DNA from: Eukaryota sp. TZLM1-RC
Taxonomy: Eukaryota; Protista; Metamonada: BaSk clade
Assembly: GCA_040285825.1 (NCBI GenBank)
Contig: JAUPSS010000006.1
Location: 992,001 to 1,056,000 of the forward strand
Length of the DNA stretch: 64,000 nucleotides
Direction: 5' to 3'
Below are positions 1-64,000 of the stretch, piece by piece. Within the stretch, counting starts at the first letter, position 1, and each line of letters opens with the position of its first letter. The position numbers and the translations under genes are program-made. Under the pieces are notes generated by a model. The model ran no database searches and had not been told where the DNA came from. It worked only from the letters and a program-made list of their open reading frames with translations.

Positions 1-258
1 GTAATGGGTTTATTTTCAAATTGATACCAATTACCCATATGTTTAATGGTCTTACAAATACATTTTGCACCAATTTGTAGTTTTATTGTACAAAGATTAT
101 AATAAATGAAGAAACAATAATTTGCAAGGAGTGACGATTCCATGTACACTGATGTCATGATGTCATGGCAAAATAGGTTTGAGTGAAATCTTGAACCATG
201 CTTAAAAACATGGAAAAAGCGGAATCGTTCTCATTACACATCAATATCAATCAAAATC

Positions 259-2104
259 ATGGAGTCGACACTACCCCCACTATCCAACTTCTCTTCTGTT
301 CCCTTTGTTGCTCGAGCACTTTCATCATTTCCTCTCAGTGTACCAGACCGTCTCACAAGACTCTCGCTTTCACGAAACTCTCTCAAGACATTCTCCTTCC
401 AGTCACGCTCTCTGCAAGTTTTAGATGTCTCTCTCAACCAATTGGAGTCAATTTCTCTAAATTGTCCCAAACTCACAATCCTTGATGTATCTTACAATTA
501 TTTTTCAGATGCCGAGTCCATATCATTTACTCGATCCAAGCTTTCTGTATTTCGTTGTTCTGGCGTTTTTATTGATAAACTTCCTTCATGTCTCTCTAAT
601 TCCAAAAAGTTGCAGTTTTTGGATCTTTCTGAATCTGCCATCACTTCCATTAGACCTCTGCTTCACTTTCGTAGACTTTCTACCCTTCTTCTTCGTTTGT
701 GCTCCTGCCTTGAAGTCGATCTCTCAGATCTTGCCAATTTTACTAACCTCAAATTTGTTGATTTAACCTATGCCAACATCACATCTTTTTCTCCTTCTGG
801 TTCGCAAAATAACGTGTCTCATTTAAACCTATACAAAGCTTTCGGCTTTCCACTAGATCATAATCTATTGAATAAGTTCTTGCCAAGAACCAAGATTGTT
901 TACCCAAATGGAAGATCTAATTTTAACCCCTCGTTCCTACCCCTACAAACCAACTTCAACAATGCTCCATCATTTCTCCTCCCCGCAGCCCCTCTCCTGC
1001 CCCCTCCTCTTGCGTTATCCACACTTCGTTCCAAGCTCACTGATGCCGGCTTCTCTTGTCCCCTGACTCTTCATGAAGATCGTTTTCTTGGGGTGTTCCT
1101 GGGGGCTGCTATCGGTGACAGTAATGGGTTGGCTACTGAGTTCCACATTCCCAGCTTGGCTGCTTGGTACACTCCATATCCTTCACTGCTGACATTTCTT
1201 CTCAACAATGATCATCAAAGAGCTTCTTATATCCCTGGTTCGTTCCATCACTCCGTTTCTTACCACAGGTCACTGGACAGACGACACTTCACAGGCCATT
1301 CTCATAGCCCGAACACTCTCTGAGACTCGTGACATTTCCTCAATTCCTTCAACGTTTGCTGCAAAGCTTAAACACTGGTGTGAGTATGGATTTTCTGAAC
1401 TTGGAGATGTTAATGGAGTAGGTACAGGAAGAGAGGTAAAAAAGGTTGTTTCAGATTCATCATTTTTGTCTTGTCCACTTGAAACTGCTCTTAGAATCCG
1501 ATCCCTAGGCTTAACTTCTCCTCAGAATGGAGCCTTGATGAGAACTTTCCCTATTGGGTTAACTCAACCAAATGATGAGGTATGGGTGAAGGAAGCAGCT
1601 AGAATGTTTGCAATGACTACCCACCCTGATCCAAGGGCCCAAGTGTCTTGTGTTATAGTGTCGCTTCTCATTGCAAGGTTGATGAGAGGAGAGGAGGTTA
1701 AGGAGGTGGAAGAACTACATCAAGTGGTGCTTGAAGCAATAAAGTTCATTGATGAATTGAATAATGGTAAGCTAAATGTTGATCACTTGGATTCTTTCCT
1801 TTCAGTCGATTGTTTTGATGATTTAGATTTGGGTGACTCAAAAGATATGGGTTATACTTATAGAACATTAGGGGCTTCATTGCTGTCATTGAGAAAATTT
1901 CTTCAAGGTGAGGTTTTTGAAGATTTGCTTGGTAGGTTGATTGTAAGTGGTGGTGATGCTGATACTAATTGTTGTGTTACTGGAGCACTTTTAGGGGGTT
2001 ATTTAGGATTTTCTGGTCTCTCAAAGGAACTTATTGCAAGGTTACCTTATTACAGTTTTCTAATTGACGAAGCGGCCCGGCTTTGGAAGTCTATTAAAGA
2101 GTAA
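259..2104 (+). CDS. Leucine-rich-repeat + ADP-ribosylglycohydrolase (ARH/DraG family) fusion, 2 exons (259-1237, 1269-2104), ~604 aa
   Basis: N-terminal LxxLxLSxN repeats (LTRLSLSRN, LQVLDVSLN, LTILDVSYN, LQFLDLSES), a Pro-rich linker, then ARH motifs GAAIGDSNG..EF, WTDDT, NGALMR, THPDP, GGDADTN. Removing 1238-1268 joins ORFs 259-1323 and 1208-2104 in frame (SYIPG-HWTDDT). Confidence 0.85.
1238..1268 (+). other. 31-nt spliceosomal intron
   Basis: GTTCGT...TTCTTACCACAG; removal restores the frame and the G-x-WTDDT motif. Confidence 0.85.
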
Positions 2105-2231
2105 CAGCTTACCATCATTTTTACTATTTTTTTATTAAATATTAGAATGTTTTTAAATCAATACCATTTTGGTCTTCTACATCGTCCAAATTAACCTTTT
2201 GTATCCCATTTTGCTATTGATGATTGATTAG

Positions 2232-2880
2232 TTACACTTTTGATCTAAAAGTAATAAATCGATTACAATTAAATAAATGAGTTGGAGTGACAGTCTTTCC
2301 ACATTTACAAATTAATCCATGAGGAAGATTATCAATCAAAATAAACGATTGAAGACACATAGATAATAAAAAGCAAGGGTCATTGAGAAACAAATCATAA
2401 GTTCTTAGAACTTGATTAATTAAATAAGACGTAGAACTATCGCAAACATCCAGTAAAAATTTTGCAAAAGCGGGATTTGTTTTGTTTGTCAAGACGTACA
2501 TAATTATTTAAGCTTTCAAATATTACTCCCAGTTTTTGTTAAAGCTTCTTTACAATACCCCAAATTAACTAAATTTCGTGGAGGAATCCCTTGAACTGAG
2601 TCGCGAAAACATTGACACCAAATTTCTGGTGCAATTTTTTTAATGGCAACATCAAGGTCATACAAATATTTTGAAAATGATGGACTAAGCAAATAAATAT
2701 CTTCAGGGAAACGATTAAGAGATTCAAAATTAAAATTTTTGCCACCACCAACAAAAGCTGCTTGACAAAGAATTGAAGATTTGGTAAAGCCAACACCACC
2801 AAATTGAGAAGATAAGAACAAGAAAAAAACTCAAAAAACGAAGCACTTCTTGAGGATAAATGGGAAAAGGAATTTTTCAA
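2232..2880 (-). pseudogene. Degenerate CRE-like non-LTR retrotransposon fragment (post-RT region to zinc finger)
   Basis: ORF pieces FGGVGFTKSSILCQAAFVGGGK and ICKCGKTVTPTHLFNCNRFITFRSKV are homologous to the RT elements later in the window. Confidence 0.75.
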
Positions 2881-3352
2881 TTATTAATTAATTTTAATAT
2901 CTGTGATTTCATTACCAATTAATAATCATTTTCTGGTATTCAAGTGAAGTTCTATATCTACCTATTGTAAAGCAATTTCAATTGCAGCTTTTTGGACAAC
3001 AACATCTTGCGATGCGACTCATAACCAACTCAATGTTTTGGGTCGCTTTAGGACCCCCGGTCAAAGATTCAGAGAAGATTTGGTGATGATTAGTTGAACC
3101 GTTTTTTGAATAGATGCACCTCTTTTCTTTTCTACCAGGCTTAGCCTTGGCTATAACGCACAATCATAATTTATGGAAAATCCATGAATATTCATTTCAA
3201 TCAATCAAATTTGGCACTTCAATTAATTAGTGACGGAGTCACATCAGGTGAAATAAGTGAAGCTTACTTATTTGGCTTGGTTTCATTTCGTTTTGTTCAA
3301 TGAATTTCTAATCAATCCAATAAATGACAAATGATTCTCTATTTTCAAATTT

Positions 3353-5059
3353 TTGTTCCTCAGGGAGTTTTGTTTTGATCCCAACATGTCCTCTGCCTCC
3401 TTCTCCCCCTGCCGAGAAATCTCTCCCAATGAAATCACCATTGACCTTGTCAACGGAGAGATCGGGCGTGGTGGTTTCGCTACTGTTTTCGCCGCTCAGT
3501 GGTTCTCCCACTTCGTTGCCATTAAAGTTGTTGCTCTTACAAACGAAGGGGAGACCAACCTTAAGAAGGAACTCGGACTTTTATCTCTCCTCAACCATCC
3601 TGGCATTATCCGCGTCTATGGAGTTACCTACCTCGACGGTAAAATGGGTATTGTCATGGATCGTGCCTCTTCTTCCCTCCACACACCCTCCCCTCTATCT
3701 CGCAGGTCGCTTTCACACGCGATCTCCATTACCTCTGCTCTTCAATTTCACTCGAACAACTTTATCCATAGAAATTTAAAGCCCCAGAACATTCTTATGG
3801 TTGATGGTCGCCCCAAAATCTCTGATTTTGGAACTTCTAAAATTATTGCTGAAACAGCCACCCTGAAAACCATTAATGCCATGACGCCCAAATATGCTGC
3901 CTTGGAAGCCTTTGATAACAATTCAACCCAAGAAAGTGATATTTACTCCTAGGGATAATTCTATATGAATTATTTACAAATAAAATCGCCTTTGAGGGTA
4001 TCAACTCTCAAATAGCTTTATTAGGAGCCAAATATAATGGTACTAAGTTACCATTTGATGAAACAACTCGTGTATCATTACAAAATATTATCAATAACTG
4101 CATGGATAATTATCCATCAAACAGGCCTAGTATTAACCGAATTTTGGAGGTTTTGAATGATTTGGAATGTGAATTTGAAATTGTGAATAAACAGGAAAAT
4201 CGCAGTCCTGATGATCATTTTTTATCCGATTTGCATCCAAATAGTCAAAAAAATCAAAAATTAGCGGAATTGAACAGTCAACAGTCTGAAAAAATTAAAG
4301 GTCAAAGTCAACAATTAGAAAAGCTTAATATTGAAATTCTAAATTTACATGCTATTGTTGAGGAATTATTCAATCAAAACGAAGTATTAAAACGATATGT
4401 TCAAACAAATGACCAACCAATTCAGCCAAGTTTTTCATTAATTAAGGTCTGTTTGTGGGTTGATGTCAGGTTCCATGATGATATTTCTCAAAAACTGAAG
4501 AGAGGATTTTTTCAAAATTGGCCCCATCTTGAGGTACAAATTTTTTCTGCTGATGAACCAAATTCAATCAGCATTTACAATTTTGATGCATTTGATTAAG
4601 ACAATGTTGGTTTACCTGTCCAAGCCACACTACTTGAAAAAATTGTAAAAGCTGGTAAAGGTTTGGTTTTGTTCTTTTGGAAACAACATTAGGGGTGATT
4701 TTAAATATGGACCATTTAAGGGTTTGAGATGTTACAAATTTTTTGATTCTGTCGTTGGACTAGGTCGTTACAAGAAGAATGATTTAATTATGAAATCAGT
4801 CAAGTCTTTTTCTTGTGTTTATGGTGCACACTACAGTTCTATTACTCCTGAATTTCAAACTGTTGCCACTTTGAAAAATGGAGATCCTTTTTTGAAGAGA
4901 CAATTTAACAAAAGTAGAGTGGTGGATTTTGCTTCAGTGGGATATAGTATTGATAGTGGTTATTTCGGTGGATGGCAAAGCTCCACAGATGGTCATTTAT
5001 TGATTGCAAATTCAATAGTTTGGGTGTCTGACAATAGTTTGGGAAGGGATCAACATTGA
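3353..5059 (+). pseudogene. Protein kinase (TKL-like) pseudogene with coiled-coil and C-terminal domain
   Basis: IGRGGFATV, VAIK, HRNLKPQN (catalytic Asp replaced by Asn), DFG, YAALE. A 1-nt frameshift at ~3949 hides DIYSLGIILYELF, which continues into ORF 4102 (NRPS, subdomain XI). Further disruptions at ~4599-4720. Confidence 0.8.
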
Positions 5060-5585
5060 GCTTGCCTAATTATCTTTGTTAAATTTGACCCATAAATTTT
5101 ATTATGTATTGGGTCATTGATATAATTGAAGTTTTTTTTATTCATAATTATTTTGTTTATTATTCACAGATTTTCAGGGGTTATACAAATTCACCATTTG
5201 ATTCAAAGTTCAAAACAAAATGATTGCTGCTCTACTGACCTAATTCCTGAGAATGCTTCACTTGTTGCATGTCTTCTCCAATCTATCAACCAATGTATGT
5301 CTTTTTTGAGTTAAGCTTTACGAATCTACATGAACTACATGAATTTTATTTGATGATCACATTGGTTTACCATATCTACTTATTAGATCACACCACATTT
5401 TTTTAAACACGAAGTTTTTTCATTCTTGGTAAGTAGTTGAAAGGAAATAGAAATGTGATTGATAGAAGTTTTTTTTGAAGTGACTTCCTACACGTTACCT
5501 TTCTCATTTCGTTTTCATTTTGGGCATCAAAGGAGTACATTTTTTCAACGACTTTTTATTTAAACAAAAACAAAAATGTTAAAAA

Positions 5586-5758
5586 CTAAAAATCTATTTC
5601 CTCAAACTCTACATCTACCATTGAAAATTTACCTTCAACCTTTTCTTCATAATATCTTCCTAGTGATAACAACGAGCTAGAAACAAGGCCATGCATCCCC
5701 TTAAAAATGGAAAATACAATTCTATTTTGCCAAAAGGTTCGGTCAAATATTCTTCCAG
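5586..5758 (-). mobile_element. 3' end of a family C non-LTR element, interrupted by the gag-LTR array
   Basis: Encodes GRIFDRTFWQNRIVFSIFKG...EEIDF*, homologous to the C-termini of families A and B; directly continues the sequence that stops at 29648 (..IVKKTG). Confidence 0.8.
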
Positions 5759-5872
5759 TGTTGTTGTTGAACTCAAATTGAATTAGTAGGTTTCTTTGTA
5801 TTTCGACTGATGACGTGATACTCATTTATGAATCAGTTTTATTAATAAACAACAGATTTCTCTCTCTCCTTC

Positions 5873-6628
5873 ATGACTGTTCCTTCTGTCAACCTCCCGT
5901 CTCTTTCTTCCATGAAAGTTCAAAGTGTTCTCTTGTTCCTACAAGAGTGGAAGATCTATTCTTCTGTGACTTCTAAGAAAGAGCTTGTTCCAGCAAGACT
6001 CTTGGTCGATTCTTTTCTGTTAGAATCCCTATCTCTCCAGAAATCCGACGTCTCTTCCAGTGACGATGTTCTTCTTAGACATCTACAATCTGTCGTATCG
6101 TTCGCCACGTACGAAAATTTTAGTCTGGCTATGTCAGAACTGAAGCTTGATGTCCGTATTGGTGACGTCCGAGAACGTATGTCCTGTTACCTGCAACGTT
6201 TCCTCCAGGTAAAGAGTAGGGCTTCCGGACTGAAGTTACCAGACACAGCTTTTCTGAATCGATTTGCCAGAGGAATTCTTCCCGTAGGTCTTCAACGTTC
6301 TCTACTAGCGAGCATTCGAAATGATGTATTCCCAGATCTTCACTCTCTTGTCGAAACCACTACTGATGAGCTGTTGAACTGCTCTAGGGTTGCTTCATGG
6401 ACTCGTGGTTTCAAAACCTCAGTGAATGATGTGGAACGTACGGCTGGCACTAAAACGAGGTCCTCTTGGCGCTCTCAGGATTTAAAAAATCAATCGTGCT
6501 TCAAGTGCCACAAGCCTGGACACATCTCCCGCGATTGTCCATCTAAAATCAAACATGAGGTAAATTATTTGTGTCACACAAACGATGCACCAAAGAGTTT
6601 AACAAACCCCATACCTTCCCTCTATTGA
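5873..6628 (+). CDS. gag: Retrotransposon Gag-like protein with CCHC zinc knuckle, copy 1 (251 aa)
   Basis: CFKCHKPGHISRDC (CX2CX4HX4C) near the C-terminus; lies between LTR and PPT. Confidence 0.85.
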   Translation: MTVPSVNLPSLSSMKVQSVLLFLQEWKIYSSVTSKKELVPARLLVDSFLLESLSLQKSDVSSSDDVLLRHLQSVVSFATYENFSLAMSELKLDVRIGDVRERMSCYLQRFLQVKSRASGLKLPDTAFLNRFARGILPVGLQRSLLASIRNDVFPDLHSLVETTTDELLNCSRVASWTRGFKTSVNDVERTAGTKTRSSWRSQDLKNQSCFKCHKPGHISRDCPSKIKHEVNYLCHTNDAPKSLTNPIPSLY

Positions 6629-6783
6629 GCCAGTACTGTATTTGTCCTCAGAAAAGTGGGAAAAAGTAGTGTTGTTGTTGAACTCAAATTGAATTAGTAG
6701 GTTTCTTTGTATTTCGACTGATGACGTGATACTCATTTATGAATCAGTTTTATTAATAAACAACAGATTTCTCTCTCTCCTTC

Positions 6784-7540
6784 ATGACTGTTCCTTCTGT
6801 CAACCTCCCGTCTCTTTCTTCCATGAAAGTTCAAAGTGTTCTCTTGTTCCTACAAGAGTGGAAGATCTATTCTTCTGTGACTTCTAAGAAAGAGCTTGTT
6901 CCAGCAAGACTCTTGGTCGATTCTTTTCTGTTAGAATCCCTATCTCTCCAGAAATCCGACGTCTCTTCCAGTGACGATGTTCTTCTTAGACATCTACAAT
7001 CTGTCGTATCGTTCGCCACGTACGAAAATTTTAGTCTGGCTATGTCAGAACTGAAGCTTGATGTCCGTATTGGTGACGTCCGAGAACGTATGTCCTGTTA
7101 CCTGCAACGTTTCCTCCAGGTAAAGAGTAGGGCTTCCGGACTGAAGTTACCAGACACAGCTTTTTCTGAATCGATTTGCCAGAGGAATTCTTCCCGTAGG
7201 TCTTCAACGTTCTCTACTAGCGAGCATTCGAAATGATGTATTCCCAGATCTTCACTCTCTTGTCGAAACCACTACTGATGAGCTGTTGAACTGCTCTAGG
7301 GTTGCTTCATGGACTCGTGGTTTCAAAACCTCAGTGAATGATGTGGAACGTACGGCTGGCACTAAAACGAGGTCCTCTTGGCGCTCTCAGGATTTAAAAA
7401 ATCAATCGTGCTTCAAGTGCCACAAGCCTGGACACATCTCCCGCGATTGTCCATCTAAAATCAAACATGAGGTAAATTATTTGTGTCACACAAACGATGC
7501 ACCAAAGAGTTTAACAAATCCCATACCTTCCCTCTATTGC
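6784..7540 (+). pseudogene. gag: Gag copy 2 (homopolymer frameshift ~7160; stop TGA read as TGC)
   Basis: Near-identical to copy 1; extra T in the GCTTTT run. Confidence 0.8.
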
Positions 7541-7695
7541 GCCAGTACTGTATTTGTCCTCAGAAAAGTGGGAAAAAGTAGTGTTGTTGTTGAACTCAAA
7601 TTGAATTAGTAGGTTTCTTTGTATTTCGACTGATGACGTGATGCTCATTTATGAATCAGTTTTATTAATAAACAACAGATTTCTCTCTCTTCTTC

Positions 7696-8451
7696 ATGAC
7701 TGTTCCTTCTGTCAACCTCCCGTCTCTTTCTTCCATGAAAGTTGAAAGTGTTCTCTTGTTCCTACAAGAGTGGAAGATCTATTCTTCTGTGACTTCTAAG
7801 AAAGAGCTTGTTCCAGCAAGACTCTTGGTCGATTCTTTTCTGTTAGAGTCTCTATCTCTCCAGAAATCCGACGTCTCTTCCAGTGACGATGTTCTTCTTA
7901 GACATCTACAATCTGTCGTATCGTTCGCCACGTACGAAGATTTTAGTCTGGCTATGTCAGAACTGAAGCTTGATGTCCGTATTGGTGACGTCCGAGAACG
8001 TATGTCCTGTTACCTGCGACGTTTCCTCCAGGTAAAGAGTAGGGCTTCCGGACTGAAGTTACCAGACACAGCTTTTCTGAATCGATTTGCCAGAGGAATT
8101 CTTCCCGTAGGTCTTCAACGTTCTCTACTAGCGAGCATTCGAAATGATGTATTCCCAGATCTTCACTCTCTTGTCGAAACCACTACTGATGAGCTGTTGG
8201 ACTGCTCTAGGGTTGCTTCATGGACTCGTGGTTTCAAAACCTCAGTGAATGATGTGGAACGTACGGCTGGCACTAAAACGAGGTCCTCTTGGCGCTCTCA
8301 GGATTTAAAAAATCAATCGTGCTTCAAGTGCCACAAGCCTGGACACATCTCCCGCGATTGTCCATCTAAAATCAAACATGAGGTAAATTATTTGTGTCAT
8401 ACAAACGATGCACCAAAGAGTTTAACAAACCCCATATCTTCCCTCTATTGA
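7696..8451 (+). CDS. gag: Gag copy 3 (251 aa)
   Basis: Intact ORF with zinc knuckle. Confidence 0.85.
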   Translation: MTVPSVNLPSLSSMKVESVLLFLQEWKIYSSVTSKKELVPARLLVDSFLLESLSLQKSDVSSSDDVLLRHLQSVVSFATYEDFSLAMSELKLDVRIGDVRERMSCYLRRFLQVKSRASGLKLPDTAFLNRFARGILPVGLQRSLLASIRNDVFPDLHSLVETTTDELLDCSRVASWTRGFKTSVNDVERTAGTKTRSSWRSQDLKNQSCFKCHKPGHISRDCPSKIKHEVNYLCHTNDAPKSLTNPISSLY

Positions 8452-8606
8452 GCCAGTACTGTATTTGTCCTCAGAAAAGTGGGAAAAAGTAGTGTTGTTG
8501 TTGAACTCAAATTGAATTAGTAGGTTTCTTTGTATTTCGACTGATGACGTGATACTCATTTATGAATCAGTTTTATTAATAAACAACAGATTTCTCTCTC
8601 TCCTTC

Positions 8607-9364
8607 ATGACTGTTCCTTCTGTCAACCTCCCGTCTCTTTCTTCCATGAAAGTTGAAAGTGTTCTCTTGTTCCTACAAGAGTGGAAGATCTATTCTTCTG
8701 TGACTTCTAAGAAAGAGCTTGTTCCAGCAAGACTCTTGGTCGATTCTTTTCTGTTAGAGTCTCTATCTCTCCAGAAATCCGACGTCTCTTCCAGTGACGA
8801 TGTTCTTCTTAGACATCTACAATCTGTCGTATCGTTCGCCACGTACGAAGATTTTAGTCTGGCTATGTCAGAACTGAAGCTTGATGTCCGTATTGGTGAC
8901 GTCCGAGAACGTATGTCCTGTTACCTGCGACGTTTCCTCCAGGTAAAGAGTAGGGCTTCCGGACTGAAGTTACCAGACACAGCTTTTTCTGAATCGATTT
9001 GCCAGAGGAATTCTTCCCGTAGGTCTTCAACGTTCTCTACTAGCGAGCATTCGAAATGATGTATTCCCAGATCTTCACTCTCTTGTCGAAACCACTACTG
9101 ATGAGCTGTTGGACTGCTCTAGGGTTGCTTCATGGACTCGTGGTTTCAAAACCTCAGTGAATGATGTGGAACGTACGGCTGGCACTAAAACGAGGTCCTC
9201 TTGGCGCTCTCAGGATTTAAAAAATCAATCGTGCTTCAAGTGCCACAAGCCTGGACACATCTCCCGCGATTGTCCATCTAAAAATCAAACATGAGGTAAA
9301 TTATTTGTGTCACACAAACGATGCACCAAAGAGTTTAACAAACCCCATATCTTCCCTCTATTGA
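8607..9364 (+). pseudogene. gag: Gag copy 4 (two homopolymer frameshifts, possibly sequencing error)
   Basis: Extra T at ~8985 and extra A at ~9282; otherwise near-identical to copy 3. Confidence 0.8.
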
Positions 9365-9519
9365 GCCAGTACTGTATTTGTCCTCAGAAAAGTGGGAAAA
9401 AGTAGTGTTGTTGTTGAACTCAAATTGAATTAGTAGGTTTCTTTGTATTTCGACTGATGACGTGATACTCATTTATGAATCAGTTTTATTAATAAACAAC
9501 AGATTTCTCTCTCTCCTTC

Positions 9520-10275
9520 ATGACTGTTCCTTCTGTCAACCTCCCGTCTCTTTCTTCCATGAAAGTTGAAAGTGTTCTCTTGTTCCTACAAGAGTGGAAG
9601 ATCTATTCTTCTGTGACTTCTAAGAAAGAGCTTGTTCCAGCAAGACTCTTGGTCGATTCTTTTCTGTTAGAGTCTCTATCTCTCCAGAAATCCGACGTCT
9701 CTTCCAGTGACGATGTTCTTCTTAGACATCTACAATCTGTCGTATCGTTCGCCACGTACGAAGATTTTAGTCTGGCTATGTCAGAACTGAAGCTTGATGT
9801 CCGTATTGGTGACGTCCGAGAATGTATGTCCTGTTACCTGCGACGTTTCCTCCAGGTAAAGAGTAGGGCTTCCGGACTGAAGTTACCAGACACAGCTTTT
9901 CTGAATCGATTTGCCAGAGGAATTCTTCCCGTAGGTCTTCAACGTTCTCTACTAGCGAGCATTCGAAATGATGTATTCCCAGATCTTCACTCTCTTGTCG
10001 AAACCACTACTGATGAGCTGTTGGACTGCTCTAGGGTTGCTTCATGGACTCGTGGTTTCAAAACCTCAGTGAATGATGTGGAACGTACGGCTGGCACTAA
10101 AACGAGGTCCTCTTGGCGCTCTCAGGATTTAAAAAATCAATCGTGCTTCAAGTGCCACAAGCCTGGACACATCTCCCGCGATTGTCCATCTAAAATCAAA
10201 CATGAGGTAAATTATTTGTGTCACACAAACGATGCACCAAAGAGTTTAACAAACCCCATATCTTCCCTCTATTGA
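9520..10275 (+). CDS. gag: Gag copy 5 (251 aa)
   Basis: Intact ORF with zinc knuckle. Confidence 0.85.
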   Translation: MTVPSVNLPSLSSMKVESVLLFLQEWKIYSSVTSKKELVPARLLVDSFLLESLSLQKSDVSSSDDVLLRHLQSVVSFATYEDFSLAMSELKLDVRIGDVRECMSCYLRRFLQVKSRASGLKLPDTAFLNRFARGILPVGLQRSLLASIRNDVFPDLHSLVETTTDELLDCSRVASWTRGFKTSVNDVERTAGTKTRSSWRSQDLKNQSCFKCHKPGHISRDCPSKIKHEVNYLCHTNDAPKSLTNPISSLY

Positions 10276-10433
10276 GCCAGTACTGTATTTGTCCTCAGAA
10301 AAGTGGGAAAAAAAGTAGTGTTGTTGTTGAACTCAAATTGAATTAGTAGGTTTCTTTTGTATTTCGACTGATGACGTGATACTCATTTATGAATCAGTTT
10401 TATTAATAAACAACAGATTTCTCTCTCTCCTTC

Positions 10434-11189
10434 ATGACTGTTCCTTCTGTCAACCTCCCGTCTCTTTCTTCCATGAAAGTTGAAAGTGTTCTCTTGTTCC
10501 TACAAGAGTGGAAGATCTATTCTTCTGTGACTTCTAAGAAAGAGCTTGTTCCAGCAAGACTCTTGGTCGATTCTTTTCTCTTAGAGTCTCTATCTCTCCA
10601 GAAATCCGACGTCTCTTCCAGTGACGATGTTCTTCTTAGACATCTACAATCTGTCGTATCGTTCGCCACGTACGAAGATTTTAGTCTGGCTATGTCAGAA
10701 CTGAAGCTTGATGTCCGTATTGGTGACGTCCGAGAACGTATGTCCTGTTACCTGCGACGTTTCCTCCAGGTAAAGAGTAGGGCTTCCGGACTGAAGTTAC
10801 CAGACACAGCTTTTCTGAATCGATTTGCCAGAGGAATTCTTCCCGTAGGTCTTCAACGTTCTCTACTAGCGAGCATTCGAAATGATGTATTCCCAGATCT
10901 TCACTCTCTTGTCGAAACCACTACTGATGAGCTGTTGGACTGCTCTAGGGTTGCTTCATGGACTCGTGGTTTCAAAACCTCAGTGAATGATGTGGAACGT
11001 ACGGCTGGCACTAAAACGAGGTCCTCTTGGCGCTCTCAGGATTTAAAAAATCAATCGTGCTTCAAGTGCCACAAGCCTGGACACATCTCCCGCGATTGTC
11101 CATCTAAAATCAAACATGAGGTAAATTATTTGTGTCACACAAACGATGCACCAAAGAGTTTAACAAACCCCATATCTTCCCTCTATTGA
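10434..11189 (+). CDS. gag: Gag copy 6 (251 aa)
   Basis: Intact ORF with zinc knuckle. Confidence 0.85.
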   Translation: MTVPSVNLPSLSSMKVESVLLFLQEWKIYSSVTSKKELVPARLLVDSFLLESLSLQKSDVSSSDDVLLRHLQSVVSFATYEDFSLAMSELKLDVRIGDVRERMSCYLRRFLQVKSRASGLKLPDTAFLNRFARGILPVGLQRSLLASIRNDVFPDLHSLVETTTDELLDCSRVASWTRGFKTSVNDVERTAGTKTRSSWRSQDLKNQSCFKCHKPGHISRDCPSKIKHEVNYLCHTNDAPKSLTNPISSLY

Positions 11190-11342
11190 GCCAGTACTGT
11201 ATTTGTCCTCAGAAAAGTGGGAAAAAGTAGTGTTGTTGTTGAACTCAAATTGAATTAGTAGGTTTCTTTGTATTTCGACTGATGACGTGATACTCATTTA
11301 TGAATCAGTTTTATTAATAAACAACAGATTTCTCTCTCCTTC

Positions 11343-12099
11343 ATGACTGTTCCTTCTGTCAACCTCCCGTCTCTTTCTTCCATGAAAGTTGAAAGTGTTC
11401 TCTTGTTCCTACAAGAGTGGAAGATCTATTCTTCTGTGACTTCTAAGAAAGAGCTTGTTCCAGCAAGACTCTTGGTCGATTCTTTTCTGTTAGAGTCTCT
11501 ATCTCTCCAGAAATCCGACGTCTCTTCCAGTGACGATGTTCTTCTTAGACATCTACAATCTGTCGTATCGTTCGCCACGTACGAAGATTTTAGTCTGGCT
11601 ATGTCAGAACTGAAGCTTGATGTCCGTATTGGTGACGTCCGAGAACGTATGTCCTGTTACCTGCGACGTTTCCTCCAGGTAAAGAGTAGGGCTTCCGGAC
11701 TGAAGTTACCAGACACAGCTTTTCTGAATCGATTTGCCAGAGGAATTCTTCCCGTAGGTCTTCAACGTTCTCTACTAGCGAGAATTCGAGATGATGTATT
11801 CCCAGATCTTCACTCTCTTGTCGAAACCACTACTGATGAGCTGTTGGACTGCTTTAGGGTTGCTTCATGGACTCGTGGTTTCAAAAACCTCAGTGAATGA
11901 TGTGGAACGTACGGCTGGCACTAAAACGAGGTCCTCTTGGCGCTCTCAGGATTTAAAAAATCAATCGTGCTTCAAGTGCCACAAGCCTGGACACATCTCC
12001 CGCGATTGTCCATCTAAAATCAAACATGAGGTAAATTATTTGTGTCACACAAACGATGCACCAAAGAGTTTAACAAACCCCATATCTTCCCTCTATTGA
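11343..12099 (+). pseudogene. gag: Gag copy 7 (one homopolymer frameshift ~11885)
   Basis: Overlapping ORFs 11343-11900 and 11791-12099 reconstruct the 251-aa protein. Confidence 0.8.
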
Positions 12100-12254
12100 G
12101 CCAGTACTGTATTTGTCCTCAGAAAAGTGGGAAAAAGTAGTGTTGTTGTTGAACTCAAATTGAATTAGTAGGTTTCTTTGTATTTCGACTGATGACGTGA
12201 TACTCATTTATGAATCAGTTTTATTAATAAACAACAGATTTCTCTCTCTCCTTC

Positions 12255-13010
12255 ATGACTGTTCCTTCTGTCAACCTCCCGTCTCTTTCTTCCATGAAAG
12301 TTGAAAGTGTTCTCTTGTTCCTACAAGAGTGGAAGATCTATTCTTCTGTGACTTCTAAGAAAGAGCTTGTTCCAGCAAGACTCTTGGTCGATTCTTTTCT
12401 GTTAGAGTCTCTATCTCTCCAGAAATCCGACGTCTCTTTTAGTGACGATGTTCTTCTTAGACATCTACAATCTGTCGTATCGTTCGCCACGTACGAAGAT
12501 TTTAGTCTGGCTATGTCAGAACTGAAGCTTGATGTCCGTATTGGTGACGTCCGAGAACGTATGTCCTGTTACCTGCGACGTTTCCTCCAGGTAAAGAGTA
12601 GGGCTTCCGGACTGAAGTTACCAGACACAGCTTTTCTGAATCGATTTGCCAGAGGAATTCTTCCCGTAGGTCTTCAACGTTCTCTACTAGCGAGAATTCG
12701 AGATGATGTATTCCCAGATCTTCACTCTCTTGTCGAAACCACTACTGATGAGCTGTTGGACTGCTTTAGGGTTGCTTCATGGACTCGTGGTTTCAAAACC
12801 TCAGTGAATGATGTGGAACGTACGGCTGGCACTAAAACGAGGTCCTCTTGGCGCTCTCAGGATTTAAAAAATCAATCGTGCTTCAAGTGCCACAAGCCTG
12901 GACACATCTCCCGCGATTGTCCATCTAAAATCAAACATGAGGTAAATTATTTGTGTCACACAAACGATGCACCAAAGAGTTTAACAAACCCCATATCTTC
13001 CCTCTATTGA
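12255..13010 (+). CDS. gag: Gag copy 8 (251 aa)
   Basis: Intact ORF with zinc knuckle. Confidence 0.85.
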   Translation: MTVPSVNLPSLSSMKVESVLLFLQEWKIYSSVTSKKELVPARLLVDSFLLESLSLQKSDVSFSDDVLLRHLQSVVSFATYEDFSLAMSELKLDVRIGDVRERMSCYLRRFLQVKSRASGLKLPDTAFLNRFARGILPVGLQRSLLARIRDDVFPDLHSLVETTTDELLDCFRVASWTRGFKTSVNDVERTAGTKTRSSWRSQDLKNQSCFKCHKPGHISRDCPSKIKHEVNYLCHTNDAPKSLTNPISSLY

Positions 13011-13051
13011 GCCAGTACTGTATTTGTCCTCAGAAAAGTGGGAAAAAGTAG

Positions 13052-13193
13052 TGTTGTTGTTGAACTCAAATTGAATTAGTAGGTTTCTTTGTATTTCGAC
13101 TGATGACGTGATACTCATTTATGAATCAGTTTTATTAATAAACTACAGATTTTTCTCTCTCTCCTTCGTGTGTTCATCTGCCTAACGGCATCA
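13052..13193 (+). repeat. Complete 142-bp LTR closing the array
   Basis: TGTTG...CATCA termini, preceded by a purine tract, contains AATAAA; matches 23169-23310 and 24137-24278. Confidence 0.92.
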
Positions 13194-14161
13194 TGAGAAC
13201 AGAATTTTTTGTTGATTTATTGGATGTAGAACCAGGAATGTTGAAAAGTCACTTATTTTCTTCCAGCAAATTTGGGGGTATTGGATCGAACGATCGTCTT
13301 CGATCGTTGAAGCATCATTTAATGCTAGTGATGATGCTTTGTTTAATGATGAACATAGAATTGCAAAATATAGTTTAAATGTTGAAGATGATGAAATTGA
13401 GTTTAATGTTGGAGATGAATTTGTTCGTGGATTTATTAATTATGACAATATTTGTGTGTACACGTTTACACAAATAATTTAGATGCATTGAACATTTTGT
13501 TTGATTCTGAAATTAATAAAAATATTAGTTTTATTAATCAAAAAAATTACCACTAGAGTACATTAAGGAAACTTTTTTAAATGGAAAAGTAAGTGAAAAT
13601 GGAATTGAACTCTATCAAAAATGTATTAAAGCTTTTGAAAATGTAGATTTCGATATTTTTATTAAATTCTGAAAAATGATTTTATTTTTTGAAAATGTTA
13701 CGAGATCTTATTCTAGAAAAATTACTACTAAAAATAAAAGATAAAGAATCATTTAGTACAAAAATATAATTGATTTTTAATGAAAAATACAATTGTATCG
13801 AATTTTTAAAACGTAAATTTGAAGATGAGGAAAATATGATAAAACACGAGCCATATTTATTATCATTAATCACCCAAATTTTAGATGTGTCGAAAACAAA
13901 ACTTAAAAATAATTTATTATACTGATTCATTATCTGATTGTTCATCATCTTCATTTTCAAATTCATCTTTTTTTGTCTCCAATTAAATCTATAAAATTTG
14001 ATGTATCAAATGATTGTTCATCTTCATCATCCAATTCTTCAACTTCATCTTTTTTCACAAATTTTGATAAATCACCAGATGTAAGTGCTGATAGTGATAA
14101 TGCCATTTTGAAATAAAGATTAAAAATCATTTAATAAAAAGAACATATTTAAAAGAAAAAA

Positions 14162-14915
14162 ATGAATTTCACTGCATGTGAGGGTTATTGTTCAATCAAT
14201 ACTGCAAAATATTTATTTCGTAATTGTATTTTTGGAAATCCATCAAATGAATTACATATAAGAGGAAGAACATCAAAAGATTTTTTTAGAAAAATGTAGA
14301 CTTTCAATTTCGAAATTAATTGGAGAAGGTGTGCAGGGTTTTAGAAATCCATATTTTAAATTAACTCGAAAATATTATTCATCTGGTTTAGATAGTAGTA
14401 ACATTTCAGATAAAGAATATAAACAAATGTTTGATAAAGCAAATAATGAGGAAACACCAGAAAGTGAATTTATAACAGTGTTTGGTAACAGTGTGACATG
14501 TTTAATGAATGGATTATTGGGTACATTTAAAGAAAAATTTCCAAATATGGTTGTTGCTTTACATCCTGGCAATCATCCATCAATTGAAAAAATTCTTGCT
14601 GCAAAAAATATTGAATTTGTTTATACAGATGAAATTGATTCAGAAATATTTCACAGAATTAGAATGGTTATTGTTCCATTAATTTCATCTAGAGATGGAG
14701 AAATTGTTGATGTAAAAGAATTTTTCAAACAATTTGGAAAAAATGTTTACAAAGTAATGGATGTTGCTCAAGCACTTGGTGTTTTGGATTATAAAGATTT
14801 ATCAGTAAAGACAAATAGATCTGATTTTGCCTTATTTTCATCTGAAAAAATTGGAATGGAAGGTGTGGCTGGAATGACATTTAATAGGAATATTTTACAT
14901 CCAGATGGTATGTAG
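14162..14915 (+). pseudogene. NifS/cysteine-desulfurase-like PLP-dependent enzyme (aminotransferase class V), C-terminally truncated
   Basis: After correcting one T-run at ~14285: FGNPSNELHIRG..LEKCRLSISKLIG, NHPSI, VMDVAQALG, DFALFSSEKIG. These match the GNPSS-H-G, EH-S, DA-Q--G and S-HK motifs. Confidence 0.7.
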
Positions 14916-15168
14916 ATAGTTTTTGGAAAGTGTTTAGAAAAAATGAATTAAATCAAGTATATTGTAAATTTTTATTAAAACGAATGAAAATGTTTAACAA
15001 CAATGAATTTGATGATATGATTTTATATATAAAAACAATAAAAAGAACCAATAAAACACATATTATAAAAAAATATAGTTGAACAATTAAATTTGTAAAT
15101 ATACTAAAAAAATATACCAAAAATGAGTTTTGAAGAAAACTTTTTAAATATGATTCTCGCAGAAATTC

Positions 15169-15456
15169 TTGGAACTTTTTGCATATGAAGAAGATGTTGA
15201 TTTATCTATGATTGCTGAATCCGAAGTTATAGTTGCAAAACCAAATGATGAAATTATTAAAAATATATTAAGTGATTATGATCCAGAAGAAATATCAACT
15301 TTTAAATATATTAGAATTAAAGGAAGTCCACAAGAACAAATTGAACGAATTTATCATTATTGGAAATTCTTTGATTTTGATAGTGATGAATTTGAATTTA
15401 TAAGAATGGTTTTGGAAAACGTAATTGGTTTAAAAATTAAAAAAATGATTATTTAA
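15169..15456 (+). CDS. Hypothetical virus-like protein
   Basis: Acidic ORF within the gene-dense block; true start may be ~15123 via a homopolymer frameshift. Confidence 0.4.
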   Translation: MELFAYEEDVDLSMIAESEVIVAKPNDEIIKNILSDYDPEEISTFKYIRIKGSPQEQIERIYHYWKFFDFDSDEFEFIRMVLENVIGLKIKKMII

Positions 15457-15463
15457 TTTTAAA

Positions 15464-15902
15464 ATGAATTGGCTTTATGAAAATGTCGATTATGATTTAT
15501 AATGCAATAGTTACAAAAATGGAAATTATTGTGAAAATGTAATTGCAAAATATTTAAGTTTTGAAAGAACATCTATTAATGAATTTAAAAAGAAATATCA
15601 AAATTATCCATGTCCTGATATTGAAACTCCAAATTATTTCTTAGAAATCAAATCAATGAATTGGACTTCAAGTGGTTCTGCTTGGGAAAAAGTATTGGGT
15701 TGTCCAATAAAATATTTTTGAATTGGCAAAAATTAAACCAGTAAAAATAATTCTGTGTTGTAAGATATTGGATCTATGTAATGGATATGTAATTGGTGAT
15801 TTAAGTGTTGAGCGAAAGGAATATATAGATTTTTGTAAAACTCGCAACATTACATTTCATTCTGTAAAAGAGTTGATTGATAAACCTCATTTATTTATTT
15901 AA
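15464..15902 (+). pseudogene. PD-(D/E)XK nuclease, putative restriction endonuclease
   Basis: Manual translation: CENVIAKYL...CPDIETPNYFLEIKSMNWTSSGSAWEKVLGCPIKY. In-frame TAA at 15500 and a T-run frameshift at ~15718; immediately upstream of the Dam-like gene. Missing from the ORF track. Confidence 0.65.
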
Positions 15903-15922
15903 AAAAGAATTTTTTTAGCCAA

Positions 15923-16231
15923 ATGAAACCATTCATTAAATGGGTTGGTGGAAAAACCAAAAATTTTCTTTAATAAAACCATACATTCCATCAAACTTTG
16001 AAACCTATATTGAACCATTTATTGGTGGTGGTGGATTTTTATTAAATATCTTACATCATTTTTGATATGAATAATTTTTATCCAAAAATAATTGCAAATG
16101 ATATCAATCCATATATAATTAAAATGTATCAATTATTAATAGAATCACCTGATAATATTTCAATTGATTTTACAAATAAAAATACATCAGAGGAATATTA
16201 TAGATTACGGGACTTGTTTAATAATTCCTGA
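15923..16231 (+). pseudogene. Dam-family (D12 class) DNA adenine methyltransferase, N-terminal half
   Basis: Manual translation across frameshifts: MKPFIKWVGGK, YIEPFIGGGG, IIANDINPYII, EEYYRLRDLFN. The DPPY half is absent. Confidence 0.85.
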
Positions 16232-16832
16232 GAATAAGCTTAATTATTTAAGTCAAATTAGTATAAAAATCTTAAACGTTTAGAAATTTATTCACCAAAT
16301 AGTTTTGATAATATAAAATTTTCTGGTTTAAATAATGTTGAAATTATAATTCATTGAATGATTTTTTTATAAAATTAAATAAATCCATTGACCAATATAA
16401 AGAAAAACCAATTAATTGTTTTTTTAATTTAATGTATTTTTTTAATAAAATGGATTTTGGGACAATTCTACATCATTTATTAGCAATTGCAGTAATAATT
16501 ATAATTACTGGTGGTGCGGTTTTTTATGCTTATTCTAAAAATAAATCAGAGTTTACACCATCGAAAGTTATTGAACTTGAAAATAATTAAAATTAATGAT
16601 TGTGGTTTAAAAAACCATATTGTTTCTTTAACAAATAATTGGTCAGCACAATTGGAGATTGGAAACATCTGCTTCTGCAAAGGGGGTGATTACTGCAGTG
16701 AAGTCGACACAATGTCATAGTTTTCCACCTTGAATATGAGCCATTGACACAGAGTGTTGACTCTCGTCAAACTGATTTTCTCGCACACAAACCTGGATTT
16801 TCAAACTCTTTAGAAACTGAGCAATCGTCGCA

Positions 16833-17130
16833 TTAACCGATTGTTAGTCTTTTAATGTTACAATCTTGAATAACTTTCAATCTATTAAAATTTAATTTGT
16901 CAATCCTAAGATCAATTAGATTAGGTAATAATGAAATTATTTTAAACAAATTTTCTTCACAACCTTTTAATTCTAAAGTTTTTAATTTAGTTAAACTAGA
17001 GAAATCAGTTCTAAAATGTTCAAGTCCCATATAAGTTGAATCTAGTGCTTCTAAATTTTGTAAATTTGTAAAATCAAAAATTAAATCAGAACCATCACAA
17101 AGGAGATTTATGATTTCTAATTTTTTTAAT
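16833..17130 (-). pseudogene. Leucine-rich-repeat protein fragment
   Basis: FSSLTKLKTLELKGC, LPNLIDLRI-type repeats. Confidence 0.5.
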
Positions 17131-17198
17131 TTTTATTCTTACAAATTCCCAAAGACTCTTGGTATGGAATTTCTGAAATTCAATTATCCTATGAAGGA

Positions 17199-17610
17199 AT
17201 GCAAAGTGAACCACTTTGTTTCACTGCAGCAACTATTCGTAGATATATGAATTCAATGGATCAAGAATACCGCGAAAGTGTTTTAGACATTCTCGAGTGT
17301 GCTGAAATTGATGATCCCCTTGAAATTTTAACTGCTGAGGATATGCAAGAATTTTTGATGGAACATTCAATTGGTTATGAAGAATCTAGAAGTGCAGATC
17401 ACAATACTCATTATGATTATGTTAAAATTCCACCCTATTCAACTCAATCTCGTTCTCTTTCTTTCAGAATTCCAATTCCTACTTTTATCAAAACTTTCTT
17501 ACCAATTAATAAAGCAGCCAACATTGAAATTACTTTTGATGCCACTAAAATGTTTAAATTTTTACATGTCACTGGTCTCAGAACATCAGAGTTGGTAAAG
17601 ATTGGTGATT
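17199..17610 (+). pseudogene. Possible tyrosine recombinase/integrase N-terminal fragment
   Basis: TAATIRRY plus, ~110 aa later, FLHVTGLRTSELVKI (box I-like TGxRxSEL). No HxxR/Y box II follows. Confidence 0.45.
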
Positions 17611-18212
17611 TAACTGGAGGTGAAAATAATGAAGATGATCATTTAATTCCAGAAATTAAATCAACTAGTGAAGTAAAAAAATATTTGAAAAGAAGAATTG
17701 AGGAGGAAGAGTATCACACAGCAATGAGTGAAATTATTGGAAGTGATGAATTTAATCTTTATAACAAACCAGAACACATTAAATCTAATAATGATTTTAT
17801 TTTAAAAATGGTTGAAAGACATCCATCACAATTCATTCACGCACATAATTGCTATGATTAAGCAGGTGAAGCAATTAGAATTAATCCAGAAGTTCGAAAA
17901 TATTTGGGAAATAGAATTTTGAATTCAAAACAAAAACTATTAGAATTGATTGAAATTGACCATTCTGTATATAAGGAAATTGATATCAAACTTTTAAAAG
18001 AGGATATTCCATTTGCGAATAAAGTATTGTCAATTTTAAAAGATAAACCTTTAACAAAACGTGAAGTTGTAAAAGTTTTAACATTCAATCCAAAACAATT
18101 ACGCGATTTATTGGAAACAAGAGAAGACCATTTAGATTTGTATTTAGTTTTAAATTTAATTGAAGTTGTTGATACTAAAATTAATGTATCAGAATTTTTA
18201 GATAAGTTATAA
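17611..18212 (+). pseudogene. Helical-repeat protein resembling DUF4116, with an in-frame TAA at 17859
   Basis: PEHIKSNNDFILKMVERHP / LKEDIPFANKVL-type repeats; ORFs 17199 and 17904 share a frame. Confidence 0.35.
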
Positions 18213-18222
18213 AAATGATTTT
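18211..18222 (+). promoter_or_regulatory. AAAAATGATT motif, putative viral promoter (also at 13672, 15441, 19194, 22489)
   Basis: Five occurrences, each starting 22-25 nt upstream of an ATG (13695, 15464, 18234, 19219, 22511). Confidence 0.6.
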
Positions 18223-18233
18223 TTTTACGAAAA

Positions 18234-18866
18234 ATGTCATCTTTGGATTTCTTGAAATCAGCACTTAATTCAATTGAGCAAATTGAACCAGTCACTGAAC
18301 CAATTTCTGAAATAGAAACATCTAATTCAGAAACACAAAACGATGAAACAACAATTGATTTAAGAAAACATCTTCTTGATGCAGAAATCAAAAAAGAATT
18401 GAGAACTAAAATGAAAAATTATGTTTCATTTCAAGAAGATTCAGAAGATGAACAACCCATTGTTGTTGAAAAACCAACAGTTGTAGAAAAACCATTCAGT
18501 GAATTACAAAAAATATTTTTAGCAAATGGTGGAAAGAAAATGGTTGAATTGAAAAAACTATTAGCTTGGTATATAAACTCAAAACAAAATTTAACATTTT
18601 CTAAAAAATATCTCTACAAATCAATTCCTATTGGTGGTGGAAATATGAGATTGGAACCTGTCAAACACACTGCCTTTGGTTTATATGGAATTGGTAAACC
18701 ATTTGAAACTAATCAAACATTGCCTGATGAATATGTTTTAGTTGATGGAAAAATTACAAAAATAACCAAACACGAATATGTTGTCTATGGTGTTGTTAAA
18801 AATAATACAGCAACAATTCATAATTTTCCACAATATCGAATTCAAGCTGATGATGGATGTTATTGA
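18234..18866 (+). CDS. Hypothetical virus-like protein (210 aa)
   Basis: Intact ORF preceded by the upstream motif; no family recognised. Confidence 0.55.
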   Translation: MSSLDFLKSALNSIEQIEPVTEPISEIETSNSETQNDETTIDLRKHLLDAEIKKELRTKMKNYVSFQEDSEDEQPIVVEKPTVVEKPFSELQKIFLANGGKKMVELKKLLAWYINSKQNLTFSKKYLYKSIPIGGGNMRLEPVKHTAFGLYGIGKPFETNQTLPDEYVLVDGKITKITKHEYVVYGVVKNNTATIHNFPQYRIQADDGCY

Positions 18867-19191
18867 ACCAATTCATAAAAAACTTGAAAAATTGTGTCTA
18901 AGAATTGTTCACAATGTTCAAAGACCAATTGAAATGATTGAAAAATATGAAAATATGTATCTTGCGAATGAAATATCTATGGATGTTTTAAAGAAAAAGT
19001 ATTTTGAACTTCGTTTTAAAAATATGATGTTTGGAGAAGTTCAAGCATTGTGGAATGTAATGCAAGATTTATTTTGTAGAGAATTAAGAAACTTTGAATC
19101 TTCCAAACCCATTGACAACTTACTTGATTTATTTTACAAAGAAGTTGAAATAATTTCAAAAAGATTTAATAAAAAGAAAATAATTCTGTAA
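18778..19191 (+). CDS. Hypothetical virus-like protein (probable start ~18854)
   Basis: ORF tightly packed behind 18234-18866. Confidence 0.45.
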   Translation: MLSMVLLKIIQQQFIIFHNIEFKLMMDVIEPIHKKLEKLCLRIVHNVQRPIEMIEKYENMYLANEISMDVLKKKYFELRFKNMMFGEVQALWNVMQDLFCRELRNFESSKPIDNLLDLFYKEVEIISKRFNKKKIIL

Positions 19192-19218
19192 ATAAAAATG
19201 ATTTTTTTTTCAAAAAAT

Positions 19219-19810
19219 ATGATTACATTTCTTGATCAAAATCGATACTATTTCAGATTGGCATTTTTATTATTCATATAATAATATTGCAGCAACAGAA
19301 AATCCAACAAAGCCATCCATTGAAAAATTAAAAAATCGTAATATAAATCCAACTACTTATACAGATGATCAAAAATCATTATTATTTGGTCATCCTTTAG
19401 ATATGGAATATACGATTGGAAAAGCTGGAATTTTAAAATTAGTTGAAATTAACAGAGATGAAATTCAAAATGAATCACAAAAAATAATAGATGATGACAC
19501 ATTTAGATTTATGGTTCCAATTGATTGGTATATACCAGAAAAACATGAAATTTTAGGATTTTATGAAACAAATGAATCACACATACATGACAAATTAAAA
19601 ACATATCTTAGATTGCCAAATTATAAAAAATTCAAAGCTAATGCAATGAAAAAACTTTTACCCAAAACTCCATTTATTGAACCAGATGCATTAACAACAA
19701 TAGATGTTTTGAAAATATTATCATCATCTATAATACTCCCTGATAAATTTATTGATAGAATCTATTATGATTGGTTTATCATCCTTATGAATATAATTTA
19801 TCTTATTTAA
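19219..19810 (+). CDS. Hypothetical virus-like protein (N-terminal frameshift)
   Basis: Upstream motif at 19194, ATG at 19219, long open frame 19232-19810. Confidence 0.45.
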
Positions 19811-20248
19811 GTCTTCAATAAAGTTTTCATAATCAAAATCATCAATAGATGGATCAGAATTTTCTGAATTAAGAATATCGTCATCAGTAATACTGTTAAT
19901 AACATCAGGTTGTGGTTGTTTGTCCACTTTGATTTTACTGGCGTTTTCTATTATCTCATAATATTTACCCATATCATCATTTGGATCATCATTTGGACCA
20001 TCATTTGGACCATCATTTGGACCACCATAATGAGTTTCATCACTATCAGGATCATATAATCCAAATAGTGTTTCTGTATGACATGATGGATTAAATATTT
20101 TATCATCAATTGAATGTTCAAATAATGATGCCAAATATCCAATAAAGGCAAAATCATTATTTGATGTGAAATGTAAATTATCTAGTGCAATTCTATGATT
20201 ATAAAGATATAACATATCTCCATAAGATGATGTTGATAATTCTTTCAT
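19724..20248 (-). CDS. Hypothetical acidic protein with (G/D)PND repeats
   Basis: 174-aa ORF; 12-bp tandem repeat (CATCATTTGGAC) x4 at ~19975-20023. Confidence 0.45.
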   Translation of the reverse strand: MKELSTSSYGDMLYLYNHRIALDNLHFTSNNDFAFIGYLASLFEHSIDDKIFNPSCHTETLFGLYDPDSDETHYGGPNDGPNDGPNDDPNDDMGKYYEIIENASKIKVDKQPQPDVINSITDDDILNSENSDPSIDDFDYENFIEDLNKINYIHKDDKPIIIDSINKFIREYYR

Positions 20249-20900
20249 TTTTCCACCAATTAATTTTTCAACTGCATCATTTAGGAAATCAATTTCACCA
20301 TAATATAATCTTCTATCAATTGGAATAATTGATTCAATTGGACTATTAATGAATTCAGAACGAAGGAACCTTCCAGGGAATTTTGTAGAGTCACTAAATC
20401 CCTCAACAATTGATTTAATATAACTATAATTAATTGAATTTAAATGTTCTCAAAATTTGAAATAATTATTTTCAAAGTCATCTGATAGATGTGATATTTT
20501 TACCTTTTTATATCCTCCACTACGTCTTCTAACAATATGTTGAGGAATGAGACCAATGTGTCTCACAAGAATTGGATAACTTTGATATCTCTTGATTGAT
20601 TCATTAATAATTGTTTCAACCTCTTTCATATTTCCTCTGAGATATGCATTTTGTAATAGATTTTCCATTTTTAAGAGAAAACAATAAATTTTCAATATCG
20701 AAATAATTAATTGAAATTAATACAGATTGCATATATTTCGATAAATCCAACACCATCAACTCAATGCGTTGTCTTTCTTTATCCTGCATATTGTGAAATT
20801 CTTCCATTACACTACTAAATTTTTTCAAAAAACTGTGACGACATATTGTTGTAATAAACATTTATAAAAAACAATAATAATCTATTTAATTTAATTACAT

Positions 20901-22145
20901 TTAAGAGTTTTTTGTTTTGTTTATTGTGTAATCTTTATGAAATACTGCAGACAATTGTCTTTCTGTATCATCGGTATTTGAAGCAGTTCCAATCAAAACA
21001 CTTTCTCCTACTGATGCACTTCCTCTTGGATGAGTTCCATCAAATGTATTATTGTTAAAGTAACGAATGTAATAATTACTAGCACTAGTAGTAAAACGTA
21101 AAGCATTATCTGTTACAAATCTAATATCACTTTTTAATTCTTCCATTTTCCCAAGATAAAGCATCGCCCAAGTTTCCACTATTTTCAGTAAAGTTTGAAT
21201 TGAAAATTTGAACTTCATTTGATTGCAAAAGTCATTACATTTTTTTTCACATCATCTCCTTCCCCAGGATTGTGAATGTTAAATTTAATGTAGGAAGTGT
21301 CAAATCCCGAATTACATTTGTAGGCAATAGAATGTGAACGAGCATCAGTATCATTTCTTCCAAGAACAATTGTTCCCTCACTAAATCTATCGTGAATTGT
21401 TCTCAAGTCAATAGTTTGAGGGGCTGAAGAAAAAGATCGCAGGAAGTTGTTTACCACCATATTCAAACTCAATGGAATTTAAATAAATATTATCAAATGT
21501 TTGTGGTTCAGTAAAAGAATTTGCTTCATTTATTCTTGCCAAATCAGATGCTAAAACTCCACTAGTTAATCTTTGTTCCCCACCATTCCATATTTGAATT
21601 GTTCCATCAACTGGTTCTAATTCTCTAGTTGCAAGTGGTTGTTCATCCCCAATATCTCCAACATAAGCAATTCCATTTTTTGTCAAAACCAAGTCTACCA
21701 TCATTTTTCTCCATCATATTTAGTTGCAATTAATCCTGTGAATACTCCATCCAATAATGAATGTTCAGCGCCTTTTCGAAGATAAATATTTTCATTCTCA
21801 ACTTTTTAAATCAGTTGTTGTGACTTTGACATTTTCACCTTGAACATAAACATTTCCACCTACAACAACATCACCACTCACATTCATATTGTCTGTTGAA
21901 ACTGATTTAATAAACACACCAGAAGAATTAAAACTAATTAAATCAACTGAACCATATGTTAATGTGGTACCAGATGATACTTTTATTTTTTCTTTTATTA
22001 AAATTTCATTAACAGAAATACCATTTTCAATCCACTCAATTGGAAGTGTGTGTGGCTTCTTTTTGTATTGAACAATTTTTATTTTATCACTCGAATCAAT
22101 TCCAATTATATTTTGAAAATATGAATAATCAATTATATATACCAT
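20901..22145 (-). pseudogene. Fibre/tail-like virion protein split by frameshifts
   Basis: Four overlapping ORFs join as VSGDVVVGGNVYVQGENVKVTTTDLKVENENIYLR...GLIATKYDG..DGRLGFDKNGIAYVGDIGDEQPLATRE, a beta-rich pattern typical of viral fibre proteins. Confidence 0.5.
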
Positions 22146-22180
22146 TGTATAAAAACTATAAAAAATTTTTCAATGAAAAA

Positions 22181-22458
22181 ATGGAAAAATTTGAAACTGA
22201 AGATGTTATTGTTTATTATGGATTTATTAAACGAGAAATTAATAAAGTTTCTTTATTAACAAAAATTGTGAATTAATATGTGATGAGAATGTAATTGTTT
22301 GTAAAAATGATTATTTACCACCAACAATTAAGTACAATCATAATTGTCCAATTTGTTATGATGATTTTATCAATCCAGTTGATTTGAATTGTAATCACAC
22401 ATATTGTATGAGTTGTATTGATATGTGGGATAATGGATGTCCACAATGTAGAAAATAA
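22181..22458 (+). pseudogene. Small C3HC4 RING-finger protein (one frameshift ~22265)
   Basis: Manual translation CPICYDDFINPVDLNCNHTYCMSCIDMWDNGCPQCRK* (22345-22458). Missing from the ORF track. Confidence 0.85.
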
Positions 22459-22596
22459 AAATAATTAACATAATGTTGTGTGAAATAAAAAAATGATTTT
22501 TTTAACAAAAATGAAACAAACATTTTATATAAATAATAATGAATATATAATCTATGAACAAGAAAGTGATATTTTTATTTGAATCAACGATCGAAT

Positions 22597-23168
22597 CACG
22601 ATCGAAGACAATTGATGCCAGCAAACGAGAAAGAGATTCACCAACAGCAATTGGGCGTATTCCATCAGGTTTGATTCCGTTTCCAGGCTTTACTAAAAGC
22701 AATCAGACGTGCTGCAAGTAATTCAAATGGAGGATTAATTTTCAAAACAATTAATTGTTGAAAATAATGGGCTAGATCATCAGCAATTTCGGGAACACTG
22801 GAACACGCTATTTTTTTAAGAGATCAAAAGAAATTCCAAAATGCCAGCAAATGCCTTCTGATTGGCTCTTCTGCTCAAGACCTCGTGATAAACGATTCTA
22901 TTGTCCCTTTTACTAATTATAGTAGTGATGCTTTTTAAGTTCCTTGGTTGTTGGTTAGAAACGTGCCTCAAATTCAGAATGAATTGCAAGGTATTTTGGA
23001 AAAAAATGAAAATTGAACTTGATTCAATTTCTTCCTTAGATATAGAAAAAGCATATTAAATTTTTTTCATGCTTAAAATTTGCTACACTGGGAGAATAAC
23101 CCACATTTTGAGATCTTGTGCTCCTTCCACAGCATTAGATTTTTTTGTCGTTCATTTAATTCATTGAG
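22597..23168. mobile_element. Family A RT fragments with an internal inversion junction (~22840)
   Basis: Minus-strand RPIAVGE region joined to plus-strand NASKC region; the same junction recurs at ~33720. Confidence 0.8.
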
Positions 23169-23284
23169 TGTTGTTGTTGAACTCAAATTGAATTAGTAGG
23201 TTTCTTTGTATTTCGACTGATGACGTGATACTCATTTATGAATCAGTTTTATTAATAAACTACAGATTTTTTTCTCTCTCCTTC

Positions 23285-23336
23285 GTGTGTTCATCTGCCT
23301 AACGGCATCAATAATTATTGGCCCTTCTTATTTCAG
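23285..23336 (+). other. 52-nt putative intron spanning the LTR 3' end and putative PBS, ending at the gag ATG
   Basis: GTGTGT...CTAAC...TTCTTATTTCAG|ATG; precisely absent from 9 array units. Confidence 0.85.
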
Positions 23337-24093
23337 ATGACTGTTCCTTCTGTCAACCTCCCGTCTCTTTCTTCCATGAAAGTTGAAAGTGTTCTCTTGT
23401 TCCTACAACAGTGGAAGATCTATTCTTCTGTGACTTCTAAGAAAGAGCTTGTTCCAGCAAGACTCTTGGTCGATTCTTTTCTGTTAGAGTCCCTATCTCT
23501 CCAGAAATCCGACGTCTCTTCCAGTGACGATGTTCTTCTTAGACATCTTCAATCTGTCGTATCGTTCGCCACGTACGAAGATTTTTAGTCTGGCTATGTC
23601 AGAACTGAAGCTTGATGTCCGTATTGGTGACGTCCGAGAACGTATGTCCTGTTACCTGCGACGTTTCCTCCAGGTAAAGAGTAGGGCTTCCGGACTGAAG
23701 TTACCAGACACAGCTTTTCTGAATCGATTTGCCAGAGGAATTCTTCCCGTAGGTCTCCAACGTTCTCTACTAGCGAGAATTCGAGATGATGTATTCCCAG
23801 ATCTTCACTCTCTTGTCGAAACCACTACTGATGAGCTGTTGGACTGCTCTAGGGTTGCTTCATGGACTCGTGGTTTCAAAACCTCAGTGAATGATGTGGA
23901 ACGTACGGCTGGCACTAAAACGAGGTCCTCTTGGCGCTCTCAGGATTTAAAAAATCAATCGTGCTTCAAGTGCCACAAGCCTGGACACATCTCCCGCGAT
24001 TGTCCATCTAAAATCAAACATGAGGTAAATTATCTGTGTCACACAAACGATGCACCAAAGAGTTTAACAAACCCCATATCTTCCCTCTATTGA
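23337..24093 (+). CDS. gag: Gag of the single element (T-run frameshift ~23583, probably sequencing error)
   Basis: ORFs 23337-23588 and 23524-24093 reconstruct the 251-aa protein. Confidence 0.8.
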
Positions 24094-24114
24094 GCCAGTA
24101 CTGTATTTGTCCTC

Positions 24115-24136
24115 AGAAAAGTGGGAAAAAAAGTAG
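24115..24136 (+). other. Polypurine tract
   Basis: AGAAAAGTGGGAAAAAAAGTAG immediately 5' of the downstream LTR; present in every unit. Confidence 0.85.
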
Positions 24137-24278
24137 TGTTGTTGTTGAACTCAAATTGAATTAGTAGGTTTCTTTGTATTTCGACTGATGACGTGATACT
24201 CATTTATGAATCAGTTTTATTAATAAACTACAGATTTTTTTCTCTCTCCTTCGTGTGTTCATCTGCCTAACGGCATCA

Positions 24279-26997
24279 TGAGAACAGAATTTTTTTGTTG
24301 ATTTATTGGATGTAGAACCAGGAATGTTGAAAAAGTCACTTATTTTCTTCCAGCAAATTTGGGGGTATTGGATCGAACGATCGTCTTCGATCGTTGAAGC
24401 ATCATTTAATGCTAGTGATGATGCTTTGTTTAATGATGAACATAGAATTGCAAAAATATAGTTTAAATGTTGAAGATGATGAAATTGAGTTTAATGTTGG
24501 AGATGAATTTGTTCGTGGATTTATTAATTATGACAATATTTGTGTGTACACGTTTACACAAATACTTTAGATGCATTGAACATTTTGTTTGATTCTGAAA
24601 TTAATAAAAATATTAGTTTTATTAATCAAAAAAATTACCACTAGAGTACATTAAGGAAACTTTTTTTAAATGGAAAAAGTAAGTGAAAATGGAATTGAAC
24701 TCTATCAAAAATGTATTAAAGCTTTTGAAAATGTAGATTTCGATATTTTTATTAAATTCTGAAAAATGATTTTATTTTTTGAAAATGTTACGAGATCTTA
24801 TTCTAGAAAAAAATTACTACTAAAAATAAAAGATAAAGAATCATTTAGTACAAAAAAATATAATTGATTTTAATGAAAAATACAATTGTATCGAATTTTT
24901 TTAAAACGTAAATTTGAAGATGAGGAAAAATATGATAAAAACACGAGCCATATTTATTATCATTAATCACCCAAATTTTTAGATGTGTCGAAAACAAAAC
25001 TTAAAAATAATTTATTATACTGATTCATTATCTGATTGTTCATCATCTTCATTTTTCAAATTCATCTTTTTTTGTCTCCAATTAAATCTATAAAATTTGA
25101 TGTATCAAATGATTGTTCATCTTCATCATCCAATTCTTCAACTTCATCTTTTTTTCACAAATTTTTGATAAATCACCAGATGTAAGTGCTGATAGTGATA
25201 ATGCCATTTTGAAATAAAGATTAAAAATCATTTAATAAAAAAAGAACATATTTAAAAGAAAAAAATGAATTTCACTGCATGTGAGGGTTATTGTTCAATC
25301 AATACTGCAAAATATTTATTTCGTAATTGTATTTTTTTGGAAATCCATCAAATGAATTACATATAAGAGGAAGAACATCAAAAGATTTTTTTAGAAAAAT
25401 GTAGACTTTCAATTTCGAAATTAATTGGAGAAGGTGTGCAGGGTTTTTAGAAATCCATATTTTTAAATTAACTCGAAAATATTATTCATCTGGTTTTAGA
25501 TAGTAGTAACATTTCAGATAAAGAATATAAAACAAATGTTTGATAAAAGCAAATAATGAGGAAACACCAGAAAGTGAATTTATAACAGTGTTTTGGTAAC
25601 AGTGTGACATGTTTAATGAATGGATTATTGGGTACATTTAAAGAAAAAAATTTCCAAATATGGTTGTTGCTTTACATCCTGGCAATCATCCATCAATTGA
25701 AAAAAATTCTTGCTGCAAAAAAATATTGAATTTGTTTATACAGATGAAATTGATTCAGAAATATTTCACAGAATTAGAATGGTTATTGTTCCATTAATTT
25801 CATCTAGAGATGGAGAAATTGTTGATGTAAAAAGAATTTTTTTCAAACAATTTGGAAAAAAATGTTTACAAAGTAATGGATGTTGCTCAAGCACTTGGTG
25901 TTTTGGATTATAAAGATTTATCAGTAAAGACAAATAGATCTGATTTTTGCCTTATTTTCATCTGAAAAAAATTGGAATGGAAGGTGTGGCTGGAATGACA
26001 TTTAATAGGAATATTTTACATCCAGATGGTATGTAGATAGTTTTTGGAAAGTGTTTAGAAAAAAATGAATTAAATCAAGTATATTGTAAATTTTTTTATT
26101 AAAAACGAATGAAAATGTTTAACAACAATGAATTTGATGATATGATTTTATATATAAAAACAATAAAAAGAACCAATAAAACACATATTATAAAAAAAAT
26201 ATAGTTGAACAATTAAATTTGTAAATATACTAAAAAAATATACCAAAAATGAGTTTTGAAGAAAACTTTTTAAATATGATTCTCGCAGAAATTCTTGGAA
26301 CTTTTTGCATATGAAGAAGATGTTGATTTATCTATGATTGCTGAATCCGAAGTTATAGTTGCAAAACCAAATGATGAAATTATTAAAAAAATATATTAAG
26401 TGATTATGATCCAGAAGAAATATCAACTTTTTAAATATATTAGAATTAAAGGAAGTCCACAAGAACAAATTGAACGAATTTATCATTATTGGAAATTCTT
26501 TGATTTTTGATAGTGATGAATTTGAATTTATAAGAATGGTTTTGGAAAACGTAATTGGTTTTAAAAATTAAAAAAATGATTATTTAATTTTTAAAATGAA
26601 TTGGCTTTTATGAAAATGTCGATTATGATTTATAATGCAATAGTTACAAAAATGGAAATTATTGTGAACATGTAATTGCAAAATATTTAAGTTTTGAAAG
26701 AACATCTATTAATGAATTTAAAAAGAAATATCAAAATTATCCATGTCCTGATATTGAAACTCCAAATTATTTCTTAGAAATCAAATCAATGAATTGGACT
26801 TCAAGTGGTTCTGCTTGGGAAAAAAAGTATTGGGTTGTCCAATAAAAATATTTTTGAATTGGCAAAAAAATTAAACCAGTAAAAAAATAATTCTGTGTTG
26901 TAAGATATTGGATCTATGTAATGGATATGTAATTGGTGATTTAAGTGTTGAGCGAAAGGAATATATAGATTTTTTTGTAAAAACTCGCAACATTACA
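24279..26997 (+). repeat. Direct duplication of 13194-15854 (RT fragment + left part of the viral insert)
   Basis: Same sequence with more homopolymer expansions; cut off at ...CAACATTACA by family A sequence. Confidence 0.95.
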
Positions 26998-29203
26998 ATT
27001 GTAGTCCCTATTTGTATGAGTTATCTTGTGAACTTGAAAAAAATTGCCGCCACAAATTTGGACCAAATGTTTTCCTCAATCAATTCAAGTAAATACAAAT
27101 AGCATATTCCTGGATAACTTAAGAGAAGAAATATCCAGTTTATCTCCCGACTTATGGCAATCATGTTTCCCCATATCCATTCAAGAAATTCCAGACAGAA
27201 GTTTATATTCATTAAAATTTGCGTTGAAAAAAAGCTCCAACGACATCTTTGAAAAATTTTGAAAACAAGGATTTTTATTGTTCGACTTAGCACGGCTAAG
27301 AAAGAAAAATCCTGCTTTTGCCAATTTTTTTGATTGATTTGAAGGACAGTTCATCTGCAGTTTTGATAAATCAAATTCCCCAGATTTATGGTCTATTTTT
27401 TTGAATGACGACCAATGGACCACTGCTATGAGAATGCGTTGTTATTTATGGCCTTGTAATTTGCCCAATGATTTGTTTTTGTAAATGTGGAGCTGGTTTT
27501 GACATTATCACATTTATTTAATTGTAATAGATATATTTCCTATCGTTCTACGTTGCATGATGCAGTCAGAGATCAAATCCATGCAATGTGTAATTCCTAT
27601 CATATTGAATCTTTTTGTAGAACCTTTGTTGAGGTCTCTTGATATAAATGAAAGCGTAAGAGATTCAGAATATGGAAAAACGACGTGCTGATGTTGTTGT
27701 GCCCTCGTTTGATGATGTCATGAATGTTGTTGATGTCGTAACAGTGGATGTTTGCAAGAAAAAAATGCCTTGAAAAAAATGCTCAATCCGAAGTATCCCC
27801 CTTGATGACTCCGAATTGCACAAACGGAAAAAAAGTATGCAAATCCTTTGAAAAGAATTGAAACATGTTCGCCATGTAGATTACCAAATTTGCCCATTTG
27901 CTATATCGTTGTATGGTCGTCTTGGAAAAACTGCTTTTGAATTTTTATTGATGATTTTTGAAAATCTTGTGAAAAAAAGAATGAATAAGCGTTTTTGATC
28001 GTCGCTTGTGGCTAAATCGTATTGTTTTTTTACTATTTTTCAAATCAATTCCTAAAATGATTTCGAAAGCTTTAATGTCTGTCAGTGCACATTATGAAAA
28101 CATTGCTGCTGTAAGGTTTGATGGTGTGGAAGCTTGTGTTGAAGATATTGACTTTTTAGACTGTGGTTTTGAAAATAAATTAAAATTAAATTAAAAAAAT
28201 CAATTCAAGAAATTCCAAATCGATCTCTATTTAATTTACAGTTTTTGCTGTAAAAAGCTTCAACAAAAAAATTGTCAAAGATTTTTTTGAAAGCTTGGAT
28301 TTTTGATGTTAGACTTGGCTTGGCCAAGAAAAAAAGAATCCCGCTTTTGCAAATCTTTTTACAAGATATGTGTGACAGTACTTCTTCTGCCTTAGTAACA
28401 ACAATTCCGCAAGTTTATGGTACTCTCTTATCCGATTCTGCTTGGACTCTGAATATGAGATTTCGTTCCTTTATCTGGCCTGATAATTTACCTCATAATT
28501 TAATTTGTAAATGTTCTCGAGAAATGACAACTACTCATTTGTTAAATTGTAAACATTTTATTACTTTTTAGAAGCAAGGTTCATGATGCTGTAAGAGACC
28601 AGTTATATTGTATGTGTAAATCTCATAGAATTGAATCCTTCTTGGAACCTCTGTTGTCAAATCTGTTTAATGCTGAAGATGATTTTTCATAAGAATAATA
28701 GAGGTGATGTCATATTACCTGGATTAGATGGAAGCTTCATTTTTATTGGATGTAATGTCTGTTGATCCTTGTAATGCCTCAAATGAAAGGCTTGTTAATT
28801 CTGAAATTCATAATCCTCTTTCAAATGCTGAAAATTTCAAATTCAAAAAAATACAATGAACCTTTGTCCAAATTGGCCAGTCTACAGCATGCAAAAATAC
28901 AATTTGTATCCATTTGTATTTTTCCCATTTTGGTTCACTTGCACCAACTGCTTTACGTTTTTTTGGATGATTGTGAAATGATTGTACAGAGAAGAACTAG
29001 CAGAAATTTCAACAGATTGTTTTTGGCAAAAATAGAATTGTGTTTTTCTATTTTTTTAAGGGGATGTTGAAGATGGTTTCAGATCCTTTGCTTTCTCTTG
29101 GATCTCACTATGAGAGAGTTGCATCTAGTGTTTTTGTTTTGGGAGAGATGGATTTTTTTAGATGTTGATTTGTAGGTTTGAATAAAATGAAAATTAATAA
29201 ACA
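26996..29203 (+). mobile_element. 5'-truncated family A element with a nested family B copy (27090-28197)
   Basis: B copy ends in an A-rich tail and is flanked by TSD AATCAATTCAAG (27078-27089, 28198-28209). Confidence 0.85.
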
Positions 29204-29648
29204 AAAATTTATTACTTTTAGATCAAAAGTGCATGATGCAGTTCGTGATCAGCTCTATTGTATGTTTAAGTCCTACCGGATTGAATCTTTTTAGAACCTT
29301 TGCTTTCAAATCTGGCTGATGAATCTGACAAAAAAATTCTTCTGGTGACAGCCGTGGTGATGTGCTAGTTCCCCGACTTGATGGATCAATGATCATATTG
29401 ATATCAGATCTACTGATGTATCAAACAGCTCAAATGAAAAAAACTGGCACAATCTTATAATTCACCTTTACGTAGAGCTGAAGAAGCGAAAAATTATCAA
29501 GTACACAGAAAAAAATCAATAATCTGAATTCCAACTCACATACTCAATACCTTCTTTGTCCTTTTGCTTTTTTTCTTTATTTGGAACCTTGGGTAAAAAC
29601 CGCTTTATTATTTCTAGATGATTTCTCTACTATTGTCAAAAAAACTGG
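29204..29648 (+). mobile_element. Family C non-LTR endonuclease region, interrupted by the gag-LTR array
   Basis: FITFRSKVHDAVRDQLY..EP..RGDVLVP..; ends ...AAAACTGG at the LTR. Confidence 0.8.
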
Positions 29649-32645
29649 TGATGCCGTTAGGCAGATGAACACACGAAGGAGAGAGAAATCTGTTGTTTAT
29701 TAATAAAACTGATTCATAAATGAGTATCACGTCATCAGTCGAAATACAAAGAAACCTACTAATTCAATTTGAGTTCAACAACAACACTACTTTTTTTCCC
29801 ACTTTTCTGAGGACAAATACAGTACTGGCTCAATAGAGGGAAGATATGGGGTTTGTTAAACTCTTTGGTGCATCGTTTGTGTGACACAAATAATTTACCT
29901 CATGTTTGATTTTTAGATGGACAATCGCGGGAGATGTGTCCAGGCTTGTGGCACTTGAAGCACGATTGATTTTTTTAAATCCTGAGAGCGCCAAGAAAAC
30001 CTCGTTTTAGTGCCAGCCGTACGTTCCACATCATTCACTGAGGTTTTGAAAAACACGAGTCCATGAAGCAACCCTAGAGCAGTCCAACAGCTCATCAGTA
30101 GTGGTTTCGACAAGAGAGTGAAGATCTGGGAATACATCATCTCGAATGCTCGCTAGTAGAGAACGTTGAAGACCTACGGGAAGAATTCCTCTGGCAAAAT
30201 CGATTCAGAAAAAGCTGTGTCTGGTAACTTCAGTCCGGAAGCCCTACTCTTTACCTGGAGGAAACGTCGCAGGTAACAGGACATACGTTCTCGGACGTCA
30301 CCAATACGGACATCAAGCTTCAGTTCTGACATAGCCAGACTAAAATCTTCGTACGTGGCGAACGATACGACAGATTGAAGATGTCTAAGAAGAACATCGT
30401 CACTGGAAGAGACGTCGGATTTCTGGAGAGATAGGGACTCTAACAGAAAAGAATCGACCAAGAGTCTTGCTGGAACAAGCTCTTTTTTAGAAGTCACAGA
30501 AGAATAGATCTTCCACTCTTGTAGGAACAAGAGAACACTTTCAACTTTCATGGAAGAAAGAGACGGGAGGTTGACAGAAGGAACAGTCATGAAGGAGAGA
30601 GAGAAATCTGTTGTTTATTAATAAAACTGATTCATAAATGAGTATCACGTCATCAGTCGAAATACAAAGAAACCTACTAATTCAATTTGAGTTCAACAAC
30701 AACACTACTTTTTTTCCCACTTTTTCTGAGGACAAATACAGTACTGGCTCAATAGAGGGAAGATATGGGGTTTGTTAAACTCTTTGGTGCATCGTTTGTG
30801 TGACACAAATAATTTACCTCATGTTTGATTTTTAGATGGACAATCGCGGGAGATGTGTCCAGGCTTGTGGCACTTGAAGCACGATTGATTTTTTTAAATC
30901 CTGAGAGCGCCAAGAGGACCTCGTTTTAGTGCCAGCCGTACGTTCCACATCATTCACTGAGGTTTTGAAACCACGAGTCCATGAAGCAACCCTAGAGCAG
31001 TCCAACAGCTCATCAGTAGTGGTTTCGACAAGAGAGTGAAGATCTGGGAATACATCATTTCGAATGCTCGCTAGTAGAGAACGTTGAAGACCTACGGGAA
31101 GAATTCCTCTGGCAAATCGATTCAGAAAAAGCTGTGTCTGGTAACTTCAGTCCGGAAGCCCTACTCTTTACCTGGAGGAAACGTCGCAGGTAACAGGACA
31201 TACGTTCTCGGACGTCACCAATACGGACATCAAGCTTCAGTTCTGACATAGCCAGACTAAAAATCTTCGTACGTGGCGAACGATACGACAGATTGAAGAT
31301 GTCTAAGAAGAACATCGTCACTGGAAGAGACGTCGGATTTCTGGAGAGATAGGAACTCTAACAGAAAAAGAATCGACCAAGAGTCTTGCTGGAACAAGCT
31401 CTTTCTTAGGAGTCACAGAAGAATAGATCTTCCACTCTTGTAGGAACAAGAGAACACTTTCAACTTTCATGGAAGAAAGAGACGGGAGGTTGACAGAAGG
31501 AACAGTCATCTGAAATAAGAAGGGCCAATAATTATTGATGCCGTTAGGCAGATGAACACACGAAGGAGAGAGAAATCTGTTGTTTATTAATAAAACTGAT
31601 TCATAAATGAGTATCACGTCATCAGTCGAAATACAAAGAAACCTACTAATTCAATTTGAGTTCAACAACAACACTACTTTTTTTCCCACTTTTCTGAGGA
31701 CAAATACAGTACTGGCTCAATAGAGGGAAGATATGGGGTTTGTTAAACTCTTTGGTGCATCGTTTGTGTGACACAAATAATTTACCTCATGTTTGATTTT
31801 TAGATGGACAATCGCGGGAGATGTGTCCAGGCTTGTGGCACTTGAAGCACGATTGATTTTTTTAAATCCTGAGAGCGCCAAGAGGACCTCGTTTTTAGTG
31901 CCAGCCGTACGTTCCACATCATTCACTGAGGTTTTTGAAACCACGAGTCCATGAAGCAACCCTAGAGCAGTCCAACAGCTCATCAGTAGTGGTTTCGACA
32001 AGAGAGTGAAGATCTGGGAATACATCATCTCGAATGCTCGCTAGTAGAGAACGTTGAAGACCTACGGGAAGAATTCCTCTGGCAAATCGATTCAGAAAAG
32101 CTGTGTCTGGTAACTTCAGTCCGGAAGCCCTACTCTTTACCTGGAGAAAACGTCGCAGGTAACAGGACATACGTTCTCGGACGTCACCAATACGGACATC
32201 AAGCTTCAGTTTTGACATAGCCAGACTAAAATCTTCGTACGTGGCGAACGATACGACAGATTGAAGATGTCTAAGAAGAACATCGTCACTGGAAGAGACG
32301 TCGGATTTCTGGAGAGATAGGGACTCTAACAGAAAAGAATCGACCAAGAGTCTTGCTGGAACAAGCTCTTTCTTAGAAGTCACAGAAGAATAGATCTTCC
32401 ACTCTTGTAGGAACAAGAGAACACTTTCAACTTTCATGGAAGAAAGAGACGGGAGGTTGACAGAAGGAACAGTCATCTGAAATAAGAAGGGCCAATAATT
32501 ATTGATGCCGTTAGGCAGATGAACACACGAAGGAGAGAGAGAAAAAATCTGTAGTTTATTAATAAAACTGATTCATAAATGAGTATCACGTCATCAGTCG
32601 AAATACAAAGAAACCTACTAATTCAATTTGAGTTCAACAACAACA
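29649..32645 (-). mobile_element. gag: Array of 3 gag-only units (gag 31717-32476, 30749-31509, 29830-30590); two retain and one lacks the 52-nt segment
   Basis: Segment present at 32477-32528 and 31510-31561, absent at 30590/30591. Upstream flank TGAG, downstream flank CCAG. Confidence 0.95.
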
Positions 32646-34132
32646 CTCAATGAATTAAATGAACGACAAAAATCTAATGCTGTGGAAGGAGCACAAGATC
32701 TCAAAATGTGGGTTATTCTCCCAGTGTAGCAAATTTTTAAGCATGAAAAAAATTTAATATGCTTTTTCTATATCTAAGGAAGAAATTGAATCAAGTTCAA
32801 TTTTTCATTTTTTTCCAAAATACCTTGCAATTCATTCTGAATTTGAGGCACGTTTCCTAACCAACAACCAAGGAACTTAAAAAGCATCACTACTATAATT
32901 AGTAAAAGGGACAATAGAATCGTTTATCACGAGGTCTTGAGCAGAAGAGCCAATCAGAAGGCATTTGCTGGCATTAAGATAAAGGCCAATTTTTTTCATA
33001 TGAATCGGCAATTTCTTGAGCAACTAATTCTAGTAAATCAAATGAACCAATCAAGGATAAATCATCCATATAAGCAACTATTTTTTTATAGAAGGGTATT
33101 TTTTTGCTTAATGATATTTAAAGTTTTTGTGAATAGCTAAACAAAACAATAATGGACCTAAAGGATCACCTTGCTTCACACCAGAAGATGATTTAAGACC
33201 AAATGAATTAAAAAAATTAAATCTGATTCTTTTCCCATAAAGATGGTAGAAAAAAACTCGATAGCTCAGGAAAATCAGATTTAATAATTTCAAAAAAATT
33301 GCTTCTCGCTTTACAGAATTAAAAGCATTTTTTTAAAGTCGAGATTAAAAAAATAAAATTATTTTTCCTCTGCATTAAAAAAAGGTATCAGAGGCAATAG
33401 CAGCAACAGAAGCACCATCAATTGTTTTGATTCCAAATTGATGAGGATTCAAAAAAATGTAGAAGCTTTGTCTTTGACACGATCGAAGACAATTGATGCC
33501 AGCAAACGAGAAAGAGATTCACCAACAGCAATTGGGCGTATTCCATCAGGTTTGATTCCGTTTCCAGGCTTTTACTAAAAGCAATCAGACGTGCTGCGAG
33601 TAATTCAAATGGAGGATTAATTTTTCAAAACAATTAATTGTTGAAAATAATGGGCTAGATCATCAGCAATTTCGGGAACACTGGAACACGCTATTTTTTT
33701 AAGAGATCAAAAGAAATTCCAAAATGCCAGCAAATGCCTTCTGATTGGATCTTCTGCTCAAGATCTCGTGATAAACGATTCTATTGTCCCTTTTACTAAT
33801 TATAGTAGTGATGCTTTTTAAGTTCCTTGGTTGTTGGTTAGAAACGTGCCTCAAATTCAGAATGAATTGCAAGTTATTTTTGGAAAAAAATGAAAATTGA
33901 ACTTGATTCAATTTCTTCTTTAGATATAGAAAAAGCATATTAAATTTTTTTCATGCTTAAAATTTGCTACACTGGGAGAATAACCCACATTTTGAGATCT
34001 TGTGCTCCTTCCATAGCATTAGATTTTTTTGTCGTTCTTTTAATTCATTGAGAACAGAATTTTTTTGCTGATTTATTGGATGTAGAACCAGGAATGTTGA
34101 AAAAGTCACTTATTTTTCTTCAGCAAATTTGG
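32646..34132. mobile_element. Family A RT region as a fold-back (minus 32646-33720, plus 33722-34132)
   Basis: QGDPLGPLLF and YMDD on the minus strand; ~330 bp of the two arms are inverted copies. Confidence 0.8.
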
Positions 34133-34156
34133 ATAAATTTTTATTTAGCAAATTTT

Positions 34157-37100
34157 ATTGCCATTGGTGAAGCCATTTATCGCCTGATGTCTTCAGTAAT
34201 TTTTTTAATCGAGTTTCAACAAAAAGCTAAAGAATACTTTTTCTCCATTCCAATATGGAATCAAAACCATAGATGGAGCTTCAGTTGCAGCTTTGACATC
34301 TGATCTGTTTTTTTCAATTGTCACGAAAATAGTTGCATTTTTTTAATCTTGATTTCAAAAAAATGCTTTCAATTCAGTGAAAAGAGATTCAATTTGGAAA
34401 GAAATCAAATCAAATTTTTCCTGAACTCGAAACCTTTTTTTATAGGTTTTATGGTAATTCATCTGATTTAATTTTTTTAATTCTTTTTAATCTGGATTAT
34501 TTATCAGGAGTTAAACAAGGAGACCCTTTAGGTCCTTTCTTTTTTTGTCTTGCAATTCACCCAATTTTTGAAAAAAATTAAAAGAAGAAAATTCTGACCT
34601 TCAAGTGGTAGCTTACATGGATGACATTTCTTGTATTGGTCCAGAAAGTACAATTCATAGGGTTGCTAATGAAGCGGCTACATTATACCAATCCATAGGT
34701 CTTGATTTGAATGTTCAAAAAAATGTTTTTTTGTATTTCTAGAAAAAAATGTTAAGTTAATAATTAATTCCCTCGAAGTTCCATATATTGATTATACTTC
34801 AACTAGTTTCTGCTTTCTGGGTTGGTATTTAGGTTCCGCCGAAAAAGACACTTGACAGCCTTGAAAATTATTTAAATTCAATTAAAAAAAGAGCTAGAAG
34901 TCATAAAGACTCTTGAATTGGAAAAAAACATCTTAAATTTTTTTCTTTTGAAAATTTGTTATGCTGGAAAAAAATTACTCATTTACTGCGATCATTACCT
35001 CCATCCCTAACTTACAATTTTTTTGTAGACAATTTTACAAAAAAACGTACCCAATTTTTTTGGCTTATTTAATGTCTGTTGATCCATCAATTTTTGAAAA
35101 AAATCATATTTTTTTCTGATGTTCAACTTGGCGGTGTTGGATTCAATTCATCAAAAATATTTGACCAAAGCTGCATTTATTGGTGGTGGAAAATATTTTT
35201 GTATTTGAATTCTCTAGAAGATATTCTTTTGCCGAAAATCTTCTTGAAACTACAAATAGCTTATTCCTCCATAACTTAAGAGAAGAAATATCCAGTTTAT
35301 CTCCCGACTTATGGCAATCATGTTTCCCCATATCCATTCAAGAAATTCCAGACAGAAGTTTATATTCATTAAAAATTTGCGTTGAAAAAAAGCTCCAACG
35401 ACATCTTTTGAGAAAAATTTGAAAGCAAGGATTTTATTGTTCGACTTAGCACGGCTAAGAAAGAAAAATCCTGCTTTTGCAAATTTTTTTGATTGATTTG
35501 AAGGACAGTTCATCTGCAGTTTTGATAAATCAAATTCCCCAGATTTTTTTGGCCTATTTTTTTGAATGACGACCAATGGACCACTGCTATGAGAATGCGT
35601 TGTTATTTATGGCCTTGTAATTTGCCCAATGATTTGTTTTTGCAAATGTGGAGCTGGTTTGACATTATCACATTTATTTAATTGTAATAGATTTATTTCC
35701 TATCGTTCTACGTTGCATGATGCAGTCAGAGATCAAATCCATGCAATGTGTAATTCCTATCATATTGAATCTTTTTGTAGAACCTTTGTTGAGGTCTCTT
35801 GATATAAATGAAAGCGTAAGAGATTCAGAATATGGAAAAACGACGTGCTGATGTTGTTGTGCCCTCGTTTGATGATGTCATGAATGTTGTTGATGTCGTA
35901 ACAGTGGATGTTTGCAAGAAAAAAATGCCTTGAAAAAAATGCTCAATCTGAAGTATCCCCCTTGATGACTCCGAATTGTACAAACGGAAAAAAAGTATGC
36001 AAATCCTTTTAAAAGAATTGAAACATGTTCGCCATGTAGATTACCAAATTTGCCCATTTGCTATATCGTTGTATAGTCGTCTTGGAAAAAAACTGCTATG
36101 AATTTTTATTGATGATTTTTGAAAAATCTTGTGAAAAGAAGAATGAATAAGCGTTTTGATCATCACTTGTGGCTAAATCGTATTGTTTTTTTACTATTTT
36201 TCAAATCAATTCCTAAAATGATTTCGAAAGCTTTGATGTCTGTCAGTGCACATTACGAAGAAATTGCTGTTGTGAGGTTTGATGGTGTGGAAGCTTGTTT
36301 TGAAGATATTGACTTTTAGACTGTAGTTTAATAATAAATTAAAATTTTTCAAAAAAAAATTCAGTGAAAAGAGATTCAATTTGGAAAGAAATCAAATCAA
36401 ATTTTTCCTGAACTCGAAACCTTTTTTTATAGGTTTTTATGGTAATTCATCTGATTTAATTTTTTTAATTCTTTTTAATCTGGATTCTTTATCAGGAGTT
36501 AAACAAGGAGACCCTTTAGGTCCTTTCTTTTTTTGTCGTGCAATTCACCCAATTTTTGAAAAAAATTAAAAAGAAGAAAAATTCTGACCTTCAAGTGGTA
36601 GCTTACATGGATGACATTTCTTGTATTGGTCCAGAAAGTACAATTAATAGGGTTGCTAATGAAGCTGCTACATTATACCAATCCATAGGTCTTGATTTGA
36701 ATGTTCAAAAAAATGTTTTTTTGTAATTCTAGGAAAAAAATGTTAAGTTAATAATTAATTCCCTCGAAGTTCCATATATTGATTATACTTCAACTAGTTT
36801 CTGCTTTCTGGGTTGCTATTTAGGTTCCGCCGAAAAAGACACTTGACAGCCTTGAAAAATTATTTAAATTCAATTAAAAAGGAGCTAGAAGTCATAAAGA
36901 CTCTTGAATTGGAAAAAAACATCTTAAGTTTTTTTCTTTTTGAAAAATTTGTTATGCTGGAAAAAAATTACTCATTTACTGCGATCATTACCTCCATCCC
37001 TAACTTACAATTTTTTTGTAGACAATTTAACAAAAATACGTACCCAATTTTTTTTGGCTTATTTAATGTCTGTTGATCCATCAATTTTTGAAAAAAATCA

Positions 37101-40080
37101 TATTTTTTTCTGATGTTCAACTTGGCGGTGTTGGATTCAATTCATCAAAATATTTGACCAAAGCTGCATTTATTGGTGGTGGAAAATATTTTTGTATTTG
37201 AATTCTCTAGAAGATATTCTTTTGCCGAAAATCTTCTTGAAACTACAAATAGCTTATTCCTCCATAACTTAAGAGAAGAAATATCCAGTTTATCTCCCGA
37301 CTTATGGCAATCATGTTTCCCCATATCCATTCAAGAAATTCCAGACAGAAGTTTATATTCATTAAAATTTGCGTTGAAAAAAAGCTCCAACGACATCTTT
37401 TTGAGAAAATTTGAAAGCAAGGATTTTTATTGTTCGACATAGCACGGCTAAGAAAGAAAATCCTGCTTTTGCAAAATTTTTTTGATTGATTTGAAGGACA
37501 GTTCATCTGCAGTTTTGATAAATCAAATTCCCCAGATTTTTTTGGCCTATTTTTTTGAATGACGACCAATGGACCACTGCTATGAGAATGCGTTGTTATT
37601 TATGGCCTTGTAATTTGCCCAATGATTTGTTTTTGCAAATGTGGAGCTGGTTTGACATTATCACATTTATTTAATTGTAATAGATTTATTTCCTATCGTT
37701 CTACGTTGCATGATGCAGTCAGAGATCAAATCCATGCAATGTGTAATTCCTATCATATTGAATCTTTTGTAGAACCTTTGTTGAGGTCTCTTGTTATAAA
37801 TGAAAGCGTAAGAGATTCAGAATATGGAAAAACGACGTGCTGATGTTGTTGTGCCCTCGTTTGATGATGTCATGAATGTTGTTGATGTCGTAACAGTGGA
37901 TGTTTGCAAGAAAAAAATGCCTTGAAAAAAATGCTCAATCTGAAGTATCCCCCTTGATGACTCCGAATTGTACAAACGGAAAAAAAGTATGCAAATCCTT
38001 TAAAAGAATTGAAACATGTTCGCCATGTAGATTACCAAATTTGCCCATTTGCTATATCGTTGTATAGTCGTCTTGGAAAAAAACTGCTATGAATTTTTAT
38101 TGATGATTTTTGAAAATCTTGTGAAAAAGAAGAATGAATAAGCGTTTTGATCATCACTTGTGGCTAAATCGTATTGTTTTTTTACTATTTTTCAAATCAA
38201 TTCCTAAAATGATTTCGAAAGCTTTGATGTCTGTCAGTGCACATTACGAAGAAATTGCTGTTGTGAGGTTTGATGGTGTGGAAGCTTGTTTTTGAAGATA
38301 TTGACTTTTTAGACTGTAGTTTAATAATAAATTAAAAATTTTTTTCATTAACAAAAATACAATGAACCTTTGTCCAAATTGGCCAGTCTACAGCATGCAA
38401 AAATACAATTTGTATCCATTTGTACTTTCCCTTTTTTTGGTTCACTTGCACCAACTGCTTTTAGGTTTTTTTGGATGATTTTGAAATGATTGTAAAAAGG
38501 TGTTGGATTCAATTCATCAAAATATTTGACCAAAGCTGCATTTATTGGTGGTGGAAAAACATTTTTGTATTTGAATTCTCTAGAAGATATCCTTTTGCCG
38601 AAAATCTTCTTGAAACTACAAATAGCTTATTCCTCGATAACTTAAGAGAAGAAATATCCAGTTTATCTCCCGACTTATGGCAATCATGTTTCCCCATATC
38701 CATTCAAGAAATTCCAGACAGAAATTTGTATTCATTAAAATTTGCGTTGAAAAAAAGCTCCAACGACATCTTTTTGAGAAAATTTGAAAGCAAGGATTTT
38801 TATTGTTCGACTTAGCACGGCTAAGAAAGAAAAATCCTGCTTTTGCAAATTTTTTTTGATTGATTTGAAGGACAGTTCATCTGCAGTTTTGATAAATCAA
38901 ATTCCCCAGATTTTTTTGGCCTATTTTTTTGAATGACGACCAATGGACCACTGCTATGAGAATGCGTTGTTATTTATGGCCTTGTAATTTGCCCAATGAT
39001 TTGTTTTTGCAAATGTGGAGCTGGTTTGACATTATCACATTTATTTAATTGTAATAGATTTATTTCCTATCGTTCTACGTTGCATGATGCAGTCAGAGAT
39101 CAAATCCATGCAATGTGTAATTCCTATCATATTGAATCTTTTGTAGAACCTTTGTTGAGGTCTCTTGATATAAATGAAAGCGTAAGAGATTCAGAATATG
39201 GAAAAACGACGTGCTGATGTTGTTGTGCCCTCGTTTGATGATGTCATGAATGTTGTTGATGTCGTAACAGTGGATGTTTGCAAGAAAAAAATGCCTTGAA
39301 AAAAATGCTCAATCTGAAGTATCCCCTTGATGACTCCGAATTGTACAAACGGAAAAAAAGTATGCAAATCCTTTAAAAAGAATTGAAACATGTTCGCCAT
39401 GTAGATTACCAAATTTGCCCATTTGCTATATCGTTGTATGGTCGTCTTGGAAAAAAACTGCTATGAATTTTTATTGATGATTTTTGAAAAATCTTGTGAA
39501 AAAGAAGAATGAATAAGCGTTTTTGATCGTCGCTTGTGGCTAAATCGTATTGTTTTTTTACTATTTTTCAAATCAATTCCTAAAATGATTTCGAAAGCTT
39601 TGATGTCTGTCAGTGCACATTACGAAGAAATTGCTGTTGTGAGGTTTGATGGTGTGGAAGCTTGTTTTTGAAGATATTGACTTTTTAGACTGTAGTTTAA
39701 TAATAAATTAAAATTTTTCATTAACAAAATACAATGAACCTTTGTCCAAATTGGCCAGTCTACAGCATGCAAAATACAATTTGTATCCATTTGTACTTTC
39801 CCTTTTTGGTTCACTTGCACCAACTGCTTTAGGTTTTTGGATGATTTTGAAATGATTGTAAAAAGGTGTTGGATTCAATTCATCAAAATATTTGACCAAA
39901 GCTGCATTTATTGGTGGTGGAAAAAATTTTGTATTTGAATTCTCTAGAAGATATCCTTTTGCCGAAAATCTTCTTGAAACTACAAATAGCTTATTCCTCC
40001 ATAACTTAAGAGAAGAAATATCCAGTTTATCTCCCGACTTATGGCAATCATGTTTCCCCATATCCATTCAAGAAATTCCA
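34157..40080 (+). mobile_element. Head-to-tail 5'-truncated family B CRE-like elements (3' ends ~36359, ~38346, ~39720)
   Basis: IAIGEA, LDFKNAFNSV, GVKQGDPLGP, AYMDD, GGVG, CKC-x7-H-x3-C, HDAVRD..EP..RRADV..DV; stop followed by a short UTR and A-rich tail. Confidence 0.9.
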
Positions 40081-40209
40081 GCTCCACATTTACAAAACAA
40101 ATCATTGGGCAAATTACAAGGCCATAAATAACAACGCATTCTCATTGCAGTGGTCCATTGGTCGTCATTCAAAAATAGACCATAAATCTGGGGAATTTGA
40201 TTTATCAAA

Positions 40210-40950
40210 TTCCATTTTTTTGCACCATTTTTTGGAAGTCATCCAAAAAAGTTTAGTTTAATAATAAATTAAAATTTTTCAAAAAAAAAGTTTCTGCTTC
40301 AACTGATAATCTTCCATTTATCGAAAATGGGAAAGCAATAAAAACCAGCTGTGTATTTCTATCGACATTTGCATCTTCAATTTCTTTATCATATTTTCTA
40401 TGTTTTTCTTTTGCTTTAAAATCCAGAGCAGCCACAGGATTAAGTTTTCTTCTGTGAACCAAAGTATCGTTTGCAACATTACATGAGACAAAGTCAACAA
40501 TAGCTTCAGAATTATCAATCCAATCACAGTATACATCACCTCTATCATCAGAACCAAAATTATTCAGAGAAAGTGTTTCCTTCAGCAGGGACTCTTTGAT
40601 ACACGATATCCTTGCAGTTTGTGCCATATTGAAAACAGTGTCTCTAACAGCATCATGTAATGAAGAACGATAAGTTATCAATTTAGAGCAATTTAGAGCA
40701 TGGCGCAAAGTGAGTTGAGGTGAATTCGAACAAATACATTTTTCTTTTGATAATAATTGGTTAATGGGGATGTTCAAATATAATCTCATTTTTTTGTTAC
40801 AAATGCTTCATTAGTGGCACACAATCCAAATCTTCGTGGTACAATGGTTACAAAAAGTGAAGAATCTGACGCCTTGTTTTTCACAAACACCCTTTTTCCA
40901 ATAACAATGAGTGAAGATCTTGATTTAAAAACAGCCGAGCTGCAAATATA
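40210..40950 (-). mobile_element. Family D non-LTR fragment (zinc finger + restriction-like endonuclease)
   Basis: ORF 40253-40789: CICSNSPQLTLRHALNC, LHDAVRD, RGDVYCD, KEKHRKY, FPFSINGRL. Confidence 0.85.
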
Positions 40951-41176
40951 GACTGTAGTTTAATAATAAATTAAAAATTTTTTTCATTAAAAAAATACAA
41001 TGAACCTTTGTCCAAATTGGCCAGTCTACAGCATGCAAAATACAATTTGTATCCATTTGTACTTTCCCTTTTTTTGGTTCACTTGCACCAACTGCTTTTA
41101 CGTTTTTTTGGATGATTTTTGAAATGATTGTAAAAAGGTGTTGGATTCAATTCATCAAAAATATTTGACCAAAGCT

Positions 41177-44100
41177 TTTTTTAATTTTTTTAACATACTT
41201 TTTAATTTATTTTTCAAAACCACAGTCTAAAAAGTCAATATCTTCAAAACAAGCTTCCACACCATCAAACCTTACAGCAGCAATGTTTTTCATAATGTGC
41301 ACTGACAGACATTAAAGCTTTCGAAATCATTTTTAGGAATTGATTTGAAAATAGTAAAAAAACAATACGATTTAGCCACAAGCGACGATCAAAACGCTTA
41401 TTCATTCTTTTTTTCACAAGATTTTTCAAAATCATCAATAAAATTCAAAGCAGTTTTTTTCCAAGACGACCATACAACGATATAGCAAATGGGCAAATTT
41501 GGTAATCTACATGGCGAACATGTTTCAATTCTTTTTAAAGGATTTGCATACTTTTTTTCCGTTTGTACAATTCGGAGTCATCAAGGGGGATACTTCGGAT
41601 TGAGCATTTTTTTCAAGGCATTTTTTTCTTGCAAACATCCACTGTTACGACATCAACAACATTCATGACATCATCAAACGAGGGCACAACAACATCAGCA
41701 CGTCGTTTTTCCATATTCTGAATCTCTTACGCTTTCATTTATATCAAGAGACCTCAACAAAGGTTCTACAAAAAGATTCAATATGATAGGAATTACACAT
41801 TGCATGGATTTGATCTCTGACTGCATCATGCAACGTAGAACGATAGGAAATATATCTATTACAATTAAATAAATGTGATAATGTCAAACCAGCTCCACAT
41901 TTACAAAACAAATCATTGGGCAAATTACAAGGCCATAAATAACAACGCATTCTCATAGCAGTGGTCCATTGGTCGTCATTCAAAAAAATAGACCATAAAT
42001 CTGGGAGAATTTGATTTATCAAAACTGCAGATGAACTGTCCTTCAAATCAATCAAAAAAATTGGCAAAAGCAGGATTTTTCTTTCTTAGCCGTGCTAAGT
42101 CGAACAATAAAATCCTTGCTTTCAAATTTTCTCAAAAGATGTCGTTGGAGCTTTTTTTCAACGCAAATTTTTAATGAATATAAACTTCTGTCTGGAATTT
42201 CTTGAATGGATATGGGGAAACATGATTGCCATAAGTCGGGAGATAAACTGGATATTTCTTCTCTTAAGTTATCCAGGAATATGCTATTTGTATTTTTCAA
42301 GAAGATTTTTCGGCAAAAGGATATCTTCTAGAGAATTCAAATACAAAAATTTTTTTCCACCACCAATAAATGCAGCTTTGGTCAAATATTTTTGATGAAT
42401 TGAATCCAACACCGCCAAGTTGAACATCAGAAAAAAAATATGATTTTTTTCAAAAATTGATGGATCAACAGACATTAAATAAGCCAAAAAAATTGGGTAC
42501 GTATTTTTGTTAAATTGTCTACAAAAAAATTGTAAGTTAGGGATGGAGGTAATGATCGCAGTAAATGAGTAATTTTTTTCCAGCATAACAAATTTTCAAA
42601 AGAAAAAAATTTAAGATGTTTTTTTCCAATTCAAGAGTCTTTATGACTTCTAGCTCTTTTTTTAATTGAATTTAAATAATTTTTCAAGGCTGTCAAGTGT
42701 CTTTTTCGGCGGAACCTAAATACCAACCCAGAAAGCAGAAACTAGTTGAAGTATAATCAATATATGGAACTTCGAGGGAATTAATTATTAACTTAACATT
42801 TTTTTCCTAGAAATACAAAAAAACATTTTTTTGAACATTCAAATCAAGACCTATGGATTGGTATAATGTAGCAGCTTCATTAGCAACCCTATTAATTGTA
42901 CTTTCTGGACCAATACAAGAAATGTCATCCATGTAAGCTACCACTTGAAGGTCAGAATTTTTCTTCTTTTAATTTTTTTCAAAATTGGGTGAATTGCACG
43001 ACAAAAAAAGAAAAGGACCTAAAGGGTCTCCTTGTTTAACTCCTGATAAAGAATCCAGATTAAAAAGAATTAAAAAAATTAAATCAGATGAATTACCATA
43101 AAACCTATAAAAAAAGGTTTCGAGTTCAGGAAAAATTTGATTTGATTTCTTTCCAAATTGAATCTCTTTTCACTGAATTTTTTTTTGAAAAATTTTAATT
43201 TATTATTAAACTACAGTCTAAAAAGTCAATATCTTCAAAAACAAGCTTCCACACCATCAAACCTCACAACAGCAATTTCTTCGTAATGTGCACTGACAGA
43301 CATCAAAGCTTTCGAAATCATTTTTAGGAATTGATTTGAAAATAGTAAAAAAACAATACGATTTAGCCACAAGCGACGATCAAAAACGCTTATTCATTCT
43401 TCTTTTTCACAAGATTTTTCAAAATCATCAATAAAATTCATAGCAGTTTTTTTCCAAGACGACCATACAACGATATAGCAAATGGGCAAATTTGGTAATC
43501 TACATGGCGAACATGTTTCAATTCTTTTTAAAGGATTTGCATACTTTTTTTCCGTTTGTACAATTCGGAGTCATCAAGGGGGATACTTCGGATTGAGCAT
43601 TTTTTTCAAGGCATTTTTTTCTTGCAAACATCCACTGTTACGACATCAACAACATTCATGACATCATCAAACGAGGGCACAACAACATCAGCACGTCGTT
43701 TTTCCATATTCTGAATCTCTTACGCTTTCATTTTATATCAAGAGACCTCAACAAAGGTTCTACAAAAGATTCAATATGATAGGAATTACACATTGCATGG
43801 ATTTGATCTCTGACTGCATCATGCAACGTAGAACGATAGGAAATAAATCTATTACAATTAAATAAATGTGATAATGTCAAACCAGCTCCACATTTGCAAA
43901 AACAAATCATTGGGCAAATTACAAGGCCATAAATAACAACGCATTCTCATAGCAGTGGTCCATTGGTCGTCATTCAAAAAAATAGACCATAAATCTGGGG
44001 AATTTGATTTATCAAAACTGCAGATGAACTGTCCTTCAAATCAATCAAAAAAATTTGCAAAAACAGGATTTTTCTTTCTTAGCCGTGCTAAGTCGAACAA

Positions 44101-45426
44101 TAAAATCCTTGCTTTCAAATTTTTTTCAAAAGATGTCGTTGGAGCTTTTTTTCAACGCAAATTTTTAGAGAATACAAACTTCTGTCTGGAATGTCTTGAA
44201 TAGATATGGGGAAACATGATTGCCATAAGTCTGGAGATAAACTGGAAATTTCTTCTCTTAAGTTATCGAGGAATAGGCTATTTGTAGTTTCAAGAAGATT
44301 TTTCGGCAAAAGGATATCTTCTGGAGAATTCAAATACAAAAAAATTTTTTTCCACCACCAATAAATGCAGCTTTGGTCAAATATTTTTGATGAATTGAAT
44401 CCAACACCGCCAAGTTGAACATCAGAAAAAAAATATGATTTTTTTCAAAATTGATGGATCAACAGACATTAAATAAGCCAAAAAAATTGGGTACGTATTT
44501 TTGTTAAATTGTCTACAATTTACTGAACAAGTTCACTGAATTGAAAGCATTTTTTTGAAATCAAGATTAAAAATGCAACTATTTTTCGTGACAATTGAAA
44601 AAAACAGATCAGATGTCAAAGCTGCAACTGAAGCTCCATCTATGGTTTTTGATTCCATATTGGAATGGAGAAAAAGTATTCTTTAGCTTTTGTTGAAACT
44701 CGATTAAAAAAATTACTGAAGACATCAGGCGATAAATGGCTTCACCAATGGCAATTGGGCGAACTTTTTCCATTAGGTTTAGTTAAAGCCACTAACCGTG
44801 ATGCACTTAATTCTTTTTGGTGGAACAATTTTTCATTGTCAAAACATCTTGAAAAAAAGGAACATAAATCTTTAATAATAAAAGGCATTTTTGGCGGCAC
44901 ACAGATTTCAGCATATCAAAAAGTAATTCCAGATGGACCTGGAGCTTTTTCCAGATGGAAGACGGAAAATGGCAGTTTCAACTTCTTTTTTTCAGAAAGT
45001 GGATTTTTGTTTCCAAAATTGTGAAGCAGATGGTTTATCCAAATGAAGAAATTCAGCTGGATGCAGATCCACTAATTGATTTACAGTTTCATCAGTCACA
45101 GGAGCAAGATCAGATGAGAACAGAGCGTTTTTTTCCCTGAACCATATCTCCCACGTAGCAAAAATTTTCGTACAGTCTTATTCTTGGGTTGTTTCTTTGG
45201 AGTGAAAGCCTTTTGGGGACGAGAACCTGATTTTTGTTCAAGGAAGAATTTCCAAATAGAAAATATATCCCATTCTCCTTTTTTCAAAGCAAGACTGAAT
45301 GTTCTAAACGCAACAGAAAAGGGAATGGAAGCCTTGGGACTGAGAACATTCGGAATCTTACATGGAGGCCGTAATGTATCAAGCGAGGAGCAAACATGGC
45401 ATACATATAAATTATTTTTTAAAAGC
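41177..45426 (-). mobile_element. Longest family B copy, reaching an N-terminal CxxC region, with a nested B copy (43180-44531)
   Basis: Outer TSD TTGACCAAAGCT (41165-41176, 45427-45438); inner TSD TTCACTGAATT (43169-43179, 44532-44542); YVCHVC, LHP and KAPGPSG upstream of the RT. Confidence 0.85.
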
Positions 45427-45447
45427 TTGACCAAAGCTGCATTTATT

Positions 45448-47941
45448 TTTTTTAAGCGAAACCTTTTTATTCTAAACCTATAAATCAACATCTAAAAAAT
45501 CCATCTCTCCCAAAACAAAAACACTAGATGCAACTCTCTCATAGTGAGATCCAAGAGAAAGCAAAGCATCAGAAACCATCTTCAACATCCCTTTAAAAAA
45601 ATAGAAAAACACAATTCTATTTTTGCCAAAAACAATCTGTTGAAATTTCTGCCAGTTCTTCTCTTTACAATCATTTCAAAAATCATCCAAAAAAACGTAA
45701 AAGCAGTTGGTGCAAGTGAACCAAAAAGGGAAAATACAAATGGGTACAAATTGTATTTTTGCATGCTGTAGACTGGCCAATTTGGACAAAGGTTCATTGT
45801 ATTTTTTTGAATTTAAAAATTTTTCAGCATTTGAAAGGGGATTATGAATTTCAGAATTAACAAGCCTTTTTATTTGAGGCATTACAAGGATCAACAGACA
45901 TTACATCCAATAAAATGAAGCTTCCATCTAATCCAGGTAATATGACATCACCTCTATTATTCTTATGAAAATCATTTTTCAGCATCAAACAGATTTGACA
46001 ACAGAGGTTCCAAGAAGGATTCAATTCTATGAGATTTACACATACAATATAACTGGTCTCTTACAGCATCATGAACCTTGCTTCTAAAAGTAATAAAATG
46101 TTTACAATTTAACAAATGAGTAGTTGTAATTTCTCGAGAACATTTACAAATTAAATTATGAGGTAAATTATCAGGCCAGATAAAGGAACGAAATCTCATA
46201 TTCAGAGTCCAAGCAGAATCGGATAAGAGAGTACCATAAACTTGTGGAATTGTTGTTACTAAGGCAGAAGAAGTACTGTCACACATATCTTGTAAAAGAT
46301 TTGCAAAAGCGGGATTCTTTTTCTTGGCCAAAGCCAAGTCTAACATCAAAAATCCAAGCTTTCAAAAATCTTTCAAAAAGCTGCATTTATTGGTGGTTTT
46401 TTTTTATTTTTTTTAAGCGAAACCTTTTTATTCTAAACCTATAAATCAACATCTAAAAAATCCATCTCTCCCAAAACAAAAACACTAGATGCAACTCTCT
46501 CATAGTGAGATCCAAGAGAAAGCAAAGCATCAGAAACCATCTTCAACATCCCTTTAAAAAAATAGAAAACACAATTCTATTTTTGCCAAAAACAATCTGT
46601 TGAAATTTCTGCCAGTTCTTCTCTTTACAATCATTTCAAAATCATCCAAAAAAACGTAAAAGCAGTTGGTGCAAGTGAACCAAAAAGGGAAAAATACAAA
46701 TGGGTACAAATTGTATTTTTGCATGCTGTAGACTGGCCAATTTGGACAAAGGTTCATTGTATTTTTTTGAATTTAAAATTTTTCAGCATTTGAAAGGGGA
46801 TTATGAATTTCAGAATTAACAAGCCTTTCATTTGAGGCATTACAAGGATCAACAGACATTACATCCAATAAAATGAAGCTTCCATCTAATCCAGGTAATA
46901 TGACATCACCTCTATTATTCTTATGAAAATCATTTTTCAGCATCAAACAGATTTGACAACAGAGGTTCCAAGAAGGATTCAATTCTATGAGATTTACACA
47001 TACAATATAACTGGTCTCTTACAGCATCATGAACCTTGCTTCTAAAAGTAATAAAATGTTTACAATTTAACAAATGAGTAGTTGTAATTTCTCGAGAACA
47101 TTTACAAATTAAATTATGAGGTAAATTATCAGGCCAGATAAAGGAACGAAATCTCATATTCAGAGTCCAAGCAGAATCGGATAAGAGAGTACCATAAACT
47201 TGTGGAATTGTTGTTACTAAGGCAGAAGAAGTACTGTCACACATATCTTGTAAAAGATTTGCAAAAGCGGGATTCTTTTTCTTGGCCAAGCCAAGTCTAA
47301 CATCAAAATCCAAGCTTTCAAAATCTTTCAAAAAGCTGCATTTATTGGTGGTTTTTTTTTTATTTTTTTTAAGCGAAACCTTTTTATTCTAAACCTATAA
47401 ATCAACATCTAAAAAATCCATCTCTCCCAAAACAAAAACACTAGATGCAACTCTCTCATAGTGAGATCCAAGAGAAAGCAAAGCATCAGAAACCATCTTC
47501 AACATCCCTTTAAAAATAGAAAACACAATTCTATTTTGCCAAAACAATCTGTTGAAATTTCTGCCAGTTCTTCTCTTTACAATCATTTCAAAATCATCCA
47601 AAAAAACGTAAAAGCAGTTGGTGCAAGTGAACCAAAAAGGGAAAAATACAAATGGGTACAAATTGTATTTTTGCATGCTATAGACTGGCCAATTTGGACA
47701 AAGGTTCATTGTATTTTTTTGAATTTAAAATTTTTCAGCATTTGAAAGGGGATTATGAATTTCAGAATTAACAAGCCTTTCATTTGAGGCATTACAAGGA
47801 TCAACAGACATTACATCCAATAAAAATGAAGCTTCCATCTAATCCAGGTAATATGACATCACCTCTATTATTCTTATGAAAATCATTTTCAGCATCAAAC
47901 AGATTTGACAACAGAGGTTCCAAGAAGGATTCAATTCTATG
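45448..47941 (-). mobile_element. Three tandem 5'-truncated family A copies separated by family B target sequence
   Basis: ~957-bp period; spacer AAAGCTGCATTTATTGGTGG; shared variant tail AATAAAAAGGTTTCGCTT(A)n. Confidence 0.9.
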
Positions 47942-48479
47942 ATTTATTGGTGGTGGAAAAAATTTTGTATTTGAATTCTCTAGAAGATATCCTTTTGCCG
48001 AAAATCTCCTTGAAACTACAAATAGCTTATTCCTCGATAACATAAGAGAAGAAATATCCAGTTTATCTCCCGACTTATGGCAATCATGTTTCCCCATATC
48101 CATTCAAGAAATTCCAGACAGAAGTTTGTATTCATTAAAATTTGCGTTGAAAAAGCTCCAACGACATCTTTTGAGAAAATTTGAAAGCAAGGATTTTATT
48201 GTTCGACTTAGCACGGCTAAGAAAGAAAATCCTGCTTTTGCAAATTTTTTGATTGATTTGAAGGACAGTTCATCTGCAGTTTTGATAAATCAAATTCCCC
48301 AGATTTTTTTGGCCTATTTTTTTGAATGACGACCAATGGACCACTGCTATGAGAATGCGTTGTTATTTATGGCCTTGTAATTTGCCCAATGATTTGTTTT
48401 GCAAATGTGGAGCTGGTTTGACATTATCACATTTATTGAATTGTAATAGATTTATTTCCTATCGTTCTACGTTGCATGA

Positions 48480-51369
48480 AAAGATTTTTGCAAAAAAGAT
48501 GTTGCAGATTCAAGAAATGGTCGAAAACTTCTGTTTTTGTACGAATTGTAAAAGCCGTTGATACCGTAAGACCCCCGATCCGGATCCCAGTAGAAATAAG
48601 TCCCGCCAGCACAATCCCCTTCTCAATGGTAATGAGAAATTTTACTTCTGAATAATAAGTGGAATATTTCATCCTTCTGGAAATATTTTTGCTCGAAAAA
48701 AACAAAAAAATTGTTTTTAAGAAAAAAAATTTGGAAATAGAAAAAAATTGTAAAATCAAAAAAATTTGCCGTAAATTGTGCTTACGTGGTCGTTATGGTG
48801 CCGCAATGCAGTCTTTGTTTTCCTCTTCTTTGGCTGATGCAAACTCTGATACCCTTGAAAAAAACTTCAAAAGTTGCATCCTCAAGAAAATTTCAAGTGC
48901 AGCAAGCCTGAAGTGTGTCCTTTTTGGATTGAAAATCCTATTACTGCAATTGAAGTTCTTAAAACTATTCAAAAAAATTGCCAAAGGGGAAAGCAGCAGG
49001 CCCATCTGGAATTTCTTTTGATCTGTTAATAATAGCGTGTTCCAGTGCTCCCGAAATTGCTGATGATCTAGCCCACTATTTTTCAACAATTGATTGTTTT
49101 TGAAAATTAATCCTCCATTTGAATTACTCACAGCACGTCTGATTGCTTTAGTAAAAGCCTGGAAACGGAATCAAACCTGATGGAATACGCCCAATTGCTG
49201 TTGGTGAATCTCTTTCTCGTTTGCTAGCATCAATTGTCTTCGATCGTGTCAAAGACAAAGCTTCTACATTTTTTTGAATCCTCATCAATTTGGAATCAAA
49301 ACAATTGATGGTGCTTCTGTTGCTGCTATTGCCTCTGATACCTTTTTTTAATGCAGAGGAAAATAATTTTTATTTTTTTAATCTCGACTTTTAAAAATGC
49401 TTTTAATTCTGTAAAAGCGAGAAGCAATTTTTTTGAAGTTATTAAATCTGATTTTTCCTGAGCTATCGAGTTTTTTTCTACCATTTTTACGGGAAAGAAT
49501 CAGATTTAATTTTTTTAATTCATTTGGTCTTAATTCATCTTCTGGAGTGAAGCAGGGAGATCCTTTAGGCCCATTATTGTTTTTGTTTAGCTATTCACAA
49601 AAACTTTAAATATCATTAAGCAAAAAAATACCCTTCTATAAAAAAATAGTTGCTTATATGGATGATATATCCTTGATTGGTTCATTTGATTTACTAGAAT
49701 TGGTTGCTCAAGAAATTGCCGATTCATATGAAAATATTGGGCTTCATCTTAATGCCAGCAAATGCCTTCTGATTGGCTCTTCTGCTCAAGACCTCGTGAT
49801 AAACGATTCTATTGTCCCTTTTACTAATTATAGTAGTGATGCTTTTTAAGTTCCTTGGTTGTTGGTTAGGAAATGTGCCTCAAATTCAGAATGAATTGCA
49901 AGTTATTTTGGAAAAAAATGAAAATTGAACTTGATTCAATTTCTTCTTTAGATATAGAAAAGCATATTAAATTTTTTTCATGCTTAAAATTTGCTACACT
50001 GGGAGAATAACCCACATTTTTGAGATCTTGTGCTCCTTCCATAGCATTAGATTTTTTTGTCGTTCTTTTAATTCATTGAGAACAGAATTTTTTTGCTGAT
50101 TTATTGGATGTAGAACCAGGAATGTTGAAAAAGCCATTTATTTTTCTTCAGCAAATTTGGGTGGTATTGGTTTTTACTAAATCTTCAATTTTTGTGTCAA
50201 TCAGCATTCTTGGGTGGTGGCAAAAATTTCATTTATGAATTTTTCTCGTAGATTTCCTGATGATTCTCATCTGTTAGTCCCCAATTGTAGTCCCTATTTG
50301 TATGAGTTATCTTGTGAACTTGAAAAAAATTACCGCCACAAATTTGGACCAAATGTTTTTCCTCAATCAATTCAAGAAATTCCAAAACCGATCTCTATTT
50401 AATTTACAGTTTTGCTGTAAAAAGCTTCAACAAAAAAATTGTCAAAGATTTTTTTGAAAGCTTGGATTTTGATGTTAGACTTGGCTTGGCCAAGAAAAAA
50501 AGAATCCCGCTTTTTGCAAATCTTTTTACAAGATATGTGTGACAGTACTTCTTCTGCCTTAGTAACAACAATTCCACAAGTTTATGGTACTCTCTTATCC
50601 GATTCTGCTTGGACTCTGAATATGAGATTTCGTTCCTTTATCTGGCCTGATAATTTACCTCATAATTTAATTTGTAAATGTTCTCGAGAAATTACAACTA
50701 CTCATTTGTTAAATTGTAAACATTTTTATTACTTTTTAGAAGCAAGGTTCATGATGCTGTAAGAGACCAGTTATATTGTATGTGTAAATCTCATAGAATT
50801 GAATCCTTCTTGGAACCTTTGTTGTCAAATCTGTTTGATGCTGAAAATGATTTTTCATAAGAATAATAGAGGTGATGTTATATTACCTGGATTAGATGGA
50901 AGCTTCATTTTATTGGATGTAATGTCTGTTGATCCTTGTAATGCCTCAAATGAAAGGCTTGTTAATTCTGAAATTCATAATCCCCTTTCAAATGCTGAAA
51001 ATTTTTAAATTCAAAAAAATACAATGAACCTTTGTCCAAATTGGCCAGTCTACAGCATGCAAAAATACAATTTGTATCCATTTGTATTTTTCCCTTTTTG
51101 GTTCACTTGCACCAACTGCTTTTACGTTTTTTTGGATGATTTTTGAAATGATTGTAAAGAGAAGAACTGGCAGAAATTTCAACAGATTGTTTTGGCAAAA
51201 ATAGAATTGTGTTTTCTATTTTTTTAAGGGGATGTTGAAGATGGTTTCTGATGCTTTGCTTTCTCTTGGATCTCACTATGAGAGAGTTGCATCTAGTGTT
51301 TTTTTGTTTTTGGGAGAGATGGATTTTTTTAGATGTTGATTTATAGGTTTAGAATAAAAATTAAATTTA
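48480..51369 (+). mobile_element. 2.9-kb family A element inserted in family B
   Basis: TSD TTCTACGTTGCATGA (48465-48479, 51370-51384); full RT and endonuclease motif series. Confidence 0.9.
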
Positions 51370-53873
51370 TTCTACGTTGCATGATGCAGTCAGAGATCAA
51401 ATCCATGCAATGTGTAATTCCTATCATATTGAATCTTTTTGTAGAACCTTTGTTGAGGTCTCTTGATATAAATGAAAGCGTAAGAGATTCAGAATATGGA
51501 AAACGACGTGCTGATGTTGTTGTGCCCTCGTTTGATGATGTCATGAATGTTGTTGATGTCGTAACAGTGGATGTTTGCAAGAAAAAAATGCCTTGAAAAA
51601 AATGCTCAATCTGAAGTATCCCCCTTGATGACTCCGAATTGTACAAACGGAAAAAAATATGCAAATCCTTTAAAAGAATTGAAACATGTTCGCCATGTAG
51701 ATTACCAAATTTGCCCATTTGCTATATCGTTGTATGGTCGTCTTGGAAAAAAACTGCTATGAATTTTTATTGATGATTTTTGAAAAATCTTGTGAAAAGA
51801 AGAATGAATAAGCGTTTTTGATCGTCGCTTGTGGCTAAAATCGTATTGTTTTTTTACCATTTTTCAAATCAATTCCTAAAATGAATTCGAAAAGCTTTGA
51901 TGTCTGTCAGTGCACATTACGAAGAAATTGCTGTTGTGAGGTTTGATGGTGTGGAAGCTTGTTTTTGAAGATATTGACTTTTTAGACTGTAGTTTAATAA
52001 TAAATTAAAATTTTTTTCATTAAAAAAATAATATGAACCTTTGTCCAAATTGGCCAGTCTACAGCATGCAAAAATACAATTTGTATCCATTTGTACTTTC
52101 CCTTTTTTTGGTTCACTTGCACCAACTGCTTTTACGTTTTTGGATGATTTTTGAAATGATTGTAAAAAGGTGTTGGATTCAATTCATCAAAATATTTGAC
52201 CAAAAGCTGCATTTATTGGTGGTGGAAAAAAATTTTTGTATTTGAATTCTCTAGAAGATATCCTTTTTTTCCGAAAATCTTCTTGAAACTACAAATAGCT
52301 TATTCCTCGATAACTTAAGAGAAGAAATATCCAGTTTATCTCCCGACTTATGGCAATCATGTTTCCCCATATCCATTCAAGAAATTCCAGACAGAAGTTT
52401 GTATTCATTAAAATTTGCGTTGAAAAAAAGCTCCAACGACATCTTTTTGAGAAAAATTTGAAAGCAAGGATTTTTATTGTTCGACTTAGCACGGCTAAGA
52501 AAGAAAATCCTGCTTTTGCAAATTTTTGATTGATTTGAAGGACAGTTCATCTGCAGTTTTGATAAATCAAATTCCCCAGATTTTTTTGTCCTATTTTTTT
52601 GAATGACGACCAATGGACCACTGCTATGAGAATGCGTTGTTATTTATGGCCTTGTAATTTGCCCAATGATTTGTTTTGCAAATGTGGAGCTGGTTTAACA
52701 TTATCACATTTATTTAATTGTAATAGATTTATTTCCTATCGTTCTACGTTGCATGATGCAGTCAGAGATCAAATCCATGCAATGTGTAATTCCTATCATA
52801 TTGAATCTTTTTGTAGAACCTTTGTTGAGGTCTCTTGATATAAATGAAAGCGCAAGAGATTCAGAATATGGAAAACGACGTGCTGATGTTGTTGTGCCCT
52901 CGTTTGATGATGTCATGAATGTTGTTGATGTCGTAACAGTGGATGTTTGCAAGAAAAAAATGCCTTGAAAAAAATGCTCAATCTGAAGTATCCCCCTTGA
53001 TGACTCCGAATTGTACAAACGAAAAAAATATGCAAATCCTTTAAAAAGAATTGAAACATGTTCGCCATGTAGATTACCAAATTCGCCCATTTGCTATATC
53101 GTTGTATGGTCGTCTTGGAAAAAAACTGCTATGAATTTTATTGATGATTTTTGAAAATCTTGTGAAAAAGAAGAATGAATAAGCGTTTTTGATCGTCGCT
53201 TGTGGCTAAATCGTATTGTTTTTACTATTTTTCAAATCAATTCCTAAAAATGATTTCGAAAGCTTTGATGTCTGTCAGTGCACATTACGAAGAAATTGCT
53301 GTTGTGAGGTTTGATGGTGTGGAAGCTTGTTTTGAAGATATTGACTTTTTAGACTGTAGTTGAATAATAAATTAAAAATTTTTCATTAACAAAATACAAT
53401 GAACCTTTGTCCAAATTGGCCAGTCTACAGCATGCAAAAATACAATTTGTATCCATTTGTACTTTCCCTTTTTGGTTTACTTGCACGAACTGCTTTTAGG
53501 TTTTTGGATGATTTTTTGAAATGATTGTAAAAAGGTGTTGGATTCAATTCATCAAAATATTTGACCAAAGCTGCATTTTATTGGTGGTGGAAAAAAATTT
53601 TTGTATTTGAATTCTATAGAAGATATCCTTTTGCCGAAAATCTTCTTGAAACTACAAATAGCTTATTCCTCGATAACTTAAGAGAAGAAATATCCAGTTT
53701 ATCTCCCGACTTATGGCAATCATGTTTCCCCATATCCATTCAAGAAATTCCAGACAGAAGTTTGTATTCATTAAAATTTGCGTTGAAAAAGCTCCAACGA
53801 CATCTTTTGAGAAAATTTGAAAGCAAGGATTTTATTGTTCGACTTAGCACGGCTAAGAAAGAAAATCCTGCTT
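51370..53873 (+). mobile_element. Family B 3' segments with A/B chimeric repeat units
   Basis: B 3' ends at ~52020 and ~53385, each followed by ~150 bp of family A endonuclease sequence. Confidence 0.85.
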
Positions 53874-55816
53874 CTTTTTTAAAATTTAATTTTATTCTAA
53901 ACCTATAAATCAACATCTAAAAAATCCATCTCTCCCAAAACAAAAACACTAGATGCAACTCTCTCATAGTGAGATCCAAGAGAAAGCAAAGCATCAGAAA
54001 CCATCTTCAACATCCCCTTAAAAATAGAAAACACAATTCTATTTTGCCAAAACAATCTGTTGAAATTTCTGCCAGTTCTTCTCTTTACAATCATTTCAAA
54101 ATCATCCAAAAAACGTAAAGCAGTTGGTGCAAGTGAACCAAAAAGGGAAAATACAAATGGATACAAATTGTATTTTGCATGCTGTAGACTGGCCAATTTG
54201 GACAAAGGTTCATTGTATTTTTTTGAATTTAAAATTTTTCAACATTTGAAAGGGGATTATGAATTTCAGAATTAACAAGCCTTTCATTTGAGGCATTACA
54301 AGGATCAACAGACATTACATCCAATAAAATGAAGCTTCCATCTAATCCAGGTAATATGACATCACCTCTATTATTCTTATGAAAATCATTTTCAGCATCA
54401 AACAGATTTGACAACAGAGGTTCCAAGAAGGATTCAATTCTATGAGATTTACACATACAATATAACTGGTCTCTTACAGCATCATGAACCTTGCTTCTAA
54501 AAGTAATAAAATGTTTACAATTTAACAAATGAGTAGTTGTAATTTCTCGAGAACATTTACAAATTAAATTATGAGGTGAATTATCGGGCCAGATAAAGGA
54601 ACGAAATCTCATATTCAGAGTCCAAGCAGAATCGGATAAGAGAGTACCATAAACTTGTGGAATTGTTGTTACTAAGGCAGAAGTACTGTCACACATATCT
54701 TGTAAAAAGATTTGCAAAAGCGGGATTCTTTTTTTCTTGGCCAAGCCAAGTCTAACATCAAAATCCAAGCTTTCAAAAAAATCTTTGACAATTTTTTGTT
54801 GAAGCTTTTTACAGCAAATCTGTAAATTAAATAGAGATCGGTTTGGAATTTCTTGAATTGATTGAGGAAAAACATTTGGTCCAAATTTGTGGCGGCAATT
54901 TTTTTCAAGTTCACAAGATAACTCATACAAATAGGGACTACAATTGGGGACTAACAGATGAGAATCATCAGGAAATCTACGAGAAAAATTCATAAATAAA
55001 AATTTTTTGCCACCACCCAAGAATGCTGATTGACACAAAATTGAAGATTTAGTAAATCCAATACCCCCAAATTTGCTGAAGAAAATAAGTGACTTTTCAA
55101 CATTCCTGGTTCTACATCCAATAAATCAGCAAAAAAATTCTGTTCTCAATGAATTGAATGAACGACAAAAATCTAATGCTATGGAAGGAGCACAAGATCT
55201 CAAAATGTGGGTTATTCTCCCAGTGTAGCAAATTTTTAAGCATGAAAAAAATTTAATATGCTTTTCTATATCTAAAGAAGAAATTGAATCAAGTTCAATT
55301 TTTCATTTTTCCAAAATAACTTGCAATTCATTATGAATTTGAGACACATTTCCTAACCAACAACCAAGGAACTTAAAAGCATCACTACTATAATTAGTAA
55401 AAGGGACAATAGAATCGTTTATCACGAGGTCTTGAGCAGAAGAGCCAATCAGAAGGCATTTGCTGGCATTAAGATGAAGCCCAATATTTTTCATATGAAT
55501 CGGCAATTTCTTGAGCAACCAATTCTAGTAAATCAAATGAACCAATCAAGGATATATCATCCATATAAGCAACTATTTTTATGGAAGGGTATTTTTGCTT
55601 AATGATATTTAAAGTTTTGTGAATAGCTAAACAAAACAATAATGGACCTAAAGGATCACCTTGCTTCACTCCAGAAGATGATTTAAGACCAAATGAATGA
55701 AAAATTAAATCTGATTCTTTCCCATAAAAATGGTAGAAAAAACTCGATAGCTCAGGAAAATCAGATTTAATAACTTCAAAAATTGCTTCTCGCTTTACAG
55801 AATTAAAAGCATTTTT
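53874..55816 (-). mobile_element. 5'-truncated family A element inserted antisense in family B
   Basis: T-run (tail) at the left; TSD AAATCCTGCTT (53863-53873, 55817-55827). Confidence 0.9.
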
Positions 55817-57175
55817 AAATCCTGCTTTTGCAAATTTTTTGATTGATTTGAAGGACAGTTCATCTGCAGTTTTGATAAATCAAATTCCCCAGATTTTTGG
55901 CCTATTTTTGAATGACGACCAATGGACCACTGCTATGAGAATGCGTTGTTATTTATGGCCTTGTAATTTGCCCAATGATTTGTTTTGCAAATGTGGAGCT
56001 GGTTTGACATTATCACATTTATTTAATTGTAATAGATTTATTTCCTATCGTTCTACGTTGCATGATGCAGTCAGAGATCAAATCCATGCAATGTGTAATT
56101 CCTATCATATTGAATCTTTTGTAGAACCTTTGTTGAGGTCTCTTGATATAAATGAAAGCGTAAGAGATTCAGAATATGGAAAACGACGTGCTGATGTTGT
56201 TGTGCCCTCGTTTGATGATGTCATGAATGTTGTTGATGTCGTAACAGTGGATGTTTGCAAGAAAAAAATGCCTTGAAAAAAATGCTCAATCTGAAGTATC
56301 CCCCTTGATGACTCCGAATTGTACAAACGGAAAAAAAATATGCAAAATCCTTTAAAAGAATTGAAACATGTTCGCCATGTAGATTACCAAATTTGCCCAT
56401 TTGCTATATCGTTGTATGGTCGTCTTGGAAAAAAACTGCTATGAATTTTATTGATGATTTTGAAAATCTTGTGAAAAGAAGAATGAATAAGCGTTTTGAT
56501 CGTCGCTTGTGGCTAAATCGTATTGTTTTTACCATTTTCAAATCAATTCCTAAAATGAATTCGAAAGCTTTGATGTCTGTCAGTGCACATTACGAAGAAA
56601 TTGCTGTTGTGAGGTTTGATGGTGTGGAAGCTTGTTTTGAAGATATTGACTTTTAGACTGTAGTTTAATAATAAATTAAAATTTTTCATTAAAAAAATAA
56701 TATGAACCTTTGTCCAAATTGGCCAGTCTACAGCATGCAAAATACAATTTGTATCCATTTGTACTTTCCCTTTTTGGTTCACTTGCACCAACTGCTTTAC
56801 GTTTTTGGATGATTTTGAAATGATTGTAAAAAGGTGTTGGATTCAATTCATCAAAATATTTGACCAAAGCTGCATTTATTGGTGGTGGAAAAATTTTTTT
56901 GTATTTGAATTCTCTAGAAGATATCCTTTTTTTCCGAAAATCTTCTTGAAACTACAAATAGCTTATTCCTCGATAACTTAAAAAGAAGAAATATCCAGTT
57001 TATCTCCCGACTTATGGCAATCATGTTTCCCCATATCCATTCAAGAAATTCCAGACAGAAGTTTGTATTCATTAAAATTTGCGTTGAAAAAGCTCCAACG
57101 ACATCTTTTGAGAAGAATTTGAAAGCAAGGATTTTATTGTTCGACTTAGCACGGCTAAGAAAAAAAATCCTGCTT

Positions 57176-59109
57176 TTTTTAAAATTTAATTTTATTCTAA
57201 ACCTATAAATCAACATCTAAAAAAATCCATCTCTCCCAAAACAAAAACACTAGATGCAACTCTCTCATAGTGAGATCCAAGAGAAAGCAAAAGCATCAGA
57301 AACCATCTTCATCATCCCCTTAAAAAATAGAAAACACAATTCTATTTTTGCCAAAACAATCTGTTGAAATTTCTGCCAGTTCTTCTCTTTACAATCATTT
57401 CAAAATCATCCAAAAAAACGTAAAAGCAGTTGGTGCAGAGTGAACCAAAAAGGGAAAATACAAAATGGATACAAATTGTATTTTTGCATGCTGTAGACTG
57501 GCCAATTTGGACAAAGGTTCATTGTATTTTTGAATTTAAAATTTTTCAACATTTGAAAGGGATTATGAATTTCAGAATTAACAAGCCTTTCATTTGAGGC
57601 ATTACAAGGATCAACAGACATTACATCCAATAAAATGAAGCTTCCATCTAATCCAGGAAATATGACATCACCTCTATTATTCTTATGAAAATCATTTTTC
57701 AGCATCAAACAGATTTGACAACAGAGGTTCCAAGAAGGATTCAATTCTATGAGATTTTACATACAATATAACTGGTCTCTTACAGCATCATGAACCTTGC
57801 TTCTAAAAGTAATAAAATGTTTACAATTTAACAAATGAGTAGTTGTAATTTCTCGAGAACATTTACAAATTAAATTATGAGGTAAATTATCAGGCCAGAT
57901 AAAGGAACGAAATCTCATATTCAGAGTCCAAGCAGAATCGGATAAGAGAGTACCATAAACTTGTGGAATTGTTGTTACTAAGGCAGAAGTACTGTCACAC
58001 ATATCTTGTAAAAGATTTGCAAAAGCGGGATTCTTTTTCTTGGCCAAGCCAAGTCTAACATCAAAATCCAAGCTTTCAAAAATCTTTGACAATTTTTGTT
58101 GAAGCTTTTTACAGCAAATCTGTAAATTAAATAGAGATCGGTTTGGAATTTCTTGAATTGATTGAGGAAAACATTTGGTCCAAATTTGTGGCGGCAATTT
58201 TTCAAGTTCACAAGATAACTCATACAAATAGGGACTACAATTGGGGACTAACAGATGAGAATCATCAGGAAATCTACGAGAAAATTCATAAATAAAATTT
58301 TTGCCACCACCCAAGAATGCTGATTGACACAAAATTGAAGATTTAGTAAATCCAATACCCCCCAAATTTGCTGAAGAAAATAAGTGACTTTTCAACATTC
58401 CTGGTTCTACATCCAATAAATCAGCAAAAAATTCTGTTCTCAATGAATTGAATGAACGACAAAAATCTAATGCTATGGAAGGAGCACAAGATCTCAAAAT
58501 GTGGGTTATTCTCCCAGTGTAGCAAATTTTTAAGCATGAAAAAAATTTAATATGCTTTTCTATATCTAAAGAAGAAATTGAATCAAGTTCAATTTTCATT
58601 TTTTCCAAAATAACTTGCAATTCATTATGAATTTGAGACACATTTCCTAACCAACAACCAAGGAACTTAAAAGCATCACTACTATAATTAGTAAAAGGGA
58701 CAATAGAATCGTTTATCACGAGGTCTTGAGCAGAAGAGCCAATCAGAAGGCATTTGCTGGCATTAAGATGAAGCCCAATATTTTCATATGAATCGGCAAT
58801 TTCTTGAGCAACCAATTCTAGTAAATCAAATGAACCAATCAAAGATATATCATCCATATAAGCAACTATTTTTATGGAAGGGTATTTTTGCTTAATGATA
58901 TTTAAAGTTTTGTGAATAGCTAAACCAAACAATAATGGACCTAAAGGATCACCTTGCTTCACACCAGAAGATGATTTAAGTCCAAATGAATTAAAAATTA
59001 AATCTGATTCTTTCCCATAAAAATGGTAAAAAAAACTCGATAGCTCAGGAAAATCAGATTTAATAACTTCAAAAATTGCTTCTCGCTTTACAGAATTAAA
59101 AGCATTTTT
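57176..59109 (-). mobile_element. Duplicate of the 53874-55816 insertion (~3.3-kb tandem duplication)
   Basis: Same TSD (57165-57175, 59110-59120) and same 5' truncation point. Confidence 0.9.
57757..58962 (-). CDS. Longest uninterrupted family A ORF: RT palm to zinc finger
   Basis: QGDPLGPLLF, AYMDD, KFLGCWLG, LGGIG, CKC-x7-H-x3-C, HDAVRD. Confidence 0.85.
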   Translation of the reverse strand: MKQGDPLGPLLFGLAIHKTLNIIKQKYPSIKIVAYMDDISLIGSFDLLELVAQEIADSYENIGLHLNASKCLLIGSSAQDLVINDSIVPFTNYSSDAFKFLGCWLGNVSQIHNELQVILEKMKIELDSISSLDIEKHIKFFSCLKICYTGRITHILRSCAPSIALDFCRSFNSLRTEFFADLLDVEPGMLKSHLFSSANLGGIGFTKSSILCQSAFLGGGKNFIYEFSRRFPDDSHLLVPNCSPYLYELSCELEKLPPQIWTKCFPQSIQEIPNRSLFNLQICCKKLQQKLSKIFESLDFDVRLGLAKKKNPAFANLLQDMCDSTSALVTTIPQVYGTLLSDSAWTLNMRFRSFIWPDNLPHNLICKCSREITTTHLLNCKHFITFRSKVHDAVRDQLYCM

Positions 59110-59953
59110 AAATCCTGCTTTTGCAAATTTTTTGATTGATTTGAAGGACAGTTCATCTGCAGTTTCGATAAATCAAATTCCCCAGATTTTTGTCCTATTT
59201 TTGAATGACGACCAATGGACCACTGCTATGAGAATGCGTTGTTATTTATGGCCTTGTAATTTGCCCAATGATTTGTTTTGCAAATGTGGAGCTGGTTTAA
59301 CATTATCACATTTATTTAATTGTAATAGATTTATTTCCTATCGTTCTACGTTGCATGATGCAGTCAGAGATCAAATCCATGCAATGTGTAATTCCTATCA
59401 TATTGAATCTTTTGTAGAACCTTTGTTGAGGTCTCTTGATATAAATGAAAGCGTAAGAGATTCAGAATATGGAAAACGACGTGCTGATGTTGTTGTGCCC
59501 TCGTTTGATGATGTCATGAATGTTGTTGATGTCGTAACAGTGGATGTTTGCAAGAAAAATGCCTTGAAAAAATGCTCAATCTGAAGTATCCCCCTTGATG
59601 ACTCCAGATTGTACAAACGGAAAAAATATGCAAATCCTTTAAAAGAATTGAAACATGTTCGCCATGTAGATTACCAAATTTGCCCATTTGCTATATCGTT
59701 GTATGGTCGTCTTGGAAAACTGCTATGAATTTTATTGATGATTTTTGAAAAATCTTGTGAAAAGAAGAATGAATAAGCGTTTTTGATCGTCGCTTGTGGC
59801 TAAAATCGTATTGTTTTTACTATTTTTCAAATCAATTCCTAAAAATGATTTCGAAAGCTTTGATGTCTGTCAGTGCACATTACAGAAGAAATTGCTGTTG
59901 TGAGGTTTTGATGGTGTGGAAGCTTGTTTTGAAGATATTGACTTTTAGACTGT

Positions 59954-60564
59954 TAGAGACACTGTTTTCAATATGGCACAAACTGCAAGGATATCGTGTA
60001 TCAAAGAGCCCCTGCTGAAGGAAACACTTTCTCTGAATAATTTTGGTTCTGATGATAGAGGTGATGTATACTGTGATTGGATTGATAATTCTGAAGCTAT
60101 TGTTGACTTTGTCTCATGTAATGTTGCAAAACGATACTTTGGTTCATAGAAGAAAACTTAATCCTGTTGCTGCTCTGGATTTTTAAAAGCAAAAGAAAAA
60201 CATAGAAAATATGATAAAAGAAATTGAAGATGCAATTGTCGATAGAAATACACAGCTGGTTTTATTGCTTTTCCCATTTTCGATAAATGGAAGATTATCA
60301 GTTGAAGCAGAAACTTTTTTTGGATGACTTCCAAAAAAATGGTGAAAGAAAAAACAATGAAAAAGATTTGATATTTTTTTATGGCGTTCACGGATTCAAT
60401 TTGCCATTATTAATAGATTACCGCGGTTTTTCAATCGAATTAGAGAAGCTTTAGCTAGACAGCAAGCAAATCAAGATTTTGTAGAGGAAATCTTGGTTTT
60501 AATGATAGTCGTCCCATTAGTTATGATTTAATTTAATCAAGTGTGCAAATTCAATAAATATATT
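59954..60564 (+). mobile_element. 5'-truncated family D element inserted at the family B stop codon
   Basis: TSD CTTTTAGACTGT (59942-59953, 60565-60576); homologous to 40210-40650. Confidence 0.85.
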
Positions 60565-60598
60565 CTTTTAGACTGTAGTTTAATAAGTTGCTTTAATA

Positions 60599-62719
60599 TC
60601 GTTTGCTAGCATCAATTGTCTTCGATCGTGTCAAAGACAAAGCTTCTACATTTTTGAATCCTCATCAATTTGGAATCAAAACAATTGATGGTGCTTCTGT
60701 TGCTGCTATTGCCTCTGATACCTTTTTTAATGCAGAGGAAAATAATTTTATTTTTAATCTCGACTTTAAAAATGCTTTTAATTCTGTAAAGCGAGAAGCA
60801 ATTTTTGAAGTTATTAAATCTGATTTTCCTGAGCTATCGAGTTTTTTCTACCATTTTTATGGGAAAGAATCAGATTTAATTTTTAATTCATTTGGTCTTA
60901 AATCATCTTCTGGAGTGAAGCAGGGAGATCCTTTAGGCCCATTATTGTTTTGTTTAGCTATTCACAAAACTTTAAATATCATTAAGCAAAAATACCCTTC
61001 TATAAAAATAGTTGCTTATATGGATGATATATCCTTGATTGGTTCATTTGATTTACTAGAATTGGTTGCTCAAGAAATTGCCGATTCATATGAAAATATT
61101 GGGCTTCATCTTAATGCCAGCAAATGCCTTCTGATTGGCTCTTCTGCTCAAGACCTCGTGATAAACGATTCTATTGTCCCTTTTACTAATTATAGTAGTG
61201 ATGCTTTTTAAGTTCCTTGGTTGTTGGTTAGGAAATGTGCCTCAAATTCAGAATGAATTGCAAGTTATTTTGGAAAAAATGAAAATTGAACTTGATTCAA
61301 TTTCTTCTTTAGATATAGAAAAAGCATATTAAATTTTTCATGCTTAAAAATTTGCTACACTGGGAGAATAACCCACATTTTGAGATCTTGTGCTCCTTCC
61401 ATAGCATTAGTTTTTTTTGTCGTTCTTTTTAATTCATTGAGAACAGAATTTTTTTGCTGATTTATTGGATGTAGAACCAGGAATGTTGAAAAAGCCATTT
61501 ATTTTCTTCAGCAAATTTGGGTGGTATTGGTTTTTACTAAATCTTCAATTTTGTGTCAATCAGCATTCTTGGGTGGTGGCAAAAATTTTATTTATGAATT
61601 TTTCTCGTAGATTTCCTGATGATTCTCATCTGTTAGTCCCCAATTGTAGTCCCTATTTGTATGAGTTATCTTGTGAACTTGAAAAATTACCGCCACAAAT
61701 TTGGACCAAATGTTTTCCTCAATCAATTCAAGAAATTCCAAACCGATCTCTATTTAATTTACAGTTTTGCTGTAAAAAGCTTCAACAAAAAATTGTCAAA
61801 GATTTTTTTGAAAGCTTGGATTTTGATGTTAGACTTGGCTTGGCCAAGAAAAAAAGAATCCGCTTTTGCAAATCTTTTACAAGATATGTGTGACAGTACT
61901 TCTTCTGCCTTAGTAACAACAATTCCACAAGTTTATGGTACTCTCTTATCCGATTCTGCTTGGACTCTGAATATGAGATTTCGTTCCTTTATCTGGCCTG
62001 ATAATTTACCTCATAATTTAATTTGTAAATGTTCTCGAGAAATTACAACTACTCATTTGTTAAATTGTAAACATTTTATTACTTTTAGAAGCAAGGTTCA
62101 TGATGCTGTAAGAGACCAGTTATATTGTATGTGTAAATCTCATAGAATTGAATCCTTCTTGGAACCTCTGTTGTCAAATCTGTTTTGATGCTGAAAATGA
62201 TTTTCATAAGAATAATAGAGGTGATGTCATATTACCTGGATTAGATGGAAGCTTCATTTTATTGGATGTAATGTCTGTTGATCCTTGTAATGCCTCAAAT
62301 GAAAGGCTTGTTAATTCTGAAATTCATAATCCCCTTTCAAATGCTGAAAATTTTAAATTCAAAAATACAATGAACCTTTGTCCAAATTGGCCAGTCTACA
62401 GCATGCAAAAATACAATTTGTATCCATTTGTATTTTTCCCTTTTTGGTTCACTTGCACCAACTGCTTTTACGTTTTTTTGGATGATTTTGGAAATGATTG
62501 TAAAGAGAAGAACTGGCAGAAATTTCAACAGATTGTTTTTGGCAAAATAGAATTGTGTTTTCTATTTTTAAGGGAATGTTGAAGATGGTTTCTGATGCTT
62601 TGCTTTCTCTTGGATCTCACTATGAGAGTTGCATCTAGTGTTTTTGTTTTGGGAGAGATGGATTTTTTTAGATGTTGATTTATAGGTTTAGAATAAAATT
62701 AAATTTTTTAAAAAAAAAA
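60599..62719 (+). mobile_element. 5'-truncated family A element with poly(A) tail
   Basis: ORF 60603-61211 has LDFKNAFNSV, QGDPLGP, YMDD; ends DVDL*, AATAAA, A-run at ~62709-62719. Confidence 0.9.
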
Positions 62720-64000
62720 TTGTGCCAGAAATTGAAGGATCCCAGTAGAAATAAGTCCCGCCAGCACAATCCCCTTCTCAATGGAAATGAGAAATTTTTA
62801 CTTCTGAATTGAAAAATAATAAGTGGAATATTTCATCCTTCTGGAAATATTTTGCTAGAAAAAACAAAAATTGTTTTAAGAAAAAATTTGGAAATAGAAA
62901 AATTGTAAAAATCAAAAATTTGCCGTAAATTGTGCTTACGTGGTCGTTATGGTGCCGCAAAGCAGTCTTTGTTTTTCCTCTTCTTTGGCTGATGCAAACT
63001 CTGATACCCTTGAAAAACTTCAAAAGTTGCATCCTCAAGAAAATTTCAAGTGCAGCAAGCCTGAAGTGTGTCCTTTTTGGATTGAAAATCCTATTACTGC
63101 AATTGAAGTTCTTACAGCTATTCAAAAAAATTACCTAAGGGGAAAGCAGCAGGCCCATCTGGAATTTCTTTTGATCTCTTAAAAATAGCGTGTTCCAGTG
63201 TTCCCCGAAATTGCTGATGATCTAGCCCACTATTTTCAACAATTAATTGTTTTGAAAATTAATCCTCCATTTGAATTACTCATAGCACGTCTGATTGCTT
63301 TAGTAAAGCCTGGAAACGGAATCAAACCTGATGGAATACGCCCAATTGCTGTTGGTGAATCTCTTTCTCGTTTGCTAGCATCAATTGTCTTCGATCGTGT
63401 CAAAGACAAAGCTTCTACATTTTTTTGAATCCTCATCAATTTGGAATCAAAACAATTGATGGTGCTTCTGTTGCTGCTATTGCCTCTGATACCTTTTTTT
63501 AATGCAGAGGAAAATAATTTTATTTTTAATCTCGACTTTAAAAATGCTTTTAATTCTGTAAAGCGAGAAGCAATTTTTGAAGTTATTAAATCTGATTTTC
63601 CTGAGCTATCGAGTTTTTTTCTACCATTTTTATGGTAAAAGAATCAGATTTAATTTTTAATTCATTTGCTCTTAAATCATCTTCTGGAGTGAAGCAGGGA
63701 GATCCTTTAGGCCCATTATTGTTTTTGTTTAGCTATTCACAAAACTTTAAATATCATTAAGCAAAAAAATACCCTTCTATAAAAATAGTTGCTTATATGG
63801 ATGATATATCCTTGATTGGTTCATTTGATTTACTAGAATTGGTTGCTCAAGAAATTGCCGATTCATATGAAAATATTGGGCTTCATCTTAATGCCAGCAA
63901 ATGCCTTCTGATTGGCTCTTCTGCTCAAGACCTCGTGATAAACGATTCTATTGTCCCTTTTACTAATTATAGTAGTGATGCTTTTTAAGTTCCTTGGTTG
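62720..64000 (+). mobile_element. Family A element running off the window
   Basis: LQKLHP, GKAAGPSG, RPIAVGE, QGDP, YMDD. Confidence 0.9.

Follow-up and report, generated by a model that had tools for sequence, protein, structure and literature searches.

An intron-less gag-LTR array in Skoliomonas litria that probably stems from one spliced copy and grew by LTR-LTR recombination

Introduction

Tandem arrays in which neighbouring units share one LTR are known for Cassandra TRIM elements (PMC7215508) and among TE-derived tandems (PMC5932611), where they can reach a dozen or more units, vary in copy number at a site and are ascribed to local or ectopic recombination. The arrays described here likewise share one LTR between units but, unlike those cases, encode Gag, reside in a metamonad host and include one array built from a unit devoid of the LTR end and the primer site. 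Fixation in DNA of an element's own transcript, spliced in its 5′ leader, has a precedent in the SpIREs of human L1, which are rare and apparently dead ends for further transposition (PMC5860796). L1, however, lacks LTRs and is propagated by target-primed reverse transcription, whereas in the LTR element studied here splicing would remove the putative primer-binding region and the copy appears to have been multiplied by recombination, not transposition.

Retrozymes likewise belong to the small non-autonomous LTR elements; they are flanked by 4-bp target duplications, occur in tandem in some cases and have been proposed to pass through a circular RNA intermediate, but they are non-coding, with hammerhead ribozymes in their ~350-bp LTRs and both PBS and PPT in the circle (PMC4918200); the present element codes for Gag, its 142-bp LTRs hold no Rfam ribozyme and the circle proposed for it would be without PBS. 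Plant TR-GAG elements (PMC4350172) are also short non-autonomous LTR retrotransposons with gag as their sole ORF, although they extend up to 4 kb as compared with 1.1 kb here, and the metamonad element further differs by a putative leader intron over U5/PBS and by a conserved, non-tRNA-like candidate primer motif. In BARE, splicing makes an RNA for Gag translation that is kept apart from the reverse-transcribed RNA pool (PMC3735527), and a similar arrangement may hold here, except that BARE splicing takes out pol while the candidate intron of our element lies upstream of gag and would take out the putative primer site together with the end of U5. Finally, DNA copies of back-spliced circles occur as circRNA-derived pseudogenes (PMC4897178), which are mammalian, presumably L1-mediated and not described for LTR-array growth; they are the nearest described relative of a circle mechanism proposed in an earlier note on this locus, where no circle is required.

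Results

The analysed window, 64,000 nucleotides of contig JAUPSS010000006.1, contains copies of a 1.1-kb non-autonomous LTR retrotransposon of S. litria whose sole product is a Gag-like protein (Table 1). The 142-bp LTRs are terminal direct repeats of the TG..CA type, 4-bp target site duplications (TSDs) flank each of the 11 insertions examined, and the PPT, AGAAAAGTGGGAAAAAG, precedes the 3′ LTR; right after the LTR lies a 14-nt candidate primer-binding motif that is conserved in three lineages, opens with the palindrome ATAATTAT and has no obvious match to a tRNA 3′ end. The 251-aa ORF and its CCHC knuckle are conserved across subfamilies and species. Whereas the C-terminal part of the protein carries this nucleocapsid-type knuckle, the N-terminal 175 residues are helical in a predicted model with a pLDDT of 36, a confidence at which no capsid fold can be assigned, and the element is too short for pol. 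Relatives of gag were found exclusively in Eukaryota sp. TZLM1-RC and GEM-RC1, and the Gag variant of the array is not encoded anywhere else. Four empty paralogous sites of the single full insertion, X, are present in the window altogether, and an empty-site contig was detected in three DNA runs. At gathering thresholds, an Rfam search of the whole window returned zero matches, as did one of 23100-24350 at E ≤ 1; with no hammerhead ribozyme found and a conserved 251-aa ORF present, the element departs from retrozymes in both respects.

Table 1. Coordinates and properties of the element copies, arrays and comparison features
Feature	Position	Strand	Remarks
Host intron for comparison	1238-1268	+	31 nt, GTTCGT...CTTACCACAG
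CCAG, 5′ TSD copy of insertion Y	5755-5758	+	partner at 29645-29648
Array 1	5759-13193	+	eight ~911-bp units (116-nt truncated LTR + gag + PPT) and one complete terminal LTR; LTR starts as assembled: 5759, 6670, 7582, 8493, 9406, 10319, 11231, 12141
gag ORF, unit 1	5873-6628	+	251 aa; CCHC zinc knuckle at residues 208-224
Further intact gag ORFs, array 1	7696-8451, 9520-10275, 10434-11189, 12255-13010		
Complete terminal LTR, array 1	13052-13193	+	X-type (AAAC[T]ACAG, long T-run); 99.3% identical to single-copy LTR
3′ flank of insertion X	13194-15854	+	begins TGAG; 98% identical to 24279-26997
Putative inverted segment	13194-29648		reciprocal exchange, Y array with inverted copy of X
Single full element X	23169-24278	+	142-bp LTRs 23169-23310 and 24137-24278; TSD TGAG; gag ATG at 23337
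Candidate leader intron, 52 nt	23285-23336	+	U5 end 23285-23310; leader with ATAATTATTGGCCC 23311-23324; CAG then ATG
CCAG, 3′ TSD copy of Y	29645-29648	-	read on minus strand
Array 2	29649-32645	-	three units; A and B with the 52 nt (32528-32477, 31561-31510); C deleted, junction 30591/30590
Empty paralogous site of X	34013-34100	+	single TGAG
Other empty X sites	near 50080, 61441, 58439 (minus strand)		
L001			dimer; TSD CTTG; 52-nt-type segment kept
L009			dimer; TSD ATGG; segment kept
L004/L013			trimer; TSD GTTT; segment kept
L020			7 units; segment kept
L002			at least 17 units, 64%-identical subfamily; segment kept

Array 1 went undetected by TRF solely because the longest TRF period was 500. 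Its units are spaced 909-914 bp apart and are 98-100% identical to one another, and in a 24-unit alignment all frame-breaking differences are +1 changes in A/T homopolymers, which are typical of nanopore assembly error. The same alignment confirms the earlier note's observation that the eight units of array 1 and the unit at 30590 (unit C of array 2) lack exactly 52 nt: the columns GTGTGTTCATCTGCCTAACGGCATCAATAATTATTGGCCCTTCTTATTTCAG are absent from all nine and retained in the single full element and in units A and B. As the edges, TTC/GTG ... CAG/ATG, cannot slide by even one base, the missing segment runs exactly from GT to AG and has no microhomology at its ends; it comprises the final 26 nt of the 142-bp LTR and the ensuing 26-nt leader with ATAATTATTGGCCC, and stops on the gag ATG. 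Every LTR-gag junction of array 1 is devoid of it, including the first, beside the CCAG flank, and in each array the terminal LTR is the only complete one, as had been noticed earlier for array 1.

Judged by its sequence, the 52-nt segment looks like a genuine leader intron. Its candidate donor is located 26 nt short of the LTR end, its candidate acceptor immediately in front of the gag ATG, and counterparts are found in subfamily 2 (64% identical; GTATTT...TTGCAG/ATG, 45 nt) and in GEM-RC1, another Skoliomonas species (GTATCA...CTGCAG/ATG, 49 nt), which both open with a GTAT located 20-26 nt ahead of the LTR end and finish with CAG/ATG. Removal of the host intron used for comparison joins ORFs 259-1323 and 1208-2104 as one 604-codon frame, and its TTCTTA-N3-CAG ending recurs in the element, in agreement with the likeness to this intron claimed previously. 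The element's 3′ end, CTTATTTCAG, also resembles host CTTACCACAG, TTGACCTCAG and TTCACTCTAG within a small host sample, and the 3′ ends fit YTNAY-N2-YAG, as do host introns; at 45-52 nt, the element segments exceed the 22-32 nt of the six short annotated introns in this sample. A further two gaps in host gene models, of 95 and 118 nt, look unreliable. According to PMC11316075, RNA-seq data exist.

Given the exact GT..AG ends, splice-site positions shared with two diverged lineages and the host-like 3′ end, an RNA origin of the deleted unit, via spliced cDNA, is the best reading; the RNA intermediate claimed in the earlier note may thus stand in this form, while the circular route attached to it is unsupported. 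Since the spliced RNA would be devoid of the putative primer-binding region, reverse transcription would depend on strand transfer from an unspliced RNA packaged alongside it, or else a partial cDNA would have to recombine with a resident copy. The alternative is a chance DNA-level deletion that happened to start with GT and end with AG and was then amplified by unequal crossing-over. It is consistent with the descent of all the window's deleted junctions from one locus (see below) and with a tree test compatible with a single origin of the deleted units (p-AU 0.09), but it leaves to coincidence the precise splice-type ends without microhomology, the edge directly on the ATG and the conservation of the GT and CAG/ATG positions in both diverged lineages, and we consider it improbable.

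The flanks of the two arrays are exchanged: array 1 lies between the 5′ flank of insertion Y (CCAG) and the 3′ flank of X, and array 2 between the 5′ flank of X and the 3′ flank of Y (CCAG). The CCAG duplication is split between the arrays, a 4-bp match that by itself has a 1/256 chance of coincidence; X-type LTRs are located exactly at the two X-flank ends, and the gag hybrids are complementary, units 7-8 carrying the Y marker 213A and lacking 441C, and unit A lacking 213A and carrying 441C. We infer that the nine deleted junctions all derive from one insertion (TSD CCAG), which later recombined reciprocally with an intact copy in inverted orientation (TGAG). Unit B of array 2 combines an intron-containing junction with Y-type gag markers, so either the Y array was already mixed before the exchange or further exchanges took place.

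Part of this architecture, be it the unit number, the unit mix or the inversion, could in principle reflect mis-joined nanopore reads. The assembly was produced by Flye on 41x nanopore data (PMC11316075), +1 homopolymer differences between units are numerous, the window is rich in 95-98% repeats, and a pair of inverted arrays separated by 16 kb is prone to mis-joins or flip-flop heterogeneity. A random mis-join would nevertheless not yield the mutual agreement seen among TSD swap, LTR types and complementary gag hybrids, and the units carry real substitutions ordered in blocks; a partial artefact is therefore quite improbable.

These private substitutions are shared within units 1-2, 3-6 and 7-8 (blocks of 2+4+2), with six variants, for example, confined to units 1 and 2, and units from one array cluster together in the tree. 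Because it is adjacent units that share private SNPs, array 1 grew stepwise, most likely by ordinary DNA recombination between LTRs and not via circular RNA. Unequal homologous recombination is further indicated by the LTR shared between units, by the one TSD that brackets each of the arrays L001, L009 and L004, and by unit numbers that vary at one site, as in a duplicated segment (L013; flanks 99.4% identical) with one versus three units at the same site. Five further arrays of the family in the genome, with unit numbers of 2, 2, 3, 7 and at least 17, all retain the candidate intron, and in every array the period equals the element minus one LTR. Among the junctions sampled outside the window, 0/26 are deleted; the deleted junction was not seen in Logan contigs either, possibly because the junction-specific unitig is only ~60 nt.

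Arrays could also have been copied via RNA, if a read-through transcript kept its first intron and primer site, had an internal intron spliced out and was reverse-transcribed as a multimer that integrated or recombined, in which case deleted junctions should arise solely inside tandems. The deleted junctions of this window do sit inside tandems, that of array 2 being internal, and dimers with a single flanking target duplication exist (L001, L009). The deleted first junction of array 1, however, would call for an extra LTR-LTR deletion, the differing unit numbers at L013 and the SNP blocks represent in-place DNA-level change, and no two sites were seen to share a dimer with the same SNPs, which leaves this route doubtful.

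In the model favoured by the earlier note, a donor in the downstream LTR is back-spliced to the acceptor that precedes gag, and rolling-circle reverse transcription of the 911-nt circle so formed yields a multimer, which then recombines into a resident copy. The deleted junction is indeed a donor-acceptor join, the array period equals the predicted circle length, read-through transcripts of tandem arrays would include a downstream donor, and DNA copies of back-spliced circles are known in mammals (PMC4897178). The match between period and circle is, however, non-diagnostic under the period rule, and that rule also holds for intron-retaining arrays, which range from 2 to at least 17 units, so that a circle is needed for neither period nor array. 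The predicted circle would moreover be without the conserved candidate primer-binding motif, unlike the circles of retrozymes, which include a PBS (PMC4918200); the units of one rolling-circle product would be uniform at first, and the SNP blocks would require later DNA-level duplication anyway; an AATAAA sits 25 nt upstream of the candidate donor, such that a normally terminated transcript may exclude the 3′ donor; and Rfam identified no ribozyme or other known RNA family. With five intron-retaining arrays in addition to units A and B, stepwise SNP blocks and one locus, the back-splice route is without support and highly improbable. What does fit the evidence is the fallback offered in the same note, namely one spliced-cDNA event followed by unequal crossing-over.

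Discussion

Direct observation covers the element structures, their target duplications and empty sites, the SNP blocks, the arrays elsewhere that contain the candidate intron and the conservation of the splice sites; from these we infer splicing itself, a cDNA step and an order of events. We propose, with a probability of roughly 0.6, that an intron-less copy arose from a spliced transcript, was amplified by LTR-LTR recombination and was then split by reciprocal exchange. Splicing of the leader intron would have removed the U5 end and the putative primer-binding region, and the spliced transcript would have been copied into DNA once, either as a new insertion or by conversion of a resident copy at the CCAG site, to give a copy in which gag directly follows a truncated 5′ LTR while the 3′ LTR is complete. 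This unit would then have multiplied in place by unequal homologous recombination between LTRs, as intact-unit arrays appear to have done across the genome; exchange between a truncated 5′ and a complete 3′ LTR yields a truncated internal junction, and hence only the last LTR remains complete. A later reciprocal exchange with the inverted intact copy (TGAG) would have flipped the intervening DNA and left array 1 with eight deleted units and array 2 with two intact units and one deleted.

Given this evidence, a circular-RNA reading is unnecessary and unlikely. There is at most a very slim chance that a borrowed reverse transcriptase turned a PBS-less 911-nt circle, back-spliced from tandem read-through, into multimers, which then recombined into resident copies; if true, the circle route would be a spliceosome-dependent counterpart of retrozymes.

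Architecture of the element and identity of its product

The single full element of the window, X, spans 1110 bp. Its 142-bp LTRs (TG..CA) enclose a 26-nt leader, an ORF of 251 codons whose ATG lies at 23337 and, ahead of the 3′ LTR, a purine tract. The ORF contains a CCHC zinc knuckle, and PDB and Pfam profile searches with it matched only retroviral nucleocapsid knuckles; its N-terminal 175 residues are predicted to be helical, with an AlphaFold model that is unreliable (pLDDT 36). Its identity as Gag is well supported by position and knuckle rather than by fold. All homologues come from Eukaryota sp. TZLM1-RC, or Skoliomonas litria, and its sister species GEM-RC1 (PMC11316075). The window itself occupies approximately 992001-1056000 of contig JAUPSS010000006.1.

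Directly 3′ of the LTR, every intact copy carries the motif ATAATTATTGGCCC (23311-23324 in X), identical in two subfamilies, including the subfamily 2 locus L002 (Gag 64% identical), and in the GEM-RC1 element L012. The motif opens with the palindrome ATAATTAT, the lineages diverging after TGGCCC, and shows no evident complementarity to a tRNA 3′ terminus; used to seek an autonomous partner, it was found among the sampled loci only in Gag-only elements. The LTRs of the three lineages (window 23210-23260; L002 unit LTRs; L012 3880-3935) are otherwise unlike but have in common TGATGACGTG (TGACGT box), with AATAAA ~30-35 nt downstream and, a further ~25 nt on, the candidate splice donor discussed below. 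TGATGACGTG and AATAAA probably serve as promoter and poly(A) signals, respectively.

Eight tandem units lack the same 52 nucleotides

Array 1 consists of eight head-to-tail units spaced 909-914 bp apart and 98-100% identical. In a 24-unit alignment, the same 52 columns are absent from all eight and from unit C of the minus-strand array 2. The absent segment, which starts GTGTGT and ends TTTCAG, takes in the final 26 nt of the LTR together with the entire leader and abuts the ATG; the boundaries of the deletion are unshiftable, with no microhomology. The earlier note's description of eight units with an exact GT..AG loss and no microhomology proved right in every detail tested. TRF missed the array because its longest period is 500.

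Frame-breaking differences among the units are all +1 changes in A or T runs of 4-6 and probably represent unpolished nanopore errors in repeats, the S. litria assembly being nanopore-based (PMC11316075); intact gag ORFs may therefore outnumber those in the assembly. The unit count of array 1 and the probable inversion of 13194-29648 described below likewise rest on the nanopore assembly. Logan contigs of four DNA runs do not list the 52-nt skip, for which a junction-specific unitig would be only ~60 nt long, so that its absence from them is no proof against it.

Features of the window and tandem arrays sampled outside it
Feature	Position	Strand	Units	Target duplication	52-nt segment or equivalent	Method
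Array 1	5759-13193	+	8 (LTR starts 5759, 6670, 7582, 8493, 9406, 10319, 11231, 12141)		absent	BLAST of 23169-24278 and of the LTR alone against the window
Complete terminal LTR of array 1	13052-13193	+				BLAST
Element X	23169-24278	+	1	TGAG on either side	23285-23336	
Array 2	29649-32645	-	3 (A, B, C)		kept in A and B, absent from C	alignment
Swapped target duplications	13194-29648, with 5755-5758 and 29645-29648			CCAG...TGAG / TGAG...CCAG		
L001			2	CTTG	kept	
L009			2	ATGG	kept	
L004/L013			3	GTTT	kept	
L020			7		kept	
L002 (subfamily 2)			at least 17		kept	

The missing segment as a candidate leader intron

Precise intron loss is the classic proof of RNA-mediated transposition in Ty1, and a major splice donor within R, upstream of the primer-binding site, is found in foamy viruses and deltaretroviruses. 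We compared the segment across lineages. Subfamily 2 has GTATTTCTGCCTAACGGCATCA|ATAATTATTGGCCCTCATTGCAG|ATG (45 nt) at the equivalent place in 17 of 17 units of the L002 array, and the GEM-RC1 element has GTATCAACGTTGACCTTACGGCAACA|ATAATTATTGGCCCTCACTGCAG|ATG (49 nt), so that in all three lineages a GT stands 20-26 nt upstream of the end of the LTR and a CAG abuts the start codon, within divergent surrounding sequence. The 3′ ends of the segments (CTTAT-TT-CAG, CTCAT-TG-CAG and CTCAC-TG-CAG) resemble those of host introns in gene models (CTTAC-CA-CAG, TTGAC-CT-CAG and TTCAC-TC-TAG), in a host sample that is small and whose short introns measure 22-32 nt, less than the element segment. Taken together, the comparative evidence for a leader intron is positive.

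Host gene models in the sampled loci are mostly intronless; the clear introns (L001 1943-3117 and 8265-9550; window 1238-1268) are 29-32 nt long and have GTATG or GTTCG donors and a YTNAY-N2-YAG 3′ end, reminiscent of the fixed branch-to-acceptor distance in other metamonads.

Array formation does not depend on the deletion

Family loci outside the window were sampled via annotated proteins, and the tandem arrays among them all keep the segment; array formation is independent of the 52-nt deletion. The period equals the element minus one LTR throughout, at 961-963 bp in subfamily 1 and 957 bp in subfamily 2. At L013, where a segment of ~5.3 kb is duplicated in tandem (99.4% identity of the flanks across 3.7 kb and 1.5 kb), the identical GTTT site holds one unit in one duplicate copy (9835-10937) versus three in the other (15092-18120), indicating that copy number changes in place. 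The L013 element is surrounded by RVT_1-bearing genes.

None of the 26 subfamily 1 junctions examined outside the window is deleted, and no other copy in the assembly encodes the Gag variant of array 1. Seven dispersed copies encoding one identical Gag all contain the segment and have their own 4-bp target duplications, which identifies the intron-containing form as the transposing one. The L020 array (5029-11654) has a mutated primer motif, ATAATTATTGACCC, in units 2-7 and ATGATTATTGGCCC in its first unit, apparently lacks a terminal LTR at its end, and adjoins a reverse-transcriptase gene; L017/L018 (JAUPSS010000001.1, 3941686-3970983) hold a variant that is older (93% identity) and lacks 260 bp inside gag; it repeats every 8.8 kb within a larger tandem segmental repeat. 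An old 5′-truncated copy (L015) and a degenerate subfamily 2 copy (L016) add little.

Growth of array 1

Six substitutions are private to units 1-2 among all copies, one further substitution is common to units 3-8, another to all eight, and another to units 7-8. Such sharing of blocks of private variants by neighbors requires stepwise duplication of adjacent units, as given by unequal crossing-over. With the 5′ LTR truncated and the 3′ LTR complete, any such exchange would create an internal junction that is itself truncated, which would account for the completeness of the last LTR alone. At other loci, units cluster by array in the tree, which has almost no resolution at 0.1-0.8% divergence; the deleted units do not form one clade in the best tree, and their single origin is not rejected by the tree test (p-AU 0.09), inter-unit recombination blurring the signal.

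The earlier note had instead proposed that back-splicing yields a ~911-nt circular RNA whose rolling-circle reverse transcription builds the array, and had taken the match between circle length and array period as support. That match is not diagnostic, because every array's period equals the element minus one LTR, here applied to a unit 52 nt shorter. A single rolling-circle product would moreover begin uniform, in contrast to the variant blocks of array 1, and a circle is unnecessary given that intron-keeping arrays form elsewhere. Retrozyme circles retain both primer-binding site and polypurine tract (PMC4918200), whereas the proposed circle would be devoid of ATAATTATTGGCCC, the motif conserved after the LTR in every intact copy; an Rfam search found no ribozyme or other Rfam family in the element or the window. 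AATAAA precedes the donor by 25 nt; were it to act as the poly(A) signal, transcripts terminating normally would reach no further than the donor and offer no 3′ donor for back-splicing, although metamonad signals may differ. We consider this route highly improbable, and the locus gives no evidence for a new circular-RNA pathway. Splicing of an internal intron from a read-through tandem transcript, with copying of the resulting multimer, would explain why deleted junctions are reported only inside tandems, and we regard it as unlikely but less so than the circle.

A probable inversion connects the two arrays

Array 1 is preceded by CCAG and followed by TGAG and then by 2.66 kb that match the 3′ flank of X at 98% identity. 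In minus-strand orientation, array 2 is preceded by the X 5′ flank ending in TGAG and followed by CCAG. X-type LTRs (AAAC[T]ACAG, long T-run) are the two that adjoin X flanks, all others being of the common type, and the gag of units 7-8 has the array marker at CDS 213 and lacks that at 441, the opposite of array 2 unit A. An inversion of ~16 kb, through recombination between element copies in opposite orientation, is indicated jointly by the swap of target duplications and by the complementary gag hybrids. In the simplest reading of both arrays, an array at the CCAG site and a second, inverted copy of X exchanged reciprocally within gag; this would have inverted 13194-29648, and the window's nine deleted junctions would all trace to one insertion site. 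Unit B of array 2, although intron-containing, has markers of the CCAG-site array, implying either that this array was mixed beforehand or that further exchanges came later.

Empty sites with a single TGAG occur in four paralogous copies of the repeat surrounding X in the window, and the empty form of the X site is found as a contig in three DNA runs (Logan). Joining the CCAG-site flanks in silico yielded, on the other strand, only an uninformative frame of 111 codons from stop to stop. Segments 12255-15854 and 23337-26997 form a 3.6-kb segmental duplication of 98% identity that spans the X insertion and its 3′ flank. The target module of X belongs to a dense mosaic of repeat modules at 33000-64000 (~0.3-4 kb, 91-99% identity, both orientations), with at least four module copies as empty sites.

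A possible route from spliced RNA to DNA, and implications

Following the standard LTR reverse-transcription scheme, minus-strand strong-stop DNA synthesized on co-packaged unspliced RNA could jump to the 3′ R of spliced RNA and extend over the junction, after which plus-strand strong-stop DNA would pair via R plus the stretch of U5 left after splicing. In the resulting DNA, gag would directly follow a shortened 5′ LTR, the 3′ LTR would be complete, and both outer ends would be preserved for integration; a resident copy may instead have been converted by a partial cDNA. Either event is expected to be rare, in agreement with the junction census outside the window.

Tandem LTR-internal-LTR arrays are known from Cassandra TRIMs (PMC7215508), and TE-derived tandems from Drosophila (PMC5932611); L1 spliced retro-copies (SpIREs) are described as dead ends (PMC5860796), plants harbor Gag-only LTR elements (TR-GAG; PMC4350172), BARE separates spliced Gag RNA from the RNA that is replicated (PMC3735527), and back-spliced circles are copied to DNA in mammals (PMC4897178). 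New here are the eightfold amplification of an intron-less unit, the demonstration that arrays do not depend on the deletion, and the proposed reciprocal exchange connecting arrays 1 and 2. The locus also illustrates cleanly how LTRs mediate both the growth of arrays and inversion, down to the exchanged target duplications and the complementary gag hybrids. If the segment is indeed an intron, the leader intron cuts out the element's own U5 end and primer site, so that spliced RNA would serve only Gag translation and copying would proceed only from unspliced RNA. Array 1 would then be the outcome of an occasional fixation of the translated form in DNA, untransposable yet raised to eight copies via recombination, and, in a little-studied eukaryote that branches deeply, the element would embody a compact way to reconcile the conflicting needs of translation and replication.
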